Shown piece by piece: positions 1 to 64,000 of a stretch of 64,000 nt of DNA. The stretch lies in IMG/VR virus record IMGVR_UViG_2528311002_000006, positions 25,162-89,161 of that record; one strand, 5' to 3'. The DNA comes from a virus (Duplodnaviria; Caudoviricetes). The notes below the pieces were generated by a model. The model had not been told where the DNA came from. It saw nothing but the letters and a program-made list of their open reading frames with translations, and did not search any database. Each line of letters starts with the position of its first letter. The stretch's first letter is position 1. The position numbers and the translations under genes are program-made.

Positions 1-3000
1 TGGGCCGGGCTCATCTTGGATGCAGCCGAGGACACATTCAGGCGCTTACGCACATCGGGCAGGCTCTTCTTGTCGATCACGCGGCCCAGCAGGCGGCTGC
101 CGTCCACAGTCATAGTCCGCGCCACCTGAATGGAGCCATCCGTCTTCAAGCGATCCCAGATCGGCAGCATGGCGCCAACGATCATGTGCTTGCGCTCGGT
201 GTAGGTCTTGGGGCGGGCCTCGTTTTCTGCAGCCCAGAGCTTCATGGCCTCGGCCTTGGTCGAACCACGGAATGCCTTGGCAATCTCTGGGGCGGTCTTC
301 GACTGGACACTGCCCGTGCCGTAGAAGCGGAAGCGATCGACAACGGCACCTTCCTTGGTGGTTGACTTGCCTACCAGAGTCTTTGCATAGACCTTGCCCG
401 ACTTCACGTTCACCACGTACTCAGCCTTTTGCAGAGAATCCGGGAATGGGTAGATGGTGGTCGGCTGGGTCAGTTCCAGCTCAACCAGGCGGGTTTCGGC
501 GCCCGAACGCGGGTCGGTGTATGCCAGGTCATCCGCCACCACTCGTGACTCCAGCGCGCGAATCGTCTGCAGGCCAGCATCAAACTCGCCACGCTCCACC
601 GCCATCTCCACTTTCTCTTCCATGCGCAGCATGAAGGCATCGAACACTTTTTCCTGCATATCCAGCTTGAGGGACAGCATGCGGTTCAGGAAAGTGCGTG
701 TATCGGGCATCCGGTCTTCCGCGATGCGATTGGTTTCCTCGTCAATGATGCTTTCCAGCCCAGTCTGGCGCAGAAACTCCGCGAAGCTGATGCCGTCCAG
801 CTGCTGGTGCTGACCATCCTTGAAAAATTGCTGCACAGCCTGAGTCGCATAGATGGACTCCAGATTGTCCTTTTCGCTGAACATGCCCTGATTGGCAGTA
901 TCACGCTGGCCCTTGGTCAAAGCGCCAAGCTGATCCAGCCGGCGAGCGATGGCTGAAAGGAAGCGCTTCTGCGAAGGCACGTTGGTGGATGCCAGAAAGT
1001 AGTGAGGCGCGCTGGCCTGGTTGGTACGGTGAGTGCGGCCGAACCCCTGCACCGCTTTATCCGCACGCCAGCCGGGCTGGATCAGATAGTGGCTGCGCTT
1101 GCGCTTGTTCTTCTGCGTGTTGTCCGCGTGGAAGGAATAGCCGGTACCGCCCGCATCCGAGAACACCAGAATCGGCTTTTGGTCAGCCATGAAAGCATTG
1201 GCATCGGCGCGGGCCGATGCGGGGCCGCGAGACTCGAGTTGGGCTCGGAGCTCGCCATCCTTGTCCAGCTTGCGCACCACGCGCTGTGTGCGGCCGGTGA
1301 CCTCTGCCACCTTATCCACGCCGAAATGGTTCAGCACAATCTCCAGTGGGCCATCGGGGACGCGGATGTCCTTGAGATCCTTCAGGAGAGCTTCGCGCAT
1401 GGCCACGGCCTCCCGGTTGATGACCGGGTTGCCTTGCGAATCCTTGGCAGGCACGCGGATTTTCTTGCCCGAATCGTCTTCCTGCTCCTCGAACTGGGTA
1501 ACAGGGAACGACTTTTCAACCATCTGCATCAGCACATCGCGTGGCGTGAGATCCAGCTCTTCCAAGTCGGCGGACTCGTCTTCCTCCCGACGCTTGGCGA
1601 TTGAGCGGTTCTGCTGGGCCTCGTTGGTGTTGACCAGCTGCAGCACCAGGGCCTTGCCATCGGCAACGTCGCGCTCCATCTGCTCGAGCACCGAAGGCAT
1701 TTGCATGCTGGTGATGACCTGGCTGAAGAAGCGCTGCTGTGCTCCCCAGTATGCGGACATGGCTGCGCTCTTGGCCGAGGAAGAGCCCTTGCCGTTTTCG
1801 CCCACGGCACCCGTGGTCTTCAAAGCAGCGTCAATGTTCTGCAGCGTGACCTGCCACGCCTCAGCCAAACGGTTGTAAATGTCCTGCTGCAGCGGTGACA
1901 GCTGATGCTCAACGCGCGAATACGTCACGCCCTCAAAGGAGAGGCTACGTGCCATGTACGCCCCCATCTGTTTCAGATCGCGCGCCACCAGCTCCATAGC
2001 TGCCAGACCGCCAGCGGTCATTTCAGCAATGAAGTTCTGCACACTGGCAAAAGGTGTTGCCGGGCCCCACAGGCCCAGACGAGTGGCGAAAGACAGGTTG
2101 GAAACCTGGGTCGCACCAGTTGCGGACACGTAGACCACTCGGGCATTGGGCAGACGCTTTTGCAGCTCGACCACAGCCAAGGCCTGGGCGGAGGGCTGGG
2201 ACTGGCCTCGCGTGCCCTTCTGGGCTACAGCATTGCCGGCGTTATGCGCCTCATCGAAAGCAATCACGCCGTCGAAGTCCTTACCCAGCCAATTTACCAG
2301 CTGATCCAGGCGGGACTGCCCTTCCTTCTTGCTGCCCTTGGCCGGCTGCGCGGTGCGGCCCGACAGCCAATCACTCTGGCCACCGATGGACTCCACGCTG
2401 GTATAGCGGATGAATTTCAGCTCACCGCCCACCTTCACCCAGACCTTGCCGCCGTCATCCTTGGGGTCGATGTGATCCAGAGGGAATGTGCCGCGGCCAT
2501 TCGTAGTGACCACATCCAAGCCCTTGGGGAACTGCTTGGCGAACTGTGCCTTGGTGATGGGAGCGGCAACATTCTCCTGAGACTTCGCGCCGCTGCGCAA
2601 AGTGGCATAGCTCAGGAATGCGATACCCTGATCAGCGTTGATCTGCTCTTCTGCCTTGGTCTTGCTGACACTGAAGATCTGCTTGGGGTCGCCACCGATG
2701 CCCGAGAAATCGCGCTGTGCATCTGGCATCAGTCCGGGCTTTTCCGAAATCCAGACCGCCTTTTCACGGCCCTGGCGCATATTGTCCAGAATGATGCCCG
2801 AGATCTCGCGCCCCTTGCCCACTCCGGTGCCGTCACCGATGAAGAAGCCGCGACGATAGGCGACATCCTTCCCGTCAACGGTCACGGGCTCCAGCAGCTC
2901 CTGATGAGCCTGGCCGGCATAAACGACTGCCTCAATCTGGGCAATCGACAGCAGGCCTTTTTCAATGGTTTCCTTGGGCAGGTTCGGCGTGTATGTCGGT

Positions 3001-6000
3001 ACGGGCGGCAACACGGCGGCCATGGCCGAGGATTGCACCAGCGGGCCGGGGTGCGGCTTGGCACCGGGTACTTGCAGACGCTGGGGCTGGTAGGACTCAA
3101 AGATCGAGTCGCTCAGGCCAGCTGCGGGATCGCCGGTCTGCTCAGTCGCCTGAATGCTTACAGCTGATTGGGCGGCATCAGATCCGCTACCTCCTGCAGC
3201 AGCAGCATCGCGGCCTCCTCCAGCGTCGTCGTTTCCAGCAGTTCGACCTGTGCCAGATTCTGAGCCATTGTCTCTGGTTCCTCCAGATCCGCCAGCGCCG
3301 CTGCGCCCTCCACTTCCTGCGCCCAGCCCCTGTCCCCGGCCAGATTTTGCGCGGCCCACATCAGAACGCTGGTCACGGCCAGATTGTTCGGGCTGTGCGG
3401 AACCCCGGCCTGCTTGAGAAGACTCAGCAAGTGCATACTCTGCGGCGTCGAGTTCAAGTCCGTCACGATCGTTTGACGGGAAAACAGATTCTGGTCGGTC
3501 ATTGCGGATCTCGGCAAGGCTGCCAATGAGGTCACTGTAAGTCTTGGCAGGAGTTGTGACAATAGGTCGATGGGACGGCTTCACCTTGTCGATCACCAAA
3601 ATGGCGTTGTCGAAGGTCGTGCCGTACTTGGCGTAGCCGGAACCATCCATGGGGATCACGGCGCGCACGTCATACTTGGCGCGAATGCCCTTCCACCAGT
3701 CGGCGAAGGCCGGGCGGTCGAGATTCATGCCCTCACCCACGATGGCCACCAAACGGCCACCATCTGCCAGGCGCTTCAAGCCCTGCTCAACATGCTGGGC
3801 GCCGACATGCGTGTCACGCTTGCCTTGAATGCGACCAGCGGTCGCGCTGAAGGGTGGGTTCATCACCACCACGGAAGGGATCTCCGTCACGGGCAGGATG
3901 TTATCGATCTGCTCAGCGTTCTCCGTGAAAACCTTGGCTGCCGGGAACACCTCACGCAACACGGCTGCACGGCGGCTGCTGAGCTCATTCAGGATCAGCT
4001 TGGCACCCGCATTCTTGGCAAAGGCCGCCAGACCTCCGATGCCAGCGCTGGGCTCCAGCATCGTGTCGCTGCTGTCCATGTTTGCCGCCCAGTTGGCTGC
4101 ATAGGCCAGGGCTGGAACGGTACTGAACTGCTGGAACTCATCTTGTTCCGCAGTGCGCTTCGTCTGAGTCGGCAGCATCTGCGTGATGCGGTGCAGACGT
4201 TCCACGATGATGTGAGCTGCATCCTGGGTGGCGTTCGGGTTGAACTCTCCGGGCCGGGACAGAATGAATTGGTTGACCCCCGCCTCCATGGCGTCGTAGG
4301 CATCCTTGGGCGTGTACTTGCCCTCAGCCTGCGTGCCTCCGAAGGCGGAATCAGCTTGTTCAAACAATGCGCGCCAGTCGAAACTGCCGTCAGCCGCGCC
4401 GCGCTCCAGCTGGGACTTCACCCAGTCGGCCAGTACGCCAGAGGGGCTGCGAGCAGCGCCAGCAGCTGGCGCCTTGCCCAATTGCGCGGTCAGGCCCTCA
4501 TCCTTGGCGAACTGGATGGCGTAATCCTTGACCCCATCGCCAAAGTTCTGGATCAGCAGCTTGAACAGATCCTTGAGCGACTTGCCAGCTGCTTGGAAGG
4601 ATGCGAGCGCAGCCTTGAAATGCGGCTTGGCCGCCTTGTAGGTTTCCTCATCGAAGCCGGCCGGGAAGGAGTTCAGACGCCCGCCCTTGCCGCCGCCGAA
4701 CAGCTTGGCCAGGCCCGACAGCGCTTCATTGGCACCGGTCACGCCCAACTTAGCAGCCTCGGCGATCAACTTGGCCGCGGTCTTGTCTGCCTGTCCGGGC
4801 ACAGCTTGAGCAGCAACAGCAACAGTTTCGTCGAAAGCGGCTGCTTCGTGGGTGGCCGGCACATTCGGCTGTTCCTGGGTTTGCTCGCGCAACTCGGCTG
4901 CCGCCTGATCAAAGATTGCACTCAGATCGTCATCGGACAGGGGGCCACGGGATTCCGAAGGCGCAGGAGCATCCACTACCGCGGGCTTGCTCAGTGCCTC
5001 GAGCTCGGCCAGAGCCTGCTCGGCCATGGCATCTACCTTGGCTTTGTCCTCAGCCTGCTTCTCGAGCTCGAGACGGGCCTTTTCCTCCGCAGCCATGGCG
5101 CGCTCTTCCTGCACCTGCTCGAAGTAGGCCTGCATACCCTCCTTGGATAGGAGCTCCCTGCGGCGTACTTCTCCGGCGCCAATGTCGGCGGACAGGTTCT
5201 TTTCAAAGTCCGCTACGGTCACAGTGGGCTTGCCATCGGTGAACTTCACGGACTTGGCCAGAGCCGTCAGGTACTGCCCAAACACGACCCGCTCTGCACC
5301 GGTGGGATAAGGCGTGCCGCGATAGCCGCTGGCCTGTGTCACCTTGCCATCGCCCACCCAGTCACGGTTGACCAGATAAGAGTTGGTGCCGCCCAGGCTG
5401 TCCGCAGACCAGGCCTCAACGGCGCGTGCCAGCAGTTCGGCGTCGTTGCCCCAATAGTCCTTGCCCAGTTTGTCCGCATTTTCTTTGTAGGCCGTCAGTC
5501 CACGGCGGGCGCCGGAATTGGCGTAGTAGCGCAGGCCTTGGATGGCCGCATCCACCTTGTCTTGGTTCTTGTTGCCCTGCCAGTAGGAGCCGCCCACCAG
5601 GAAATTGCGGGCCACGCGCTCCCAGTCGGAAGCCTCATAGGCCTTGAATTTGAAGGCGTTAAGGATCATGGCCTTGACTCGATCCCATTCGCCGCCCAGG
5701 TTGTGGTCGAGTGCATGAGCCCACTCGTGATACACCGTGCCGTCGCCCTTGGTGTTGGTCAGGTTCATGACCTGCACGCGGCCATTGGGCCCGGGGTGGT
5801 TGGGACTGAAATGCGCAGCGAACTTGCCATGACCCAGCGCGCCCACAGTGAAGTGCAACACGCCGCCCAGACCGATGTTCTTTGGTGCAATGCCGAAGTG
5901 TTCAGCTAGATCCATGAAGGCGTCGAAGGCGTAGTTCAGGTGATCTTGGTCGTTCTTGGCTCCGACCCAGTTGCCAAAGCCCACATCCGCGAAGCCGAAC

Positions 6001-9000
6001 AGTGCCTTGAACTGCGCGGGCGTCACATCCTTGCCGCCGCGATGATCCTTGGGCATGGCGCGATCGACACGATCCAGCTTTGGCGGTGTCAGCGGCGTGG
6101 CGCGCGTGGGCAACTCATGCGTTGCCTCGTTCGCAATCAGGCCCGAGGCCCAGGGGCCGGCCGCACGGAACTTGGTGAAATCGTAGGAGTCGCCATTCCA
6201 CACTCCACGGTCAAACACTCCACCGCCGTGAACGCCGTACAGCACACCGTCCAGGCGATCCGCGTTGATACGCTCATAGCGGCTGTAGTAGCTGTCCCGG
6301 CTGCGGGCTTTCTCTTGGTGCTGCTCTGCGACCATGGTGTCCACAAAGCGCTCAGCAACCTCCTTCAACGAACTGGCGCCATCAAGGAAGGCCGTGAGCT
6401 GCTGCACCTTCTCTATATAGAGCTCGGCAGCATCGCGCAGCTGAGCCATGCGGAACACCGGGTCGGTCTGCCACTGCTGGCGCTGCTCGATCGACATGGC
6501 GCCGGGGTAGCGCTTGCCCTCCAGAACGAACTCCAGATTTTCTGCATCCCTGCCCTTGCGGCCCACGGACACAGAGCCATACCAGCTGGATCGGCCGTCG
6601 AACAGGAACTGCTTGAAAGTCTTGGTGACGCCGCGCAACTGGGTCACGTATGCCACCCAGCCAGGGGTAGAGCCTTCGGGTAGATAAGGCGAAAACAGCT
6701 CGGCGCGGTTAGTGGCCGCTTCGATTTGCTTCCATGCCTTTTGCATGTCGGACTCGCCGGCCTTCATCTGGGCCTTCATGGCCTCCCAGTGGCGACGCAG
6801 ATCCACACCCGTGTTTTCCAGCTTCTTGCGGCGCTTGCCTTCAAACCAGGCTGCGCCCTCCTCCGTACCGATCCATTCGCCCGCTGCCTCATAGCCCTTC
6901 ACCATGTCCACCAGGCCGGCCCCGGAGAGAGTGCTCTTGGTTTTGCCGGCCAAAGCATGGTCAAAGCCCAGCAGGAAATCGCCCTTGCTCTGGGGCGATA
7001 CGTCCTCGCCAAAGGCATTGCCCAAGGCCTCGGACTGGGCATCAGCCTTGACCTGGGGATCGCGCGCCGCTTCCTTGGCCAGCTGTGCCGCATTGGCCTG
7101 CAGCTGCTTATGGATGGCGCGAGCCAGACGGGAAATCTGAACCGGGTTGAGCGCAGTGCTGGCGTCGCGGGAGCCGAGTTGCAGCTTGAGCGCTGCGGTC
7201 ACCTGATCCAGGCTCTTCCCGACCAGGCCCCCGTTGGCCCCTGTCAACTGGCGGAAAAGGTCGCGCTCCACTTCGCGGGAAGCCTTGCGGGCTTCTTGTT
7301 CAGCGGCCTTCTTAACCGCAGCTTCACGCTCGCTGCGCTCGGCCTCTGTCCTTGTATTTGATACCTTGTCGATGGCAGACCGGGAATCCAGCTTGAAACC
7401 CGCACCACTGGGACTATGAAGGACTTTCAGAGTTGTTGGACTCTTGTAGTCAGATTCATAGCCAGCGCGTGTCATCACACGAACTTGCACCTGATCTTTG
7501 TCCAAGGCATCGTGAAACTCTGCGATCTGGGCATCGGATGGCTCCGAATACGAGAGTGTCGCAGCTCCGCGATCAAGCAACTTCAAGCGCCCGTTGGCAT
7601 CCAACATGTACCAATCGCCGCCAACCACCTCCATGACTGGATAGCGAACACCGCGCTCTGTGACAACGCCCTTTCCTGCCGCTTTGATAGCCTTCCACAA
7701 GGCATCAGAGCTTTCAGCAAGACGCGGCTTGGCATTCGCACTAGAGCCGTGATCCTCCGTTTTCTGGGTTCCGCCCTGAGTGTGTTCCGGTGCCTTGCCA
7801 GCGGCAGCAGCCCTGTTCTTGTGCGCCCGCTCTTTGGCCAAACGCAGTGCCTCGGCCACGCCGGCGCGATCGCGCGACAGACCGTTGACTGCAAATTTCC
7901 CGCCTTCCTTGAGCGAAATCGTGTCCCCCATGGGAACGATCTCGAAGCCGTCGGGCAGTTCCTTGCGGTGCTGCGCCAGCGCCTTGAGGAAATCCGCGTT
8001 CGACTGCGTAGCCGATTCGGGTGCCTCAACGCCGCGATCAGCAGTGACGCTCTGTCCAGTCTCAGCACCGTCAGCAACGGTCGAGCTCGGAAAGTCGTGC
8101 GCCAGCTTGACGAGCTCATCGATGGGAGCACTCAAGCGGATCGTCCGCACATCCTCACCGTTCTCCAATGCAGCGACCCACTGGTGATGGCCATCCAACA
8201 CATGACCGTCACTGGAAGCCAGAATGGCGCGATTGCCACCGGCATAGGCCTTGGCCTTCTCTACCTTTTCGCGGCTGAACTCGCGCTGAGTGGGCTTGAG
8301 GCTGGAAGCAGGCACTGTCGCCTCTTCATGCGCCACGCCGCGCGCGTTCATGAAATTGACCATGGCGCCGCGGTGCTCGGCCTTGATCTGGGGCATTTCC
8401 GCGCGAGGCACGGCCTTGGTACCCGACTCAGGGGCGAACTCGGCCCAGCCATCGCCCAGATCGCGCCCAGCAATCCCGGTACCGGGATTCTGGTTGGCGA
8501 CCGACTGGCCCGCGCCAGCCGTTGCCGCCTCTGCCTCAGCTGCAGCCACCGCCGCCTGCTTGGCTTTGATAAGAAACGCTTTTTCCTGCTGCACGACCTC
8601 ATAGCCGTCCTGCAGATCGTTGTCCGCCAGGAAAGCTTCTGCCTTGGGCTTGGAGAAGAAGTAAGCCCCCTTCTCGCTGTTGATGCGCTCGATGGCTTTC
8701 TGCTGGCGCTGGCTCGCAAGGTTCGACGCAGGAGTGGCGGCGGCCGGTGCCGGCGCCGCTGCAGGAGCTTGAGCAGTTGGGGCTGTGAAGCCGGCCATGC
8801 TTTCATGCTCGCGGTCTTTGAGGCCGAAGACCTTTTGACGATCGGTCAGCACGCCGCCGTCGCGCAGTGCCTGGGCCACCTGGCCACGAGTTGCGCCGGC
8901 AGGAACAGTGATGGGCTCGCCGCTGTCGTAATCCAGAGCCTCATAGTTGCCCAAATACACAACGCCGTCGCGCACAGACACGGCATCACCCGTCTTGGGG

Positions 9001-11519
9001 GTGCTGCCGATGGTCATCGCGTCGGAGCCCTGCTGACCTGCCCGCTTCGCTTCCGAATCTATAGCATTATTCGATTCACCAGATTCATTCTGGGCGCTAT
9101 ATGTTGGCGAATCGTTTCTTTGTCCGCCGTAATCCGCTCCTGCTTTTGCAGCAACTTGAGCTGCTGGCGCTTGGCCTTGCGCTGCATTCTGCGCTGGTTC
9201 TTGCGGGCGATTGTTGATAGCTGGGGCGGAGCCATGGCCTACGCCTTCCCCCAAATGCCCAGGTGCAGTGCCAATGCCTGAAACGCTCTGGTCTTGTCCG
9301 CCAGCTTCGCCTTGTCGGCCAACTTCGCTTCCTTGCGCTGGTCTTGCTTGCGCCTGTTGCGCTGTGATTTGCTGGGCTTGATCGGCTTCACGGCCATCGA
9401 GATCTCCGTTGATGTTGAATGGCGATGCCGCTGGAGCGGCGTTCTCCCTGCTGGACGAAAGTGCCAACAGTGGGTTCTGGAGCGACAGGGGTTGAGCCGC
9501 ATCAATGGAAGCAGCCGCTGGTTCGGACTGCGCTGCATCGACCGCCATTGCGGCGGCTTTCGAGTTGGGCCCGGCGCTGGGATCGATGCCCAGACGCTCT
9601 GATGGCTTGCGCCGAACCAGGGACTCCAATGCCGCGTTGTCGGCAAACTCATCGACCAGAGGGTTTTGAGCGGCGAGATCACCCGGCAGTGGCGCGGGCG
9701 TGGATTTCCCGGTGAATGCCGCATGCGCATCGAGCAGACGACGAGCGCGTGCAGCCTCGTCCTGCGCGAGCGGTTGCTCACCAATGCGAGTCAGGGCCTC
9801 GTTCAGATAGTTGATTGACTGGGCCGTGCCCATGGCGCCGCTGTCCATGGCGTTCTGCAGACCGGAAAGAATTCGGCTGGTGCGCACCTGGGCGTCAACG
9901 GCGGCTGTGGAAACCGCTTCACCAGGCACTGCTGCCGCCAGCTCTTGTCCCATTTGCTGGCCAGCAATACCTGCAGCCTCAACGGCCGATGCGGGCTGCT
10001 GCTTCACGTTGGCCTCAAGCCAAGCGTCTTCCATGGTGGTGCGCACAGCATCGACAGTCTGCTGATCGCTGAACTGCGTGCCGCCGCGAATGGCTGCTTG
10101 AACAGCGCCCAGATGATCTTGCAGCGGCTGGTACGGCAGCCCGAAGGAGTGATTGCGATAGTCCTCTTGCCAGGGCACGAGATCGGGAATCTCAAACTCG
10201 TAGGGCTCGGGAGAGGAATAGCCCAGCAAACGGGCGCGCTCCTTCATCATCCGGCGCTCGCCGGCAGGGGTACCATCATTGAGACTGCTCAGGTACGACT
10301 CCATTTCGGAGAGGCGTCCTGTGGAACCGTCAGGATGGGTGAACAGGGTATCGGGGGGCTGATTGGTCAGCAGCAGAGGCGCCGGGGTGCCTGCCTCGGG
10401 CGCACCATCCGCCGAGCCCGTCCCGTTCGCGCGCTTGTCGCGCAGCGGGCTGGTCGCAGCCTGGTAGGCCTTCTGGCCGCCGTACATGAGGGCCGATTGC
10501 CCCACGGACGAGATCGCTTCCAAAGCCGCGTTCTTGGTGTCCCAGTCTCCGGTGGCAACGCCCTGGCCCACGAACTCGCCAGCAAACTCGCCTGCAGGAT
10601 CAAGGGCGGCAACGCCCACGTTACGTGCGACATTACCTGCTCCTGAGGTTGCTGCCTGGAAAGTCGCGTCCTTGGCGATCAGATCCTTGAAAGCGTCGGA
10701 CTTCTGAGCAGCCTTGACAGCCGCGCCATCCGTCAAGTCAACGCCCATCTTCGTAAGGGCACGGTCTGCTGCAGCTCGTGCAGGCGCGTTCAGGATCTTG
10801 CCACCAGCGCCAGCAGTGGCCGCGTCAACGGCACCGATGATGGCGCCCTTGATGGCAGCATCACCCAGCGCTGCATCGCCTTGCTCGCGGGTGAACTTCT
10901 CCACGGCCGCGGTGTCTTGAGGATTGATGCCGGCCTTGTTCAGGCGATCCATGAGCATGCCACCGCCCTCGACCAGCGTATTGCCAGCAGAGGCGCCCGC
11001 CCACGCGCCAGCAGCCAGACCAACGGGCCCCGCAGCCGCGCCGCCCGCCACACCACCGCCCACCATACCGACCATCGGTGCCAGCATATTGGGCACCTGG
11101 GCAACCAGGCCATCGCCCATGGCTTTGGCATTGCCGGCCACCGAGCGCACGCCACCTACCCAGTTGGGAGCTTCCTTCCAATCCTTGGCGATTTCACCGG
11201 CAACACCCTTGATGCCACCTGTAATGCCGTCGCCTTGCTCCCATGCCTTGGAGAGCTCCTGACCCTGCTGGCTCCCTGGGTTGACGCGGTTGTAGTCGTC
11301 AAACTCCTTGACGCGGCGTGCAACAGCTGCAGCATCACCCGTAGCCAGATCCTTGGTGATGCCAACCGAGTTGGTCATCGACTTCCAACCGCGAACCAAA
11401 GCGTTATCTTGCTCGGGCGCACCCAAGAAGTTATCAATGTTGGAAGTGGCTTTATTAGGTGCTGCGGGCGTGGCACCGGTCGATGGCTTGCCGCTCAGGA
11501 AGTCGTCAATTTGGCTCAT
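1..11519 (-). CDS. Giant polyvalent virion/DarB-like protein, >3839 aa, 3'-truncated (ParB-like, LPD1-like, N6-adenine MTase, Strawberry-notch SF2 helicase)
   Basis: ATG at 11519 (MSQIDDFL); same frame reads at both ends; absent from ORF track because there is no stop in the window. Motifs: DGHHQW (~8180), HEWAH (~5720), LEPSAGIG (~4045), NPPF (~3855), GDGTGVGKG (~2825), FDEAH (~2250). Confidence 0.9.
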   Translation of the reverse strand, partial: MSQIDDFLSGKPSTGATPAAPNKATSNIDNFLGAPEQDNALVRGWKSMTNSVGITKDLATGDAAAVARRVKEFDDYNRVNPGSQQGQELSKAWEQGDGITGGIKGVAGEIAKDWKEAPNWVGGVRSVAGNAKAMGDGLVAQVPNMLAPMVGMVGGGVAGGAAAGPVGLAAGAWAGASAGNTLVEGGGMLMDRLNKAGINPQDTAAVEKFTREQGDAALGDAAIKGAIIGAVDAATAGAGGKILNAPARAAADRALTKMGVDLTDGAAVKAAQKSDAFKDLIAKDATFQAATSGAGNVARNVGVAALDPAGEFAGEFVGQGVATGDWDTKNAALEAISSVGQSALMYGGQKAYQAATSPLRDKRANGTGSADGAPEAGTPAPLLLTNQPPDTLFTHPDGSTGRLSEMESYLSSLNDGTPAGERRMMKERARLLGYSSPEPYEFEIPDLVPWQEDYRNHSFGLPYQPLQDHLGAVQAAIRGGTQFSDQQTVDAVRTTMEDAWLEANVKQQPASAVEAAGIAGQQMGQELAAAVPGEAVSTAAVDAQVRTSRILSGLQNAMDSGAMGTAQSINYLNEALTRIGEQPLAQDEAARARRLLDAHAAFTGKSTPAPLPGDLAAQNPLVDEFADNAALESLVRRKPSERLGIDPSAGPNSKAAAMAVDAAQSEPAAASIDAAQPLSLQNPLLALSSSRENAAPAASPFNINGDLDGREADQAQQITAQQAQARPAQGSEVGRQGEAGGQDQSVSGIGTAPGHLGEGVGHGSAPAINNRPQEPAQNAAQGQAPAAQVAAKAGADYGGQRNDSPTYSAQNESGESNNAIDSEAKRAGQQGSDAMTIGSTPKTGDAVSVRDGVVYLGNYEALDYDSGEPITVPAGATRGQVAQALRDGGVLTDRQKVFGLKDREHESMAGFTAPTAQAPAAAPAPAAATPASNLASQRQQKAIERINSEKGAYFFSKPKAEAFLADNDLQDGYEVVQQEKAFLIKAKQAAVAAAEAEAATAGAGQSVANQNPGTGIAGRDLGDGWAEFAPESGTKAVPRAEMPQIKAEHRGAMVNFMNARGVAHEEATVPASSLKPTQREFSREKVEKAKAYAGGNRAILASSDGHVLDGHHQWVAALENGEDVRTIRLSAPIDELVKLAHDFPSSTVADGAETGQSVTADRGVEAPESATQSNADFLKALAQHRKELPDGFEIVPMGDTISLKEGGKFAVNGLSRDRAGVAEALRLAKERAHKNRAAAAGKAPEHTQGGTQKTEDHGSSANAKPRLAESSDALWKAIKAAGKGVVTERGVRYPVMEVVGGDWYMLDANGRLKLLDRGAATLSYSEPSDAQIAEFHDALDKDQVQVRVMTRAGYESDYKSPTTLKVLHSPSGAGFKLDSRSAIDKVSNTRTEAERSEREAAVKKAAEQEARKASREVERDLFRQLTGANGGLVGKSLDQVTAALKLQLGSRDASTALNPVQISRLARAIHKQLQANAAQLAKEAARDPQVKADAQSEALGNAFGEDVSPQSKGDFLLGFDHALAGKTKSTLSGAGLVDMVKGYEAAGEWIGTEEGAAWFEGKRRKKLENTGVDLRRHWEAMKAQMKAGESDMQKAWKQIEAATNRAELFSPYLPEGSTPGWVAYVTQLRGVTKTFKQFLFDGRSSWYGSVSVGRKGRDAENLEFVLEGKRYPGAMSIEQRQQWQTDPVFRMAQLRDAAELYIEKVQQLTAFLDGASSLKEVAERFVDTMVAEQHQEKARSRDSYYSRYERINADRLDGVLYGVHGGGVFDRGVWNGDSYDFTKFRAAGPWASGLIANEATHELPTRATPLTPPKLDRVDRAMPKDHRGGKDVTPAQFKALFGFADVGFGNWVGAKNDQDHLNYAFDAFMDLAEHFGIAPKNIGLGGVLHFTVGALGHGKFAAHFSPNHPGPNGRVQVMNLTNTKGDGTVYHEWAHALDHNLGGEWDRVKAMILNAFKFKAYEASDWERVARNFLVGGSYWQGNKNQDKVDAAIQGLRYYANSGARRGLTAYKENADKLGKDYWGNDAELLARAVEAWSADSLGGTNSYLVNRDWVGDGKVTQASGYRGTPYPTGAERVVFGQYLTALAKSVKFTDGKPTVTVADFEKNLSADIGAGEVRRRELLSKEGMQAYFEQVQEERAMAAEEKARLELEKQAEDKAKVDAMAEQALAELEALSKPAVVDAPAPSESRGPLSDDDLSAIFDQAAAELREQTQEQPNVPATHEAAAFDETVAVAAQAVPGQADKTAAKLIAEAAKLGVTGANEALSGLAKLFGGGKGGRLNSFPAGFDEETYKAAKPHFKAALASFQAAGKSLKDLFKLLIQNFGDGVKDYAIQFAKDEGLTAQLGKAPAAGAARSPSGVLADWVKSQLERGAADGSFDWRALFEQADSAFGGTQAEGKYTPKDAYDAMEAGVNQFILSRPGEFNPNATQDAAHIIVERLHRITQMLPTQTKRTAEQDEFQQFSTVPALAYAANWAANMDSSDTMLEPSAGIGGLAAFAKNAGAKLILNELSSRRAAVLREVFPAAKVFTENAEQIDNILPVTEIPSVVVMNPPFSATAGRIQGKRDTHVGAQHVEQGLKRLADGGRLVAIVGEGMNLDRPAFADWWKGIRAKYDVRAVIPMDGSGYAKYGTTFDNAILVIDKVKPSHRPIVTTPAKTYSDLIGSLAEIRNDRPESVFPSNDRDGLELDAAEYALAESSQAGRGSAQPEQSGRDQRSDVGRAKSGRGQGLGAGSGGRSGAGGSGGTRDNGSESGTGRTAGNDDAGGGRDAAAAGGSGSDAAQSAVSIQATEQTGDPAAGLSDSIFESYQPQRLQVPGAKPHPGPLVQSSAMAAVLPPVPTYTPNLPKETIEKGLLSIAQIEAVVYAGQAHQELLEPVTVDGKDVAYRRGFFIGDGTGVGKGREISGIILDNMRQGREKAVWISEKPGLMPDAQRDFSGIGGDPKQIFSVSKTKAEEQINADQGIAFLSYATLRSGAKSQENVAAPITKAQFAKQFPKGLDVVTTNGRGTFPLDHIDPKDDGGKVWVKVGGELKFIRYTSVESIGGQSDWLSGRTAQPAKGSKKEGQSRLDQLVNWLGKDFDGVIAFDEAHNAGNAVAQKGTRGQSQPSAQALAVVELQKRLPNARVVYVSATGATQVSNLSFATRLGLWGPATPFASVQNFIAEMTAGGLAAMELVARDLKQMGAYMARSLSFEGVTYSRVEHQLSPLQQDIYNRLAEAWQVTLQNIDAALKTTGAVGENGKGSSSAKSAAMSAYWGAQQRFFSQVITSMQMPSVLEQMERDVADGKALVLQLVNTNEAQQNRSIAKRREEDESADLEELDLTPRDVLMQMVEKSFPVTQFEEQEDDSGKKIRVPAKDSQGNPVINREAVAMREALLKDLKDIRVPDGPLEIVLNHFGVDKVAEVTGRTQRVVRKLDKDGELRAQLESRGPASARADANAFMADQKPILVFSDAGGTGYSFHADNTQKNKRKRSHYLIQPGWRADKAVQGFGRTHRTNQASAPHYFLASTNVPSQKRFLSAIARRLDQLGALTKGQRDTANQGMFSEKDNLESIYATQAVQQFFKDGQHQQLDGISFAEFLRQTGLESIIDEETNRIAEDRMPDTRTFLNRMLSLKLDMQEKVFDAFMLRMEEKVEMAVERGEFDAGLQTIRALESRVVADDLAYTDPRSGAETRLVELELTQPTTIYPFPDSLQKAEYVVNVKSGKVYAKTLVGKSTTKEGAVVDRFRFYGTGSVQSKTAPEIAKAFRGSTKAEAMKLWAAENEARPKTYTERKHMIVGAMLPIWDRLKTDGSIQVARTMTVDGSRLLGRVIDKKSLPDVRKRLNVSSAASKMSPA
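3158..3502 (-). CDS. Candidate overprinted 114-aa acidic helical protein in +1 frame of the giant gene
   Basis: Protein-like alternative-frame ORF over a G/S/R/D-rich linker; start uncertain. Confidence 0.4.
   Translation of the reverse strand: MTDQNLFSRQTIVTDLNSTPQSMHLLSLLKQAGVPHSPNNLAVTSVLMWAAQNLAGDRGWAQEVEGAAALADLEEPETMAQNLAQVELLETTTLEEAAMLLLQEVADLMPPNQL
9059..9235 (-). CDS. Candidate overprinted 58-aa basic peptide
   Basis: GGGGGAAGG SD-like 8 nt before ATG; MAPPQLSTIARKNQRRMQRKAKRQQ... Confidence 0.4.
   Translation of the reverse strand: MAPPQLSTIARKNQRRMQRKAKRQQLKLLQKQERITADKETIRQHIAPRMNLVNRIML
9239..9397 (-). CDS. Candidate overprinted 52-aa basic peptide
   Basis: GGAG 6 nt before ATG; MAVKPIKPSKSQRNRRKQDQRKEAK... 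Confidence 0.4.
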   Translation of the reverse strand: MAVKPIKPSKSQRNRRKQDQRKEAKLADKAKLADKTRAFQALALHLGIWGKA

Positions 11520-11568
11520 ACCCGCATGCTGGCGGGACGGGCCAAATTATCTAAACCCTATACAGGGT
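11520..11568 (-). promoter_or_regulatory. Putative late promoter, copy 1
   Basis: ACCCTGTATAGGGTTTAGA-N18-CAGCAT-N6-ATG. Confidence 0.65.
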
Positions 11569-11610
11569 GGCCTTGCCTAAACACTTGGAGCCAGGGCGGA
11601 TGACAACTAC

Positions 11611-12111
11611 TCAAAGGGGGTCGGTAGGCTTTGACTTGTGCGTATTGAAGTCACGGTCAGCCAAGGAAAGAAGACGAGTGTTTTCATATTGGAGTGTTTT
11701 CATAATCTCGTCACTCTCTTTTCGCGCCTTGCTGACCTCATAACGTAGCTCATCAATCTCGGTATTCATTTCAGCGATGAGTTGGGGGCTACGCTCACGG
11801 TCCACAGCCTTCTGCAATTCGTAGAGTCTGGAGAGCAAAGCATCAAGCCGCATCCGCGATGCTTCATATTGCATGCGCAAACCAGACACGATCCCTCCTT
11901 GCTCAATCCGAGCCGCCATTCTCTTTAGGTCTTCCACGGCATGGCTAGATCCATTCCGCGTTCCGGCTACCGCGCCATCCTCTGCGAATGATCCCTCCAG
12001 CCGTGCCACGACCTCTGCATTCATGGATCTATTGCTGGCATCTGCAGACTCTCGCAACTTGTCGGCTAGCTCCACTGGCAATCTGAATTGGCTTCTAAAA
12101 ATATCTTGCAT
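11611..12111 (-). CDS. Arc/Mnt-family ribbon-helix-helix repressor with coiled-coil C-terminus
   Basis: FRLPVELADKLRESADASNRSMNAEVVARLE; divergent from an arc-like gene. Confidence 0.85.
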   Translation of the reverse strand: MQDIFRSQFRLPVELADKLRESADASNRSMNAEVVARLEGSFAEDGAVAGTRNGSSHAVEDLKRMAARIEQGGIVSGLRMQYEASRMRLDALLSRLYELQKAVDRERSPQLIAEMNTEIDELRYEVSKARKESDEIMKTLQYENTRLLSLADRDFNTHKSKPTDPL

Positions 12112-12120
12112 GGCACTATG

Positions 12121-12164
12121 TTGACACTACGACATGCAGTTTGTATAGTGACGTTGTGTCACTA
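12121..12164 (+). promoter_or_regulatory. Sigma70 promoter with overlapping palindromic operator
   Basis: TTGACA-17-TATAGT; TAGTGAC-N5-GTCACTA at 12146-12164. Confidence 0.8.
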
Positions 12165-12175
12165 AAGGAGGTTCC

Positions 12176-12340
12176 ATGGACACGAAGATTGGAAGCATCA
12201 AACCATTTGGCCTTCGTCTGCCGCCTGAGCTTAAGAAGTGGGTAGAAGAGCAGGCTAAGAAGGACCGCCGCAGCGTCAACAGTTGGATAACGCTTCTTAT
12301 TGAGCAGAGGCAAGAGTCTCAACATGAAAAACAGCGCTGA
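12176..12340 (+). CDS. Arc-family repressor (54 aa, below ORF-track cutoff)
   Basis: AAGGAGG RBS; MDTKIGSIKPFGLRLPPELKKWVEEQAKKDRRSVNSWI. Confidence 0.85.
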   Translation: MDTKIGSIKPFGLRLPPELKKWVEEQAKKDRRSVNSWITLLIEQRQESQHEKQR

Positions 12341-12416
12341 AATAGATAAGGCCTCTACCGCGCCAACGGTAAAGGCCTTGAGTGAAGAGTCCCAAACAAC
12401 TACGAAAGGAACAATC

Positions 12417-13325
12417 GTGAACAATTCTACAGCACTGACCATCGCAGGCTCCAGCGTTCGCCAAGTCAACGGTCTGTATTCCCTGAATGATCTGCATAAA
12501 GCTAGTGGCGGCGAGGAAAATTTCAAACCTGCTTTTTTCCTGCGTAACGATCAAGCGCAGGCGTTGGTAGCGGAAATCGCAAAAGGTGCAGATCTGCACC
12601 TTTTCCTGAAATCAACCAAGGGGCGCAACGGGGGCACCTTCGCTTGCAAAGAGCTCGTCATTGCCTATGCCGCCTGGATCAGCGCGGCGTTTCACCTCAA
12701 GGTGATTCGCGTGTTTCTGTCCGCTGCCACACAGCAGCATGAACCTGTTCAAGCCACCCTTGATTACGACCGCATCAGCCCTGCCCAAGCGCAAGATCTC
12801 AAGGAAATTGTTGAGGCCATCGTCAAGGCCGGCATTCAGAACTATGCGGAAACTTGGAGGCGCTTGCAAAACAAGTTCAAGGTCAACAGCTACTTGGCCC
12901 TGAACCCTGGTCAATATGAAGCCGCGCGCTCTTACCTGATTGCAAAACTGCCGGACGGCTACTGCAGCGATGTTGTCGATCCAATATCTAAACCCAAGTC
13001 CAACGCGCCAGACATAGGCCTTGCGTTCACTATTGCCGCCGAGGCTGCGGCCAAGGTGCAGCGCGCGGTGTTCGATAGCGCCATGTCGGGTGCCCCAGAC
13101 TGGAAGCATGGCCGCTACCTGTTGAGTGTAGGCGCGCACGCTCAGCAGATCGAACCCGACGCCTTCGTCTTACCGATTGATCGTCTGCCCGGAGCGATCG
13201 AGGCGAGCACGAACTTGGATGCTCAGACACTGATGCAACTCGCATCCGCATGTATGACGAAGCTGGGCCACATGGCTCAAAGCACTGCAGCCTCATCTAG
13301 CAACTTGATCGAAGCCACAGCGTAG
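12417..13325 (+). CDS. KilA-N plus ORF6C-type antirepressor
   Basis: YSLNDLHKASG...GTFACKELVIAYAAWISAAFHLKVIR; WRRLQNKFKVNSY; GTG start after AAAGGA. Confidence 0.85.
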   Translation: MNNSTALTIAGSSVRQVNGLYSLNDLHKASGGEENFKPAFFLRNDQAQALVAEIAKGADLHLFLKSTKGRNGGTFACKELVIAYAAWISAAFHLKVIRVFLSAATQQHEPVQATLDYDRISPAQAQDLKEIVEAIVKAGIQNYAETWRRLQNKFKVNSYLALNPGQYEAARSYLIAKLPDGYCSDVVDPISKPKSNAPDIGLAFTIAAEAAAKVQRAVFDSAMSGAPDWKHGRYLLSVGAHAQQIEPDAFVLPIDRLPGAIEASTNLDAQTLMQLASACMTKLGHMAQSTAASSSNLIEATA

Positions 13326-13367
13326 TTCCAGTTCAATCAAACTTTTCAATTCCCAGGAAAATTCGAA

Positions 13368-13712
13368 GTGGATACCAACGCAATCACTCTTAATAATCAA
13401 GGCGCGCAGCACTCGACCTTGATGCTCTTGCGCAAGCCAGTGCGCATGATCGACCGCTACGGAGATACTTGGCTTGTGGTTTCTGACCTGTATGCCGCAA
13501 TCGGTGTTACAGCAAAGTTCGAGCAGCACTGGAAAGAGGTTCCAGAAATGGAGCGCGACGTTTACTTCTTCAAGGTAAACACTGGCAAAGCTATTACCGA
13601 GAAGATCATCAGCGTTGAAGGCCTGCAAGTCTTACTCAAGAATGTCCCAATTCCTGTGGCAAGCAAGGTTCTGCAGTGGGCACAGATGTCACTGACAGCT
13701 GAGGCTGCATAA
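13368..13712 (+). CDS. BRO-N-like protein
   Basis: PVRMIDRYGDTWLVVSDLYAAIG...IISVEGL. Confidence 0.6.
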   Translation: MDTNAITLNNQGAQHSTLMLLRKPVRMIDRYGDTWLVVSDLYAAIGVTAKFEQHWKEVPEMERDVYFFKVNTGKAITEKIISVEGLQVLLKNVPIPVASKVLQWAQMSLTAEAA

Positions 13713-13732
13713 CAAAATCCCGCCTTCACCAC

Positions 13733-13756
13733 AGCCCGCGCCTGCGGGCTTTTTTG
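13733..13756 (+). terminator. Rho-independent terminator
   Basis: AGCCCGC-GCCT-GCGGGCT followed by T-tract. Confidence 0.75.
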
Positions 13757-13782
13757 CGACTGCATGTTACATTCCTCCGAAA

Positions 13783-14277
13783 ATGGAGGGGGATATGCTT
13801 TATTTCATCGCCTGCGCTTCAATTGCGGCATACATGGCCTACTGGCTCACGCCACGCCTGCTGAAGCTGCCATTGCTTGCAGTGCCAGGAGGGATAGTTA
13901 GCGGCTTGGTGATTGGGAGCGTGCTGGTATTTGGCGTGCTGTCTATATCAGGTGCTGCAATGGTACAAAGCGAAATCCCCCGCGCGTTTGGGCAAGCCTT
14001 CTGGTGGTGCCTCATTGCTGCTGGCACTGGCTACTTCGCAGCCAAGGCCACGTCAGTATCAGACAAATTGATGAGTGCTGGTGCTGTCGCTTTGGTCGCA
14101 GTGCTGATGCTGGTATTGGCGGCAAGTGTCTCAAACACAAGCCAGACTGCTGCCGAAGTGCAATCCACCCCTGCCCCGATGATCAAATCCACACCAGTGC
14201 AACAGCTTCCCAAAGTTGACCGCTACGGGAGGCCGTGCACTGAGATCAGCGAGTTCCTCAAGGAATGCACCCGCTAA
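13783..14277 (+). CDS. Membrane protein (about 4 TM), moron-like
   Basis: Hydrophobic segments; opposite strand to the late genes. Confidence 0.75.
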   Translation: MEGDMLYFIACASIAAYMAYWLTPRLLKLPLLAVPGGIVSGLVIGSVLVFGVLSISGAAMVQSEIPRAFGQAFWWCLIAAGTGYFAAKATSVSDKLMSAGAVALVAVLMLVLAASVSNTSQTAAEVQSTPAPMIKSTPVQQLPKVDRYGRPCTEISEFLKECTR

Positions 14278-14280
14278 GGC

Positions 14281-16305
14281 CTATCGGTTGTAGCCCAGCT
14301 TCTCCAACTCGGCCACCTTCTGGTCATAGGTGAGCCTGGGGTTGTCGCGGATGGCCAAGGCCTGCTTGTTCGCATCTATCGCCTGCAGCGATCTTTCAGC
14401 ACCACCTACAAACTGCTGGTTGACTGTATCGAAGACCATAGTGGGCTCGCGCACAGTCTGGCCATCGACTACCGATGTGCCGCCGCCCACGGTCATGTAG
14501 CGATCCTTGCCCTGCGGGTCGGCTGTCTTGAGTCCAAACACATCTGGATGCTGGCGAATGATCGACATGCGCTCAGCCTCGGTCGCAGCATTGTCGTAGC
14601 GACTCATGATGTCGTTGGCGCGGCGCGCTTTGGTCACCTCCTGAGCCGTCAGCGCCGCACGCGAGTTCGCTTCCGGACCACGCTGAGCCAACTCCGCAGC
14701 AACGAGGGCATTGCGACCAGCTACGCGGTAATACTCGCCCTGTTCGCGCAACGCCTCCCTCTGCAATCCACCGCTTTGCCGCATCGCTTCCTGCTGAAGG
14801 TCACCCTGAATCTTGGCATTGCCAGCATCCATGGCGTCGAGCGACCTGAGCGCTTGCGCGCCACGAGCAGCAGTAGGCTTGTGGATGGAGCTCGCCTGTG
14901 TCTCGGCATCCTTTCGCTGTTGCTCGGGGGTGCGGCCCCAAGCATTGCCGCTTCCAGAGCCCTGGCCGATTGAGCCGGAAAACCCCGCCTGGGTCTGCTG
15001 CTCAGCGTTCTGACCACCGAAATCCTGGCCGCGCCCAGCGTAATGGGAGCGCACAGCATCGAAGTCGCCCCTCGCTGCCGCAGCCGCGAGCGCGGAATCC
15101 ACCCCGGCTGCACCACCTCCCACACCTGGGGCTGCTGCCGTGCCCCTCTCGCCCGGCTGCCGCTGGTCATAAGCGGGGTTGTAGCCCACTCGCTGACCAA
15201 TCAAGCCTTCGCGTTGGGCCTGTTCAACGAACATCCCCACAGGAGAGCGGCCAGCAGACGCGCCAGAGGTCAGCGGGTTGCCACTCGGAAAAGCATAGTT
15301 GCCTGCACCGTCCATCCCAACAGAAGCGCCCGCTGGGGTCGAATCTACCCGGCTGAAACCATTGCCGCGAATGCCTGCACCAGGCAGCGGCTTGCCCGCA
15401 CCATCGGCGTAAGACACCGGCCCCGACACATCAGTGCCGCTGAAGGACATGGTTCCATTGGGCTGGCGCTGCATGGTCACTCGGCCACCCGGGTTGGCTT
15501 GTGCCACCTCGGCATTGCTCATGCCGGTACGATCCCATTGGGCCATGGGGTTGCCAGATACTGTCGCACCACTGGCCATGGTCGGGGTCGGTGCGCTGGG
15601 GTCAGCCATCGGCGGATTGATGGAGCCGCGCCCGCCACCGACTTCAGCGGCTCCCGCTCCGGCACCAGCGGTCTGAGCTGGCTGCACAGCTGCAGCGCCA
15701 GGCGCTTTGCTGCTGGCGGTCTGTTGCATGCGCTTTTGGTCGGTGAACGGCGTCATGCTGCTCGGATCGACGCCATCAGGTACCAGGTGGGGGCTCAGGT
15801 AGCTGGCATTGACGCCGGCTGCGCGCATGGGCCGAACCACGGCACTGTCATATGCACCCACCACGCCGCGAGGCACGAGCATCGCCATATCTGCAATGGC
15901 GCGACCTGCGTCGTCGTTCACATCCTTGACGGTATCCCAGGCCGCACCGACTCGCGCTCTATCGGACTGAGCCTGCGGGGACAGTGGCACGGCAGCGGCG
16001 GAACCTGCAGCAGAATTCGCAGCTGGCGCAGGTGTGAAGCCCGGCGATTGCGCGCTAGGTTTAGGGGCGGTCGCTGGCGCGGCAGGTGTGTTCATCGCCG
16101 CGTCCGCAATAGGGTTCGACTTCTGTTGCGCTTGAGCCGGCTGCTGCACAAGCGGATTACCACCGATGCCCGCAGGCACTTTGGCAAAGCGACTGGCATT
16201 GCTCGGGTCAGTCGAAGCAGCCAAGCTCTGAACTTGCCCGGCCTTTGCATCAGCTGCTGCTACGGCTTGCTGCTGTCGCTGGATTTCATCTTTGGGGTTG
16301 GCCAT
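14281..16305 (-). CDS. Probable internal virion/ejection protein
   Basis: 674 aa, A/G/Q-rich, in the late operon after the adaptor. Confidence 0.65.
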   Translation of the reverse strand: MANPKDEIQRQQQAVAAADAKAGQVQSLAASTDPSNASRFAKVPAGIGGNPLVQQPAQAQQKSNPIADAAMNTPAAPATAPKPSAQSPGFTPAPAANSAAGSAAAVPLSPQAQSDRARVGAAWDTVKDVNDDAGRAIADMAMLVPRGVVGAYDSAVVRPMRAAGVNASYLSPHLVPDGVDPSSMTPFTDQKRMQQTASSKAPGAAAVQPAQTAGAGAGAAEVGGGRGSINPPMADPSAPTPTMASGATVSGNPMAQWDRTGMSNAEVAQANPGGRVTMQRQPNGTMSFSGTDVSGPVSYADGAGKPLPGAGIRGNGFSRVDSTPAGASVGMDGAGNYAFPSGNPLTSGASAGRSPVGMFVEQAQREGLIGQRVGYNPAYDQRQPGERGTAAAPGVGGGAAGVDSALAAAAARGDFDAVRSHYAGRGQDFGGQNAEQQTQAGFSGSIGQGSGSGNAWGRTPEQQRKDAETQASSIHKPTAARGAQALRSLDAMDAGNAKIQGDLQQEAMRQSGGLQREALREQGEYYRVAGRNALVAAELAQRGPEANSRAALTAQEVTKARRANDIMSRYDNAATEAERMSIIRQHPDVFGLKTADPQGKDRYMTVGGGTSVVDGQTVREPTMVFDTVNQQFVGGAERSLQAIDANKQALAIRDNPRLTYDQKVAELEKLGYNR

Positions 16306-16322
16306 GGCCTATCCTTTCGGGA

Positions 16323-16979
16323 TCAGGCCAGCGGAGCGGGCAATGCCCCTGCACCGTCCCTCACCCAGTTTTCATTGCGCAGGCTGCTCTTCTTGCCAAA
16401 CTCAGCCTCGAATTTCCGCAGCGCGGTCTCGGATTTGTTCGGGTCGTACAGATCAACGTCCTGAGTTCCGTACACGCGATGTATGACCCACTCCACCAAT
16501 GCAGGGTGCGCCTCTTCCCTGATCTCCGGCCTGTCGGAGTCAACGACCATAGGCTTCATTGGCAGGCGCTGGACGCTCAGCCGGACTTCCCCACTCTGGT
16601 TCGGGATGGGCCAAAGGTGCAAAGCGTCAGTGGTGAGCCCGGAAATCAAGACCCTGGGCTTATCGCGCTGGGAGTCAAACTGCCAGTTGGGATGATTGAG
16701 ATCCATCACATCGACCGGCACCACCCTGACCTGGCAGCCATCCACGTAGGAACGCAACACTTTCAGCACCCTGCGATCGAACTGGATCAGCTCGGCGCCG
16801 GCCTGGAACTGCACCTGACACATGGCACCGGTGGACTGCAAGAGCAATTGCCCTCTGCGGCAGGCCTCGTCCTGCGCTTCCTTCAGATACAGGCGCACGG
16901 TGTCGTCGTCACACAGGTGGGGCTCTTCCTTGTCCTGCGCCCTGAAGCGATACAAAGCAATGAGCTCTTCGAGTGTCAT
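16323..16979 (-). CDS. Probable head-tail adaptor protein
   Basis: MTLEELI...YLKEAQDEACRR...PEIREEAHPALVEW; downstream of capsid. Confidence 0.7.
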   Translation of the reverse strand: MTLEELIALYRFRAQDKEEPHLCDDDTVRLYLKEAQDEACRRGQLLLQSTGAMCQVQFQAGAELIQFDRRVLKVLRSYVDGCQVRVVPVDVMDLNHPNWQFDSQRDKPRVLISGLTTDALHLWPIPNQSGEVRLSVQRLPMKPMVVDSDRPEIREEAHPALVEWVIHRVYGTQDVDLYDPNKSETALRKFEAEFGKKSSLRNENWVRDGAGALPAPLA

Positions 16980-16996
16980 GTCGCGCCCGGCTTGAG

Positions 16997-17473
16997 TTAG
17001 CGGCGCTGGGCCAGGATCTCACGCAGCCACTGGTGGCCACGCGCATCGGGATCGTGGATCACGGTAAACGGGTACTTGAGTACATGGCGCTGTGTCAGCT
17101 TGTTCATGCGCTCGCCGAGAGCTATGTCCAAGGTCTGGTCATAGTCAGTCTTTTTGGCGCGGGCCAGCACTTCCACATACTTGCGCTTCACATCAATGGG
17201 AATGTCGCGCGGCAGATAGATGAACGAGCCATTGACGCCCACAGGCACGCTGGGGGTTTCATCGTCGGCTCCATTGGAGGCAACGATGATGGTCAGCAGA
17301 TCGTTCATGAAGGCTTCGTGCGCGACATCATCCATGCCCACTTCGGTAACGATCGACTCCACATCGCCCGCAGCCTCGCCCAGCACCAGCTCGGGGGCCG
17401 CGCCCAGATACTCAGCACCGGCATCCACCTCGCGCTGCTTACCGCCACGACGACCGACAGTAGATCCATTCAT
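16997..17473 (-). CDS. Hypothetical virion-associated protein
   Basis: 158-aa ORF with RBS between capsid and adaptor. Confidence 0.7.
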   Translation of the reverse strand: MNGSTVGRRGGKQREVDAGAEYLGAAPELVLGEAAGDVESIVTEVGMDDVAHEAFMNDLLTIIVASNGADDETPSVPVGVNGSFIYLPRDIPIDVKRKYVEVLARAKKTDYDQTLDIALGERMNKLTQRHVLKYPFTVIHDPDARGHQWLREILAQRR

Positions 17474-17537
17474 TTGTATTTCCTTGAAGAAGTACCAAAG
17501 GCGGGCCGCCCTTACCTAGCAGCCCGCCTTGTGGGGT

Positions 17538-18578
17538 TTAGACCAGATCGGAGACGCCGGCCTCAACCACCGCCATCCAGCCTTCGTTGAGCAGCACGCA
17601 GTTCATGTAGAACTTGGCGCCCACATAGCCACGCTGGCCCAGAGGGTCGGACTTGTCCTTGGTGCCAGGCGGGATGTAGGTCGGATCGAGCGCGTTGGCA
17701 CCGCGCAGTGCCAACTGGCCCCATGCGTCTTCACCGGTCACGACGAACGGATACACGTCCACATTGGTATCACCCAGCAAGCCGGTACCGCCCACGGCCG
17801 CGCCAGCACCCAGGTAAGGTGCCAGCTCGGGGCTGGTCACGAAGCGGTAGTTCTCGCAGGAGCCCAGCTCGTAGGGAGAGACAACCTTGCGCGAGCCATA
17901 CTCGGCCACCGGCGTGAACTTGGGCAAGTCGCGGATGTCGGACTCGGCGTCGGACGACACGAACACCAGATACGAGGCTTCCACGGGGGAGGTCTTGATA
18001 TTGGTGCTGGGCGCCAGAATGCCGGTGACGCGCTTGGCATGGTTCGCCTGCAGGCCACGGCTGACCTTGCGCAGAATGGGCAGTGTGATCTTGCCGGCCA
18101 CGGTGGCGCGGCTGGACGCATTGCCGGCGTAGAACACATTGGTGCACGCCTTGACCACGCCGTAGCGGATCATTTCGCGCAGCAGGCCGATACGCTCACC
18201 GCACTGCTTCTTCATTTCCGAAGACACATCATCCTCGTAGAAGTCTGCAGTCTGGTTGGTCAGCTGGTACAGGCAACCATATTCCTTGATGGTCACGGTA
18301 ATGTCCTGGGGTACCAGCGAATCGGCCGTGGGCGTGACACCTTCGGTCAGCTCGTGCTGAGCGGGGTCGGCCTTGGGGCGGTTGCGGGTGTTCCAGTCGG
18401 TATTGGCCGCGCCATGGGGCAGATAGCGGCGGTACACCACGGTCTTGCCCTGGTTCTTGACCATGCCGCGCTGCTGACCTGTCAGGCCCAGCACTTCGCA
18501 GCTGACGGCGTGCGCCAGGATTTCGCCCTTGATTTTGCCAATCCGGGGCGTCGGATTGTTGCTCTCAAACTGAGCCAT
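17538..18578 (-). CDS. Major capsid protein, N4-gp56 family
   Basis: LTEGVTP, DKSDPLGQRGYVGAK, LLNEGWMAVVE. Confidence 0.9.
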   Translation of the reverse strand: MAQFESNNPTPRIGKIKGEILAHAVSCEVLGLTGQQRGMVKNQGKTVVYRRYLPHGAANTDWNTRNRPKADPAQHELTEGVTPTADSLVPQDITVTIKEYGCLYQLTNQTADFYEDDVSSEMKKQCGERIGLLREMIRYGVVKACTNVFYAGNASSRATVAGKITLPILRKVSRGLQANHAKRVTGILAPSTNIKTSPVEASYLVFVSSDAESDIRDLPKFTPVAEYGSRKVVSPYELGSCENYRFVTSPELAPYLGAGAAVGGTGLLGDTNVDVYPFVVTGEDAWGQLALRGANALDPTYIPPGTKDKSDPLGQRGYVGAKFYMNCVLLNEGWMAVVEAGVSDLV

Positions 18579-18607
18579 GACTCATCCTTTCGTACAGGCA
18601 CAAAGGC

Positions 18608-19753
18608 CTACAGGCGCTGCTTGGCGACGGCATTGAACGCGGCTTCAAATTCCTCGTCCTCCGTCATCGCGGCAGCAGGCTTGGGAACATGCCCGGTCGG
18701 AGTCAGCGAGCGCTCCAGACGCTCCTGTGCCTTGGCGCTTTTGGTGACGGCGGCTTCACGCGCGGTCTTCCACTGCCCGAACGTGTCGAGCACACCGGCG
18801 AACTTTTCGGCGGTGTTGGCCTGCAGGTACTGCTGCTGATACGACTGGTCTTGTGCACCAAGCCAGAGATTGAATTCCTGCCCAGCTACCGTCTCGCGCC
18901 AGCCGGGGCGAACGCGGTCGAGCACCAACTGCTCAACTTGGATGCTGGGGTCGCTTTGCTGCTGGGCAGCTACGGCCGAAGCCGTGTCTACGTGCTGGGA
19001 TTCAGCCGAGGCGTGAACCTCGGCTGCAGCGGAATGCGGCATGTCCACGGGCAAAGCCGCGCCCTGCCCGCCAGGCTCGACCGGCGTTTTCTGCGCTTGC
19101 GGCAGCTGCTGGAGCTGCTGCATGCGGAGCATGGTGGTCACGATGCCGCGCACCAAGCCCTCTTCGGAGTAATCACCGAAAGCGGCAGCATCAATCTTTG
19201 CTTGAGCCATCACATCGGTGACTGCCTTGTCAAAGGCCTCACCTTCCAGACCGGAGAGTGCAATGCCGCCGAAGTTACCGGGGGCATGTTCAGCCGGGGC
19301 CTTGCGGAGCCGGTCGTTCAACTCGCCAATCTTTCCGTGAACCTTGCGCAGGCCCGCGCTGAGCCCTTCCACTTCGGATGCACGCGATAGCAGGTTGCGC
19401 AGTTCGCGGCGGGTCAGGCCATCGAGCACAACCTCTTCGTTCGGGTCTGGATCTGCATCAGCCTGGCCGCTGCCATCTTCCGCACCGCCTTGCTGTCCGG
19501 TAGCTGGGGCCGCGCCCTGCTCACCAGATGCAGCCGCGCCCGCCTCGCCGGGGGGCACTTCGGTAGCGGGCGCTTGAGAAGCACCAGCGGCATCGGAGCC
19601 ATTGGCATTGTCTTGGGCCGCGCCCTGCGCACCCTCGGTACCGGCATCCACTGCATCGGCAGCTGCTGCTGCGGGTGCTTGCTGCTCGGGTTCGAGGTTC
19701 ATCACAGAGGCAAAGCCTTGTTCAAAACCCTGGTCTTCCTGTTCCATGCTCAT
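18608..19753 (-). CDS. Putative scaffolding protein
   Basis: Acidic, low-complexity, immediately upstream of capsid. Confidence 0.65.
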   Translation of the reverse strand: MSMEQEDQGFEQGFASVMNLEPEQQAPAAAAADAVDAGTEGAQGAAQDNANGSDAAGASQAPATEVPPGEAGAAASGEQGAAPATGQQGGAEDGSGQADADPDPNEEVVLDGLTRRELRNLLSRASEVEGLSAGLRKVHGKIGELNDRLRKAPAEHAPGNFGGIALSGLEGEAFDKAVTDVMAQAKIDAAAFGDYSEEGLVRGIVTTMLRMQQLQQLPQAQKTPVEPGGQGAALPVDMPHSAAAEVHASAESQHVDTASAVAAQQQSDPSIQVEQLVLDRVRPGWRETVAGQEFNLWLGAQDQSYQQQYLQANTAEKFAGVLDTFGQWKTAREAAVTKSAKAQERLERSLTPTGHVPKPAAAMTEDEEFEAAFNAVAKQRL

Positions 19754-19779
19754 GCGTATTGCTCCAAACGTCTATGGGT

Positions 19780-20022
19780 TCAGTAGCCGCCTGGGCTTAT
19801 CTGACGACTGGCCCGGTCTTCCGCCTCTCGGCGTTTCGTGGGCATATCCAGCAACTCCTTCCACACCGCAATGCGTCCCCGGATTACCGAAGTGGCTTGC
19901 AGGTCGTGGCCGACGCCATCGTTTTTCAGTCGCAAATCGTCCAGCTGCTTGCGTGCATGGGCCTCGATGACCTTCCAGGCGTCGGAGTCGAAATCAATCT
20001 CAAGCTCGGGCGCCTTCTTCAT
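19780..20022 (-). CDS. Small head-region protein
   Basis: W...L.R.KND...IRGRI pattern; follows the late-promoter motif. Confidence 0.7.
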   Translation of the reverse strand: MKKAPELEIDFDSDAWKVIEAHARKQLDDLRLKNDGVGHDLQATSVIRGRIAVWKELLDMPTKRREAEDRASRQISPGGY

Positions 20023-20056
20023 ATATCCAGCCAATACGCGCGTTACTGATGGATGA

Positions 20057-20099
20057 ATGCTCGTAGAGAGGGTGGGAATGTCTAAACCACATGCAGGGG
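20057..20099 (-). promoter_or_regulatory. Putative late promoter, copy 2
   Basis: CCCCTGCATGTGGTTTAGA-N18-GAGCAT. Confidence 0.55.
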
Positions 20100-20172
20100 C
20101 GGCGCGCACTGGTCATGAAAAAACCGCCACTGCGGGCGGTTGGGCTATCGGCTCAGGAGCTCAGTGCTCGGA

Positions 20173-20817
20173 TCAATGTGCCTGCGAGAAGTCATGCTGT
20201 ACGCTCTGCGCCCCTGACTCCAATTGCTGGGTTCGCTCGCCAGTGCCAGCATCCACGGCACCTGCCACATGCTCGGTGATCTTGGAGCTGCTGGGCAAAG
20301 GGACACCTTCCACCAATTTCTTGATGGTGGGCAGCACCTCGGAGGCCAGGCTTTCTCCCAACACCACAAAGAACGGCGGCTGTGCACATGCATTCAACAC
20401 ATCGATCTGGATAAATCCGCCGTCGCAGGACACATGCGCCAGGGCCTTGCCACAGGCGGTATCCACATCCAGGGAGATTGGCCCAATGGCTGGCTTGGGC
20501 GCGCCGCCTTCATTCGGGGAAGGCACAACACAAGCGCCCCACAGCATGAGCTGCAGCGCCAGATCCTTGGCCTGGGCTTCGGCTGACGCCGCGCCGCTGC
20601 TCTCCAAATGGATACCCACCATGTCTTCGACGCCCAGCACCAAACCTTCGTAGCCGTTCGGCAGTTTTTGACTCGTCAAACTCAGGCAATCGTTGTCCCA
20701 TACCCAGGTGATATGGCCGAAGTCATTGCCGTGCTCGTCTTTGAGCTTGATAGCTCGGGCTACGCCTTGGGGCGTGGCAAGGATTTCGTCGGTGAGGGTT
20801 TTGTGGTCAATGGTCAT
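20173..20817 (-). CDS. Hypothetical protein between portal and head genes
   Basis: 214-aa ORF followed by terminator-like hairpin at 20118-20141. Confidence 0.65.
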   Translation of the reverse strand: MTIDHKTLTDEILATPQGVARAIKLKDEHGNDFGHITWVWDNDCLSLTSQKLPNGYEGLVLGVEDMVGIHLESSGAASAEAQAKDLALQLMLWGACVVPSPNEGGAPKPAIGPISLDVDTACGKALAHVSCDGGFIQIDVLNACAQPPFFVVLGESLASEVLPTIKKLVEGVPLPSSSKITEHVAGAVDAGTGERTQQLESGAQSVQHDFSQAH

Positions 20818-20911
20818 GGTTGCTAAATAGGAATGAATGGATGGGAATGGACGGAAATGGATGGGGACTGCTGCCGTTTCAAGTCCAGCAGCTTCTACTC
20901 CCGCAGGCAGT

Positions 20912-23239
20912 TCAGTCGCCGCCCCCTTCGATGCCGGCCATCATTCCTGTAGCAGGCGATGCTGGATTGGCGGGGGTCAAGGGGTTGGTATTGGTCTGAG
21001 GTGGAGGAACCAGCCCACTTGCCACCAACTCATTGCCTTGCACCTGGGGGAGCGCTGGGGGCAGATCCTTGTCAGTCCCGCCTGCCGATTTCCAAATTGC
21101 GTCAGAGGCACCCGCCACAGGGGATGCCATCAGCAGGTTCTTGGCCGCCTCGGTAGCGCTATACATGCCCTCAACATTCGTTGTCGCTGCCTGTGCCAGA
21201 AGCTGCTCGGCGCGTGCTTGCTCCACGGAGACTTTGACATGCTCCACGGCGGTGCGGGCCTGGGTGTGCTCGGCCTGAGCTGCCAGCAGCTGCGCGCGCG
21301 CCTGCAATGTAGGATCTTGCTGCGGGGCCTGCTGAGCCTGCTTCTGTTCCTCAGTCAACGCCACGCGCTCGGGGTCAAGGCGCTGCCCCTTCAGCAATTC
21401 CCTCATCAGGCGCGCCGGGTCGAGGCCATATGTCGGGTCTTTGGAGATCGCCAGCATCTGCATGAGGAAGGACTGCTGGGTGTTGCGCTCCAGTAGTGCC
21501 GAAGAAGCGCGCACATCGATCTGGAAGTCGCCCTTGATGCTGTCGTCGTCGTTGTACTGCATCATCCAGTCAAAATAGCGCTGGATATGCGGCTGCGTCA
21601 CATAGTCGTCAAAGCGGCGGGCAAGGCGGCGCAGAACACTGGAGGCATTGTTATCCTGCAGCTGCATCCCGCCCAGCGTGTTGGGAGAATCGCCCCGGAT
21701 TCCCTGCAGCATGGCAGGCAAACCGGTCGTGTCCTCAGCCATAGACATGGCCCAGTTGATGATGTTCATCAACTCGTTCTGCACACTGGGGACAATAAAT
21801 GCATTGAACGCTTGCCGTACATCGGTGATGTCCGCATCCGCTTCTACACGCCAGCGTTTGCCTGGGTACAGAGTCCAAGTGCCGTCCTCGGGGGTGACTT
21901 TGTTGCCCAGGATGATCTGGGGCGCCGCGCTCAGACTGGCGTTATCCATCATGGCGCGCACGGAGCCGTTCAAGATGCGCTGCACTGTGCGGATCTGGCG
22001 GGATACGCCCACGCCCCAAGGCAATCCTGGGCGGCGCTGCCATGCCAACACATCGTAGGGGAACTCCCCTTCATCCATGACTGACAACGTGATCTTGACC
22101 AGTCGATCATTGATCACCACGGCCATGGCAGGCATCTTCTCTTCCACATCCTCTTCCAGCTCCACGCCATACATGCGCAGGTGCTCGGCCGCGCAGTGGC
22201 CATGGAAGATCCACATTTCAAACTCGGCGTCGTTCTGACGATGGCTGGATTCGGAGCCTTCACGGGCAGACTTGGGGCCCTCGCGCAGGACGGCCAGCAG
22301 CTCTTCCTTGTCATAGCCCGACATTTCGAGCATTTCCTTGACCTTGCGGCTCGACAGATACTCACGCTCCCATGTGTAGCTGCCGTTATGGATGTTCTCG
22401 CCGCAGGCGGGGTCTGGGAAGAAATTCCAGGGGTCGATGCGCTTGGAGCCCGGCTTGATCTCGGACAAGCGAATGAACTTGACCTCGCCAGTCACTGGAT
22501 CTCGCTTCGCCATCCGGGCCACGCGCCGAACGGGGAACGGGCCTTTGAACACGCCCGATCCGATGCGCCCGGAGTCTTCAATCATCTGGCGCATCTCGCC
22601 ATGCCAGTTGGACTCCACCAGGCAGTCTTCGATAGCCTGCTCCATCTTCTTGGCCGCAGTCTTGGCGTTCTGGATCTGCAGATCGACAAACTGCTCCATC
22701 ACCTTCGGGCTGTAAATCGGGCCCATCATTTCCCGCAGTTGCTGCATCAGGTACGGGGTGAGCTTCGGGATCGGGGTCGGGCTGATCGCCCATGCCCGGT
22801 CATCTGTCGGGAGCAGCATGTCGGAAACCCGCGCACTGGCGGCATCCACATAGGAGCGTGTGATGTTGAGGAACACCACAGATCGCGCCGGCCCGGCTGG
22901 CCCGGTGGTGTCCTTGCCCGTGATGTGCGCCTTGGAAGTGCGATACAGCTGGTTGGCCGCATGGAAGGCACGATTGGCATCGTCGATGCCTTGATAGTGC
23001 TCCTCGTCTTCGCTCCACTCCAGCTCAATACCCGACGAGGCGCGTCCTGCGACAGCTTCGCGGCGCTTGCCGATCAGATTGAGCAGGAATGTATCGCGCT
23101 CGTGCTTGATCTTGGCCTCGATGGTGTCTTGATCCTCCAGCTCGGTACCGGGCATAACCGTCGCCATGGTGTCTTTGAAGCCGCGTTCAAACGCTTGCTG
23201 GGCGTTTTCGCCCATGGGTTTGTGTGTCATAGGCTGCAT
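20912..23239 (-). CDS. Portal protein
   Basis: About 775 aa after terminase; IDPWNFFPDP, PWGVGV, DFQIDVRASS. Confidence 0.85.
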   Translation of the reverse strand: MQPMTHKPMGENAQQAFERGFKDTMATVMPGTELEDQDTIEAKIKHERDTFLLNLIGKRREAVAGRASSGIELEWSEDEEHYQGIDDANRAFHAANQLYRTSKAHITGKDTTGPAGPARSVVFLNITRSYVDAASARVSDMLLPTDDRAWAISPTPIPKLTPYLMQQLREMMGPIYSPKVMEQFVDLQIQNAKTAAKKMEQAIEDCLVESNWHGEMRQMIEDSGRIGSGVFKGPFPVRRVARMAKRDPVTGEVKFIRLSEIKPGSKRIDPWNFFPDPACGENIHNGSYTWEREYLSSRKVKEMLEMSGYDKEELLAVLREGPKSAREGSESSHRQNDAEFEMWIFHGHCAAEHLRMYGVELEEDVEEKMPAMAVVINDRLVKITLSVMDEGEFPYDVLAWQRRPGLPWGVGVSRQIRTVQRILNGSVRAMMDNASLSAAPQIILGNKVTPEDGTWTLYPGKRWRVEADADITDVRQAFNAFIVPSVQNELMNIINWAMSMAEDTTGLPAMLQGIRGDSPNTLGGMQLQDNNASSVLRRLARRFDDYVTQPHIQRYFDWMMQYNDDDSIKGDFQIDVRASSALLERNTQQSFLMQMLAISKDPTYGLDPARLMRELLKGQRLDPERVALTEEQKQAQQAPQQDPTLQARAQLLAAQAEHTQARTAVEHVKVSVEQARAEQLLAQAATTNVEGMYSATEAAKNLLMASPVAGASDAIWKSAGGTDKDLPPALPQVQGNELVASGLVPPPQTNTNPLTPANPASPATGMMAGIEGGGD

Positions 23240-23240
23240 G

Positions 23241-24005
23241 TCAGTACCCAATCTCTCTATCTAGTGGGGCCCAGTTGTTCTGGGATTGCGCCTGCGGCAT
23301 GGGCCTGACCTTGGCCTTGCGCAGCATCATCAGTGCGTATCGGGTGGCGCTCATCAAGTCGTCGCGCAGCTTGACCACCTTCCCGTCCTTGCGGTGGTAC
23401 AGGCGGAACTCGTCAAACCACGGGCTCAGGTGGCTGAACACCTTGAGGCGACCCGTCTGCATGCGCTCCAGCATGTCCATCAACCCGGCCTCGACCCCAT
23501 TGGAGCCATCGGGGAAGGTGGCGCGATCCTTGAGCATCAGCAGACCAGCTGCCGCGTACTGCTTTGCCAGCTGCTCGCCGCTGCCCTTGTCGTGCTGCAG
23601 CCCGTCATGTGGCCAGGATGTAGGCACCCATGGCCCCCAGGCCTTGATGGTGGCCGCATGGATGACCGGGGTTTGCAGGCTCTCTCGGTGGACATGCACC
23701 ACGTAGATGCAGTCCGCTTCGCGGTCGTAGGCCAGTTGCACCGCTGCTGTGGGGTGATCCCAGCCGAAGTCGATGCCATTGATGCGCGGCCAGTGGGCCG
23801 GTATCGCAAAAGGCGTGACCTTGATGCTGTCCTCTTCCACGGGGAAGATACGGCCGCTGCCCAGGGTGGGCGTGCCGCGCGCACGGGCTTCGCGCTCATG
23901 CGGTGGCGAGCTGTCCCACAGCTCCTTCTTGGTCTTGGCGTCCAAGTGCGGCACATCGTCCCAGCCAGCAGTGACGAGATAGCGGCTTTCGGTGACGGCT
24001 GGCAT
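23241..24005 (-). CDS. Terminase large subunit, nuclease half
   Basis: GIDFGWDHPTA, WPHDG, DDLMSATRYA. Confidence 0.88.
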   Translation of the reverse strand: MPAVTESRYLVTAGWDDVPHLDAKTKKELWDSSPPHEREARARGTPTLGSGRIFPVEEDSIKVTPFAIPAHWPRINGIDFGWDHPTAAVQLAYDREADCIYVVHVHRESLQTPVIHAATIKAWGPWVPTSWPHDGLQHDKGSGEQLAKQYAAAGLLMLKDRATFPDGSNGVEAGLMDMLERMQTGRLKVFSHLSPWFDEFRLYHRKDGKVVKLRDDLMSATRYALMMLRKAKVRPMPQAQSQNNWAPLDREIGY

Positions 24006-24742
24006 CAGTCAGCCTCCACTTTCCCCACTGCCTCGGGGTTGATGAACATCAACACCGTTCCGGTCGTGCCCTCCAGCGGGGTAAAGGTGATGTAGACAAT
24101 GCCGTTGGTGGTGGCGGTACGAATCAAGCACTCGCTGTAGATGTCCAGCGGCGGCTCTTCATCAAGCCAGATCCCGTGGCGCTCCGTGCCCTCAAAGCTG
24201 CCGCGCCCCTGCTGGTAGGACTTGAGGCCTAGCTGCGACCAGCCGCCCGACACATGCTTGACCATCACCGTGTCGGCAAGGTCGGCCACGCCCTGTTTCC
24301 AGGCAATCTTTCCAATGCAGTCCCCATAAATCAGCCCGGTACCGGAAAAGGCTTTGGCCTGGGCCACGCCCGTGACCGCGCCGAACAGCTTGTTCTGCAC
24401 GATGTCGCGGGTCGTCTCATTGGTCTTGCCAGCAGCCCAGAAGTTGACGGGGTGATCAAAGCGCCGCCCGTCCCACCAGTCGGGATAGCGGCCAGTCAGG
24501 TGCAAGGCAGTCTCATAACCGCCCATGCCCTCCGTCTTGCCCACCCGGTTGGCAGCCATGGCGCAGCGCTCTCGATAGGTCGCGCCCGCCTTGAAGAACT
24601 CCAGATGCTTCTTATAGAGCTCACGGCGAAGCGGCCCCTTGTCGGGGTACATGGTGTCGATTTTGCGGGTGGCCAGCAGTGCCTTGAGCTGGGCCAGCAT
24701 TTCGGCGCGCACCTCTGGAGATAGGCGGGATACATCCATCAC
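24005..24742 (-). CDS. Terminase large subunit, ATPase half
   Basis: AANRVGKT (Walker A), WLDEE (Walker B), TFTP (motif III). Confidence 0.88.
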   Translation of the reverse strand: MMDVSRLSPEVRAEMLAQLKALLATRKIDTMYPDKGPLRRELYKKHLEFFKAGATYRERCAMAANRVGKTEGMGGYETALHLTGRYPDWWDGRRFDHPVNFWAAGKTNETTRDIVQNKLFGAVTGVAQAKAFSGTGLIYGDCIGKIAWKQGVADLADTVMVKHVSGGWSQLGLKSYQQGRGSFEGTERHGIWLDEEPPLDIYSECLIRTATTNGIVYITFTPLEGTTGTVLMFINPEAVGKVEAD

Positions 24743-25626
24743 CCGCCCTCCCCACTGCCCAGCAGCCTCGCCTGCAATGCCAGCAGCTCAGAAGTAGCCA
24801 GGCCAGCCAGCGCCTCCTGCGCAGCATTGCGTTGCTTGTTGTGAGCCTCATACAAGCCAAGGTGCTTGAACAGCTTTTCAGCGATGCCCACCTTGTCATG
24901 CATCTGGATCTCGATACCGTTCTTGCCGTGTTTGGCACCGGCGTAGAGGCTTGCGGCTTCGGGCGAGAGCTTGCGGGTGTCGTGCAACACCACACGCGAG
25001 TAGCCATCACCACCACACTCTGGGCAAGTGGGATGGGGTGGCAACAGAGGGTTGAAGCCAATACCGCCCTCTTCGTCAAAGTCGAGCGGAACCTTGCCTG
25101 AGTCGATCCACTTTTCACGGGCGGCATTCATTTCCGCCACAGTGCGCTGGCGCTTGTGTCCCTCGCCATAGCAATGGCGGCAGCACCCCACACGGACTTC
25201 AACCAGCTCGCGGGCATCGGCCCGGAACATTTGCCACACCTCACGCAGAACAACGTCCGCAGTAATCTCCGTGCGTTGCTGACGCTCTTGTTTTCGTAGC
25301 TGAATTTCAGCAGCTATATTAGGTTTTATTAGGTTTTCACTACCAATTACAGCTGCTGTCTTCTCGCTGTATCCCGCCCGGATCGCAGCCTTGGTTGCGT
25401 TGAGATCAATCAGATACTCGTCAACAAACCGACTCTGTAAATCTGTCAGATCGCTTGCAGGCCTTGCGCTAGCAGCTATCGTTTTTGACAAGGGCTTAGC
25501 CCGTCCCTTGGTTGCGTTCTTGGCCTTAGACGCAGCAATGCCCACGGCCTTTTTAGGTGCAGTGGGCTTTTTGGGGGTCGCTGTCTTCTTCGGTGCAGGC
25601 CGTTTGCCTGCCGGTGATGTGGCCAT
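24739..25626 (-). CDS. Terminase small subunit
   Basis: LTDLQSRFVDEYLIDLNATKAAIRAGYS; CRHC/CPEC Zn motif. Confidence 0.9.
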   Translation of the reverse strand: MATSPAGKRPAPKKTATPKKPTAPKKAVGIAASKAKNATKGRAKPLSKTIAASARPASDLTDLQSRFVDEYLIDLNATKAAIRAGYSEKTAAVIGSENLIKPNIAAEIQLRKQERQQRTEITADVVLREVWQMFRADARELVEVRVGCCRHCYGEGHKRQRTVAEMNAAREKWIDSGKVPLDFDEEGGIGFNPLLPPHPTCPECGGDGYSRVVLHDTRKLSPEAASLYAGAKHGKNGIEIQMHDKVGIAEKLFKHLGLYEAHNKQRNAAQEALAGLATSELLALQARLLGSGEGG

Positions 25627-25676
25627 GCGCCCCAGTGTCTGGAGCCTGGCCGCAATCTCTAAACCCTATGCAGGGT
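25627..25676 (-). promoter_or_regulatory. Putative late promoter, copy 3
   Basis: ACCCTGCATAGGGTTTAGA-N18-GACACT-N7-ATG. Confidence 0.65.
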
Positions 25677-25908
25677 TCTCGACCTCGCGCTCAATTGTCA
25701 CATCGTCAAAGGCATAGCTCCAGGCTGTACGGCCAGTCACGGCCAGCTCCGCCATGTGACCGTCGAAACCATCAGTGTCGATATGGACTTGCTTGCGCGC
25801 CATGTCCATAGCTCCCTCCAAGTCGCGCACGCCTTCGTAGGTGACTTTTCGGAAAGGCGCGACTCTCAGACAGTTGTCTATCACTACCTTGTAGGTTGTG
25901 GTGCTCAT
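25666..25908 (-). CDS. Hypothetical protein
   Basis: AGGAGG RBS; last gene of accessory operon. Confidence 0.65.
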   Translation of the reverse strand: MSTTTYKVVIDNCLRVAPFRKVTYEGVRDLEGAMDMARKQVHIDTDGFDGHMAELAVTGRTAWSYAFDDVTIEREVENPA

Positions 25909-25920
25909 GGTTCAGCCCTC

Positions 25921-26319
25921 CTAATTCGCGGCGGCCCACTTGCGCACTTCGCTGTAAAGCTCAGTGTGGCCGCACGGATTCGTCCAAGCGTGCACGGCCA
26001 AGCGGCAGCTTCCGTCCCAGCTTGTCCCCTCTGTGGGCTCTCCGCGCGTGCCACCACAGTGGATGCAGCGCCATGGCAGGGTAAGTGTCACAGACTCAGT
26101 GCCGCCGTGTTCCTCGCGCGCAGGAATGGTCACGGTGCGCAGTTCTTGGGCCGCGATGGCTTCCAAGGCCGCAGCCTGCGCCTCAATCTTCTGACGCTCG
26201 GCCTCCGCGTTTTGCAGGTCTTCTTCGCTATAGAAGTTGTACTTGTCGCCCTTGATAGTTTCAATGCGCTCGGCTATGTGCTCGCGGGCGGCATTGATAA
26301 GTTCGTCAAACTTGGTCAA
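25921..26319 (-). CDS. Hypothetical Zn-binding protein
   Basis: AAGGAG RBS; CIHCG...NPCGH. Confidence 0.7.
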   Translation of the reverse strand: MTKFDELINAAREHIAERIETIKGDKYNFYSEEDLQNAEAERQKIEAQAAALEAIAAQELRTVTIPAREEHGGTESVTLTLPWRCIHCGGTRGEPTEGTSWDGSCRLAVHAWTNPCGHTELYSEVRKWAAAN

Positions 26320-26343
26320 AGCTATCTCCTTATCGTGCCGCGC

Positions 26344-26595
26344 TCAGGCGGCGTACTTGCGTTCGTAAAAGCGGCTCAACAGTCCCAGATCAACGGTATG
26401 CAAGGCAGTGTGGTGGGTTCCGACGCTCTGGCAGTACGCCACCACATCTGCGCGTTCGGCCAGCGTGTCCTTCGCGTTGCGCTCGTCTATCAAGCGCTCC
26501 ATAACCGCACGGCCACTGTCGTCCAACCATTTGAGGGCGACGCGGCCGTTGTCGCGGATCAGGCGGCGGGCCCTACGGTATTGGGTGCGGTTCAT
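26344..26595 (-). CDS. Hypothetical protein
   Basis: MNRTQYRRARRLIRDNG; operon spacing. Confidence 0.65.
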   Translation of the reverse strand: MNRTQYRRARRLIRDNGRVALKWLDDSGRAVMERLIDERNAKDTLAERADVVAYCQSVGTHHTALHTVDLGLLSRFYERKYAA

Positions 26596-26606
26596 GGTCG
26601 CGCCCC

Positions 26607-27092
26607 TTACAGCAGGTTGCCCAGCTCTTCGGCCAGCTTGTGCGCGCCCTGCAGCAGGTCGTGCATGGCCGGGCTGTCGGTGTGGTCGCAGATCACGTCC
26701 CAGCCGTGATTGCCGTAGACCAAATAAATGCTGCCCAACTTGCCTCCGAGTTCTCCGTCCTTGATAGCGTGGCGCACGATGATGGTTTCCTCGTCGCACT
26801 GGCCGATGTTGGCCATGATCTTGTCCAAGTCGCGGCTGCGCGACAGCTCTACGGTTTCGCTGTTGGTGATGCTGATGCAGTAACCGTTATCAGCTGCGGC
26901 CAGAATGTCACGGACGGCTTGGCGGATCACGGCTCGCTCGATCAGGATGCGCTGGCGGGACGATTCATCCTTAACCGATTGGAATTGCTCGAAATGGGCG
27001 CTGTCGTCGCGCTCGTCGTACTCAGCGCGGTGAGCTTGGTTTTTGATGCTCGCCAGCAGGCGGGCGGGGGGAATCACGGTGGCGTCTGTCAT
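26607..27092 (-). CDS. Hypothetical protein
   Basis: RBS; IYLVYGNHGWDVICDHT. Confidence 0.7.
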   Translation of the reverse strand: MTDATVIPPARLLASIKNQAHRAEYDERDDSAHFEQFQSVKDESSRQRILIERAVIRQAVRDILAAADNGYCISITNSETVELSRSRDLDKIMANIGQCDEETIIVRHAIKDGELGGKLGSIYLVYGNHGWDVICDHTDSPAMHDLLQGAHKLAEELGNLL

Positions 27093-27112
27093 GGCGGCTT
27101 GTCCTCTACGGA

Positions 27113-28093
27113 TTACTTGGCGGCGGTGATGGCGTCCAGCACGGCCTGGGCGGCTTGGTCATTGACCGCGCTCTCGTCCTTTGCAGACGCGGCCAGCATT
27201 TCGACGGCGTCGCACATGGCGTCGTTCTGCTTGTCCGTAAGCTCTGTGGCATAGCTGCGTTCCAGCGCGCAAAGCGCATCCCAATGGGCAATCTTTGCAA
27301 GCACTGCGGCGCGCACCAGTTCGGTTTGGGTCTTGACGGGAGAGGCGGTGACACAGTTCAGTCCGTAGGCAGCCGCGAAGTCTGCATAGCTGACGTACCG
27401 CTCGAAACCGTCCGGCCCGCGCCCCACGCATACAAGGCCATTCAGGGAAGCGGTCACGAAGATGGACGCGCCCTTCGCGCCCGTCATTGAGGTATTCAGC
27501 TCAGAGCCAACGCTGTTCAGCGCGCACATGGCGGTGTGCGCGGCTTTCGCTTGTGCTTGGGAAAGGATGTGGCCGGCGTGAGGCATGCCCTTCTCTACAA
27601 ACGCCAGGGTGACGAATTCGGGCGCGGTAATCGTGAGGGTGTTTTCGTCGGCACTCTCCACGCCATCCCAGCAGCCGCGCTCGTCATCCCAGGCGGAGTC
27701 GTCCGCCTCGCAGCCATCGACGGGCCTACCGGCTTCCAGCTCGTAGGTGGTGCGGCCATCGCCGAACCCGGCAAGGCTGCACAGTTCGCTGCCGACAATG
27801 GCCAGGAACTGGCCTTGATCCTTGAGCGCTGTGCCGAATGGCTTGTCCGCCAGCAACGCGCGGGCAGCTGCCATCCAGCCCTTGAATGTCTTGAGGTCGT
27901 GGCCCGCGATTGCGGCTTGCACCTGCTCAGACGTCATGGTGATGGGCTGGGGTCGAAACTCAGCGCAGCGGACGATGTATCCATCCTGATCGGGCGAGCC
28001 CGGAAAGTCATGCTCGCACGAAGAGCTTGCGCCCGGCTTGTAGGTGCATTTGGTGCAACCGCTGCACAGATCATCATCAGAAATAGAAGGCAT
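27113..28093 (-). CDS. Hypothetical multi-module protein
   Basis: 326 aa, Cys-rich N-terminus. Confidence 0.7.
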   Translation of the reverse strand: MPSISDDDLCSGCTKCTYKPGASSSCEHDFPGSPDQDGYIVRCAEFRPQPITMTSEQVQAAIAGHDLKTFKGWMAAARALLADKPFGTALKDQGQFLAIVGSELCSLAGFGDGRTTYELEAGRPVDGCEADDSAWDDERGCWDGVESADENTLTITAPEFVTLAFVEKGMPHAGHILSQAQAKAAHTAMCALNSVGSELNTSMTGAKGASIFVTASLNGLVCVGRGPDGFERYVSYADFAAAYGLNCVTASPVKTQTELVRAAVLAKIAHWDALCALERSYATELTDKQNDAMCDAVEMLAASAKDESAVNDQAAQAVLDAITAAK

Positions 28094-28102
28094 TTGGGTC
28101 TT

Positions 28103-28330
28103 TCAGGCTTGGTTGATACGGCAGAACTGGCGCACCTTGGAGAGCTTGTTGAGATCGCCACGGCAGCAGCTGGGTGTGCCGGACATGAAGAAGGTTTGAC
28201 GCTTGCCATTCGGTGCCAGCACATCGAAGCTCAGGTGCTGGCCTTGGGTCTTGCCGTTGAATTCGATTTGCTGCGCCCCGGATTTCTCCAGCAGCGCCAG
28301 CATTTCCTTGACGCGCTTGCTCACATCCAC
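28103..28330 (-). CDS. Hypothetical protein
   Basis: First gene of accessory operon. Confidence 0.6.
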   Translation of the reverse strand: MDVSKRVKEMLALLEKSGAQQIEFNGKTQGQHLSFDVLAPNGKRQTFFMSGTPSCCRGDLNKLSKVRQFCRINQA

Positions 28331-28468
28331 CCCCTCTCGGCCATGTTCATGGTGCTCTCTCTTTGCGTGGTTCGATGTGATTTATTGTGATTCATTAAAT
28401 ACCGGTAAGCAAGTATTTTTGAATCACATTTAATATATTTTTCGCATCACATCAAAACCGCTAGAATC

Positions 28469-28669
28469 GTGCGCATGGAAAACATACCGAAGCGGTCGCG
28501 GGGTCGGCCTCCAGTCCCGGACGCAGACAGGCTTGAACAGCGCTCCATCCGGCTGTCTCAAAAAGCCTGGGCAAAGATTGATGAAGGGGGCATGCCATGG
28601 CTGCGGGGAGTCATCGACAAGGCGAAACTGCCCCCCAAGCCGACCTCTGATGAATTGGATCTGAGCTGA
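28469..28669 (+). CDS. Small DNA-binding regulator (RGRP plus RHH-like)
   Basis: KRSRGRPP...RSIRLSQKAWAKI; divergent from the accessory operon. Confidence 0.65.
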   Translation: MRMENIPKRSRGRPPVPDADRLEQRSIRLSQKAWAKIDEGGMPWLRGVIDKAKLPPKPTSDELDLS

Positions 28670-29236
28670 TCAGTCCAGCGCCAGCTCCACTTGGCGCTCG
28701 TCTACCTTGAGTCCCGAGGCCCGTGCTGCCGCAGTCACCCGCTCGATGGTCGCTGCTGCCTGAGCCAGTTTGGCCGCCACCTCCAGCGTGGGGCTCTCCA
28801 ATTGCCGACGCTCGATTTGCTCGACCTTCATCAGCATGGTCGCCGCCATTTCGGTCATCGCCTGCCCCGCTTGAATCTGGGCCACCTGGGTGGCAGCGCC
28901 AGCCTGGAGCAACGCCAGGGCGCGGTCTTCAGCAGGCGTCAACGTCAACACATCGTCGCCAATTTCGATCTTGACGCACCCGTTCGGGAGCAACGTCTTG
29001 CTGATCGCTCGGGCCGGTGGGTGCGATTCGACGGGCACGTACTGCCCCTTGAGCACCCGTTTGATGCGCTCGCGCTCAACCAGGGCCTTGATCCTGTCGT
29101 CCACCCGGCCAAGTGGAAGGTCGGTCAGCGCCTGTACCGAATAGCGTGTAGCAGGCTGCTGCGCGTTGTGCAGCTCGACGATTGCCTCATACACGCGATC
29201 CGTGCTGGTCGCTGCCGCTTTCTCAGATGAATTCAT
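28670..29236 (-). CDS. Winged-helix protein (candidate late regulator)
   Basis: VYEAIVEL...VDDRIKALVERERIKRV.KGQY. Confidence 0.6.
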   Translation of the reverse strand: MNSSEKAAATSTDRVYEAIVELHNAQQPATRYSVQALTDLPLGRVDDRIKALVERERIKRVLKGQYVPVESHPPARAISKTLLPNGCVKIEIGDDVLTLTPAEDRALALLQAGAATQVAQIQAGQAMTEMAATMLMKVEQIERRQLESPTLEVAAKLAQAAATIERVTAAARASGLKVDERQVELALD

Positions 29237-29288
29237 GCTCTCTCCGGTTGGTACGATTGACTTGTCTCCGGTCAATCGACCTTCCAGA

Positions 29289-29317
29289 GGGGCCCGCTTC
29301 GTGCGGGCCTTTTTTTA
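29289..29317. terminator. Terminator-like hairpin
   Basis: GGCCCGC-TTCGT-GCGGGCC followed by T-tract on the + strand. Confidence 0.6.
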
Positions 29318-29375
29318 TTCTTCCGGTGGCATCGCCCATATAAAACAATGCCTTGCAAGGGTGACGGACGGCAAG

Positions 29376-29912
29376 TCATCCATCCAGCACCAGCTCTTCC
29401 TCCCCCGGCAGATAGGGCAACTTCGAGGGCCAGCGCCCTTCCCTACGGAGTTGCTGGCGCGTCTGTGCGCTCCACAACTTGCCTTGTTCGACATGCGCGG
29501 CACGGCCACCAGGCAACAGCCGGTATTGGTCGAATGGCACATGACAGCCCTCGACGCCCGGTCGCGTGCAGCACAGCGCCATGGCGCGTCGATCATCGAG
29601 CTTCAAGCCCTTGCCCTTTTTTTCGTTCTCGTGGGCGTGCTGGCTGTAGCCCTCAATCCCGCAATACGCGCAAGGCAGCGTCGCCACAAGGCGGCGGTAT
29701 GGCTCGTATTCAATAGCATCGTCCTTGGGAACCGCCACCACCTCAGTGCTGATCTCAAGAGGCGCCGTCTTACGCACCTTCACCAGCATCAGGGAAGCCA
29801 GGCGCTGCTGGCGAGCTTCATGCCGGGCCTCAATGTCTTCGTCACTGACCAGCGCCAGCCCAGTCCGCTCGAATCCTTTGGTGCGCTTCAAAGGTTTGCG
29901 GGTGCTCAACAT
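29376..29912 (-). CDS. Zn-binding HNH-like nin-region nuclease
   Basis: LPCAYCG..QHAH..MALC..GCH. Confidence 0.7.
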   Translation of the reverse strand: MLSTRKPLKRTKGFERTGLALVSDEDIEARHEARQQRLASLMLVKVRKTAPLEISTEVVAVPKDDAIEYEPYRRLVATLPCAYCGIEGYSQHAHENEKKGKGLKLDDRRAMALCCTRPGVEGCHVPFDQYRLLPGGRAAHVEQGKLWSAQTRQQLRREGRWPSKLPYLPGEEELVLDG

Positions 29913-29928
29913 TTCCAGCCCTGCCTGC

Positions 29929-30627
29929 TCATGCGCCACCCCACGGCTTCAGGGTTGCCAGATCCAGCAGCGTGAAGTGCCCCCGGTGCCAGCCCATGGT
30001 GTCGATGTAGATGGTGTTGCCCAGCACCTCGACCGCTTCCACTGGCGTGTGCCCGACCACCACGGCACGCACACCGCTCACGGGAGTCTCTTCGTGGTGC
30101 TCGATGCGCTCGCGCGACCAGATCGCGTGATCGATGGCCTCCGGGGACTGAAATTGCAGCTTTTGCGTGAAGCCGGCCCAGTCACCGCCGAGGGTATCGG
30201 CGTGCACAATGCCGACCAAGCCGCCGACAGTCTCCACCTCCATGGCCAGCGGCAAGAAGGCGAGAGCTGAGGCAATCTCCTGTTGCAGGCTGACCGGGTT
30301 GCCCAGGTTCCAGGCCCCGCCATTGCCGAGATAGTCGCCCCTGGTCATGGGCCATTGGCCTTTCTCGCTCTCAGGCTTGACCCAGCTGATGGCCATGTCC
30401 TCATGGTTGCCGCGCACCGGGAAAAACCATGGCCGCGAGATCCAGTCAAGCACCTGATCGCTATCGGGGCCTCGGTCAACCATGTCCCCCACGGAGAACA
30501 GGCGGTCTTTCGCTGGGTCGAAGCCCATTTCATCCAGCAGGCTCTGCAGGCGGTTGAAGCATCCATGGATGTCGCCCACGGCCAGATCCCGGCCCTGCTC
30601 GTTCTTGGGAAAGCGTGTCACCGTCAT
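29929..30627 (-). CDS. NinI-like Ser/Thr phosphatase (metallophosphoesterase)
   Basis: GDIHG, GDMVDRG, GNHE, GHTP. Confidence 0.92.
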   Translation of the reverse strand: MTVTRFPKNEQGRDLAVGDIHGCFNRLQSLLDEMGFDPAKDRLFSVGDMVDRGPDSDQVLDWISRPWFFPVRGNHEDMAISWVKPESEKGQWPMTRGDYLGNGGAWNLGNPVSLQQEIASALAFLPLAMEVETVGGLVGIVHADTLGGDWAGFTQKLQFQSPEAIDHAIWSRERIEHHEETPVSGVRAVVVGHTPVEAVEVLGNTIYIDTMGWHRGHFTLLDLATLKPWGGA

Positions 30628-30866
30628 GCGCGGCTCCTTTTCACAATGGCGCGGCGTTCGCGCTCGTCACTGGCCCTGGCGAAATAGCGCGGCTGGGAGC
30701 GGCACCAGTCGGGCCCGTTGACCTGCAGCCAAGCCAAGAAAGTCATGAACTCGTCGGCCGAGTCCCGGAAGATGTAGAAGCGCCCTGTCATGTCCAGCAC
30801 CAGCGTGCGCAGCAACTCGGGCAACCAGAACAACAGGAGCACCCAGGCTTTGATGAAGTCCGTCAC
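30624..30866 (-). CDS. Hypothetical protein
   Basis: Overlapping start/stop with both neighbours. Confidence 0.55.
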   Translation of the reverse strand: MTDFIKAWVLLLFWLPELLRTLVLDMTGRFYIFRDSADEFMTFLAWLQVNGPDWCRSQPRYFARASDERERRAIVKRSRA

Positions 30867-31381
30867 TCGTCAAACCCTCCCAAGATCCCTTCAACCATGT
30901 CGATTCGCTGGGTCAGGCCCAGGTGCGGCCAAAGGGTGGTGCCGGCGTAGTCGGTGCGCATGAAATCCACGAAGTGCCCGTGAAAGCGCTCCATCTCGCC
31001 CTGCTCCATGCTGGTATAGCTGGTGGACTTTGGCAGCGGCACCAGCCCATTGATGGTGGGAACCCAGTCCACATGGCCCGCGCCCAGCTTGAGCCAGTCG
31101 CGAAAGCGGTCAAACTGAGGGAACTTGTCCTGGGTGTTGAAGAATGCGTGCTCCAAAGCCATGTGCTTGCGGTGGTACCAGCTCAGCCGGGCCTGCTTGG
31201 TGTTGATCTCCACGATGCCGCCGGGCTCCAGCGCCAGCAGACGCCGCAAGAACCGCCGCCAGCTTCTGCGGTTGTCCTCGCCCAAGCCGTCGATGTGCCC
31301 CAGCAGCACGCGCATGGCGGCATCACGGTCAGCCGGGGTGGCTTGAACGCTGGGGTTGCGGACGATCTGGATTGCAGCCAT
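30863..31381 (-). CDS. DUF1367-like nin-region protein
   Basis: FRDWLKLGAGHVD...PKSTSYTSMEQGEM. Confidence 0.7.
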   Translation of the reverse strand: MAAIQIVRNPSVQATPADRDAAMRVLLGHIDGLGEDNRRSWRRFLRRLLALEPGGIVEINTKQARLSWYHRKHMALEHAFFNTQDKFPQFDRFRDWLKLGAGHVDWVPTINGLVPLPKSTSYTSMEQGEMERFHGHFVDFMRTDYAGTTLWPHLGLTQRIDMVEGILGGFDE

Positions 31382-31386
31382 GGTGC

Positions 31387-31908
31387 TCAGATGCCCTTCA
31401 ACAGCTCTCGCAGCTGTTTGAACTTGGCCAGATCTTCCTCGTGCTTCTGCTCGCGCTCACCTATTGCCAGCGCCAGCTCGTCCAGCGCGTCCGCCTCCTG
31501 GCGCAGGCGGGCGGCCTTCTTGGCAAGTACAGCCATAAAGTCCACCTTGGCAGGTGATTCGGCGCAATCTGCTGGCGCTGGCGCGGGTGCTGCTGTCAAT
31601 GTCATGATTTCTCTTTCGGGTTTCGCCTGCATAGTTGTTGTGCTTGGAAATGGCGCTTTGGCTGTACGGGGGCGCTCCACGGCAACCCGGATGTATTCCC
31701 CGGTGGCGTTGAGCTTGATCAGCCCTCCATCGCGCAGACTGCGCAGACACCCCGCCAGTTGCTTGATCTCCATCGGCTTGCCGAGACGGTGCAGCTCCCC
31801 CTGGATCGCCTTTGCGTTCCATGGCTCCTGCATGGGGACAGCCTCAAGAACCTTGCGCTCCATCCCGTTCAGGCCGCGCTCTACGGCAGCTAGTCGCTGG
31901 GCACTCAT
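31387..31908 (-). CDS. Winged-helix hypothetical protein
   Basis: KVLEAVP...CLRSLRDGGLIK. Confidence 0.65.
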   Translation of the reverse strand: MSAQRLAAVERGLNGMERKVLEAVPMQEPWNAKAIQGELHRLGKPMEIKQLAGCLRSLRDGGLIKLNATGEYIRVAVERPRTAKAPFPSTTTMQAKPEREIMTLTAAPAPAPADCAESPAKVDFMAVLAKKAARLRQEADALDELALAIGEREQKHEEDLAKFKQLRELLKGI

Positions 31909-32339
31909 GCCTTGCTCGCCTTGTTTCGGTAGGGCCAAGCCACCATGGCCGCATCACGGGCGTGCTGGCTGCTGCGTGTCTTCCAGCCGGTAATCTGGGC
32001 AAAGTCCGCCGCATTGACCTTTGAGCCCTTGGCAAGGGGGGCAACGCCATAGGCCTCAAAGCCCATGCGCTTGCACATGGCCTCGATGTCCTTGCACAGT
32101 CGGTCGATCTCTCCCACATTGCGGGCGATCTTCAAAGCCGCCGCTGCGCTGACGCCCTTGGCTGCGGTAAAGGTCTTGCTGGTCTTGCGCGAGTCCTCGA
32201 AGATGACCAGATGGGGCGGGTTCTGCGCCAGCCACGGCTCCAGCTCATCCGCGCTCACCGTATGCATGCAGATCAGCTTGCCCTTGTCATAGACCGCAAG
32301 CCCGGTGGCCTGGCCTGGGTCGATGCCCACTACGCTCAT
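31905..32339 (-). CDS. RuvC-like Holliday junction resolvase
   Basis: VGIDPG, VIFE, HARDAA. Confidence 0.75.
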   Translation of the reverse strand: MSVVGIDPGQATGLAVYDKGKLICMHTVSADELEPWLAQNPPHLVIFEDSRKTSKTFTAAKGVSAAAALKIARNVGEIDRLCKDIEAMCKRMGFEAYGVAPLAKGSKVNAADFAQITGWKTRSSQHARDAAMVAWPYRNKASKA

Positions 32340-32348
32340 ATGTCTCTC

Positions 32349-33065
32349 CTACGCCGTCAGGCTCTGATAGGGGTTGGAAAAGTCGCGCCAGGCCTGCCCG
32401 TTCACCATCCGCTCCATGGTTTCCACGGACACGCCCAAGCTCTTGGCCGCCGCCACGCGGGTCAGCTCGCCCCGAATGCAACGCGCACGCAGCGCTTGCA
32501 CTTCGCTCATGGAGTACGGCGCCTTGGCTTGCTGGGCCCTGGCCAGCTTGGCTCGGGTGGATGGCAGCCTTGCCCTGCCGATCAGCTGCTTATTGCGAGG
32601 CTCTTTGACCAAGTGCTGCGGGTGGATGCAGTCGGCCTCGCCGCAAGACGGGCGCACAGACTCGGCCTGGGCGAGCTTCTTGCCCGTGTGCGCCTCGTAG
32701 ATCACCCGGCGCAGCACAAACTCCTTGCCGTCAAGGTGGACGACTGGCCCTTGGCGCGCCTTGAAGAACTTGCCTGACCAGGGCATGCAAGCACCCTCGC
32801 TGCAGCCGCAAGTCGTTGATTCCAGTGCAAACCGGGCCACAAAGGCAGCATCGCGTGCACGGCTCACAGGGGCGAAGTGCAAACGGCCGTCGAATCTGAA
32901 CCGGCGAAGCACTCCACGCACAGCCAAGTCCTGCAACTCCCGTGCAAATTGCCTACTGTTATTTCCAGTCATGCCCACCGTCAGCGCTGCCAACGAAGTG
33001 ATTTCGGTTAACCGGCTCGCACAGTCGATTGCTGCCTGCGCAACGATTTCTACAGAATCAGTCAT
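32349..33065 (-). CDS. Degenerate HNH plus HTH protein
   Basis: CMPWSG..RRVIY..CGEADCIHPQHL; C-terminal HTH. Confidence 0.6.
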   Translation of the reverse strand: MTDSVEIVAQAAIDCASRLTEITSLAALTVGMTGNNSRQFARELQDLAVRGVLRRFRFDGRLHFAPVSRARDAAFVARFALESTTCGCSEGACMPWSGKFFKARQGPVVHLDGKEFVLRRVIYEAHTGKKLAQAESVRPSCGEADCIHPQHLVKEPRNKQLIGRARLPSTRAKLARAQQAKAPYSMSEVQALRARCIRGELTRVAAAKSLGVSVETMERMVNGQAWRDFSNPYQSLTA

Positions 33066-33738
33066 CACAAGCCTCCGGCGCACTTGGCTTGGCAAGCTGC
33101 TTAACTGGACTTCCCCCGTTCGAGAGCGCCTGCATCACGGTGTAGCCAATGCCTGCCGCACTGCTTGCACCTCCCAGCCTGTAAACCTCCTGCGCGCGGC
33201 GGGCATCACCGACCAGCACCGGCAATGGCGCTGACAAGCCCTTGCGTTCAAACTCTACGTCTGCGCAGCGCTCACCCCCAAGACGAGCCGGGAACTGGTA
33301 ATGCTCCTGAGCTGAATAGCTGCGGTAGGCTTCGCTGAATCGGTGCTGCAAGTAGCTCAGCTCATCGAGCGGCCAACGGCAGACCTTGGGCCAGCCACCC
33401 ATGTCTTCCACGACCGCATGAATCGCCGGATCGTCAAAAACCACATCCGTGTAGGCGCCAACATCGCTCATGGCCGTGTGCACCTTCGACCATGCCATGG
33501 CCGCCCGGTCGGTATGCGTCCCCTCCAGCAGGCGCACTATGTCGGCCACCTTTGGCGCGAACTGGCCGCGCTGGGCATCCATGGCATGCTTTTGGAGCGC
33601 CTTCTCGACCTGCTCGTAGTCGAAGCGACTGCAACCAGCCCACCAGACGTTGAGCACGAATGGCGTGCAGTCCTTGCCGTAGTACGCCAAGGCATCAGTC
33701 ACCAGCGAACGGAAATTTGTCAGGTCTTCAAGACGCAT
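33058..33738 (-). CDS. Replication-associated protein (DUF6475-like)
   Basis: FAPKVADI...VVFDDPAIHAVVEDMGGW; follows the initiator gene. Confidence 0.7.
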   Translation of the reverse strand: MRLEDLTNFRSLVTDALAYYGKDCTPFVLNVWWAGCSRFDYEQVEKALQKHAMDAQRGQFAPKVADIVRLLEGTHTDRAAMAWSKVHTAMSDVGAYTDVVFDDPAIHAVVEDMGGWPKVCRWPLDELSYLQHRFSEAYRSYSAQEHYQFPARLGGERCADVEFERKGLSAPLPVLVGDARRAQEVYRLGGASSAAGIGYTVMQALSNGGSPVKQLAKPSAPEACDD

Positions 33739-34747
33739 TGCCGCCTCTCGCCATCTTTGCGCGCATTTCCGCTTCCCATTGCTCGCCCGCCATTCGGTTG
33801 CTTTCCTCCAGCAGCGCCTGCTGATTTGGACGCTTTCGCTCACCAAATGCGTGCTGGCATGTGGCCTTCAGGTACTCCCGTGCATCCGCAGGCTGGGCGG
33901 CCACGGCAGCAGTCACAGCATCACGAACAATGTCCTGCCCGTAGTCCTTGACCAGCTTGCCCATGAACGTCCGTGCCTGCGATTCAGGGCAACCGCCTTG
34001 CTCCAGCACAGAGACTGCAGCGCGCCACAACTCAGCCTTGGCCATTTCTTCCGGGGTCTTCTCCTTCGGAGGGTTGGAGTGAGGGGGAGGCACTGGAGCC
34101 ACGGGAGGCGCCGGTGGCGGCGTGCCGCCGTCCGTACCTTCAGGTACGGAATAAGGATCTCCCTGTCCCTGTCCCTCTCCCTGTCTCTTGGAGTTGTTTT
34201 CCCGAGGGACATTGGCGTCATGTCCCTCTCTTGTCGGATCGTTGTCCCTAGGGACAAACAGCGGCTGTCCCTGGGGACAACCCAGAGACACCCAGTCATC
34301 AAACGTAGGACGAGGTACGCTGGTGCCGTGTCTGTCGTTGTGCTTTTTGATGCGAGCGCACTCCGTCCCCCAGCGCTGCCGCTGCTTGGCCTGCCAGGCA
34401 TCGCGGGCCTTTTCAGCAACGACCGGGTGATACATGCGCCCGTCGCTGCACTTGATCCAGCCACGCAATGCTCCGGCACGAACCTTTGACCAAGCCTTGT
34501 CGATCTTTCCGCGAAGCTGGTATCCAGCCTGTTTGGCGATCCACATTTCATCGTCCGGTATGGATGCTGCTGGCACCTGATGCCACGACGCAGACCAAAG
34601 CAGAACCGCCGCCCAGCATGCCTCGGGGGGTTCGTTGGACGCCAGTTCAGAATCACGCAAGCGCGCAACATCAAGAGGCATAAACGGGAAGTCTTGGAGA
34701 TCGCAATTTGCAGGCGTCAGCGGCGACTGCAGTTCAGGCTGCTGCAT
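33728..34747 (-). CDS. DUF1376/YdaU-family replication initiator
   Basis: FPFMPLDVARLRDSEL...SWHQVPAASIPDD. Confidence 0.8.
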   Translation of the reverse strand: MQQPELQSPLTPANCDLQDFPFMPLDVARLRDSELASNEPPEACWAAVLLWSASWHQVPAASIPDDEMWIAKQAGYQLRGKIDKAWSKVRAGALRGWIKCSDGRMYHPVVAEKARDAWQAKQRQRWGTECARIKKHNDRHGTSVPRPTFDDWVSLGCPQGQPLFVPRDNDPTREGHDANVPRENNSKRQGEGQGQGDPYSVPEGTDGGTPPPAPPVAPVPPPHSNPPKEKTPEEMAKAELWRAAVSVLEQGGCPESQARTFMGKLVKDYGQDIVRDAVTAAVAAQPADAREYLKATCQHAFGERKRPNQQALLEESNRMAGEQWEAEMRAKMARGGNAS

Positions 34748-35099
34748 AGACCTTGCCCCCTGCGCTGCCATGCCCGCGCACACGGTTGGTGCTGTCCACC
34801 ACACGAATGGCACCGTCGCGCAGAGCTTTTGCATACACGGGCCCAAAGGCTCGATCGTCCTTGGCGGGTTTGATGCCAGCGCAGCGCGCAGCGAGAGTGA
34901 CCGCTTCGCCGGGCACTGGGCCATGCTCGCGGACATAGGTAACGACGAATTCGTAAGCGCGCGTGGTGAACGTGGGATCGTCCTGCTCGGTGCGATCCAA
35001 CGCGGCCTGAGCGGCTTGCTCTCCAAGCCTGCGAGCGGTGGCCAGCAGCTGGCGGCGTGTGTCTGGTTGAGCTGCGGGGTGCAGTGTGCTTCGATTCAC
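34734..35099 (-). CDS. Hypothetical protein
   Basis: Coupled ORF in the early operon. Confidence 0.65.
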   Translation of the reverse strand: MNRSTLHPAAQPDTRRQLLATARRLGEQAAQAALDRTEQDDPTFTTRAYEFVVTYVREHGPVPGEAVTLAARCAGIKPAKDDRAFGPVYAKALRDGAIRVVDSTNRVRGHGSAGGKVYAAA

Positions 35100-35329
35100 T
35101 CGACCACCCTCCTGCCACGCTGCAAGGCAGAGAGCTGTGAGCACTTGAGAATGCTGCTGGCCTTCTGGGCGGCCAGCTCGTGCGATGGCAGATCAGCCCG
35201 GGAAGGGCTTTGCATGCTCATGCGCCCGTAGTGCGGCGGCTGGTTGAGCTTGATACGCACGGCTGCCGGTGGCTTGGCCGTGTTGGCTTCCTTGCGGGAG
35301 ATCTCCCAGACTGACTGCCCGGCGCTCAT
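35096..35329 (-). CDS. Hypothetical protein
   Basis: ATGA overlap with the cro-like gene. Confidence 0.5.
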   Translation of the reverse strand: MSAGQSVWEISRKEANTAKPPAAVRIKLNQPPHYGRMSMQSPSRADLPSHELAAQKASSILKCSQLSALQRGRRVVE

Positions 35330-35562
35330 GCTGCCACCTGCTGGCTCTTGCGCGGGCGGCGCTTGGGAGCACTTTCAGCGGCAGCAATGTGCTTCTGCAG
35401 CTCGTCGATGTTCTCCAGCCGCGGCTTCTTGTAGTCATAGCGGACGCGGTGAATCGTGGTCGCGGAAACGCCCGACAGCTCGGCCAGCTTATCGACCTGG
35501 GCACCAGTAAGTTTCGAGATGCGCTTCTGCAATTTGGCAAAAACGGACATGAGATCGTTCAT
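35326..35562 (-). CDS. Cro-like HTH regulator
   Basis: LAELSGVSATTIHRVRY..PRLENI. Confidence 0.8.
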   Translation of the reverse strand: MNDLMSVFAKLQKRISKLTGAQVDKLAELSGVSATTIHRVRYDYKKPRLENIDELQKHIAAAESAPKRRPRKSQQVAA

Positions 35563-35571
35563 GCCCAATAT

Positions 35572-35648
35572 CTTGCCATATCTGGAAAGCAATTTTCAAC
35601 TTGCGGCAAGTTCCTACAGTCCGCAATGCCCTTACCACTTACGAAAAT
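35572..35648. promoter_or_regulatory. OR-like operator cluster
   Basis: CTTGCCATATCTGGAAAG, TTTTCAACTTGCGGCAAG, CTTACCACTTACGAAAAT. Confidence 0.7.
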
Positions 35649-35674
35649 TACATGGAAGTCTTATCATTTGTGGC

Positions 35675-36055
35675 ATGAATTCCAACCCAACACCCGACGC
35701 AAAAAGCCAGCTGTGGACAGCGGTTGAAAAGCTGATGTTGCAGCACTACGGAAAGATCAACATCAGCCGACTGTCTCGTGACGCCGAAATTGGCTTGGGC
35801 ACTGTGGCCCGACTGCAAAATGCCGATCTGGGAATCGGCCTGGACAAAGTTGAGAAGATCGCCAAGGCCTTCGGCCTGGAGATCCATGAGCTGCTGAACC
35901 CGAACTTCGCCCCTTCCGACAAGGGCGAGCCCCTTTCCGACAAGGCAATCTTCCTTGCCCGTCAGCTGGACAAGATCAAAGACCCTGGGGCCTCGACACA
36001 GGCCTATGCAACGTGTTTGCAAGTTCTCGAACTCGCCAGACGGACTCACCAATAA
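35675..36055 (+). CDS. CI-like XRE-family repressor (no S24 peptidase domain)
   Basis: LSRDAEIGLGTVARL...LDKVEKIAKAFGL; divergent from cro. Confidence 0.82.
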   Translation: MNSNPTPDAKSQLWTAVEKLMLQHYGKINISRLSRDAEIGLGTVARLQNADLGIGLDKVEKIAKAFGLEIHELLNPNFAPSDKGEPLSDKAIFLARQLDKIKDPGASTQAYATCLQVLELARRTHQ

Positions 36056-36428
36056 ACACCAGCGCCTGCTGACGAGCCCACTCCTGGGCCTCGTCCCTCT
36101 CCACAAAGACCCCCAGCACCCCGCCCGTCTCTCGCGCAAGAGACCAGGCCTGCTGGCGTAGCCATTCCTCATCCCCGGGAAGCACCACCACCGCCCCGGG
36201 CAGCGTTCTCGCGGTCAGCGCCTCTCTCAAAACCGCCGCCAGCTCCACCCTCTGCCACTCCGACAGGCACACGCTGGGCAGCTCCAAAAGCCAAGAAAAC
36301 GCTCTTCCCGTGATCCCGCCATGCAGCCACTGCTGCTGCGCGGCCAGCGCCAGCGCATGCGCTGAAAAGCCCTCTGCACACCTGCAACTCAATACGCCAC
36401 CCTCTCCCACATCCCAGACACCCGCCAC
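35976..36428 (-). CDS. Possible STAS/SEC14-like small protein
   Basis: C-terminal GVFVERDEAQEWA pattern; convergent overlap with cI. Confidence 0.35.
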   Translation of the reverse strand: MAGVWDVGEGGVLSCRCAEGFSAHALALAAQQQWLHGGITGRAFSWLLELPSVCLSEWQRVELAAVLREALTARTLPGAVVVLPGDEEWLRQQAWSLARETGGVLGVFVERDEAQEWARQQALVFIGESVWRVRELANTLHRPVSRPQGL

Positions 36429-36500
36429 TTACGTCTCCAAAAGTTATCGACACAATTATTTACCAATTGTGGTTTCTACTACTGATGATACGTACAGTAA

Positions 36501-36595
36501 TTTTCCATATGTTGAAGATATTTCTAATTAAGAGAGATTTCTTATTCAAAAAATCTATCAACTTCTTTTGCTTTTTTCTTTCCACTTATGGCAAG
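36501..36595. promoter_or_regulatory. OL-like operators
   Basis: CTTTCCACTTATGGCAAG (16/18 match to reverse complement of 35572-35589); TTTTCCATATGTTGAAGA. Confidence 0.7.
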
Positions 36596-36653
36596 ATTCA
36601 CCACATCAGGAAAGCAGAGGCTTTCTTGTTCGGCGGGCAAACGCTCTCCGCTT

Positions 36654-36665
36654 CGCTCTTTAAAA
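36654..36665 (+). promoter_or_regulatory. boxA-like antitermination element
   Basis: CGCTCTTTAAAA just downstream of the PL-like region. Confidence 0.6.
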
Positions 36666-36670
36666 AATCG

Positions 36671-37261
36671 TCACCCGATGTTGCTTGCCCTACCTGTGGG
36701 GCATTCGTCCGGGTCAATTGCGCACTGGGGCATGGCCCAGGCTGGTGAGAGCCAGCAGCGCGCCGCGAATTTCCGCGCGGTGGCCAGTCCGTTAAATCGG
36801 TGAAGGGCCTTGGGAAAAGATACGGACAGCACAGCTTGCATGTGTAGCGTAGGCGGGAGGCCGTGACGGGGTAGCGCCAGCTATCCAAGAGCCGACAAAT
36901 GAAACACCGCCCTCGCAGGCTGATGCTGCTACGCCCATGAGGCGCAGCTAACGGACGGGATGACACCAAAGGGAAACAAAAGAAACGGAGCGGCATATTG
37001 ATGCCGTCATTGGGGCGGCCAGCGGCCCCTGCGACCCGGCGCGTAATCCGGGCTTCAACCTCAAGCCTTGTGACAGATGGCTTGAGGTTGAAAGGAGATT
37101 GAAATGTTTGCCTCGGGCCTATGCGAGCCCTGATCGTTGCCCACTCCCGCAGGGCTAAGCGGGGCCATCACGCAGGTGGATTGGACACGGTTCGACTCCG
37201 TTGACTACACCGACGCGCCATGCGCGCTAGGTCTAGGTGGCCCAATCCACCGCCGCGATGG
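36671..37261 (+). ncRNA. Structured non-coding leader
   Basis: Several long-range helices, a 14-bp perfect inverted repeat and a T-loop-like hairpin; no convincing ORF. Confidence 0.45.
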
Positions 37262-37375
37262 TGCAGGACAGCACCCCCTCTCCTTGGAGAGGCGCCACAA
37301 CATGGCTGCCCACGGGCAGCTACTGAATGCCTTGCAACGGCAACGGCTCCAATCACTCAACGCCACCACAGAAAA

Positions 37376-37783
37376 ATGCAGTCATCGAATACCGCAGGGG
37401 ATGGTTCACCCTCACTGTCGCGCTTATCACTGATCATGGAGTGCGCATCGCTGCTGGCAGAGAGCCAGATGGTTCCCGAGCCCGTGCGCAACCAAGCAGA
37501 CTGCTTCGCAATTCTGCTCACCGCAACCGGTCAGAACAAGTGCCCTATGGAAGCACTGCACGAGGCCACTCGGCGCATTTCGCCCGCGAGCCAGAATAAG
37601 TTTGCAGAAATGGCCTTGATCCTGACCAAGGTCGAAACCCCTGCACAGCTGGAAGAAGCCGTGCGCCTCATGGACGACCTGACGGCAGGCAAAACCGTGA
37701 CCGAAGACGAGGCGCTGGCGCTGCTGACCATCTGCCGCGACCGCCACCGCGCCCTGGGCCTTTTAGGCAAAGCCGTCACATAG
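37376..37783 (+). CDS. Hypothetical protein
   Basis: Helical 135-aa ORF. Confidence 0.55.
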   Translation: MQSSNTAGDGSPSLSRLSLIMECASLLAESQMVPEPVRNQADCFAILLTATGQNKCPMEALHEATRRISPASQNKFAEMALILTKVETPAQLEEAVRLMDDLTAGKTVTEDEALALLTICRDRHRALGLLGKAVT

Positions 37784-37918
37784 GCCTCTCTTTTTTTGGC
37801 CGTCGATTTCAAATTTCATAGCTAACAATGCTTGCCACACAAGTGATTGAAGGCAATTTCATTGATTTTCATGGCGAAGCTGGAGCGCCCTTTTCTCCAG
37901 CATCTTTGGAACTTCGAT

Positions 37919-38533
37919 ATGACCCTCACCCCTGAACAACTGGCCAAGCTGACCGAATACGACTTCATCGCCGTGGTGGATGCCTCTGGCTCCATGACCA
38001 CCGAAGACGTCAAAGGTCGCTCGCGCTGGGATTCTGTGCAGGAAACACTCGGCATGTTCTGCCGCGACACGAACAAGCTGGACTCGGACGGCATCGGTCT
38101 GGTGATCTTCAACGGCGTGGACATCAAGGTACATGACGGCGTGACCCCCGACAAGCTGGATGCTGCATTTGCAAGCATGCGCCCCGTCAGCTCGACCCCT
38201 CTGTATGAAGCCCTGCAGGAAGCTCTGAAGCTGGCTGGCAAGTCTGACAAGAAGGACTTCATCACGGTCTTTACCGATGGCGTGCCCGACAACAAGGACG
38301 CGGTGAAGAAGCTCATCATCGACACCGCCAACCAGCAGGAAAACGACGATGACCTGACCATCCTGTTCGTGCAGGTGGGCTCCGACTCTGCAGCAACGGC
38401 CTGGCTGAAGTCCCTGGACGACGACCTCAAGGCCCAGGGCGCGCAGCACGACATTGTGGATGTGAAGACCGTGGCGGAAGCCGAAGCCTTCGGCTCCACT
38501 GCTGAGCTGATTGTCGCCGCGATCAACGACTAA
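37919..38533 (+). CDS. von Willebrand factor A (vWA) domain protein
   Basis: MIDAS DASGS, TPL, FTDG; strong codon bias. Confidence 0.9.
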   Translation: MTLTPEQLAKLTEYDFIAVVDASGSMTTEDVKGRSRWDSVQETLGMFCRDTNKLDSDGIGLVIFNGVDIKVHDGVTPDKLDAAFASMRPVSSTPLYEALQEALKLAGKSDKKDFITVFTDGVPDNKDAVKKLIIDTANQQENDDDLTILFVQVGSDSAATAWLKSLDDDLKAQGAQHDIVDVKTVAEAEAFGSTAELIVAAIND

Positions 38534-38536
38534 GCC

Positions 38537-38653
38537 ATGCTGGTCGATGCCATCGCGCTCGGCTGCACCTTCGCCGCAGGCTTCTGGGCTGGCTCCAAGT
38601 TCCGCACCTGGGGTGCGTTCAAGGAAAAGCTCAGGAGCTTCTGGAAGAAGTAG
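38537..38653 (+). CDS. Small membrane peptide (38 aa)
   Basis: MLVDAIALGCTFAAGFWAGSKFRTW; starts 3 nt after the vWA stop. Confidence 0.5.
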   Translation: MLVDAIALGCTFAAGFWAGSKFRTWGAFKEKLRSFWKK

Positions 38654-38699
38654 CTGTGTGGCGCCCGCCCTGGCGGCGAAAAAGGCCAGGGCCGGTATC

Positions 38700-38961
38700 A
38701 AGACCGGCTTTTGATGCTGTCGCGGCTCGGCCCCGCGACCCCAATGACCCGGCCCGTGGGGGCTGGGTCGGAATACTGCAAGAGGACACGCGCCGGTCTT
38801 AGGCGCGCATCAATGACCACCTCGGGAAAGTAGCGAGGGCTATCTGGCGTGACCGCTCTAGCAGGTACGTCTGTTTGGGAATGGGCCCGAGCAGGCGGCA
38901 ATCAGGAACATCGGCCAAGCATGACCTGCTTGGTTGGTGGCGAACAGCGGTCACACCAGAT
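38700..38961 (+). ncRNA. Structured RNA candidate
   Basis: Two multi-branch domains closed by 9-bp and 15/16-bp helices. Confidence 0.45.
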
Positions 38962-39047
38962 GGCACAGCAACTTTTTTAACCAAAGTGCGCATATCCCGC
39001 GCCCGCCCCTCATCGGGTAAGGGAAAGCTGTGCTGTCTACCTTTTGC

Positions 39048-39124
39048 GCCGGCTCAGGGTGCTTCTCCTCCCTCCCTCTCATAGTTCGCCCTGAACTCGT
39101 CAAGTTTGGCGACCGGCCTTTTTT
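39048..39124 (+). ncRNA. Candidate sRNA with anti-SD loop
   Basis: TCAGGG/CCCTGA stem with CTCCTCCCTCCCTCTC loop, outer GCCGG/CCGGC helix and T-tract. Confidence 0.45.
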
Positions 39125-39155
39125 GTCATCGTGGGGTCAGCAGTAGCTGACTTTT

Positions 39156-39192
39156 TGCCCGCCTCGTTTCATCACGGGGCGGGCATTTTTTT
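39156..39192 (+). terminator. Rho-independent terminator
   Basis: TGCCCGCC...GGCGGGCA followed by T7. Confidence 0.7.
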
Positions 39193-39202
39193 GGACTTGA
39201 CC

Positions 39203-39418
39203 ATGCGAAATCAACGACTGAAACCCTACTGCGCCCGCCTTGCTGCAGCTTTCCTCTGCGCTGCTGCGGCGCTGGCCAACACAGCTTGCAGCCAAGCGTC
39301 TGCGGCAGCTGAGCCACCACTCACCCGCCCGGAGCTGGGCGCGCAGCAGGCCTGCCCCCCAGGCCATGTCGTGGATTGGATCTCCAAGTCCGAAATGCAA
39401 TGCCTGAAAGAGATCTGA
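39203..39418 (+). CDS. Small exported/lipoprotein-like protein
   Basis: Signal-like N-terminus, TAC lipobox-like motif. Confidence 0.55.
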   Translation: MRNQRLKPYCARLAAAFLCAAAALANTACSQASAAAEPPLTRPELGAQQACPPGHVVDWISKSEMQCLKEI

Positions 39419-39421
39419 ATC

Positions 39422-39649
39422 GTGTTCGCTCTCTTGAAAAAGCTCAGAAGCCTGACCTACGTCTTCTGCATTCCCCCGCTTGAAGTGCTGGTACAGCGCC
39501 AGCTGGAGGAAGCAGAGCGCGAGCTGCTGAGCGCAGAAAACGCCTTCGACCACGCCACCGCGACCGTCGATATGTACAAAGACCGCTGCCAGCGCCTGCG
39601 CCATCAGCTCACGGAAATCAAAGAATCAGGAAAGAACCAGGCGACATGA
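39422..39649 (+). CDS. Hypothetical coiled-coil protein
   Basis: Operon spacing. Confidence 0.6.
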   Translation: MFALLKKLRSLTYVFCIPPLEVLVQRQLEEAERELLSAENAFDHATATVDMYKDRCQRLRHQLTEIKESGKNQAT

Positions 39650-40047
39650 CAGCGCACATTCACGCCAAAGCAATGCTTCTCTATGCCAAGGACTCCGGCC
39701 AGACCAAGCGGCCATGGTTGAAATGGCAGAAGCTGGAAGAAGACTCCACGGATTGGGTCGGCCTGGACGGGCACCCCCTCTGGCACGAGAAAACCCAGTA
39801 TCGCCACAAGCCCCAGGACGCCACCATCAACGGTTTTGCATTGGCAGACACCCGCATCAGCAACCTGCTGCAAATCGGCGATATCTACTATGTGGAATCG
39901 GCGTCCGAAAAGAACTACTTTGAAGAAGTAACCTTCGACGGCAGCCTTTGGGATGATCGTGTGATCGCTCGCGGCATCGCGCACTCCACCAATGTAGGCG
40001 CTGCTGCATTCTGCCGGGCACGCCTTGGACTGAGTGCCACAGAATGA
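39646..40047 (+). CDS. Hypothetical phage protein
   Basis: HIHAKAMLLYA...PLW..QYRHKP. Confidence 0.7.
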   Translation: MTAHIHAKAMLLYAKDSGQTKRPWLKWQKLEEDSTDWVGLDGHPLWHEKTQYRHKPQDATINGFALADTRISNLLQIGDIYYVESASEKNYFEEVTFDGSLWDDRVIARGIAHSTNVGAAAFCRARLGLSATE

Positions 40048-40451
40048 GCCAAGCCCTTGTTTTCAATGCAGGCCCGGCCGGGCCGCGCATGAGCCAAAGC
40101 CTCAACCAGGGCTGGGCCGTTGCCGCCCATGACTTCGGCTCCAACAAGCATTCCCTGATAGCCGGGTGCTTCTCCGACACCGAAGGCGGCGATGACGCTG
40201 CACGCGACAACGCCAAGTTCATCGCACAGATGTTCAATCTGCGCGAGGAAACCGGCCTGACCGGCGATCAAATCCGCACCATGCTGATGGCGGCCCCCAG
40301 GATGCAGGCCGCAATCCAAGCCGCCATCGAGTGCGGGCTCGTGCCAGAGGCAAAAGCTGGCGAGGACGGCGCGGGCCGCATCGCAGAGCAGGAGTTTGCA
40401 GCTGACCAGCTGCGCGCGGCACTGGGTATGGCTCTACACGCCAAGGAGTAG
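40044..40451 (+). CDS. Hypothetical protein
   Basis: ATGA coupling. Confidence 0.65.
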   Translation: MSQALVFNAGPAGPRMSQSLNQGWAVAAHDFGSNKHSLIAGCFSDTEGGDDAARDNAKFIAQMFNLREETGLTGDQIRTMLMAAPRMQAAIQAAIECGLVPEAKAGEDGAGRIAEQEFAADQLRAALGMALHAKE

Positions 40452-40638
40452 AGCTACATGGACAACCTGATGCCCCTGGCCATGATCGCTGTGGCCATCC
40501 TCTTTATGGCCATGGCCCGCAAGCCGTGAAGCCTTCTTCCGCACCCAGCCTCGGCTGGGCTTTGTTTCTCTGGCTCGGCCTCAGCACTCTCGCCACCCTG
40601 GCTGTTGCCATCCTGAGCCTCAATCCTCTTTGGACACC

Positions 40639-40953
40639 ATGACCAGCAGCCCACCTGCCCCTTTGCCCCAAATAGATCCAGCAGCGCCGGTGATTCCGAC
40701 CGGCCTCGGCCTCAACGACCTGAGCGAGGACGAATTCATGCTGCTGATCAGCCAAGGGGGAACCATCACCATCGGCCAGCTCAATGCTCGCCTGAAGTTG
40801 ATCAAAGTGGACGCCACCAGCCTGGCCGCCCTGGGGATCACCCTTCGCAGAGAGCGCGGCGCCGTGCACATGGCTGCCGCAGGATTCCGCCAGCTCTGCG
40901 ACAAGCTGCAGGAACATGTGGCGGATCTGAAGAGATCACAGATTTACGAATAG
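40639..40953 (+). CDS. Hypothetical protein
   Basis: ORF in early operon. Confidence 0.6.
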   Translation: MTSSPPAPLPQIDPAAPVIPTGLGLNDLSEDEFMLLISQGGTITIGQLNARLKLIKVDATSLAALGITLRRERGAVHMAAAGFRQLCDKLQEHVADLKRSQIYE

Positions 40954-41039
40954 GCGCTACCCAGCGCGCTGACCCGCCTCTTCACTCACCCCAAACCGGC
41001 CCTGTGCCGGTTTTGTTTTGTTGCCCCAAGGATTCACCC

Positions 41040-41534
41040 GTGAACCAACCCAACCCTCAACCAGAATTCATGGTCAAGCTGCTGGCTGCATCATTCCTCA
41101 ACAACATGATCGACACAGCGCCGCCCGAAATCAAAAAGGCGCTGCAGGAAGCCCGCGATCAAGCCCGTGCAGGAGCTGTATTCAGCAAAGAAACAGCGCA
41201 GACCACCGCTATCCCCCCGCTTGGTGACGGCGAACACTGCGCTTGCCCGGCCTGCACGCTGAAGAACATGCTCTTCCCAGAGCTGACTCGCAAGGAAATT
41301 GCATTTTCACTGCGGGTGTCAGGTCGCATCCCCATGGACGTTGCCCAGCAAGTTGGCGGCATCACTCCTGGCGGCCAGACCCGCGCAGACAGTGAACGCA
41401 TCATGGCCGCCCTGCTCTTGAGCTCGGCCAGTGGCATCGACGCAGCGAGTCCCGAAGCGCAGAGCCTGCAGCAACAAGCAGTCAGCCATTTCACCAAGGG
41501 CATTCAGGCCCTCAACGGCCTGCGCGCCGCCTAA
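41040..41534 (+). CDS. Hypothetical protein
   Basis: CACPAC motif. Confidence 0.6.
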   Translation: MNQPNPQPEFMVKLLAASFLNNMIDTAPPEIKKALQEARDQARAGAVFSKETAQTTAIPPLGDGEHCACPACTLKNMLFPELTRKEIAFSLRVSGRIPMDVAQQVGGITPGGQTRADSERIMAALLLSSASGIDAASPEAQSLQQQAVSHFTKGIQALNGLRAA

Positions 41535-41590
41535 GCCAACCTTCCCAAATGGCCCGCCAAGCGCGGGCCAGCGTATTTTCGGAGCCCAGG

Positions 41591-42577
41591 ATGCTACAGA
41601 ACATGACCACCTATCGCATTGTCCCAACGTGGCAAGGCGATCTGCAGGTGCTGGAGGACGCCCTGCAAAAAACGGTGTTTGCCGAGTGCGGCGCTACCCA
41701 AGAGCGCTCTGTGGGCTGGGTTCCGCCGCGTGGAGAAGAAAACGGCCCGCTGGCTGAGAGCGTGGCAGGTCAGTGGATGCTCCGCTTTAAGAGCGAGTCC
41801 AAGCTGCTTCCCGCCAACGTGCTCAATCGCAAGGTCATCGAAAAGGCCGCAGCTATCGAGAAGGCCGAAGGCCGCAAGCCCGGCAAGAAGGAAAAGCGCG
41901 ACCTCAAGGACGAGGCCAAGCTGGATCTACTGCCAATGGCCTTCACTCAGCAGGCAAGCATGTGGGTCTGGATCGACCCGCAGGCCCATACCCTGGTGCT
42001 GGATACCTGCGCGCAGGGCCGCGCCGATGAAGTGGTAACGCTGCTGGTCGCAGGCCTGCCCGGCTTTGCCCTGGCACTGCTGGACACCCAGACCAGCCCT
42101 CAGGCCGCCATGGCGCACTGGCTGATGACGCAGGAGCCGCCCGCAGGCTTTTCCATCGACCGCGCCTGCGAGCTGAGAGCCGCTGATGAATCCAAGGCCA
42201 TCGTGCGCTACTCCCGCCACCCTCTGGACATTGACCAGATCCGCGAGCACGTTGAACACGGAAAGATTCCAACCCGCCTGGCCATGACCTGGGACGACCG
42301 GGTGAGCTTTGAGCTGACGGACGGCCTGCAGCTCAGGAAGATCTGCCTGCTCGACGCAGTGATGGACGGCAACAGCCAGGACGATGGCGGTTTCGATACC
42401 GATGTGGCGATTGCCACGGGCGAGCTGTCGCGCCTGATCCCCGACCTGATCGAAGCACTGGGCGGCGAGGGACGCACCGGCCTGGGCGACCTGCCCGCAG
42501 CGTTGCGGGTTCCGGCCAGCATCACTGGCCCCAAAGCCGCGCCTACGGATGGCGCCCCGGGCGAAGCCCCGTTTTAA
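41591..42577 (+). CDS. rdgC: Recombination-associated protein RdgC
   Basis: SVGWVPPRG, ESKLLP, LAMTWDDRVSF, LIEALGGE. Confidence 0.92.
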   Translation: MLQNMTTYRIVPTWQGDLQVLEDALQKTVFAECGATQERSVGWVPPRGEENGPLAESVAGQWMLRFKSESKLLPANVLNRKVIEKAAAIEKAEGRKPGKKEKRDLKDEAKLDLLPMAFTQQASMWVWIDPQAHTLVLDTCAQGRADEVVTLLVAGLPGFALALLDTQTSPQAAMAHWLMTQEPPAGFSIDRACELRAADESKAIVRYSRHPLDIDQIREHVEHGKIPTRLAMTWDDRVSFELTDGLQLRKICLLDAVMDGNSQDDGGFDTDVAIATGELSRLIPDLIEALGGEGRTGLGDLPAALRVPASITGPKAAPTDGAPGEAPF

Positions 42578-42597
42578 GAAGCAAGTGAGGAAAGAAC

Positions 42598-43635
42598 ATG
42601 CTCACACCCAAGGGACAGATTCAACGAGAGGGAAGCGTCAGCTTCTGTGATGCAAGCATCAGCATCTGGGAAGAAGGCATACCCCAAGAGTGGAAAGCCA
42701 AGGTAGCTTGGGAGCTGGCTTTCAAGCGCCAAGTCTTCGCTCGCATTGTGCAGACGCTCAACCGGATCGGTTGGACATGCGAGGTGCCGGAGGATTACAT
42801 CAAGCAGTACAGCCTGTCTTTTGCCCGCCAGTACCGCTTTTGTCACAAAGGCGAACTCAAGGGGTGGCTTGAACTCAGTGGCCGGGTCATCCGGTTTGAA
42901 ATGTGGCAGGGAGTGAACACCCCAACTCGGCCAGACCACGGTGGCCGCTATGAATCCGACAAGGAAGGCTGCATGCCTTACCAGCTGCGCTTGGACATGG
43001 AACGAACCCGCCGCCGAATTCGGGACTATCTGTGTAATGTCTTCAGTGGCTACGTATTTGACCCAAAGAACCGCAGCCATGACCACAAACCGCTGTTCAT
43101 CACTGCCATAGACCGGATCAAAGGCAAATCCGGCTCTCGGATGCAGGAGCCTGACTACTACCACAGCAAGTCGGCAGACGGTCAGCAGCTGCAAAACGGC
43201 ATGCGCGTCTATTTCTACGATTACAAAGGACGCATGGGAACTGGCATTGCCTATTGCGATGGCGGTATGTGGGATCTGGTTACCGGGAAATGGGATTGGG
43301 CACGCAAGTGCAACAGCGAGTTGTACGTTCGGTGCCCTGGCAACCCACGCATCAAGAACAACGGTCGCCTGCGCCGCCAGCGCCTGGAGGACTTGATGGG
43401 CAAAGCCATCAAGGCCATGGACTTCAAGCGCGCCGAAGTGCTTAAAGGGATCTTGTGGCCGGCACCCGAGCCTCTCTATCTCATCAGGAAAGACGATGCC
43501 TATTTCCGTCCCAATTACAGCGGCTACACCACCGACACGGTACATGCCGGGAAATACACAGCCGCAGAGCTGAAGCCCTACGCCGCCGATATCGAGCGCG
43601 GCGACTTGAAGGCCATCCCCCTTGCAGCCGCATAA
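42598..43635 (+). CDS. Hypothetical phage protein
   Basis: 345 aa; C-terminal YFRPNYSGYT..AGKY. Confidence 0.75.
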   Translation: MLTPKGQIQREGSVSFCDASISIWEEGIPQEWKAKVAWELAFKRQVFARIVQTLNRIGWTCEVPEDYIKQYSLSFARQYRFCHKGELKGWLELSGRVIRFEMWQGVNTPTRPDHGGRYESDKEGCMPYQLRLDMERTRRRIRDYLCNVFSGYVFDPKNRSHDHKPLFITAIDRIKGKSGSRMQEPDYYHSKSADGQQLQNGMRVYFYDYKGRMGTGIAYCDGGMWDLVTGKWDWARKCNSELYVRCPGNPRIKNNGRLRRQRLEDLMGKAIKAMDFKRAEVLKGILWPAPEPLYLIRKDDAYFRPNYSGYTTDTVHAGKYTAAELKPYAADIERGDLKAIPLAAA

Positions 43636-43658
43636 CCGACAACCACGAAAGACCAAAA

Positions 43659-43976
43659 ATGAGTAGCTATAAAGAACTGGTGGCCCAGCGCGAGGCCCTG
43701 GACACACGCATTGCTACTGAGTACGCCCGCCTGCGCCTCGAAGCCATCGTGACCGTCAAAGACCTGCGCGATACCTACGACCTCACTGAGGCTGACATTT
43801 TTTCGCCCGCCACCGGCGAGCGCGCCCAGCGCCAGCCCGCCAAAGTCGCCCCCAAGTACCGCGACCCGAGCACGGGCAACACATGGACTGGACGCGGCAA
43901 GCCCCCAGCTTGGATACGCGACAAAGACCGCTCCGCCTTCCAGATCATCGCGGCCCCGCTGTCCGCCAGCCAATAA
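43659..43976 (+). CDS. H-NS-family histone-like protein
   Basis: KVAPKYRDPSTGNTWTGRGKPPAW. Confidence 0.9.
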   Translation: MSSYKELVAQREALDTRIATEYARLRLEAIVTVKDLRDTYDLTEADIFSPATGERAQRQPAKVAPKYRDPSTGNTWTGRGKPPAWIRDKDRSAFQIIAAPLSASQ

Positions 43977-44039
43977 CGGCACACCCCATTTCAATGCCAA
44001 GCCCGCCACAGAGCGGGCTTCGTCTTTTTAGGATACACG

Positions 44040-46109
44040 ATGAAGCGCGACGACTTCACTCTGCCGCTGGACTTTGGGCGCGAGTTGATCATTGACAACT
44101 TCGCCGGCGGAGGCGGCACCAGCAAGGGTCTTGAATGGGCCTTTGGGCGCCATGTTGACATCGCCATCAACCATGACCCCGAAGCGCTGGCCATGCATGC
44201 GATCAATCACCCATACACCAAGCATTTGTGCGAGAGCGTGTGGGAGGTTGACCCGATTGCCGTCACTGGCAATCGACCGGTGGGCCTGGTCTGGCTGTCA
44301 CCGGATTGCAAGCATTTCAGCAAGGCCAAGGGCGGTACACCTGTTTCCAAGAAGATACGCGGCCTGGCTTGGGTGGGGCTGCGCTGGATCGCCAAGACCA
44401 AGCCGCGCATCATGATGCTGGAGAACGTCGAGGAGTTCCAAGACTGGGGGCCCCTGGTGGTGGATGCCAACGGCAATGCCCGACCAGATCCCAAAAAGAA
44501 GGGCCGCACCTTCAAGTCGTTTGAGCGTCAGCTCCGAGCCCACGGCTACAGCGTCGAATGGCGCGAGCTGCGCGCCTGCGATCAGGGTGCACCCACCATT
44601 CGCAAGCGCCTGTTCCTCGTTGCGCGCCGAGACGGCATACCCATCCACTGGGGCGGGCCGTCCCATGCCACACCAACGGATCACCGAGTTATTGCTGGGC
44701 TGCTTGCGCCACACCGGACTGCTGCACAGTGCATTGATTTCGACTTGCCCGCCGAAAGCATCTTCGGCCGCAAGCGCGATCTGGTGACCAATACGCTGCG
44801 TCGAGTCGCAAAGGGAGTATTTCGTCATGTGCTGAATACGACCACGCCCTTTATCGTGAACACCCGCAACGGTGAACGCGAGGGGCAAGAGCCTCGTATC
44901 CGCGATGTGGACGCCCCGTACTGGACTGTGACCGGCCAGGGATCTCAGGGCGCGCTCGCGGCTCCAGTGCTCGCCCCGTTCATCAATGAGCACGCCAATG
45001 CCAGTAATCAACGCACCATGCCGGCCGACCAGCCGCTGCGCACGGTATGCGCGCAAGTCAAGGGTGGGCACTTCTCCGTAGTTACCTCGGAGCTGCACCC
45101 ACTGATCTCCGAGGATCGCGCCGCGCAGATCATCGTGCCTCTGAGAGGCACCAGCGAGCAGCACCTGGGAGCGCACAGCGTTCAAACGCCCTTGTCCACC
45201 GTTTCCGCGGGTGGCCGCCACCATGCCCTAGCTGCGGCCCACATCACCAAGTTCAACACTGGCTCTGTCGGTAGCTCGCTGAATGAGCCCTTGCCCACCG
45301 TCACGGCAGGCGGGAAACCGAAGCGCCCCAGCACGGGCATCACTATGGGGATGGTCGCAGCGCATTTGGTAGACATGGGCCACGGCGAAGGGCCTGCAGG
45401 GGGGAAGCGTTGGAGTCACGGAACGCGCAACATTGAAATGCCGTTGAACACCGTCACGGCCAGCGGCGCAACCAGTGCGTTGGCCGCCGTTTGCCTGGAG
45501 CAGGCCTATGGGGGTTTCTATGACGGGGATGGTCGCACGGCCGACGAGCCGCTTTCGACCATCACCACCAGCGGAACCCAGCAGCGCCTGATAACTGCTT
45601 GCCTTGTCAAGTATTACAGCGAAGGCGGCCAGGACAGCAGCTGCAGCCAGCCCATGCATACCGTCCCCACGAAGGCGCGCATGGCCCTGGTGCAAACCGC
45701 CAAGGTACCTGCTTCCCGCCTGGCGCCCGAGCATGCCCAGCGCGCCAAGCTGTGCGCTGACCTGCTGCGCGAGCATCTGCCCGATCAGTTCCCAGAAGCC
45801 GCTGACGTTGTGCTGATGTGGCACAGCGGCCAATGGTGGGCCCTGGTTGACATCACCCTTCGCATGCTCAAGCCCCGTGAGCTCGCCCGAGCCCAAGGGT
45901 TTCCCGACAGCTACCAGATTGAAGAGATCCCAGACCCGGCGATCTTGTTCAAGGATGGTGTGCAGGCTGTAGACGATCCACGGGACATCCCGCGCATCAA
46001 GCTCAGCACCACCGCCCAGGTGCGAATGATCGGCAACAGCGTCAGCCCGTATATGGCAGCGGCGCTGGCAAGGTGGAATTTTCAACACGAAGCTCGGATG
46101 TATGCCTGA
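44040..46109 (+). CDS. DNA (cytosine-5) methyltransferase
   Basis: DNFAGGGG, SPDC, ENV, RKRLF, IGNSV. Confidence 0.92.
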   Translation: MKRDDFTLPLDFGRELIIDNFAGGGGTSKGLEWAFGRHVDIAINHDPEALAMHAINHPYTKHLCESVWEVDPIAVTGNRPVGLVWLSPDCKHFSKAKGGTPVSKKIRGLAWVGLRWIAKTKPRIMMLENVEEFQDWGPLVVDANGNARPDPKKKGRTFKSFERQLRAHGYSVEWRELRACDQGAPTIRKRLFLVARRDGIPIHWGGPSHATPTDHRVIAGLLAPHRTAAQCIDFDLPAESIFGRKRDLVTNTLRRVAKGVFRHVLNTTTPFIVNTRNGEREGQEPRIRDVDAPYWTVTGQGSQGALAAPVLAPFINEHANASNQRTMPADQPLRTVCAQVKGGHFSVVTSELHPLISEDRAAQIIVPLRGTSEQHLGAHSVQTPLSTVSAGGRHHALAAAHITKFNTGSVGSSLNEPLPTVTAGGKPKRPSTGITMGMVAAHLVDMGHGEGPAGGKRWSHGTRNIEMPLNTVTASGATSALAAVCLEQAYGGFYDGDGRTADEPLSTITTSGTQQRLITACLVKYYSEGGQDSSCSQPMHTVPTKARMALVQTAKVPASRLAPEHAQRAKLCADLLREHLPDQFPEAADVVLMWHSGQWWALVDITLRMLKPRELARAQGFPDSYQIEEIPDPAILFKDGVQAVDDPRDIPRIKLSTTAQVRMIGNSVSPYMAAALARWNFQHEARMYA

Positions 46110-46170
46110 GCCAAGAGAGCCATGAACCCAGCCCGCCGCCGCGCGGGCTTCACTCATTTTGGGAGCCAAT

Positions 46171-47250
46171 ATGCAAGACAAGACCCCCCCGTCTCACAAT
46201 TCCCTTAGCCATATGCCGCCGCAGGGATATTTCGACGAGCAAGAGGCCATGGCCAAGCTTGTCCCTATCGCGGACGAGTTGGTTGCACTGGTTCAAAAAG
46301 TGCGAGCCCCGCAATGCCTGCACCAGATTCAGGAGCCAGCCGCAGCAGAACAAGCCGCATGGCATGCAGGCCTGGACGAAGGCCGGGCACAGGAAGCGCC
46401 CGCAGCCGTGGCAGTGCCTACCCAGGCGCTAACTGGCGAAGCGCGTGCAGAAAAGATCAGGGGACTTGCTCCAATTCGCGCCAAGCTGTCCGCAGCAGCA
46501 GACGTGGCAGTGCCTGATGGGTGGCACGCGCCTGGATTGGGAGAAGTGCATAACGAAGATCACACGCAGATGATCTATTGCGCAGACGGCGATGGCGTTG
46601 CCTCTGATGACCTCGCCAGAAAAGTCCGCGCCGCGCTTGCCGCCACCCCGGCACCAGATGCGCAAGTGCCCCAAGGGTCCTACGTTTCAACTTCAGGGGA
46701 GCTGAAACCGGACGTTTCTGTCTATTCCACCCCAGCAGCCGTGCCAGTGGTGCTGCCTGAGCCTGATGCAGTCATCAGCGAACTGATGGGGCTAGTGGAT
46801 GAATGGGGCATGGAATCCCATTTGCGCGGAGCGGCAGAGCTAGACGCTCAACACTCTGAAGCAACTCAAGAGGAAATTGATTGCGCAAAAGACAGGGCCT
46901 CGAAAGAGCGCGCCGCATGGAAAGCCATCGAATCCAAGCTGCGCGCCCTGCTGGCCCAGGCCGCAACTGCAGCAGCACCATCGCACCCCGCAGAGGGAGT
47001 GCCGGCAGTGGAGCAAGGCGAAGTGCTTGTGACCGTTTCAGGTTTCACAGGCTCCGGCAAGAGCGCGATTGCAGGGGAAATCGAAATCCTGTGTCGCGCG
47101 CTCGGCCTGCAAGTCGAATGGCCCGATGGCGACTCTGAAAAGAACATGACGCATGCCGACTGGACTGAAGCGCTGGAGCTGTACAAGCCGCGCGTCCGCA
47201 TCGTTGAGTGCAGCGTACCTCACCCATTTGTGAAAGGCCAAGATAAATGA
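46171..47250 (+). CDS. Mosaic hypothetical protein with C-terminal P-loop
   Basis: GFTGSGKS; modules shared with 47247 and 58399. Confidence 0.7.
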   Translation: MQDKTPPSHNSLSHMPPQGYFDEQEAMAKLVPIADELVALVQKVRAPQCLHQIQEPAAAEQAAWHAGLDEGRAQEAPAAVAVPTQALTGEARAEKIRGLAPIRAKLSAAADVAVPDGWHAPGLGEVHNEDHTQMIYCADGDGVASDDLARKVRAALAATPAPDAQVPQGSYVSTSGELKPDVSVYSTPAAVPVVLPEPDAVISELMGLVDEWGMESHLRGAAELDAQHSEATQEEIDCAKDRASKERAAWKAIESKLRALLAQAATAAAPSHPAEGVPAVEQGEVLVTVSGFTGSGKSAIAGEIEILCRALGLQVEWPDGDSEKNMTHADWTEALELYKPRVRIVECSVPHPFVKGQDK

Positions 47251-48380
47251 ACGTCCAGATACCAGTGAAATGGCTGCAAGAGCTACTGGCTCTCTGTAGC
47301 CCAGAGGATCACGAGTTGCGCGAGCGCGTCATGGCGTCAATAACAGCTATGAATGAGCAGGCAGCCAGGCCAGTGGTGACACCAGAGCCTGATGCGGCCA
47401 TCAAGGAAGTAATGGAGCTGGTAGGGACGGCAATGGACTCCGCAATGAAAGCTGGAGAGCTACTGCTTGATTCGCATGAAAAGTTTAATGCTCAGTTTGC
47501 ATCAGCAAAAAGCCTGAAGAATTCCATTGAATCCAAGCTGCGCGCCCTGCTGGCTGCTGGTGGAGAGGCGCAGGCTGCTCCGGCGTTCTACGCGGCGCTG
47601 GGAAGCAATGGTTGCGCGCTGCCCCAATACTCTGCAGGCACCGAAGAAGGCGTGATTCTCAATGTCTTGAGCGTGGCGCGCAATGAGGGCTACACGGGAT
47701 CGGGGCTTGATCGCTTGATTGAGCTTGGCTGGGTTGTTCGCCCTGTTTACACCCGCCCTACCCCAGCGACTGCTGATTCGCTGGCTACTGCTACCGGACT
47801 TCCCGCGCAGGCGGTGCTTGATTACCCATGGCGTGACCGTCTACTGGATGGGCGGGAGCTGGTACGCGATCAGCAGGGCTTTGCCGAGCATCCCGAGCTT
47901 CCGCTGCTGGATGAAGGCATGAAGCCGCGCGCATTCTTCGCCGCCCTGGGTGTAGAGATGAAGCACACCATGGCCGAGGACGATCTGACCATGGACGAAT
48001 ACGACGCCATGAACGACGCTGAGAACTGGAGCGCCTGGACACCACGGCCGCCCATCGGTGATGGCTGGAATCTCGTCGCCATATTCGACACTGAGGATGG
48101 GCCGGCAGCATGGTGGGCACGCGCTCAGGAGACTACGCCCCCTGCTGCCCAGGATGCACGCGAGTTCTGGGGTGTGATCGCCCCTTGCGGAGAAGGCGTG
48201 TTCTTCAGAAACGAGGCAGATGCTCGATGGACGCAGACCGGGCACGGGTCTGGCTCTGACGGCTTTGGGGTGCCAACCATCGGAGAGGCATTCCGCGAGA
48301 GCTATGAGGATGATGCGCTCGACCTTGTTCGCGTTCACATCATTGCTGCCCCGGAAGCGAAGGAAGAGCAGCAGTCATGA
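47247..48380 (+). CDS. Mosaic hypothetical protein
   Basis: IESKLRALLA module; GWNLVAIFDTEDGP. Confidence 0.7.
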   Translation: MNVQIPVKWLQELLALCSPEDHELRERVMASITAMNEQAARPVVTPEPDAAIKEVMELVGTAMDSAMKAGELLLDSHEKFNAQFASAKSLKNSIESKLRALLAAGGEAQAAPAFYAALGSNGCALPQYSAGTEEGVILNVLSVARNEGYTGSGLDRLIELGWVVRPVYTRPTPATADSLATATGLPAQAVLDYPWRDRLLDGRELVRDQQGFAEHPELPLLDEGMKPRAFFAALGVEMKHTMAEDDLTMDEYDAMNDAENWSAWTPRPPIGDGWNLVAIFDTEDGPAAWWARAQETTPPAAQDAREFWGVIAPCGEGVFFRNEADARWTQTGHGSGSDGFGVPTIGEAFRESYEDDALDLVRVHIIAAPEAKEEQQS

Positions 48381-48547
48381 GCGGAATGTATCTGTATTGC
48401 CAAAACACGGACTGCGGCACTTACTTGGGAAGCCTTGGGGGTGATGAGTGCAATGTGTGCGGATGGACGAACTCAGAACCTGCTCCTGATGCTGATGACG
48501 AACAAACACAGCGCACCGCCCAGGCAGCGCAGGAGAGTGAATCATGA
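48377..48547 (+). CDS. Small Zn-ribbon protein (56 aa)
   Basis: CQNTDC..CNVCG; ATGA overlaps at both ends. Confidence 0.6.
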   Translation: MSGMYLYCQNTDCGTYLGSLGGDECNVCGWTNSEPAPDADDEQTQRTAQAAQESES

Positions 48548-49074
48548 GCCGCAGTGGATACACCGACGACTACGACGAAGACGGAACGGGTGGCCTCTGG
48601 CGCGGGGCTGTAGCACGCGCTATCAAAGGGAAACGCGGGCAAGCGGCCTTGCGCGAAACCCTTGCAGCACTGGAGTCCATGCCACAGAAGGTGCTGATTG
48701 GCGAATCTCTGGTTACGGCTGACGGGGAGTTCTGCACGCTCGGGGCTCTCGGCTCTGCCAGAGGCCTGGACATGCGTGCTGTAGACCCAGATGACTGGGA
48801 CGCCGTGGCCGCGCTATTCGACATCGCACCAGCAATGGTGCGCGAGATTGTCTACGAGAACGACGAAGGCACCGACACTCACGAATGGATCGACGTAGTG
48901 ATCTGCGGGCCAATGCCGCCGTACCACTTCCCGCCCTACGGACACAAGACGCATGAGCGCTCTGTGCGGGTGAGGATTGACCCACTGATCATCGCCAAAC
49001 AGCGCTGGTTGCACATGCACAGCTGGGTAACGAAGCATCTGCCAGCAGCCACGGACGGAGCGCAGCATGGCTAA
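48544..49074 (+). CDS. Hypothetical phage protein
   Basis: MSRSGY..WRGAVARAIKGKRGQ..CTLG. Confidence 0.75.
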   Translation: MSRSGYTDDYDEDGTGGLWRGAVARAIKGKRGQAALRETLAALESMPQKVLIGESLVTADGEFCTLGALGSARGLDMRAVDPDDWDAVAALFDIAPAMVREIVYENDEGTDTHEWIDVVICGPMPPYHFPPYGHKTHERSVRVRIDPLIIAKQRWLHMHSWVTKHLPAATDGAQHG

Positions 49075-49270
49075 ACGACTCGCGGGCAAACGCTGGTTTG
49101 AGGCCATGGGCCGGCGCGCGCGATCCCAAGGCAAGGCCATGTGGCTGGGTCAAGACCGAGAGCAATGGCCGCTTTGGGCGAAGCACGCCTACATGGCTGG
49201 CTACATCGACCAATGGGACAGCGGCATCAAAGCAGTACATCGCGCCCAAGCGCTTCAGTCCAGCGGCTGA
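49067..49270 (+). CDS. Hypothetical protein
   Basis: Coupled start. Confidence 0.55.
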   Translation: MAKRLAGKRWFEAMGRRARSQGKAMWLGQDREQWPLWAKHAYMAGYIDQWDSGIKAVHRAQALQSSG

Positions 49271-49461
49271 GCGAGGGCAATGCCATCGCCTGACTTATCC
49301 ACGTTCGCCAGCTCATTCCTGTGCTCACACCCCGGGCACAGGAAGTAGCAGCCGTGCGCATCCACTTCTGGATCAACGGCGCTAAACATTACAAGCAAGC
49401 CGCAGTGTTTGCATTTCCACATATGACCTCCCGGCCAAAAACGGGAAAACAGGATAGCACC

Positions 49462-49752
49462 ATGACAAAGCGCAAGCGCTATTTTGAGGCGCGCAGCAAT
49501 GAAGGCATATCGTGCCTGGCACTGTGCATCGGCTATGACGCCAGCACTGACGTGATCGCGTCATGGGATGTGACCAAACGCCAAGAATTTGAGATCTACG
49601 CGGAGCGTGTGTCTCTCAAAGCTTCCGATAACCCAGTGCAAGTACCGCCCCGGCCATCATGGCTCCCAGATCCGTGGCAGGGAGCCGATGACGATTGGGG
49701 CAAAGGCCCAACCATCATCCACGACCAGGCAGCGCATGGGGGTGAAGCGTGA
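49462..49752 (+). CDS. Hypothetical protein
   Basis: RBS; coupled stop. Confidence 0.55.
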   Translation: MTKRKRYFEARSNEGISCLALCIGYDASTDVIASWDVTKRQEFEIYAERVSLKASDNPVQVPPRPSWLPDPWQGADDDWGKGPTIIHDQAAHGGEA

Positions 49753-49994
49753 GCGCCCTTCAAATTCAGCAAGAGCGTGAACGAGCCGACTTGCAAAACC
49801 ACAAGGAGCGCGTCGAGTGGCTTAGCGCCCCCTCTCCCAAGTGGTCGTGTGGGACGCCGGTAGATGTCTACATGCACCGAACCTTGCTCACTCAAAGCAA
49901 GGATGCAATCAGGTTCTATGAGCCGCGCGTAGCACAACGCGCTATCGAGCTGGCCGCCAAGGCAGCGCAAGGGGGCCAGCATGGCAGCCGCTAA
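49749..49994 (+). CDS. Hypothetical protein
   Basis: Coupled ORF. Confidence 0.55.
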   Translation: MSALQIQQERERADLQNHKERVEWLSAPSPKWSCGTPVDVYMHRTLLTQSKDAIRFYEPRVAQRAIELAAKAAQGGQHGSR

Positions 49995-50220
49995 AGGAAT
50001 AGACCTGTCAAAGCTGGTGGACTACACCGAGGTCGAAGACGGGCCTTGGTGGCGTGCTGGATCTGGTGATTCCCGATTCGGCCAAGTTGGCCAGCAAATA
50101 GGAGTCGTCAGTCTGAAGCATGCCAGCGGCTACGCAATCGTTATGCAGATGCAGAGCGGGAAGATCGAAACTTTCCGCCCCATGCAACTGTTTCCGTATG
50201 CAGCTCAAGTGGGTGAATGA
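49981..50220 (+). CDS. Hypothetical protein
   Basis: Coupled ORF. Confidence 0.55.
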   Translation: MAAAKGIDLSKLVDYTEVEDGPWWRAGSGDSRFGQVGQQIGVVSLKHASGYAIVMQMQSGKIETFRPMQLFPYAAQVGE

Positions 50221-50438
50221 TGCGCGAATGGTTCAAACGATTCTGGGCACAGTTCCACAGCTGGACATACCGCAACCCTCACGACCGCACATGCACCCAA
50301 TGCGGGCTGAAACAAAACCGCTTTGCCATGAAATACGGCGACACCGGCTGGTGGGAAGACATGAACTATGGACGCCCGGCGCCGTGCAACGCCCAGGCAG
50401 CAGCTAAGGAAGGAGCGCAGCATGGCAATGGAATATGA
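50217..50438 (+). CDS. Small Zn-binding protein
   Basis: HSW..RTCTQCG. Confidence 0.6.
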   Translation: MMREWFKRFWAQFHSWTYRNPHDRTCTQCGLKQNRFAMKYGDTGWWEDMNYGRPAPCNAQAAAKEGAQHGNGI

Positions 50439-50820
50439 CCACCACCGCGTCAGCCCCGAAGGGCGCGCTATTGGAGCTCAGCTGGTGGGCTTGGTTGAAC
50501 CTGTCATCAAGCACCTCGAAGCCCACGGCGATTCTGACGAGCGCTGCAAGTCCTGCGCCTTTCGCGCAGGCACGGTGCCCAACGGCTGCCTGCAGACCAT
50601 GATGGATGCAGTCAAAGCCATGTCTGAGCAAAAGCCGTTTTATTGCCATGTCGAGCGCTACGCAGACGGGTCAAACAAGCTGTGCGCAGGATGGCTTGCC
50701 ACCCAATGGGGTGCAGCAGACCATGAGCCGGTGGCCTGCTCCTGGGAGTTCTCCCCTCCCGATGAGCCGGAGCCGGCAGCACCGGACAAACAGGGGCAGA
50801 AAGAGCAAAGCAATGGCTGA
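50422..50820 (+). CDS. Cys-rich hypothetical protein
   Basis: CKSCAFR..FYCH..CAGW. Confidence 0.7.
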   Translation: MAMEYDHHRVSPEGRAIGAQLVGLVEPVIKHLEAHGDSDERCKSCAFRAGTVPNGCLQTMMDAVKAMSEQKPFYCHVERYADGSNKLCAGWLATQWGAADHEPVACSWEFSPPDEPEPAAPDKQGQKEQSNG

Positions 50821-50989
50821 GCCAGTGCCTTGGCCCCGCGCCGATCCGGTCGCACTGTCCGAATTTGATCCTGCATCAAAGGTTTGCACTCATAACTGCG
50901 GGCAATCCATAGGAGACCCGCGATCCCAAAAAGAATGCCTGTATCTCTGCGACCTTTGCGGTGATGCAGGGAAGGAGAAGAGCAAGTGA
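50813..50989 (+). CDS. Small Cys-rich protein
   Basis: CTHNCG..DPRS..CLYLCDLC. Confidence 0.55.
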   Translation: MAEPVPWPRADPVALSEFDPASKVCTHNCGQSIGDPRSQKECLYLCDLCGDAGKEKSK

Positions 50990-51222
50990 CGCGCCCTCAG
51001 AGAGTTGTCGTTATCGGAGGCGGAAGGCATGCACGACTGGTGGCGCAAGCGTTGCTCGCTGCCAGCGTACCAGTCGTGGCAGCGGATTCCCACCGCGAAG
51101 TTCAAAGGCTGAAACATGAGCCCTCCCCTGGGCCAGAGCCCAAACCTTCCCCATGGGACACGGGCAGTCGCAGGCGCGCCCAGTGGAAAGACGAAACCAG
51201 CAAGCGCGGCCGTAGCCGCTGA
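50986..51222 (+). CDS. Hypothetical protein
   Basis: Coupled GTG start. Confidence 0.5.
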   Translation: MTRPQRVVVIGGGRHARLVAQALLAASVPVVAADSHREVQRLKHEPSPGPEPKPSPWDTGSRRRAQWKDETSKRGRSR

Positions 51223-51233
51223 GAAAGCACGCA

Positions 51234-51920
51234 ATGAGCAAGCAATTTGAACAGATCATGGAACTGGTTCGCATGCATGGCGCGGCGTGGTATGCGAGTG
51301 GATGCCATCAGAGCACGCCTAGCGAAGCCTCTCGATACGAGGCCATCGCCGTGGGGCGCCGCGCCGAGATTGAGGCAGCGCTACTGGAACCCGAGTGCAG
51401 CGCAACCTTGACCGACGAGCAGATCGATGCGGTGTTCAATCAAATGCCCGATGGCGCGAGCGGCTTTCTGAAGTCCTGGGGCTATCGGCAGTTTGCCCGC
51501 CTGCTGCTCTCCACCGCCCAAGCACGACCATCACAGATCGAATCTGACCCAACGACTGGCAATTGGATCTGCGCAGAAGACGTACACCGCCTGGTGCGAG
51601 GCATTGACGTAGCACTGAACGGCGAGCACGGAGCTGCCAAGCAGGCCATGCTGTGCGACATCGCCGGCCTGCTGGAGAACGAACGCAGAAAGCGCGGCGG
51701 GCTGCCGCTGCTTGAGCTTCTGGATGAAGAAAAAGGCGCGGAAAAGCTGGGAAAGGTTGCACAAGCGGTTCGTGATTTCCATTACACCATGGACACGCGC
51801 CAGCATGGCACCGTTGCAGCAGGCAGAGCCCTTGACGCGGTGCAGGCAGCTTTGGGCATGAATTGGGTGCTCGGCGCAGAGGCTGCCCGGCGCGCCTCGG
51901 AAACGCATGACGGCAGCTGA
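51234..51920 (+). CDS. Mosaic hypothetical protein
   Basis: LTDEQI module. Confidence 0.65.
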   Translation: MSKQFEQIMELVRMHGAAWYASGCHQSTPSEASRYEAIAVGRRAEIEAALLEPECSATLTDEQIDAVFNQMPDGASGFLKSWGYRQFARLLLSTAQARPSQIESDPTTGNWICAEDVHRLVRGIDVALNGEHGAAKQAMLCDIAGLLENERRKRGGLPLLELLDEEKGAEKLGKVAQAVRDFHYTMDTRQHGTVAAGRALDAVQAALGMNWVLGAEAARRASETHDGS

Positions 51921-52221
51921 TTTCAGTCGGCAAACCGGGCTGACAACCCGGCAGATGTTGAAAGCCCCTGCCGCTGCCATCTTCGTCTGGTGCACCAATA
52001 GCACCTACTACCCGGCCTCCCTGGCTCAGCACATAGGACGGAATGACCTGAGAGTCGTACCGCGCTTGCAGCTATGTCGGCTTGATGAAGTCGCTTGGCG
52101 GAAGCAGAAGCTCGTAATTGACCACGCCCTGGGCTCTGTTCATAGACTCACCCGCTCTGAACTGGAAGCCATAGGAATGATCAGGCATTTCAATCAGCTG
52201 GTAGAGGCGGAGCAACCATGA
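51907..52221 (+). CDS. Hypothetical protein
   Basis: RQTGLTT...LVIDH. Confidence 0.6.
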   Translation: MTAADFSRQTGLTTRQMLKAPAAAIFVWCTNSTYYPASLAQHIGRNDLRVVPRLQLCRLDEVAWRKQKLVIDHALGSVHRLTRSELEAIGMIRHFNQLVEAEQP

Positions 52222-52571
52222 GTTACTGGCATTGCCCCAACTGCGGAGGGATACCCGGGGTTACGGCTTGCTGCAGCAGCGCACCAGCGCCAGCTGCGAT
52301 CCCCGACCCTGCGCCACCCTCTGCCAAAGTCATCCAGCTTGACGACCACCGGCCCCACCTGACCTTCACCACCCACGCGGATAAGGTTCATGTGATCCCT
52401 GTTTCCTTCTTTATGGATGCAGCCAGAGGCAAGCAACCCATAGATAACCTGGGTGAGCACCGCGACGCCATTCTGCGCGTTGTGCTGGGCGAATGGCTTT
52501 CAATGCTTGGCGTGGCCACAGCGGAGCAACTGCTCACAAAGGATGCCGAACCATGCCCGGACGAGTCCTAA
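52218..52571 (+). CDS. Hypothetical protein
   Basis: Coupled start. Confidence 0.6.
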
Positions 52572-52724
52572 ACCGCCTGAAGCTGGCGGCCCAGTGCAGC
52601 CTGGCTGTGTGCGTGACGCTGGGTGCATTCGGCATGCCAGACACGGACAAACGCAAGTTGCCACTCACCGCCTATGGCGCAATCCTGCTGCATGCAGGCA
52701 TCACAAGAAGCAAGAGAAATCCCA

Positions 52725-52886
52725 ATGAGCAAGCGAGCCAGAACCCAGCGTGACAAGCGCGCCGAGGCGGATGCGATCAACCAATCCAGCCACGACGCCG
52801 AGGACGACCAAGACAGTGACTTCTGGCGCGAAATCGAAGACCAGCACAGCCCGCAGCAAAGCGGGCTTTCTTTTTACGGAAATTGA
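52725..52886 (+). CDS. Small protein with Arg-rich N-terminus
   Basis: [16 protein letters not shown]. Confidence 0.4.
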
Positions 52887-52890
52887 AAGC

Positions 52891-53136
52891 ATGCACCAGA
52901 CCTGCACTGCACACCAAGCTATCCAGTGGACGGGCACCGACACCCAGCCGCCCGAACCCATGGACTACCTCTGCGCCGTCGAAACCGACGAAGGCGAGCA
53001 GACGCACACGCTGCACTGGGACGGCAAGAACTGGATTCACGAAGGGGAGCCGACTTTCAGCAAGTCCTACCTCTTCTCCCCCTATGCCTGGGCCAAGGCC
53101 ATCAAGCCACCGCCCCGCAACCTCTTCCCCGAATAA
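52891..53136 (+). CDS. DUF551-like small protein
   Basis: W....PP...YLC...WDGKNW...AW. Confidence 0.55.
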   Translation: MHQTCTAHQAIQWTGTDTQPPEPMDYLCAVETDEGEQTHTLHWDGKNWIHEGEPTFSKSYLFSPYAWAKAIKPPPRNLFPE

Positions 53137-53145
53137 GGTGAACTT

Positions 53146-53613
53146 ATGTCACGACGCTTTGGGCGCAATCAGCGCCGCCGTGCCCGTGAGGCTTTGACAG
53201 CAGCGCAAGCTGCGCGTACCTCTATTGCCGGGCAACTCAGTCAGCGAAACGCCCTCATTGCTGAGTTGCAGAACCAACTTGAAGACGTTGCCCAAATTCT
53301 CGGAACGAACTTTCTGGGTCTTCGCGCCAAACTTCGGCAAATTTCGGTAGGCGCCCAAGATCAGGTGAGCTTCCAAGCTGCCAGCGACTGGGGCCGCAAG
53401 TTTCACACCATGCAAATCCTTGGAGTGGACAGTAGCGAATCCTGGCACCGGAATGCAATTCACCTGAAAGTCAGACTCGCAAGCGGGATCGTTGTGTACT
53501 CACTCTCAGACACAGCACTCCATCAGGCTCCTGCTGAGTTTCTGGCGCGCGCAATTGCGCAAGAAATGGCCCCTGCCCTGGTGCGCGAACTACGCCGCCA
53601 CGGAATCAGCTAA
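53146..53613 (+). CDS. Hypothetical protein
   Basis: AAGGTG RBS; MSRRFGRNQRRRAR. Confidence 0.65.
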   Translation: MSRRFGRNQRRRAREALTAAQAARTSIAGQLSQRNALIAELQNQLEDVAQILGTNFLGLRAKLRQISVGAQDQVSFQAASDWGRKFHTMQILGVDSSESWHRNAIHLKVRLASGIVVYSLSDTALHQAPAEFLARAIAQEMAPALVRELRRHGIS

Positions 53614-53663
53614 CTAAACGCACTCAAGCCCCGAACACCGGGGCTTTTCTTTTGGAGGGCCTG

Positions 53664-54734
53664 ATGGCCGAAAACACCAAGATCGAGTGGACAGACCACA
53701 CGTTCAATCCATTCATTGGCTGCACCAAAGTATCCCCAGGCTGCGACAACTGCTACGCCGAAAACCTCATGGATACCCGCATGGGGAAGGTCGTATGGGG
53801 GCCGAAGGGCGAGCGCGTTCTCACCAGCCCTGCGAACTGGAACAAGCCGCTGAAATGGAATGCCAATCACGCCGCGTTCTTCGCAGAGCACGACCGCCGT
53901 CAGCGCGTGTTCTGCGCGTCTCTGGCCGATGTGTTCGACAACGCGGTAAACCCGAGCTGGCGCATTGACCTGTTCGGCCTGATTCTGAAAACGCCACACC
54001 TAGATTGGCTGCTGCTGACCAAGCGCATAGGCAACGTGAAGCCCATGCTTGACGAGATGGCCCACGGCAATGACCCAGACCTGAGCCTGCTGGACATGAT
54101 GCCGCTGCCCAATGTCTGGATCGGGGCCACGGTGGTGAATCAGGAAGAGGCAGACCGGGACATTCCCAAGCTGCTGGCCGTTCCTGCCAAGGTGCGCTTC
54201 CTGAGCATGGAGCCACTACTTGGCCCGGTGAACTTGGAGCAAGCGTGCGATTTGGCTGAGGCCCAAGTCTGCAAGGGGACATGGCGGGACATGGCCGACC
54301 CAATCAAATGCGCAGCAGCACTTCGCCGTGGAAGTGTGGCTTTGCTGGACTGGGTGATCGTCGGTGGCGAGTCCGGGCCTGGCGCGCGCCCCATGCACCC
54401 CGACTGGGCGCGCTCCCTGCGTGATCAGTGCCAGGACGCCGGCACGGACTTTCTGTTCAAACAGTGGGGCGAGTGGCTTCCAGGTCAAAACGAGGCCCAC
54501 CCTGCAGATGGTCGAAAAGTCGCACACCACCAAGACGGTCGCTGGGGCCCCACCCAAACAAAGATCAGAGACAGCAACTACGTGACATGGGATGAGGATG
54601 GCGTCCTGCATCACGGCAGCCTCATGCAGGCGCCAAGCAGTGTCCGTGCCGATGCCTGGGCAGAGCGTGTCGGCAAGAAAGCCGCTGGTCGCCTGCTCGA
54701 CGGCCGCACCTGGGACGGAATCCCTCAAACCTGA
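53664..54734 (+). CDS. Phage Gp37/Gp68 (DUF5131) family protein
   Basis: IEWTDHTFNP.IGCTKVSPGCDNCYA, LLLTKR, SMEPLL, WVIVGGESG, FKQWG. Confidence 0.92.
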   Translation: MAENTKIEWTDHTFNPFIGCTKVSPGCDNCYAENLMDTRMGKVVWGPKGERVLTSPANWNKPLKWNANHAAFFAEHDRRQRVFCASLADVFDNAVNPSWRIDLFGLILKTPHLDWLLLTKRIGNVKPMLDEMAHGNDPDLSLLDMMPLPNVWIGATVVNQEEADRDIPKLLAVPAKVRFLSMEPLLGPVNLEQACDLAEAQVCKGTWRDMADPIKCAAALRRGSVALLDWVIVGGESGPGARPMHPDWARSLRDQCQDAGTDFLFKQWGEWLPGQNEAHPADGRKVAHHQDGRWGPTQTKIRDSNYVTWDEDGVLHHGSLMQAPSSVRADAWAERVGKKAAGRLLDGRTWDGIPQT

Positions 54735-54779
54735 CATGCAACCCCGCCACCGCGCGGGGTTCACTTTTTGGAGACTCGC

Positions 54780-55058
54780 ATGACATGCGTTCACATGAAC
54801 TTCTCGGCATCGGTTGGGGTCGCTCGCTTGGAGGACAAGCCAGGCGGTGCCATCACTGGCTTCAATGCCGAAATCCGCATCCAGTGCGCTGACTGCGGCA
54901 AGAAATTCCAGTTTCTCGGACTGGAGCCAGGCTATGACTCCCAAGGCGCACGCTGCTCGCTGGATGGCTTGGAAGCAAATATTGGCATCTGCCCAGAAGG
55001 CACTCGCCCGAATCATCTACAGCGAATGGCATACGGCATTACAGGCAGTCTGTCTTGA
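54780..55058 (+). CDS. Small Zn-binding protein
   Basis: GGAG RBS; CADCG. Confidence 0.65.
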   Translation: MTCVHMNFSASVGVARLEDKPGGAITGFNAEIRIQCADCGKKFQFLGLEPGYDSQGARCSLDGLEANIGICPEGTRPNHLQRMAYGITGSLS

Positions 55059-55237
55059 CCACCAGCGCCAGCACGGTAGGCCTGCCAGAAGACAAAGCCT
55101 ACCTGAGCCACCACTTCAGCTGCTCTCAGTGCTGCGCTGCCGGCCTATCCGGCGGTCAGCAACAGCGCTGCACCGAAGGCCTGCGCCTTTGGAACCTCTA
55201 TTTGCGGGCCGCCGCTGCCCACCTCCGAAAGAAGTAA
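55055..55237 (+). CDS. Small Cys/His protein
   Basis: HHFSCSQC..RCTEG. Confidence 0.55.
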   Translation: MTTSASTVGLPEDKAYLSHHFSCSQCCAAGLSGGQQQRCTEGLRLWNLYLRAAAAHLRKK

Positions 55238-55239
55238 CC

Positions 55240-55650
55240 GTGGACACCCTTCTCAAATTCATCATTTACTGGGACATCGCCATGTGGACGCTTGGCGCCC
55301 TGGTCACGACCGGCGCGCTGGCCTGGGCTGCCATGGCGCTCTATCACAAGCTTTTCAGAGGCTGGGGCAAGAAAGTCTGTGGCGACTTCCGCTTTCACCT
55401 GTGGCTGTACCAGGCCATGCGTGCGTGGGAGCGACAAGGAAACCAGCGCCCGGGCGGCCCCACCATGACAGAGCGCCAGAAGCTCGAAACCTGCGCCCGA
55501 GAGCTGATCGCCTATGCCGAAGAACAAGGCTATGTCCTGACCATCAACACCGAGCCCCAGCCGCTGCAGCCTCTGGCCATGGGCAACAGCTTCATGGTCT
55601 TTGAAGTACGCGAGTCGCGCGAGCGGTATCAGAAAGGCGGTGCAGCATGA
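55240..55650 (+). CDS. Membrane-anchored hypothetical protein
   Basis: N-terminal TM segment. Confidence 0.55.
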   Translation: MDTLLKFIIYWDIAMWTLGALVTTGALAWAAMALYHKLFRGWGKKVCGDFRFHLWLYQAMRAWERQGNQRPGGPTMTERQKLETCARELIAYAEEQGYVLTINTEPQPLQPLAMGNSFMVFEVRESRERYQKGGAA

Positions 55651-56132
55651 GAATGGCAAAACCTTCAGCGCGCGACATCGATGCAGCCGACGAACTGCAC
55701 TGGGTTCTGAGCTCCATTGACGGCCGCTTTGGTGGCCCATGGGAGACGGAAGGGCCTCGCAGTTTGCGCGCCCTTCTGGAACCTGAAGACGAGGATGGCG
55801 AATGGACTAGCTTCGACGCAGACGAACCGAGCCACCTGCAAGCGCTCTACAACAGCCTCGCCAAGCTGCTGCGCAAGACCCCCAATTTCTATGGTCGCGT
55901 GCTAGGTGGCATGTGCCATGTCATCTGTTATGCCCGCAACGAGATCCTCGATCCGTCGCTGGACTATTTGGAGCTCCACCCTGATCTGGTTGCAGGGCTG
56001 CGTCTGCTGGAAGCCCAGCGCGCGGACTTCCTGCCCGGCCTGGAACGCAATGCCCGCGCTGCCGTGGCCGAAGCCGTCGAGGCGGCGGCGGCCCGTCACC
56101 TGTCCGAAATGAAGGAGCGTTGGCAAGCATGA
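55647..56132 (+). CDS. Hypothetical protein
   Basis: Coupled ORF. Confidence 0.65.
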   Translation: MRMAKPSARDIDAADELHWVLSSIDGRFGGPWETEGPRSLRALLEPEDEDGEWTSFDADEPSHLQALYNSLAKLLRKTPNFYGRVLGGMCHVICYARNEILDPSLDYLELHPDLVAGLRLLEAQRADFLPGLERNARAAVAEAVEAAAARHLSEMKERWQA

Positions 56133-56707
56133 ACCAGACAAAAACACTGGCACAAGGCGCTGACCTGACCCCCGAGACTTGGGCCGACTTCGTTGCTCGC
56201 CTGCGGCATGACTGCGTGGGTGAAGGCGTGCGCGACCACTACACAGCAGACGCTGTGTTTCTGGTACAGCAAGCCGTGGAGCATTTGGTTCCAGAGGGCT
56301 ATGGCGGTGATCCTGTGATCTTTGACGGCTGTGAGCATTCGGAGCCAGTTTCTGAATTCTTTGAGAGCTGCTGCGAGGAGACCAAGGCCAAGCTCAATGA
56401 AGCCTGCGATGGCTCCTTTGTGGACGCTGACGAGTACGACCAAGAGCAAGCCCTGAAAGAGCACCTTCCCGATTACTCGCTGCTGTACGTCACGACCCGT
56501 TGGGAAACATTGAATCAGCACTTCACCATGGATGCTGCCGAGGCTTTCATCAAGCGCAAGAAGCACGACTACCGCAAAGGCCTGCGCGTCTATGTGGACG
56601 CCAGCACCTATAGCTGGGAGCTGAACGCCATCAAGGCCGCGATCCTGAGCGGGCGTCTCGGCCTGCTCCCAGAAACCGAGATTCAAGGAGGCGTCCCATG
56701 CAACTGA
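56129..56707 (+). CDS. Ead/Ea22-associated-like hypothetical protein
   Basis: TADAVFLVQ...FTMDAAEAFIKRKKHDY..LRVYV. Confidence 0.6.
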   Translation: MNQTKTLAQGADLTPETWADFVARLRHDCVGEGVRDHYTADAVFLVQQAVEHLVPEGYGGDPVIFDGCEHSEPVSEFFESCCEETKAKLNEACDGSFVDADEYDQEQALKEHLPDYSLLYVTTRWETLNQHFTMDAAEAFIKRKKHDYRKGLRVYVDASTYSWELNAIKAAILSGRLGLLPETEIQGGVPCN

Positions 56708-57924
56708 GCCTTTTCGGAGTGCTCAATACCTATGAAACAGGCGCTCAAGTCAACGCTCAAGCCTACGAGCGCTTGGGTCGTGACTTGGGAATCAAGCCCG
56801 AGGCCTGGGCCGAGCGGCAACCGGTAGGTACTGCGGGTCAGCCGCACAGCCCTCTCAAGCGCCGGGTTCGCTGGTATCAGCAGACCCTCAAGCGCCTGGG
56901 CCTGCTGGAGCCGGTGGCGGGCAGGCGTGGCCACTGGCAAGCCACGGCCGCAGGCCGGCGCACCATCGAGCAGCGCCAGCAGGATCTGGAGCCAGCTGCG
57001 CCGGGCCTGGTGCAACTGGGATTCAGCACGGAGTTGGGCATGGCCTTGTGGGCAGACTGCAAGGACGCATTCAGCCGCCTCGATGAACCCGTGCATCTGG
57101 TGCTGACAAGCCCGCCCTACCCGCTGGCGCGCCAGCGCGACTACGGCGGCCCGCAACGGCATGAGTATGTGGATTGGCTTTGCGCCTGCCTGGAGCCGCT
57201 TGTGGCGCGCATGGCGCCCGGGGCGAGCCTGTTCCTGAATCTGTCGAATGACATATTTGAGTCCGGCTCCCCTGCCCGCTCTCTATATAGGGAAAAGCTT
57301 GTGCTGGCGCTGCATGAACGGCTTGGGCTTTTCAAGATGGACGAATGGTGCTGGCATAACCCGTCCAAGGCGCCCGGCCCTATCCAGTGGGCCAGCCTGC
57401 GCCGTATGCAGCTCAATGCGAGCTGGGAGCCGATCTACTTTTTCACGAACGACCCCAAGGCCTGCTTTGCGGATAACCGGCGCGTCTTGCGCCCTCACAG
57501 CGAGCGCCATGCGCGCCTGATCGCTGCCGGTGGCGCCAAGACGGCTGCAGTGTTCGCCGATGGATCCAACCGCCGCCGAGTGGGGGCCTTTGGCACCCCG
57601 ACAGCGGGCGCTATCCCTCGAAACGTCCTCACCCTGCGCCACAACTGCCCCAGTCAAAGCGAGCTGCGCGCCTGGGCCAAGGCCGAGGGGATCCCGATAC
57701 ATGGGGCAACGATGCCCCTGGAGCTGGCAGAGCAAGTAGTGCGCTTCGCATCAGAGCCAGGCCAGCTGGTGGCCGATCCCTTCGGCGGATGGTGCACGAC
57801 CGCCCTAGCCGCCGAGCGCAACGCGCGCCGCTGGGTGATCACCGAACGCATGCGCGCATACCTGTACGCAGCGCAATGGAGGCTGGAGCTCTCTTCCCAA
57901 CCGTCTGCCCATTCAAAGGGCTGA
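56698..57924 (+). CDS. Beta-class N4-C/N6-A DNA methyltransferase with N-terminal winged helix
   Basis: TSPPY precedes DPFGG; RVRWYQQTLKRLGLL. Confidence 0.88.
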   Translation: MQLSLFGVLNTYETGAQVNAQAYERLGRDLGIKPEAWAERQPVGTAGQPHSPLKRRVRWYQQTLKRLGLLEPVAGRRGHWQATAAGRRTIEQRQQDLEPAAPGLVQLGFSTELGMALWADCKDAFSRLDEPVHLVLTSPPYPLARQRDYGGPQRHEYVDWLCACLEPLVARMAPGASLFLNLSNDIFESGSPARSLYREKLVLALHERLGLFKMDEWCWHNPSKAPGPIQWASLRRMQLNASWEPIYFFTNDPKACFADNRRVLRPHSERHARLIAAGGAKTAAVFADGSNRRRVGAFGTPTAGAIPRNVLTLRHNCPSQSELRAWAKAEGIPIHGATMPLELAEQVVRFASEPGQLVADPFGGWCTTALAAERNARRWVITERMRAYLYAAQWRLELSSQPSAHSKG

Positions 57925-57981
57925 GTCCGTCAATCAACAAAGGCCGGGCCTCGGCAAGGAAGCTGAGGCCTGCAAATAGCA

Positions 57982-58338
57982 ATGACAGCAAGCAACCCGA
58001 GCAAACCTCTCCCCAGCGCCAGCCTGATTGACAAAGTCCTGCGATGGATCTCCCGAATCACCCAGCCCCAGATGCAGCAGAGCCAGGCCGAGCTGACCCA
58101 AGCGCGGGCTGACATCGAACGCCTGAACGTAGAGCTGGACGACCTGCAGGTCACCGTGGAAAGCAAAGACCGTCAGCTGCGCGCTTCGGCCGAGGCGCTG
58201 GCCCTGGCCAACAGCGACGCCGCCCGCAGTCGCCGGCTGGCCAGCCAGCTTCAAACCACCATCAACAACGAGCGCCGCTTTTCCAAGCAAATGGGTACCG
58301 AACTGGCAGCGGCGCGCAAAAAAGCCAAGCGCCGCTAA
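57982..58338 (+). CDS. Coiled-coil protein
   Basis: Heptad pattern. Confidence 0.6.
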   Translation: MTASNPSKPLPSASLIDKVLRWISRITQPQMQQSQAELTQARADIERLNVELDDLQVTVESKDRQLRASAEALALANSDAARSRRLASQLQTTINNERRFSKQMGTELAAARKKAKRR

Positions 58339-58398
58339 CGCCCAGCTCAGCGCCACACAGCCCGCCTTAGAGCGGGCTTCACTTTTTCAGGAGCACCG

Positions 58399-59976
58399 AT
58401 GCAAACCGAAGTCACCAACCAGATACAGGAGCCCCCCCCGGTGCAGCCGGCTCAGCCCATTGCCTGGCCGAAAGATGCCAAGGATGTTCGAGACTTCTTC
58501 CATGCCGACTTCATCACGGCACAGTTTGCTGCTGCAGACCAGACCCCGTGCGATGAAGACCGGTATCTGATCAGTGCCCATGACTTTCTGAGCGCTGTGA
58601 ACTGGTGGGCAAACTTCCCACATGTCTCTCGTCCCCCCCAGACAGCGCCACTGCCGCTGCTGATGCGCGACATTGCCCGCGACCATGGAATCACAGCCTT
58701 TGAGGCATGCCAAGCTCTCAAGGATCTGGGCAATTTCAGTGTGAACACTGCTGTCACGGCGGAAATGGCCGCGAAGCTGCGCGAACTATTCCCCGCGCCC
58801 CAGGCTGCGCCCGCAGCCGTGGCAGTGCAATTGGACGCAAATGGTATTGCGCCATGCCCGTTATGCGGGAGCGAATCGAAGCATGTGAAGGCAGATGTCG
58901 GTGGGCACCGCATCTTGTGCTGGAACGATGACTGCGAATGTTCTAGCGGATACTTCTGCAGCAAAGAAGAAGCGATCACGTCGTGGAACACCCGCGCCGC
59001 GCTTGCCGCCACCCCAGCGATGGCTATCAACCCCGAAGAATGCGCTCAAGAGGTTTTCAAGAATGGCGTGTCCGTTGGGCTGTTCGACATTCCAAAGGAG
59101 ACTGCAAATGCGATATGCGCCGGCATTTCCTCGGCAACTAGCGCGCGCGTGGACTGGCACTACATCGCTGGCCGTGTCCATATCAAAGCGCTTGCCGCCA
59201 CCCCGGCAGCCGCGCCTGTTGCACTGACCATTCCACAGCCATTCGGATATGTCGTAACCACGCCGGCCGGAGCGGATCTTTTCTATCGGCACCCGGCAGA
59301 CCTCGCTATCCACAATGATCACCGTGCCGAGACTGTCTACACGCTGCCAGCGGTTCTAGCAGCCGCGCCAGTGGTGCTGCCTGAGCCTGATGCAGTCATC
59401 AGCGAAGTGATGGGGCTGGTGGAGAGCTATGCAGATGCTGTGGCGTCTGATATGGAACTTCAATATGAGGCATTGGAAATATCCATCAAATCCAAGCTGC
59501 GCGCCCTGCTGGCCGGAGTATCTGCACCGGCAGGCTTTGTGCCAGTGGCAGCTTATGACCGGCTACAGGCTCTCTGCGATTCTCAAGCCGAGCGCATTCT
59601 GGCCGCTGAGGATGCGGAGCCTGTGCACTGGCTTGCGGTTCTCGATCCTGAGCAGGTGCCGCACCAGCTCAAGACCAGCATGCATGCCGTTGGCTTCCGC
59701 AACCAGCGGTCGGCAGAGTCGTGGATTGCCGAAAGGCTGGATTTCGATGGATGGCGCTACCGCCTGGAGCCCCTGTATGCAGCACCCCAGGCGCAGGCAG
59801 ACGCGCGGGATGCAGAGCGCTATCGCTTGCTGCGCAATGAGCATGAGGGGGAAGCGGAATCGCTGTGCGTATTCGGCCCCAATGACATGCGGGAGTGCTT
59901 GGTTCCGATAGGTAGCTTGCCTGGAGAACTGGATGCGTTCATAGACGCCGCTATTGCGGCAGCAAAGGGGAAGTGA
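58399..59976 (+). CDS. Mosaic protein containing a Lar-like Zn module
   Basis: PCPLCG..C..EEAITSWNTR; shared linker modules. Confidence 0.7.
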   Translation: MQTEVTNQIQEPPPVQPAQPIAWPKDAKDVRDFFHADFITAQFAAADQTPCDEDRYLISAHDFLSAVNWWANFPHVSRPPQTAPLPLLMRDIARDHGITAFEACQALKDLGNFSVNTAVTAEMAAKLRELFPAPQAAPAAVAVQLDANGIAPCPLCGSESKHVKADVGGHRILCWNDDCECSSGYFCSKEEAITSWNTRAALAATPAMAINPEECAQEVFKNGVSVGLFDIPKETANAICAGISSATSARVDWHYIAGRVHIKALAATPAAAPVALTIPQPFGYVVTTPAGADLFYRHPADLAIHNDHRAETVYTLPAVLAAAPVVLPEPDAVISEVMGLVESYADAVASDMELQYEALEISIKSKLRALLAGVSAPAGFVPVAAYDRLQALCDSQAERILAAEDAEPVHWLAVLDPEQVPHQLKTSMHAVGFRNQRSAESWIAERLDFDGWRYRLEPLYAAPQAQADARDAERYRLLRNEHEGEAESLCVFGPNDMRECLVPIGSLPGELDAFIDAAIAAAKGK

Positions 59977-60485
59977 TGACCAAGAACAAAGATTTGTTGC
60001 CCTGCCCATTCTGCAATGGTCAGCCCAGCTTTTCAGCGGCCGAGTGGAAGGATGAGAACCGATATGTCGGGATGTCGCTGGAATGCTGCGCCACGATTAG
60101 CAAGGGCATCGGGTGGCGGATGGCGAGGGACATGACGGCAGATCAGCACACGGTCGAGCTGCAGCGAAAACTTGCTGAGAGCTGGAATAACCGCCCCCAA
60201 GCGCAGGCAGACGCGCGGGCTGCCGAGCTGCTGGGCTTTCTCCAAGACCAGTGCATTGACCTGCGCTGCTTCACTACCAGCGATGGGGAGGATGTGGGCT
60301 GGCGAACAGTGCAGCACCACATGAGCGAGCCGCGTGAGCGCGTGGTTTCGGAGGTCTACGGCGATAAACCACGGCGTGCGATTCGTGAGGCCATGGCTCG
60401 CATCGAGCGCGACCCGTACTGCACCGGTCCGCTGCATTTGGAAGATGACGCCGCTATCGCGGCAGCAAAGGGGGAAGGTCAATGA
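59973..60485 (+). CDS. Lar-family restriction-alleviation-like protein
   Basis: LLPCPFCNG...WNNR. Confidence 0.7.
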   Translation: MMTKNKDLLPCPFCNGQPSFSAAEWKDENRYVGMSLECCATISKGIGWRMARDMTADQHTVELQRKLAESWNNRPQAQADARAAELLGFLQDQCIDLRCFTTSDGEDVGWRTVQHHMSEPRERVVSEVYGDKPRRAIREAMARIERDPYCTGPLHLEDDAAIAAAKGEGQ

Positions 60486-60787
60486 GCAAAGCAAATTTCA
60501 CACGCGGGCCTTGGCAATTCAGGAGTGAGAGCGGCTATTGCTCCCAGATAGATAGTGCGGATGGCTCCGTTATCTGCTGCTTTGATGAAGACCCAAAGCC
60601 AGAAGATGCCTGCTTGATGGAGTCCGCACCAGACTTGTTTGCGGCGCTGGAAGAAAGCCAGGCCCTGCTGGCGGCAATGCTGCATGAGCGTCGGCCAAGG
60701 CAGGAGATTGAGGCCCAAATGCATCAGAACCGATCCGCCATCAATAAAGCACAGCGCGCCGCCCAGGCAGCGCAAGGGGGTGAGTGA
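60482..60787 (+). CDS. Hypothetical phage protein
   Basis: FTRGPW...DACLMESAPDLFAALE. Confidence 0.7.
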   Translation: MSKANFTRGPWQFRSESGYCSQIDSADGSVICCFDEDPKPEDACLMESAPDLFAALEESQALLAAMLHERRPRQEIEAQMHQNRSAINKAQRAAQAAQGGE

Positions 60788-61008
60788 TGTTCTTCGACTT
60801 GCCCTCCGACAAAACATGCATCCATCCGCTGCACAACCCACCGACTGGCCTCTACATCCCTCCAGGAAAGGGATACCGCCATGTCTGCCCCGGCTGCAAG
60901 ACGGTCAGAGAGTTAATCCCGCTCTCCTACTCCCTGATGCACAGCTCTCCGGCATGCGCGCTGTTCGCCACGCCGGCCAGCGCCAGCCAAGCAGAAAAGG
61001 AAGGTTGA
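60784..61008 (+). CDS. Small Zn-binding protein
   Basis: CIHPLHNPP..HVCPGC. Confidence 0.6.
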   Translation: MMFFDLPSDKTCIHPLHNPPTGLYIPPGKGYRHVCPGCKTVRELIPLSYSLMHSSPACALFATPASASQAEKEG

Positions 61009-61009
61009 A

Positions 61010-61252
61010 ATGGCCAGTCAGCCCGAACTGCCCTTCTTCGGACGGCAAGACCTGGCCCAGTTCAATGTTCCGCACTACGGCCGAGACATCACCTATGGCG
61101 ATGTCTCTCGATACCTGCGGCACCTCTGGCGCTTTGGCGACAAAGCCAAGGCTGCTGAGCTGGCGAAGGTCGCTGGCTCTGTTTTCAACAGTCCGAACTG
61201 GGCCCTGCGCTACCCGGAGCCAGCCCCTCCAGATCTGGATACACCCTCATGA
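61010..61252 (+). CDS. Hypothetical protein
   Basis: RBS; coupled stop. Confidence 0.55.
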   Translation: MASQPELPFFGRQDLAQFNVPHYGRDITYGDVSRYLRHLWRFGDKAKAAELAKVAGSVFNSPNWALRYPEPAPPDLDTPS

Positions 61253-61533
61253 GCACCCTAGTTCTGCCCCTCAAACGAGAGTATTTCGAGCAGATCCGCG
61301 CCGGCACCAAGCCCGAGGAATACCGCCTCGACAACCCCTACTGGCGCAAACGCCTGGAAGGGCGGCACTACGACAGCATCGAGCTGAGGCTGGGCTACCC
61401 CAAAGCAGCCGACGCTGCCTGCCGCATACGGCTCCCCTGGCGCGGCTACACCATGAAAACCATTCAACACCCTCACTTTGGCCCCGACCCAGTGAGGGTG
61501 TTTGCTATTTATGTGGGAGCACCCAAACCATGA
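61249..61533 (+). CDS. ASCH/PUA-like domain protein
   Basis: LPLKREYFEQIRAGTKPEEYR. Confidence 0.85.
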   Translation: MSTLVLPLKREYFEQIRAGTKPEEYRLDNPYWRKRLEGRHYDSIELRLGYPKAADAACRIRLPWRGYTMKTIQHPHFGPDPVRVFAIYVGAPKP

Positions 61534-61745
61534 AGAAATGCACGCTCGGCCCACGCCATCAATGGAAGTGGCTGAAGAACGCAACCAACTCGCAAGTAGG
61601 CGGCAGAGGCAGCAGCTTCTCGCTGCGAGGGGTCTACCGCTGTGACTGCGGCGCGAAAAAGGTGGACTCCCCCAACCTCAATGGCAACGAGCCGAACCCT
61701 TTGAACGACCTTGTGGCCGCGCTGGCCGGAAAGCCTACGGCATGA
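61530..61745 (+). CDS. Small Zn-ribbon protein
   Basis: C..HQW...YRCDCG. Confidence 0.55.
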   Translation: MKKCTLGPRHQWKWLKNATNSQVGGRGSSFSLRGVYRCDCGAKKVDSPNLNGNEPNPLNDLVAALAGKPTA

Positions 61746-62035
61746 GCTTGATCTTTGGCCTGGACTACGACAACACCTTTACTGCAGACCCTCCCCTCTG
61801 GCGCCAGTTCATCAGCGATGCCGAGCGCCGTGGCCACACCGTCGTATGCGTTACGGCCCGCCGTGCGCCCCCGGACTTCTCGCGCGAGCCGGCTTTGCCC
61901 CAAAGCGTAAGGGTCGTTTGCTCAGGCCCTGACTACAAGAGAGACGCCGCGCAGCGGGCCGGCTACAGCGTAAACATCTGGATTGACGACATGCCAGGCG
62001 TCATCGAGCCCAGCCGCATCCTCAACTTTGACTGA
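61742..62035 (+). CDS. Minimal HAD-superfamily protein
   Basis: DYDNT, VTAR, K, IDD motifs. Confidence 0.8.
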   Translation: MSLIFGLDYDNTFTADPPLWRQFISDAERRGHTVVCVTARRAPPDFSREPALPQSVRVVCSGPDYKRDAAQRAGYSVNIWIDDMPGVIEPSRILNFD

Positions 62036-62042
62036 GTAAACC

Positions 62043-62960
62043 ATGACCACACATTCAGCGGCCAGCGCGGCAATCAAGACGCTGCAGGCACTGGGCTACA
62101 CCCACTCCGGGGGCGAGCTTTGGAAACCGCCCATCGGCCAAGCCCCGAACTTCGACCTGATCGACAACCTGCGCACCCGAATTGCACGGCTTGAGGCAGA
62201 GCTGGTTACAGAAGCTGGACGCACAGCCCAGCAAAAACTGCGCGCCGACCAGATGACCGAGCAACACCGCATGCAAGCCGCCATGAACTCAGAAGCGCGT
62301 AAGGCTCTCGTCGAAGAAACCGAGGCCACCGACGCCTGGCGCCAGCTGGCGCTGCAGTTCGACGGCCACCGAATGCAGGCACTCGGCTATTTGAAGGCCC
62401 TGCTGAGAGGTGACAAGGACATGGAGACTGGCGCTCGCGGGTTCATTGCGTCGCAGCCCATACCGGGACAACGGGTGCTGGCAGAGCGTCTCGCTGCCAT
62501 TGCCTGGAAGCCGGCTCCCCACGGGTGGAAGCTGGTTCCAGTGGAGCCGACGCGGGAAATGATGGACGCTTACGTGAATCAGGATGGACGTTTCCACAGC
62601 GCAAGGTCGGACTGGGTGGCAATGCTCGCGGCCTCTCCAACACCTCCGGGACTGAAGCGCGAGCCACTGACGGATGAGCAGATCAGCGGCTTGAACCTGC
62701 AAGCCTGGAAGGGCGGAGGAAACGTAACGCTTAAATTCGCCCGCGACATCGAGACTGCCCACGGAATTCGATGCTGGTGTTCCACCTGCCGGCCCATCAC
62801 CTTGCAAGACATGCGATTCGTGGTCTGCCCGGTGTGCGGAAACAAGCGCTGCCCTCGCGCCCATAACCACGAGTTGACCTGTACTGGTAGCAATGCCGTT
62901 GGCCAGCCCGGCTCCAGCTGGGAGCATGTAAAGCCCATCAGCCAGGAGAAGCTGGGATGA
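62043..62960 (+). CDS. Mosaic hypothetical protein
   Basis: GWKLVPVEPT, PLTDEQI, CPVCGNKRCP modules. Confidence 0.7.
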   Translation: MTTHSAASAAIKTLQALGYTHSGGELWKPPIGQAPNFDLIDNLRTRIARLEAELVTEAGRTAQQKLRADQMTEQHRMQAAMNSEARKALVEETEATDAWRQLALQFDGHRMQALGYLKALLRGDKDMETGARGFIASQPIPGQRVLAERLAAIAWKPAPHGWKLVPVEPTREMMDAYVNQDGRFHSARSDWVAMLAASPTPPGLKREPLTDEQISGLNLQAWKGGGNVTLKFARDIETAHGIRCWCSTCRPITLQDMRFVVCPVCGNKRCPRAHNHELTCTGSNAVGQPGSSWEHVKPISQEKLG

Positions 62961-63316
62961 CAACCGACGCAATCGAATACAACCCAAGGCTGCTCCGGGG
63001 TAGCTGGTGCGAGGAAGACATTGAGTACCTGCTGCGCAATGCCGGCCGAATCGCCGTCTCCAACATTGCTACGGCACTCGGCAAAGGCCCGGAAGCCGTC
63101 CGCAAGAAGATCCGCGGGCTTGGACTGAATCCCGAATCCGGCGGGCTCCCCGAAGCGCTTGATGACCTGCAGTACATCCCGGACGGCATGACCATTCGCA
63201 AAGGGCCAACGGGCCATGTTTACCGCGTCCCGACCTCATCGCCGGGGATCGTTTCGCGCACAGTGCACATCGCTCACGGCTCATGGAACGATGAGGACGA
63301 CGACCATGCCAGCTGA
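62957..63316 (+). CDS. HTH DNA-binding protein
   Basis: W.EEDIEYL...IATALGKGPEAVRKKI. Confidence 0.65.
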   Translation: MTTDAIEYNPRLLRGSWCEEDIEYLLRNAGRIAVSNIATALGKGPEAVRKKIRGLGLNPESGGLPEALDDLQYIPDGMTIRKGPTGHVYRVPTSSPGIVSRTVHIAHGSWNDEDDDHAS

Positions 63317-63626
63317 TGAATCTCTGTCGCAAGACCCCACGGCCGCGCATGGTGATGGCGTTTCACCGTACCCGTGCAGCACCAGGGCAACACCGCCAGG
63401 AAGTAACTGGTCAATCAACTACGGCTACTGCCGCACCAGCCTGGACTGGCATGGCCACGGCAACCCGCAAGGTTTCGGTGATCCACGCTGCCCCACGGGC
63501 TGCCCGCACAAAGCACCTCAGTCGGTGGCCATTGAATACGGCCAACGCTCCGAGTCTGACGGCGTGGCGGCCAGCGCGGCCTGGGTTCGCTCCCTGCTAC
63601 CAGCGCCAGCCAGGCTCCCTGACTGA
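63306..63626 (+). CDS. Hypothetical protein
   Basis: Overlapping start. Confidence 0.45.
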   Translation: MPADESLSQDPTAAHGDGVSPYPCSTRATPPGSNWSINYGYCRTSLDWHGHGNPQGFGDPRCPTGCPHKAPQSVAIEYGQRSESDGVAASAAWVRSLLPAPARLPD

Positions 63627-63742
63627 GCCAGCCACGGCCTGCAGCAATCTGCTGGGGCTCAACCGTGCCGGCCTTCTGTCCGGCATCGACCGCCAATCGC
63701 TTGGAGCAGGAATCACCTGCTCCAGGCTTACCAAATAGAACA

Positions 63743-64000
63743 ATGAGCTACACACACTTCGCCCTACTCGCCAAATATGGCGACACAAATATCCCATTGG
63801 AAAAATGCTGCGAAGACTATTTTGGACTCGCATTAAAGAAGGCACTGGACTATGCCCGCTCAAACGAGCTGCCAGTGCCTGTTTACCGACTCGGTAGCCA
63901 GAAGAGCAAATGGTTCGTGGATGCCAAGGTGCTTGCCGATCACATTGACGCCAAAAAGCAGGCAGCTATGAATGATTGGAAAAGGGTTACGGGTAATTAG
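63743..64000 (+). CDS. PrtN-family / excisionase-like DNA-binding protein
   Basis: THFALLAKYG..IPLEKCCEDYFGL..LPVPVYRLGSQKS. Confidence 0.85.
   Translation: MSYTHFALLAKYGDTNIPLEKCCEDYFGLALKKALDYARSNELPVPVYRLGSQKSKWFVDAKVLADHIDAKKQAAMNDWKRVTGN

Follow-up and report, generated by a model that had tools for sequence, protein, structure and literature searches.

The window analysed here is a stretch of 64,000 nucleotides from a Caudoviricetes record of IMG/VR (IMGVR_UViG_2528311002_000006, positions 25,162 to 89,161). Downstream of the portal, TerL and TerS genes and on the same strand as these, its minus strand carries an open reading frame (ORF) for a giant polyvalent protein (3..11519), which has 3839 codons in the window and a 3' end that runs off it. 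Pfam models identify in this protein LPD1 (6e-9), AAA_34 (3e-112, best stretch aa 3064-3217) and Helicase_C_4 (2e-82, best stretch aa 3392-3651), and a strawberry-notch-type helicase part extends over 567..3116 (minus strand), from a conserved LSDSIFESY motif (3090-3116) through the end of Helicase_C_4. No Pfam methyltransferase model matches the whole giant protein at E<=0.01; the C-terminal part of an adenine-methyltransferase domain (3492..4148, minus strand) is marked by an NPPF motif at aa 2554-2557 (3849-3860), the residues of which (N205, P206, P207 and F208) are invariant in alignment A3, and by a terminal EIRNDRP motif (3492-3512). A plasmid homolog is annotated as a bifunctional class I SAM-dependent methyltransferase/DEAD/DEAH box helicase, and plasmid copies of the giant gene adjoin TraD and topoisomerase III genes, one of them on an MPF_T/MOBP plasmid. 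The running text of Iyer et al. (2017; PMC5512222) describes a DarB-like methyltransferase-helicase dyad and cites Methylomonas polyvalent proteins with a strawberry-notch-like ATPase. The host gene resembles this class in being a giant multidomain gene that unites an LPD domain, an NPPF adenine-methyltransferase and an SF2/Sno helicase in one polypeptide, and in its packaging- and transfer-gene context, beside phage packaging genes and on conjugative plasmids. Its product is probably delivered with the virion. A nucleotide search with positions 2400-4400 of the window retrieved 126 plasmid records, which cover the methyltransferase and helicase parts only and leave the sequence between them unmatched, and gave zero matches among phages.

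The two domains are joined in the main frame by an interdomain linker (3120..3491, minus strand; about aa 2677-2800) that is rich in G, S, R, D and A and has few hydrophobic residues. It reads ...GRGQGLGAGSGGRSGAGG..., in keeping with the initial annotation, which had described a G/S/R/D-rich linker, and T occupies codon position 2 in 7-10% of its codons vs 22% overall. The +1 frame of the giant ORF contains at this place a nested, putatively overprinted gene of 114 codons plus TAA (3158..3502, minus strand), with its start ATG at 3502-3500 and its stop at 3160-3158. The 5' end lies inside the last conserved methyltransferase motif, EIRNDRP, and the 3' end about 14 codons ahead of LSDSIFESY, the first conserved motif on the helicase side. 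The stop-to-stop run comprises 140 codons, and an alternative TTG start at 3562 would give a product of 134 aa. The 114-aa product has a pI of 4.05 and a net charge of -12. GC content by alternative codon position is.65/.42/.73 in the nested ORF vs.67/.47/.70 across the whole giant gene; main-frame GC3 in the overlap is down to 0.415 and the alternative frame has the genome's usual pattern, with CTG supplying 16 of its 20 Leu codons. All the descriptive points made earlier for this locus hold, including the span of the ORF across the methyltransferase-helicase linker, the acidity of the window's product, and the alternative frame shared with ORFs at 9.0-9.4 kb, where a run at 9790-9242 lies in the equal +1 frame.

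An ORF of this kind could be a by-product, encoding no functional protein, of a hydrophobic-poor linker with few T at codon position 2 and few +1 stops. When codons are resampled for the window's linker peptide, the +1 frame is open in 84% of cases, and synonymous shuffling of the linker leaves it open in 67%; five +1 stop-free runs of at least 140 codons occur within the giant gene, and the linkers of relatives that lack the nested family also have long, junk-like +1 runs. Openness of the +1 frame in the window alone is expected by chance; its conservation and the substitution pattern exceed chance. Openness itself is improbable in lower-GC relatives (0.006-0.055), and across 10 loci its product is 1e-7 to 8e-12. 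For the main frame, the chance of staying open in the window's linker is only 6.3% of resamplings, and at each of the same 10 loci it is 0.000-0.110, the values multiplying to 1e-23; among the 35 distinct sequences, 34 nevertheless have no main-frame stop within the nested gene. A chance ORF would also leave unexplained the existence of 60 homologs with a common start, a common stop and conserved W, P and N positions, a switch of substitution phase in four independent pairs, a threefold fall in main-frame synonymous change, and a conserved NAT-G start with GGAGG upstream. We consider a chance origin extremely improbable.

The homologs were found with phmmer, in a search of the sort foreseen in the initial annotation, using the 134-aa reading as query against 1.84 billion (1.84e9) representative proteins. 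Sixty proteins were recovered at E<=1e-3, 24 of them at E<=1e-10; in length, 58 fall within 81-134 aa. Most begin within a few residues after query residue 21, which corresponds to the ATG at 3502, and reach nearly to the stop. Alignment A1 comprises the window and 55 of the 60 homologs (the short fragments P0039, P0043, P0046, P0047 and P0051 being left out), and in it M1, L16, N17, L41, W49, P76, L83 and A97 are conserved at >=90%; no conserved polar residue of catalytic type stands out in the family alignments. The family's two sub-alignments match each other in hhalign with 98.3% probability (E=1.9e-14, 104 columns), and a 'near' profile search returned at least eight proteins. Fused longer forms of 502-2000 aa were not found in the search, which is weak evidence. 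The nested product has no Pfam, PHROG, NCBIfam or PDB match, and no Pfam family at E<=0.1 is common to more than one of 56 members. The best PDB match of the A5 profile, a 19-residue heptad stretch of HIV gp41 (E=0.007), was taken as a chance helical likeness. For homolog P0006, the ESM Atlas offers a poor model (pLDDT 0.51, pTM 0.37) that has no fold match above TM 0.5. The product belongs to a new family of proteins of about 115 aa.

Members of this family are encoded at a constant location. Related loci were taken from phage contigs, metagenomes and plasmids; 44 of them are informative, and in 40 the family profile matches the same place in an open +1 frame, where the initial annotation had allowed for stops in the +1 frame of homologous linkers. 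All 8 related viral loci are among the 40, as are 30 of the 32 metagenome loci in which the linker is present (34 were fetched, two of which end before it) and 2 of 4 fetched plasmid giants, several of the matches being weak (E 0.006-0.03) and scored in a small search space. When a plasmid copy of the nested product was used in tblastn, four plasmids were matched, always at the locus of the giant gene; a strawberry-notch annotation underlies the match in two of the four rows and no annotation in the other two. The window's 114-aa product gave no tblastn match in plasmids or phages, and the product of relative L003 gave none in phages. With the window, these loci amount to 35 distinct sequences. 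The nested protein remains conserved down to about 25-30% identity, a distance at which nucleotides can no longer be aligned. Global pairwise identity in distant pairs (mean 0.26 for nested products vs 0.28 for main-frame peptides) does not separate the frames, because low-complexity main-frame peptides align spuriously; closer pairs do separate, with 0.93 vs 0.78 and 0.50 vs 0.27 for nested and main frame, and BLOSUM scores of 221 vs 74.

Substitutions were compared between the window and L001, a 93% relative that aligns without gaps over 6900 nt. Differences at main codon positions 1, 2 and 3 number 55/29/304 outside the ORF and 24/4/5 inside it (chi-square p=1.4e-16), those inside being concentrated on main position 1, which is position 3 of the alternative frame. 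Scored as codon changes in both frames, a comparison likewise foreseen at the outset, the differences inside the ORF are 19 synonymous and 8 non-synonymous in the alternative frame and 4 and 26, respectively, in the main frame, and the rate at main position 3 falls from 0.139 outside to 0.043 inside. The phase switch recurs in the pairs L018-L022 (11/4/2 inside vs 6/9/57 outside), L025-L047 (25/17/14 vs 28/20/119) and L002-L019 (20/10/6 vs 40/30/187), each with p<1e-7. Among 40 listed of 102 strain variants in public runs, the counts are 4/0/2 inside and 5/3/26 outside (Fisher p=0.016). The more divergent pairs L025-L028 (51/45/54) and L047-L028 (50/44/47) have no excess at alternative position 3 inside the ORF; such flat counts fit saturation or dual constraint and are not positive evidence. 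Scanned along the whole giant gene, a strong switch occurs at the linker only; aa 701-800 show a weaker switch, and the bin covering aa 2201-2250 is near-flat (6/4/5). The pattern at the linker shows purifying selection acting mainly on the predicted +1 product, with a main-frame peptide that apparently need only be stop-free and hydrophilic.

A threefold suppression of main-frame synonymous change could stem from any overlapping element, including a structural, packaging or regulatory one that acts as RNA or DNA within the linker and involves no second protein. The constraint observed, however, is strictly three-base periodic in the +1 phase (24/4/5), coincides with an ORF of conserved start and stop, and persists at the protein level at about 25-30% identity, beyond the point at which nucleotides can be aligned. 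An explanation by such an element has, in our view, a practically negligible probability, and selection on a +1 protein is the preferred reading of the synonymous constraint.

The start of the nested gene is embedded in conserved main-frame sequence. Its ATG straddles two main-frame codons, a NAT codon that supplies AT and a following one that supplies G, within the main-frame motif LLEG(I/V)RNDR; at this motif position ATG is found in 31 of the 35 distinct sequences and GTG in 4, and the main-frame residue there varies among Asn, Asp and His, the codon always being NAT and then G. The Leu-Glu-Gly codons of the motif spell GGAGG in most relatives, and a Shine-Dalgarno-like GGAGG or GAGG was located by script 9-11 nt upstream in 29 of 35 sequences, and in L002 also by eye. 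The putative translation-initiation region of the window (3503..3522, minus strand) lies within the codons of the main-frame motif SLAEIRND. Here and in L001 the sequence immediately before the ATG, CAGCCTTGCCGAGATCCGCA, contains only GAGA and no good Shine-Dalgarno sequence, so that the weak ribosome-binding site noticed earlier is real in the window; most relatives have GGAGG 9-11 nt upstream, and the window's lineage has lost it through degradation to GAGA. The RNA data consist of two short metatranscriptome contigs (3025-3277 and 3392-3514), which may be DNA carry-over and can establish neither transcription nor the frame.

Translation of the nested gene would proceed by independent internal initiation at the ATG at 3502. 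Shine-Dalgarno-stimulated +1 shifting exists, as in prfB, and programmed +1 frameshifting from the giant ORF would instead yield a truncated isoform that has the N-terminal domains and the methyltransferase and, in place of the helicase, ends in the 114-aa domain; the GGAGG would then be a frameshift stimulator and not a ribosome-binding site. The presence of an SD-like GGAGG just upstream, inside a translated ORF, would suit this route, and the weak ribosome-binding site of the window would be less of a problem if initiation were unnecessary. Against it, the start codon occupies the same position in 35 of 35 sequences, as ATG in 31, and the main-frame residue at the start varies, so that the ATG itself is the conserved thing. 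In many loci (for example L003, L014, L020 and L033) a +1 stop lies only 1-8 codons upstream of the ATG, leaving almost no room for a shift site; most database homologs begin at or within a few residues of the same M; and a Variovorax copy of the nested gene persists without the surrounding giant gene. Frameshifting is accordingly judged very unlikely, and internal initiation at the conserved ATG is the reading adopted below.

In phage-type and plasmid-borne giants alike, the nested gene, where found, always lies between the same two domains. Four relatives, which make up one clade, are without it, and the nested gene is therefore dispensable for the methyltransferase-helicase fusion. In a 38-row tree, from which six exact duplicates and the 1.2-kb contig L049 were left out, these four sequences form one side of a branch (SH-aLRT 95, 1 change). 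Midpoint rooting places them inside the gene-bearing diversity; on this tree, the root of which was not inferred, either gain or loss of the nested gene may apply. The Variovorax copy was considered as an independent stand-alone gene and rejected as such: it retains in its -1 frame a fossil main-frame reading, 'KIRNERP...Gly-rich', and therefore derives from the nested state. Among 401 genomes of the order to which the Variovorax genome belongs, the family occurs in one, that genome itself.

The ORF at 3502..3158 is very probably a genuine overprinted protein-coding gene, and the proposal that a polyvalent-protein linker hosts a nested gene is supported by homologs, frame conservation and substitution counts. 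These show a single stretch of DNA that is kept open and apparently used in two frames. In frame 0, ribosomes read through it, and it forms the disordered linker between the adenine-methyltransferase domain and the strawberry-notch helicase domain; frame +1, which has a start and a stop of its own, would encode a second, separate protein of about 115 aa. A +1 product rich in Leu (CTG), Ala, Glu and Gln would automatically give a frame-0 peptide rich in Gly, Ser, Arg, Asp, Ala and Pro, and the peptide sequence of the linker is largely dictated by the nested gene.

With regard to function, we hold weakly, at somewhat under half of the functional probability, that this small, probably helical and mostly acidic protein is a binding partner (a chaperone, regulator or inhibitor) of the surrounding methyltransferase-helicase module, and it would be made from the same late mRNA as the giant protein. 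The suggestion is made because the nested gene always sits between the same two domains, in phage-type and plasmid giants, and because the family has no standout conserved polar residue of catalytic type. A rather unlikely alternative is an anti-defence effector that acts independently of the giant protein, such as a DNA mimic whose acidity lets it block restriction enzymes in the manner of Ocr or ArdA, nesting then serving compactness and co-expression only. The nested family is like those proteins in being small, in being strongly negative in part of its members and in its anti-restriction genomic theme, and unlike them in that it has no sequence match to them and its charge is not conserved. 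The very acidic product of the window (-12, pI 4.05), the median charge of -8 in the close family (A1), the several anti-restriction-type genes of the phage (a C5 methylase, an N6/N4 methylase and a Lar-like domain) and a host gene of the DarB-like methyltransferase-helicase class, which the running text of PMC5512222 links to anti-restriction, would all accord with an effector. Yet 7 of the 11 nested products computed, those of L003-L008 among them, carry a net charge of only -1 to -5, so that strong acidity is not conserved, and the DNA mimic suggested in the initial annotation is not clearly supported. The 56 members have no Ocr or ArdA family match in Pfam at E<=0.1 and the PDB gave no sequence matches, and a late operon on the structural side would be odd timing for a free, early-acting inhibitor unless it were packaged. 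A binding partner of the surrounding module thus remains the weakly preferred function.

Among known systems, the closest in layout is that of the lambda spanin genes, in which Rz1 is fully embedded in the +1 frame of Rz. Both cases concern a dsDNA-phage gene that lies wholly inside another on the same strand, in the +1 frame and with its own start, and the fact that the products of Rz and Rz1 work together underlies the analogy behind the partner hypothesis. The nested gene has no sequence relation to Rz/Rz1 and no lysis link is seen for it here; its host frame encodes a disordered interdomain linker within a protein that exceeds 3800 aa, constraint is stronger on the embedded than on the host frame, and the arrangement is common to phage-type contigs and conjugative plasmids. 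Overprinting is also familiar from small viruses, as in phiX174, where B lies in A and E in D, and from the de novo overlapping genes of RNA viruses. As in those genes, both frames are open here, one is more constrained and the codon-position signal is shifted. The small-virus cases arose under tight genome-size limits, whereas the present gene lies in an 89-kb phage record, at a place where the older frame has almost no sequence requirements. To our knowledge, dsDNA phages and bacteria very rarely have long genes that are nested completely within another on the same strand, and such genes are discarded by rule in annotation pipelines. Overlapping genes are treated in two reviews (PMC8227390; PMC3494269). 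In the running text of PMC5512222, the word 'overlapping' is absent, 'nested' is used only for a hairpin fold, and no gene inside the dyad's linker is mentioned; among the articles retrieved by literature searches, none describes the nested gene.

The locus offers unusually clean evolutionary evidence for overprinting, from about 35 distinct sequences that include phage-type contigs and conjugative plasmids, and it would add an unannotated protein family to a poorly understood polyvalent class of anti-restriction type. A weaker phase switch in a second linker of the giant gene (9419-9120 of the window) may, for that reason, mark another nested gene there. That linker-embedded genes are a general design of injected or transferred polyvalent proteins, in which a disordered spacer separating two enzymatic domains doubles as the gene for a small subunit controlling them, is an improbable extension at present. 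If it were true, the subunit (for instance, a chaperone or an immunity protein) would hold the methyltransferase-helicase in a harmless or packaging-competent state in the cell that makes it, and the amount of the subunit would depend on how much of the giant mRNA is translated. More broadly, what looks like a 'low-complexity linker' can be a mere shadow cast by a gene in a different frame, and codon-position GC combined with a substitution-phase switch inside linkers would provide a simple screen for such genes in the giant proteins of phages and plasmids.

The virus record that contains the window is 89,161 bp in length and encodes an SU10-type portal, the large and small terminase subunits, KilA-N, RdgC, two further DNA methylases and a Lar-like domain. 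On the minus strand, the packaging and structural genes are followed downstream by a giant open reading frame (ORF; 11519..3) of at least 3839 codons that is still open at the window edge. Because it contains LPD1, AAA_34 and Helicase_C_4 (Pfam) together with an NPPF methyltransferase motif at residues 2554-2557, its product is a polyvalent protein with a DarB-like methyltransferase-helicase dyad and a strawberry-notch-type helicase; this dyad of polyvalent proteins is described in Iyer et al. (2017; PMC5512222). On the plus strand of the window, many genes of DNA-modification and anti-restriction type are crowded together (41549-59976), including RdgC (41549-42577), a C5 cytosine methylase (44040-46109), DUF5131 (53652-54734), an N6/N4 methylase with an Mrr_N domain (56698-57924), and a 525-aa protein with a Lar restriction-alleviation domain (58399-59976).

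The linker between the methyltransferase and the helicase of the giant protein is overlapped by a nested ORF of 114 aa on the same strand, which runs in the +1 frame from an ATG at 3502 to a TAA at 3160-3158. Its 5' end falls within EIRNDRP, the last conserved methyltransferase motif, and its 3' end shortly before LSDSIFESY, the first conserved helicase-side motif. Every feature of the overprinted ORF described in the initial annotation is present. The openness of this frame alone is not unusual, and the window by itself would have led to its dismissal. A stop in the +1 frame requires T at codon position 2, which is found in 7-10% of linker codons versus 22% across the whole giant gene, and +1 stops are therefore scarce in the linker. 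The +1 frame was open in 84% of trials in which codons were resampled with the linker peptide fixed and in 67% of synonymous shuffles within the linker region, and the giant gene contains five +1 runs of at least 140 codons. What does stand out is the GC3 of the main frame, which drops from 0.70 to 0.415 in the overlap, where the +1 frame displays a GC1/2/3 pattern that is normal for the genome.

A phmmer search of 1.84 billion representative proteins with the nested product returned 60 matches at E<=1e-3, 24 of them at E<=1e-10. Nearly all (58/60) are 81-134 aa long, and they mostly begin no more than a few residues after the methionine encoded at 3502 and end nearly at the stop codon. They align with few gaps and conserved L-N, W-A, D-P, and E-A-A positions, and derive mostly from short metagenome contigs, with one NCBI "hypothetical protein" from Variovorax. 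In a profile-profile comparison, the alignment of the close family matched that of distant nested ORFs over 104 columns (98.3% probability, E=1.9e-14). Family libraries and PDB sequences yielded no match to known families or solved structures, and the family alignments contain no conserved catalytic-type residues. The products are acidic in most, not all, members, and their composition suggests a helical protein; the existing structure model of one homolog (P0006) is of low confidence. Another database protein (P0049; 286 aa, Logan assemblies) carries the domain of this family in frame, C-terminal to an unrelated region of 180 aa that is followed by an Asp/Glu-rich spacer; a Pfam search with P0049 gave no match.

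The methyltransferase-linker-helicase segment was compared among related loci; with six exact duplicates removed, the gene-bearing loci and the window amount to 35 distinct sequences. The same family occupies the +1 frame of homologous linkers, the family profile matching there in 8/8 viral loci, in 30 of 32 linker-containing metagenome loci (34 were taken, of which L042 and L043 stop before the linker), and in two of four plasmid giants, those of Thioflavicoccus pTHIMO01 and a Methylomonas plasmid. The main proteins of the viral loci are 44-52% identical to that of the window, except for that of L001, at 93%. A tblastn search with the Methylomonas copy found four plasmids, in all cases at the locus of the giant gene; a strawberry-notch annotation underlies the match in two of these, the other two records being unannotated there. 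Plasmid records matching the flanking domains number 126 and are mostly alphaproteobacterial; a detectable nested gene is carried by only four plasmids. One metagenome contig (L035, FWPV01002116.1) has a main-frame stop at ~1540, upstream of the methyltransferase end, and its main frame is open only from 1543 onward, which may mean that the gene is split or the assembly wrong.

The nested start codon occupies a fixed position in the main-frame motif LLEG(I/V)R(N/D/H)(D/E/A)R, as ATG in 31/35 sequences and GTG in 4/35. The main-frame codon at this point is always NAT followed by G though the residue it encodes varies, and it is thus the ATG that is conserved. In most loci, the Leu-Glu-Gly codons of the motif supply a GGAGG 9-11 nt upstream of the start, and a script detected an SD-like sequence in 29/35; the window and L001 have only GAGA, bearing out the weak ribosome-binding site noted initially. 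The nested product would be made by ribosomes that initiate internally, at the conserved SD-ATG of the giant late mRNA. A programmed +1 frameshift, by which ribosomes translating the giant ORF would enter the +1 frame, is less likely because the nested start codon is conserved and because many loci have a +1 stop just 1-8 codons before it. A sigma-70-like site (TTGTCA-17-TACAGT; window 3562-3534, minus strand; 9/12 matches) precedes the nested ATG by 32 nt; one such site was found versus 0.4 expected in shuffles. It could provide the gene with its own transcript in this weak-SD lineage, a match to the consensus being in itself no evidence of this. Two short metatranscriptome contigs of run X15 (window 3025-3277 and 3392-3514) lie on or beside the nested ORF, with none elsewhere in 2500-4200. 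Because this stretch itself served to find the run, and because the contigs are possibly DNA carry-over, they do not count as evidence of expression.

The window and L001 can be aligned without gaps over 6900 nt, and their differences at main codon positions 1/2/3 number 55/29/304 outside the ORF and 24/4/5 inside it (p=1.4e-16), such that those inside concentrate on position 3 of the alternative frame. Within the ORF, the amino acid is altered in 26 of 30 changed main-frame codons and in only 8 of 27 changed alternative-frame codons, and the switch in phase stops at the nested stop codon. It recurs in three pairs from other branches; two more divergent pairs give flat counts inside the ORF, and strain variants in public runs (among the 40 listed of 102) point in the same direction. 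Over the length of the nested gene, the main frame has no stop in 34/35 sequences, the exception being a 1.2-kb contig of 2x coverage, and it was open in just 0-11% of trials per locus when the codons of the nested protein were resampled. The main frame is thus kept open beyond chance, and both products are therefore kept. These patterns show that the linker stretch is dual-coding and that constraint falls on the +1 product; the main frame is free to vary in amino acids yet stop-free and hydrophobic-poor. The nested gene proposed in the initial annotation is supported by homologs, conserved place and frame, the substitution switch and start signals, and a selected protein-coding overlap is very probable. 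CTG accounts for 16 of the 20 Leu codons of the nested ORF; a +1 product rich in Leu (CTG), Ala, Glu, and Gln would leave only G, C or A for position 2 of the main-frame codons and yield a Gly/Ser/Arg/Asp/Ala/Pro peptide, and the "linker" composition would thus be largely a shadow of the nested gene.

A second low-complexity linker, a possible site of another nested gene, is located at window 9419-9120 (minus strand; residues ~701-800 of the giant protein), where main-frame GC3 dips to 0.39-0.54. Relative to a sequence of 90% identity, it has a weaker substitution shift to main-frame position 1 (4/2/2 and 15/6/6). Its +1 translation looks basic and junk-like, with a conserved stop at ~9240, past which there is a 58-codon +1 ORF whose first 33 residues have conservative changes only.

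Relatives without the nested gene comprise two plasmids (L013 and L015) and two metagenome contigs (L044 and L046), the +1 frames of which are junk-like or closed. Two flanking motifs are 124-138 residues apart in them, versus 196-218 in gene-bearing sequences (6/34, where both motifs were found). These relatives form one side of a branch in an unrooted tree, which for that reason does not distinguish gain from loss. Variovorax flavidus (NZ_JASZYE010000006.1, 8289-8624) carries a nested-family copy without a surrounding giant gene, neighboured by a Toprim/DUF3987 primase and an N6 methylase. The -1 frame of this copy, open for 203 codons, reads KIRNERP and then a Gly-rich stretch, and because of this fossil main-frame motif and Gly-rich reading, the copy must derive from the nested state. 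NCBI annotates its alternative frame as a 207-aa hypothetical protein, of which the N-terminal extension is probably spurious.

Phages are known to carry genes embedded out of frame, such as lambda Rz1 in Rz and those of phiX174, and the nested gene belongs to this known kind of arrangement. What is new here is the protein family of the product, its site in a linker that joins two domains of a polyvalent protein, the reversed constraint, in which the embedded frame is dominant, and the spread over both phage-type contigs and conjugative plasmids. A literature search found no description of the nested gene, and overlapping genes are not mentioned in the text of the key polyvalent-protein paper (PMC5512222). 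Giants of phage type and giants on plasmids both carry the gene, and its place between the same two domains never varies; in one clade the gene is absent together with ~60-70 linker residues. An independent anti-defence effector would be the main alternative for its function. Owing to the composition of the product, its lack of catalytic-type residues, the constant two-domain setting and the joint absence with the linker, the role that we favour is that of a binding partner or regulator of the methyltransferase-helicase module.

What the first reader, a model, noticed from the sequence alone, without database searches (positions are those of the whole stretch)
9059..9407. Two tandem, SD-preceded basic micro-ORFs overprinted inside the giant virion gene
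Seen: in the +1 frame, over a low-complexity linker of the giant protein, a 52-aa ORF (GGAG-6nt-ATG) ends in TAG. Three nucleotides later a 58-aa ORF starts with its own GGGGGAAGG SD, like a mini-operon. Both peptides are K/R/Q-rich (KSQRNRRKQDQRK; RKNQRRMQRKAKR). Established: Arg-rich motifs bind nucleic acid, e.g. lambda N. Inference: hidden genes encoding RNA/DNA-binding or co-packaged peptides.
Basis: partly seen in the sequence, partly recalled or inferred. Interest (0 to 1): 0.75.

Follow-up and report, generated by a model that had tools for sequence, protein, structure and literature searches.

The report
Hidden small genes inside giant phage gene
Two tiny, very basic protein genes sit out of frame inside a 16-kb prophage virion-protein gene, and comparison with related phages shows that natural selection preserves the tiny proteins rather than the giant protein at that spot.

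Summary
ORF1 (window 9397..9239, 52 aa) and ORF2 (9235..9059, 58 aa) lie on the minus strand in the +1 frame of a 5,333-codon polyvalent virion-protein gene. Each follows an SD-like motif, and TAG plus one codon separates them.

From this one sequence that is not beyond chance. The +1 frame of the gene holds 29 open stretches of 50 codons or more. Given the main-frame protein, the ORFs and their basic make-up arise easily.

Comparison with relatives supports hidden genes:
- The same ATG...stop, one codon, ATG layout is kept in L001 and in 29 of 29 unique sequences of a distant clade (52-56% nucleotide identity).
- The +1 peptide is better conserved than the main-frame one (ORF2 N-terminus 55% against 27%).
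- An overlap-aware dN/dS test gives 0.18 for +1 (p=1.9e-4) and 0.64 (not significant) for the main frame. The rest of the gene gives 0.77 and 0.12.
- A scan of the whole gene flags only this site and a second embedded gene, ORF-X (3502..3158).

I read ORF1 and ORF2 (codons 1-34) as translated overlapping genes, confidence about 0.7. Nucleic-acid binding is untested inference. No translation data exist.

The parts
3..11519 (-). Window part of the giant host gene (main frame). The whole gene is 16,002 nt, or 5,333 codons, and continues beyond window position 1. It encodes a polyvalent protein with LPD1, AAA_34 and Strawberry-notch helicase-C domains.
   Evidence: the late-gene neighbourhood (terminase, SU10-type portal and adaptor) is
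9404..9407 (-). SD-like GGAG, 6 nt before the ORF1 ATG. Clade B has AAGGAAG 5 nt before its ATG.
9239..9397 (-). ORF1, 52 aa plus TAG, in the +1 frame, pI 11.2. Its length varies among relatives (47 aa in L001, 34 aa in clade B). The N-terminal 26 codons are the best conserved part.
9244..9252 (-). SD-like GGGGGAAGG, 8 nt before the ORF2 ATG, lying inside the end of ORF1. Most clade-B sequences have AGGAG 7 nt before their ATG.
9236..9241 (-). ORF1 stop (TAG) plus one spacer codon before the ORF2 ATG. The stop, one codon, ATG layout is kept in both clades (TAG in clade A, TGA in clade B), although the main-frame residues there differ.
9134..9235 (-). ORF2 conserved core, codons 1-34 (MAPPxLST.ARK followed by a basic stretch), net charge +10.
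9059..9133 (-). ORF2 tail, codons 35-58 plus TAG. It is not constrained in the +1 frame (dNN/dNS 1.83).
3158..3502 (-). ORF-X, a second embedded +1-frame gene of 114 aa, acidic (pI 4.1), lying over the G/S/R-rich linker of the giant protein.

Best explanation
ORF1 and the first roughly 34 codons of ORF2 are real protein-coding genes. They are overprinted in the +1 frame on an inter-domain linker of a giant polyvalent virion-protein gene in a temperate podovirus-like prophage.

Shown: the two ORFs, their stop, one codon, ATG junction and their SD-like motifs are conserved. Selection acts on the +1-frame peptides, while the main-frame peptide drifts almost neutrally at this spot. The Q/A-rich 'linker' is therefore better read as the out-of-frame shadow of the small genes than as their cause.

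Inferred: ribosomes start at the internal SD-ATG of ORF1 on the giant gene's mRNA. They reach ORF2 either through its own SD or by termination-reinitiation across the 3-nt gap.

Inferred with less support: the products are Lys/Arg-rich helical micro-proteins (net charge +11 and +12) that bind nucleic acid. They would act together with, or at the same time as, the giant protein.
For: 1. Architecture.
- L001 (85% aa identity in the best segment of the query region) keeps ORF1 (47 aa), the TAG and ORF2 (58 aa).
- A degenerate DNA pattern for the ORF2 N-terminus found 28 viral stretches. All 28 carry ORF1, a stop, one codon and ORF2 in the +1 frame of a long open main frame.
- I also retrieved clade B through an anchor that does not use ORF1 or ORF2 (ORF3). 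That gave 29 unique clade-B sequences, and 29 of 29 keep both ORFs.

2. Between clades (nucleotide identity 52-56%).
- ORF2 codons 1-28: +1-frame identity is 55%, main frame 27%, antisense frame sharing the wobble position 43%.
- ORF1 block: 49%, 40% and 41% respectively.
- In ORF2 codons 1-28, 9 codon pairs are synonymous but different in +1, against 2 in the main frame. They include TCA/AGC Ser and AGA/CGC Arg switches.

3. WIN against L001.
- Nei-Gojobori pN/pS over ORF1 plus ORF2(1-34): +1 frame 0.23 (14 synonymous, 11 non-synonymous, p=2.8e-4), main frame 1.47. The +1 frame is the lowest of six frames.
- Overlap-aware test: +1 dNN/dNS 0.18 (p=1.9e-4); main dNN/dSN 0.64 (p=0.36). Control, rest of the gene: 0.77 and 0.12 (p=4e-180).
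- Main-frame synonymous rate dSN is 0.087 here against 0.294 elsewhere.

4. Within clade B.
- ORF1 plus ORF2(1-28): +1 NN/NS 0.23 (p=1.2e-5).
- The signal stops at ORF2 codon 29. It is absent in the gap between ORF2 and ORF3, and it returns over ORF3 (0.17, p=9.5e-10).
- Identity at the main-frame wobble position is 0.87-1.00 over -120..+120 around the ORF2 ATG, against 0.55-0.77 in the upstream flanks and most of the downstream ones.

5. Scan of the whole gene.
- WIN against the L001 record (G405): only windows at ORF1/ORF2 and at ORF-X show an off-frame excess of synonymous differences.
- Other giant genes, 41 pairwise comparisons under a stricter rule: one marginal window, seen in two pairs that share L008.

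6. Main-frame GC3.
- It is 0.386 in the 114 overlapped codons against 0.711 elsewhere (Fisher p=1.7e-12).
- The gene-wide minimum falls exactly at codon 707.

7. A sludge-metagenome variant (runs X2 and X5, identical differences).
- 25 of 31 differences outside the ORFs are main-frame synonymous. Inside the ORFs only 3 of 9 are.

8. More distant relatives.
- A profile search found three called proteins that start with the same MAPP..L.T motif: P0017, P0018 and P0019, with E-values from 3.3e-15 to 1.4e-5.
Against: - There is no evidence of translation (no ribosome profiling, no mass spectrometry), so 'translated' rests on evolutionary signatures alone.
- Clade A has only two assembled members plus metagenome variants. 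Clade B is shallow (92-99% identity in the cassette), and my variant counts in it are not corrected for phylogeny.
- The between-clade dN/dS is saturated and only marginal (0.63, p=0.061).
- The antisense frame that shares the wobble position inherits part of the signal (pN/pS 0.38, p=0.0077).
- Given the main-frame protein, the ORFs and their basic composition arise easily.
- ORF2 of this window has no called homologue of 31-102 aa in the word-based search.
- ORF1 and ORF2 match no Pfam or PHROG family at a credible E-value.
- ORF2 codons 35-58 are unconstrained.
- No sigma-70-like promoter was found nearby.
- Pairwise pS along the gene is mosaic (0.00-0.85), so low local variation alone would not be decisive.
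Confidence: 0.72

Rival explanations
1. The ORFs are a chance by-product. They are open only because a Q/A-rich, stop-poor linker in a 60% G+C gene reads as K/R/Q-rich in the +1 frame, and they are neither translated nor selected.
For: The +1 frame holds 29 open stretches of 50 codons or more. Six of 26 comparable off-frame ORFs have an SD-like motif. In the codon-redraw control ORF1 stays open in 73% of draws and ORF2 in 93%, and K+R content is not unusual (P=0.26). There is no family match.
Against: The +1 peptide is conserved better than the main-frame peptide across 52-56% nucleotide identity. Purifying selection is specific to the +1 frame in two independent comparisons, and its boundaries coincide with the ORFs. 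The stop, one codon, ATG junction is kept in all 31 unique sequences although the main-frame residues there change. Only two places in the 5,333-codon gene show the signal.
Confidence: 0.1
2. The +1 frame is read by programmed frameshifting from the main frame, not from its own start codons. The result would be a truncated giant-protein isoform with a basic C-terminal tail ending at the ORF1 stop.
For: In the window the +1 frame is open for 129 codons upstream of the ATG (ORF 9239..9784). Conservation of the +1 peptide up to a conserved stop would fit this as well.
Against: It does not explain conservation of ORF2 beyond the stop, or of the ATG and SD-like motif of each ORF. Upstream of the ATG the +1 frame is not conserved: nearly all X2 differences at 9433..9789 are main-frame synonymous and +1 non-synonymous. 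In some clade-B sequences the +1 frame is closed by a stop 14 codons upstream (L068). I did not search for a slippery site.
Confidence: 0.06
3. The conserved element is a nucleic-acid signal rather than a coding sequence: an RNA structure, an sRNA, or a DNA site such as a packaging, replication or regulatory site.
For: Within clade B all three codon positions are 91-100% identical over about 240 nt. Either an RNA/DNA element or dual coding would produce this.
Against: RNAalifold gives a covariation term of +1.53, which is unfavourable, and many predicted pairs are broken in clade A. There is no Rfam match. Differences between clades fall on the +1 wobble position and include Ser and Arg codon-family switches that keep the amino acid but change three bases.
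Confidence: 0.05
4. The coding frame is on the opposite strand: the antisense frame that shares its wobble position with the +1 frame. In the window this is part of the 621-aa ORF 7416..9281 (+).
For: It has the second-lowest pN/pS (0.38, p=0.0077), 43% identity between clades in block 2, and it is open throughout the cassette in clade B.
Against: It scores below the +1 sense frame on every measure. It is interrupted by one stop in the window and two in L001, at places that are open in clade B. No ATG (Met) codon occurs in it within the cassette in clade B, and no start or stop is conserved. A shared wobble position makes it inherit the sense-frame signal automatically.
Confidence: 0.04

Closest known systems
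Rz1 embedded in Rz of phage lambda (o-spanin gene inside the i-spanin gene); recalled, not from a call
   Same: A small gene lies wholly inside a larger phage gene, on the same strand, in the +1 frame, with its own start.
   Different: Rz1 is a lipoprotein with a signal sequence and a lipobox Cys. ORF1 and ORF2 have no Cys and no hydrophobic leader. The host gene here is a 5,333-codon polyvalent protein gene, there are two tandem micro-ORFs, and the host frame at the overlap is a nearly neutral linker.
Overprinted genes of small viruses such as phiX174 (B in A, E in D, K), and overlapping genes detected by frame-specific selection. Overviews appeared in the search listing (PMC8227390, PMC6188560, PMC8850804; titles and abstract starts only).
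   Same: Dual coding on one strand. It is detected by an excess of alternate-frame synonymous change and by suppressed host-frame synonymous change.
   Different: Here the setting is a large dsDNA prophage record (about 89 kb) with no obvious pressure on genome size. The overlap is confined to disordered linkers of one giant gene, and at least two separate embedded loci occur in that gene.
Polyvalent proteins of phages and conjugative elements (Iyer et al. 2017, PMC5512222; I read passages with the find mode only)
   Same: The host gene fits this class. It has LPD1 and a Strawberry-notch-type helicase, and it lies among late virion genes, as that paper describes for phage polyvalent proteins. 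A methylase and a ParB-like segment are my own reading of the sequence and of annotations of related phages.
   Different: In that paper's main text the word 'overlapping' occurs 0 times and 'reading frame' once. Embedded out-of-frame genes in the linkers are not described there.
Arginine-rich-motif peptides such as the N-terminal peptide of lambda N (Pfam PF25694 N_peptide)
   Same: A short, very basic, probably helical N-terminal segment. The nearest language-model clusters for ORF2 carry PF25694 in 30% and 75% of their members, at score 0.79.
   Different: A score of 0.79 is below the tool's own 0.9 lead threshold. hmmscan finds no PF25694 match at E up to 10. The genes lie inside a late structural gene, not in an early operon next to nut sites.

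Membership tests
Same-strand overprinted (embedded, out-of-frame) protein-coding gene | The ORF, with its start and stop, is conserved in relatives that have diverged at the nucleotide level. | tested here: met
   L001 keeps both ORFs. So do 28 of 28 pattern hits and 29 of 29 unique clade-B sequences retrieved through ORF3. Nucleotide identity between clades is 52-56%.
Same-strand overprinted (embedded, out-of-frame) protein-coding gene | Purifying selection in the alternate frame, measured with the overlap taken into account (dNN/dNS below 1). | tested here: met
   0.18, p=1.9e-4 (WIN against L001). 0.23, p=1.2e-5 (clade B). The control, the rest of the gene, gives 0.77. This holds for ORF1 and ORF2 codons 1-34 only. 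ORF2 codons 35-58 give 1.83.
Same-strand overprinted (embedded, out-of-frame) protein-coding gene | Reduced synonymous variation of the host frame across the overlap. | tested here: met
   dSN is 0.087 against 0.294 elsewhere. Wobble identity is 0.87-1.00 against 0.55-0.77 in the upstream flanks and most of the downstream ones in clade B. pS is 0.02-0.11 with pN at or above pS, only here.
Same-strand overprinted (embedded, out-of-frame) protein-coding gene | The alternate-frame product is translated (ribosome footprints, peptides). | not testable with these tools
   The runs found were DNA metagenomes kept as contigs, or RNA runs holding under 12% of the words. No ribosome-profiling or proteome data were available.
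Lambda-N-type antiterminator (Pfam PF25694 N_peptide) | Sequence match to the family model. | tested here: not met
   No PF25694 hit for 3 ORF2 and 2 ORF1 sequences at E up to 10. There is only a language-model lead at 0.79.
Lambda-N-type antiterminator (Pfam PF25694 N_peptide) | An early-operon position next to nut/boxB sites (a feature recalled from the literature). | tested here: not met
   The ORFs lie inside the giant gene of the late structural block, downstream of terminase, portal and adaptor. I did not search for boxB-like hairpins.
Rz1-type embedded o-spanin | A lipoprotein signal with a lipobox Cys (a feature recalled from the literature). | tested here: not met
   ORF1 and ORF2 contain no Cys and start with a Pro-rich, basic sequence.
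Polyvalent protein (the host gene) | Many unrelated effector domains in one polypeptide encoded among virion genes. | tested here: met
   LPD1, AAA_34 and Helicase_C_4 lie in one 5,333-codon ORF. The neighbours are terminase, SU10-type portal and adaptor. The ParB-like segment matches 'structural protein' and 'methyltransferase' genes of F116-like phages.

The most novel reading that the evidence does not exclude
The low-complexity 'linkers' of this family of giant polyvalent virion proteins are not spacers. They are the out-of-frame shadows of embedded small genes that selection maintains: ORF1, ORF2 and ORF-X in this phage, and ORF1, ORF2 and ORF3 in a second phage group with an unrelated terminase. 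ORF1 and ORF2 would be a translationally coupled pair of Arg/Lys-rich nucleic-acid-binding micro-proteins. They would be made by internal initiation on the giant mRNA and would work with the giant ejected protein, for example on the incoming or packaged genome. The giant gene would then be a carrier of a hidden small proteome that annotation pipelines discard.
Probability: 0.3. Interest if true: 0.8.

Novelty: new variant of a known kind. Interest (0 to 1): 0.68.

Why it matters
Gene callers routinely discard same-strand embedded ORFs, and in G+C-rich DNA most such ORFs are noise. Here an unbiased scan of a 16-kb gene picks out exactly two places where selection has switched frames. At both places the giant protein's 'disordered linker' turns out to be the by-product of a small gene.

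If translation is confirmed, four things follow:
- Several unannotated proteins are added to a widespread group of Pseudomonas- and Delftia-type prophages.
- A concrete, mutable model becomes available for how internal initiation works inside a very long translated gene.
- The way low-complexity linkers of polyvalent proteins are read would change.
- Giant phage genes would be a good place to look for hidden microproteins, possibly ones involved in genome delivery or counter-defence.

Tried and rejected
- Nucleotide searches of the region (blastn, 'distant' mode) against plasmids and cultured phages found nothing. tblastn of ORF2 and of clade-B ORF3 against cultured phages found nothing.
- Pfam and PHROG scans of ORF1, ORF2, ORF3 and ORF-X gave nothing credible. 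The best were DUF6381 at E=0.0087, below its cut-off, and Red1 at 0.0027 for the 181-aa extension.
- ORF2 of the window had no called homologue of 31-102 aa.
- BLASTP of ORF1 against ORF2 gave no alignment, so I make no paralogy claim.
- A promoter and terminator scan found 0 promoter-like sites and 1 terminator-like site on the wrong strand, within the shuffle expectation.
- Rfam gave only a snoRNA chance hit at E=0.35. RNAalifold showed no covariation support.
- AlphaFold models of ORF-X (pLDDT 52.0) and ORF3 (pLDDT 63.6) were too weak to use. The Foldseek PDB search for ORF3 gave one match at E=8.7. I did not fold ORF1 or ORF2.
- The ESM Atlas lead (N_peptide, 0.79) was not confirmed.
- A search of 401 genomes of one bacterial order for ORF3 found 2 genomes, so it added no diversity. 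The metagenome scan added 11 loci, all 94-97% identical in ORF3.
- The window's own record has no ORF3 homologue. Three clade-B records and L002's record have no ORF-X.
- In read laying only 40 of 186 differences were printed, so I could not analyse the X9 and X12 variants site by site. X9's deletions in the ORF1 tail (24 gap letters in its record, 18 of them listed in that tail) are reported only as length variation.
- I did not use complex prediction, because I do not claim that particular proteins bind each other.
- I did not look for a slippery site for the frameshift rival.
- I did not ask for supplementary files of papers. Those of PMC5512222 might list this protein family.

Full report
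WHAT IS THERE

The window belongs to an 89-kb provirus record. Its minus strand carries a late structural block: small terminase, a large terminase split into two ORFs, an SU10-type portal and adaptor, and an Arc-like protein.

After that block comes one giant ORF. It starts at window 11519 and runs off the window. With the neighbouring DNA it is 16,002 nt, or 5,333 codons.

Pfam finds LPD1, AAA_34 and the Strawberry-notch helicase C domain in it. Its ParB-like segment matches 'structural protein', 'methyltransferase' and 'internal virion' genes of F116-like Pseudomonas podophages. It is therefore a polyvalent protein in the sense of Iyer et al. 2017 (PMC5512222; I read passages only), and 'giant virion gene' is a fair label.

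THE OBSERVATION

ORF1 runs 9397..9239 (52 aa, GGAG, 6 nt, ATG, ending in TAG). After 3 nt comes ORF2, 9235..9059 (58 aa, with GGGGGAAGG 8 nt upstream). Both lie in the +1 frame over a Q/A/G-rich stretch of the main frame. Their net charges are +11 and +12.

IS THE ANATOMY ALONE MEANINGFUL?

No, on three counts:
- The +1 frame of the windowed gene has 29 open stretches of 50 codons or more. The exact-opposite antisense frame has only 16 stops in 11.5 kb.
- Six of 26 off-frame ATG ORFs of 50 aa or more have an SD-like 4-mer upstream.
- I kept the main-frame protein and redrew synonymous codons from the gene's own usage. ORF1 stayed open in 73% of draws and ORF2 in 93%. The ATGs appeared in 53% and 44%. 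K+R content was ordinary (P=0.26). Only the ORF1 stop, which needs the rare GTA codon, was unlikely (6.8%).

From one sequence, the finding cannot be told apart from a by-product of the linker.

COMPARATIVE EVIDENCE

Homologues and retrieval
- A protein search with the surrounding main-frame segment found 38 viral and 10 genomic loci.
- One locus, L001, is a close relative (85% in the best segment over the full query). It keeps ORF1 (47 aa after a 15-nt deletion), the TAG and ORF2 (58 aa).
- tblastn with the two peptides then hit eight more distant loci from residue 1 of each peptide.
- In these loci the +1 frame reads ATG, 34 codons, TGA, one codon, ATG, 56 codons.
- A degenerate pattern for the ORF2 N-terminus found 28 viral stretches, and all 28 had this layout.
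- To avoid circularity I retrieved this second group (clade B) again through a third +1-frame ORF downstream, ORF3. ORF3 has called protein homologues at 66-96% identity.
- That retrieval gave 29 unique sequences, and 29 of 29 keep ORF1 and ORF2. Two of the 29 have a stop inside ORF3.
- Clade-B records have no match to this phage's TerL N-terminal ORF. The cassette is therefore shared by phages with different packaging genes.

Which frame is conserved?
- Between the clades nucleotide identity is only 52-56%.
- Over ORF2 codons 1-28 the +1 peptide is 55% identical. The main frame is 27%, and the antisense frame that shares the wobble position is 43%. Over the ORF1 block the figures are 49%, 40% and 41%.
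- In ORF2(1-28) nine codon pairs are synonymous but different in +1, against two in the main frame. They include TCA/AGC and AGA/CGC switches.
- The stop, one codon, ATG junction survives although the main-frame residues there differ (V-G-H-G against L-T/S-N/D/Y-G).
- SD-like motifs precede both ATGs in both clades, although their sequences differ.

Selection tests, window against L001
- Over ORF1 plus ORF2(1-34), pN/pS is 0.23 in +1 (p=2.8e-4). That is the lowest of six frames. The main frame gives 1.47.
- An OLGenie-style count separates sites by their effect in both frames. It gives dNN/dNS of 0.18 for +1 (p=1.9e-4) and dNN/dSN of 0.64 for the main frame (p=0.36).
- The rest of the gene gives 0.77 and 0.12 (p=4e-180).
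- The main-frame synonymous rate falls to 0.087 here from 0.294.
- ORF2 codons 35-58 show no +1 constraint (1.83). The functional ORF2 is therefore its N-terminal 34 residues or so.

Selection tests, within clade B
- The +1 signal (0.23, p=1.2e-5) covers ORF1 and ORF2(1-28).
- It vanishes over ORF2(29-56) and over the gap before ORF3.
- It returns over ORF3 (0.17, p=9.5e-10).
- Main-frame wobble identity jumps from 0.55-0.77 in the upstream flanks and most of the downstream ones to 0.87-1.00 over the cassette.

Other supporting results
- The sludge-metagenome variant (runs X2 and X5) has 25 of 31 differences that are main-frame synonymous outside the ORFs, and 3 of 9 inside.
- Main-frame GC3 is 0.386 in the overlap against 0.711 elsewhere (p=1.7e-12). 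The gene-wide minimum lies exactly at codon 707.

Controls
- A sliding scan of all 5,333 codons (window against the L001 record) flags an off-frame excess of synonymous differences in six windows. All six lie at ORF1/ORF2 or at a second site, codons 2714-2814.
- The four other SD-preceded +1 ORFs of similar size (starts at 10633, 8602, 850 and 640) are not flagged.
- Across 41 pairwise comparisons of other giant genes, under a somewhat stricter rule, one marginal window appeared.

THE SECOND SITE, ORF-X

ORF-X runs 3502..3158 and encodes 114 aa, acidic, over the G/S/R-rich linker. Its +1 dNN/dNS is 0.10 (p=4.5e-8), while the main frame gives 0.57, not significant. Three called homologues of 112-114 aa share its start.

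ORF-X serves as a positive control for the method. It also generalises the finding: both low-complexity linkers examined in this protein are overprinted.

RIVAL EXPLANATIONS
- RNA structure or a DNA site: no covariation, no Rfam family, and the pattern of change follows the codon phase.
- Antisense coding: weaker on every measure, and that frame is broken by stops at non-conserved places.
- Frameshift isoform: cannot explain ORF2 or the conserved starts, and the +1 frame upstream of the ATG is not conserved.
- Chance: contradicted by all of the comparative evidence above.

MECHANISM AND FUNCTION
- Shown: conserved ORFs, and purifying selection specific to their frame.
- Inferred: internal initiation at the SD-ATG on the giant mRNA, and coupling of ORF2 to ORF1 across the 3-nt gap.
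- Function is open. The products are short, Pro-rich at the start and then strongly basic.
- The only external pointer is a language-model proximity of ORF2 to clusters carrying the lambda-N peptide family (0.79, below the tool's lead threshold). hmmscan did not confirm it.
- I take nucleic-acid binding as the most likely activity, at about 0.35-0.4 given that the genes are real. Membership in the N family is not supported, and neither is a spanin role (no Cys).

NOVELTY

Embedded +1 genes in phages are a known kind (Rz1, phiX174; recalled). The new elements are these:
- The setting inside linkers of a giant polyvalent protein.
- The tandem coupled micro-ORF pair.
- More than one embedded locus in one gene.

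Two full-text searches found no paper describing this. In the polyvalent-protein paper the word 'overlapping' does not occur in the main text. These searches cover open-access papers and bioRxiv only.

LIMITS
- There are no translation data.
- Clade A is small and clade B is shallow, and the clade-B counts are not corrected for phylogeny.
The DNA around the divergent homologues P0018 and P0019 therefore could not be examined.

VERDICT

The 'hidden genes' interpretation is supported at about 0.7. The proposed function is unproven. Interest is 0.68.

Noticed in passing
window 3158..3502 (-): ORF-X is a second +1-frame gene embedded in the giant gene, over its G/S/R-rich linker. It encodes 114 aa and is acidic (pI 4.1). 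The +1 frame is under strong purifying selection (dNN/dNS 0.10, p=4.5e-8), while the main frame is nearly neutral there. Three called homologues of 112-114 aa exist. It has no Pfam or PHROG family, and the AlphaFold model has pLDDT 52.
   Followed up: yes
L043:1489-1698 (+), and the same place in all clade-B loci: ORF3 is a third embedded +1-frame gene (69 aa, AAGGAG, 6 nt, ATG). It lies downstream of ORF2 in clade B only, and the main frame there is A/G/P-rich. It has called homologues at 66-96% identity, and its +1 NN/NS is 0.17 (p=9.5e-10). Two of 29 unique sequences (L114, L118) carry a stop inside it. The window's own record has no ORF3.
   Followed up: partly
window 23241..24742 (-): The large terminase is split into two ORFs, an N-terminal ATPase part (245 aa) and a C-terminal nuclease part (254 aa). 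They are joined by an overlapping TGATG at 24005. The close relative G405 has the same split (open frame 260 aa at 98% identity). This could be a real two-gene terminase, a programmed frameshift or a shared defect.
   Followed up: partly
proteins P0013, P0017, P0018, P0019: P0013 (73 aa, on a 540-nt contig) joins the ORF2 N-terminus in frame to the ORF3 C-terminus, so it is a natural deletion variant. P0018 and P0019 are more divergent called proteins with the same MAPP..L.T..K basic N-terminus. I could not fetch their DNA context.
   Followed up: no
window 9266..9308 (ORF1 C-terminal half): This part of ORF1 varies in length among relatives. ORF1 is 52 aa here, 47 aa in L001 and 34 aa in clade B. 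One metagenome variant (run X9) has 24 gap letters in its record, and the 18 listed ones fall in this stretch.
   Followed up: partly
window 7416..9281 (+): A 621-aa ORF lies exactly antisense to the giant gene. That antisense frame has only 16 stops in 11.5 kb. This is the usual by-product of codon bias in G+C-rich genes and not a gene.
   Followed up: partly
clade-B loci, about +180 to +700 from the ORF2 ATG (for example L043): The main-frame motif RIDAGRAAWASMP.AERKAL occurs twice in clade-B giant proteins; the second copy reads RWTSMPAAERQAV. One copy is overlapped by the unconstrained tail of ORF2.
   Followed up: no
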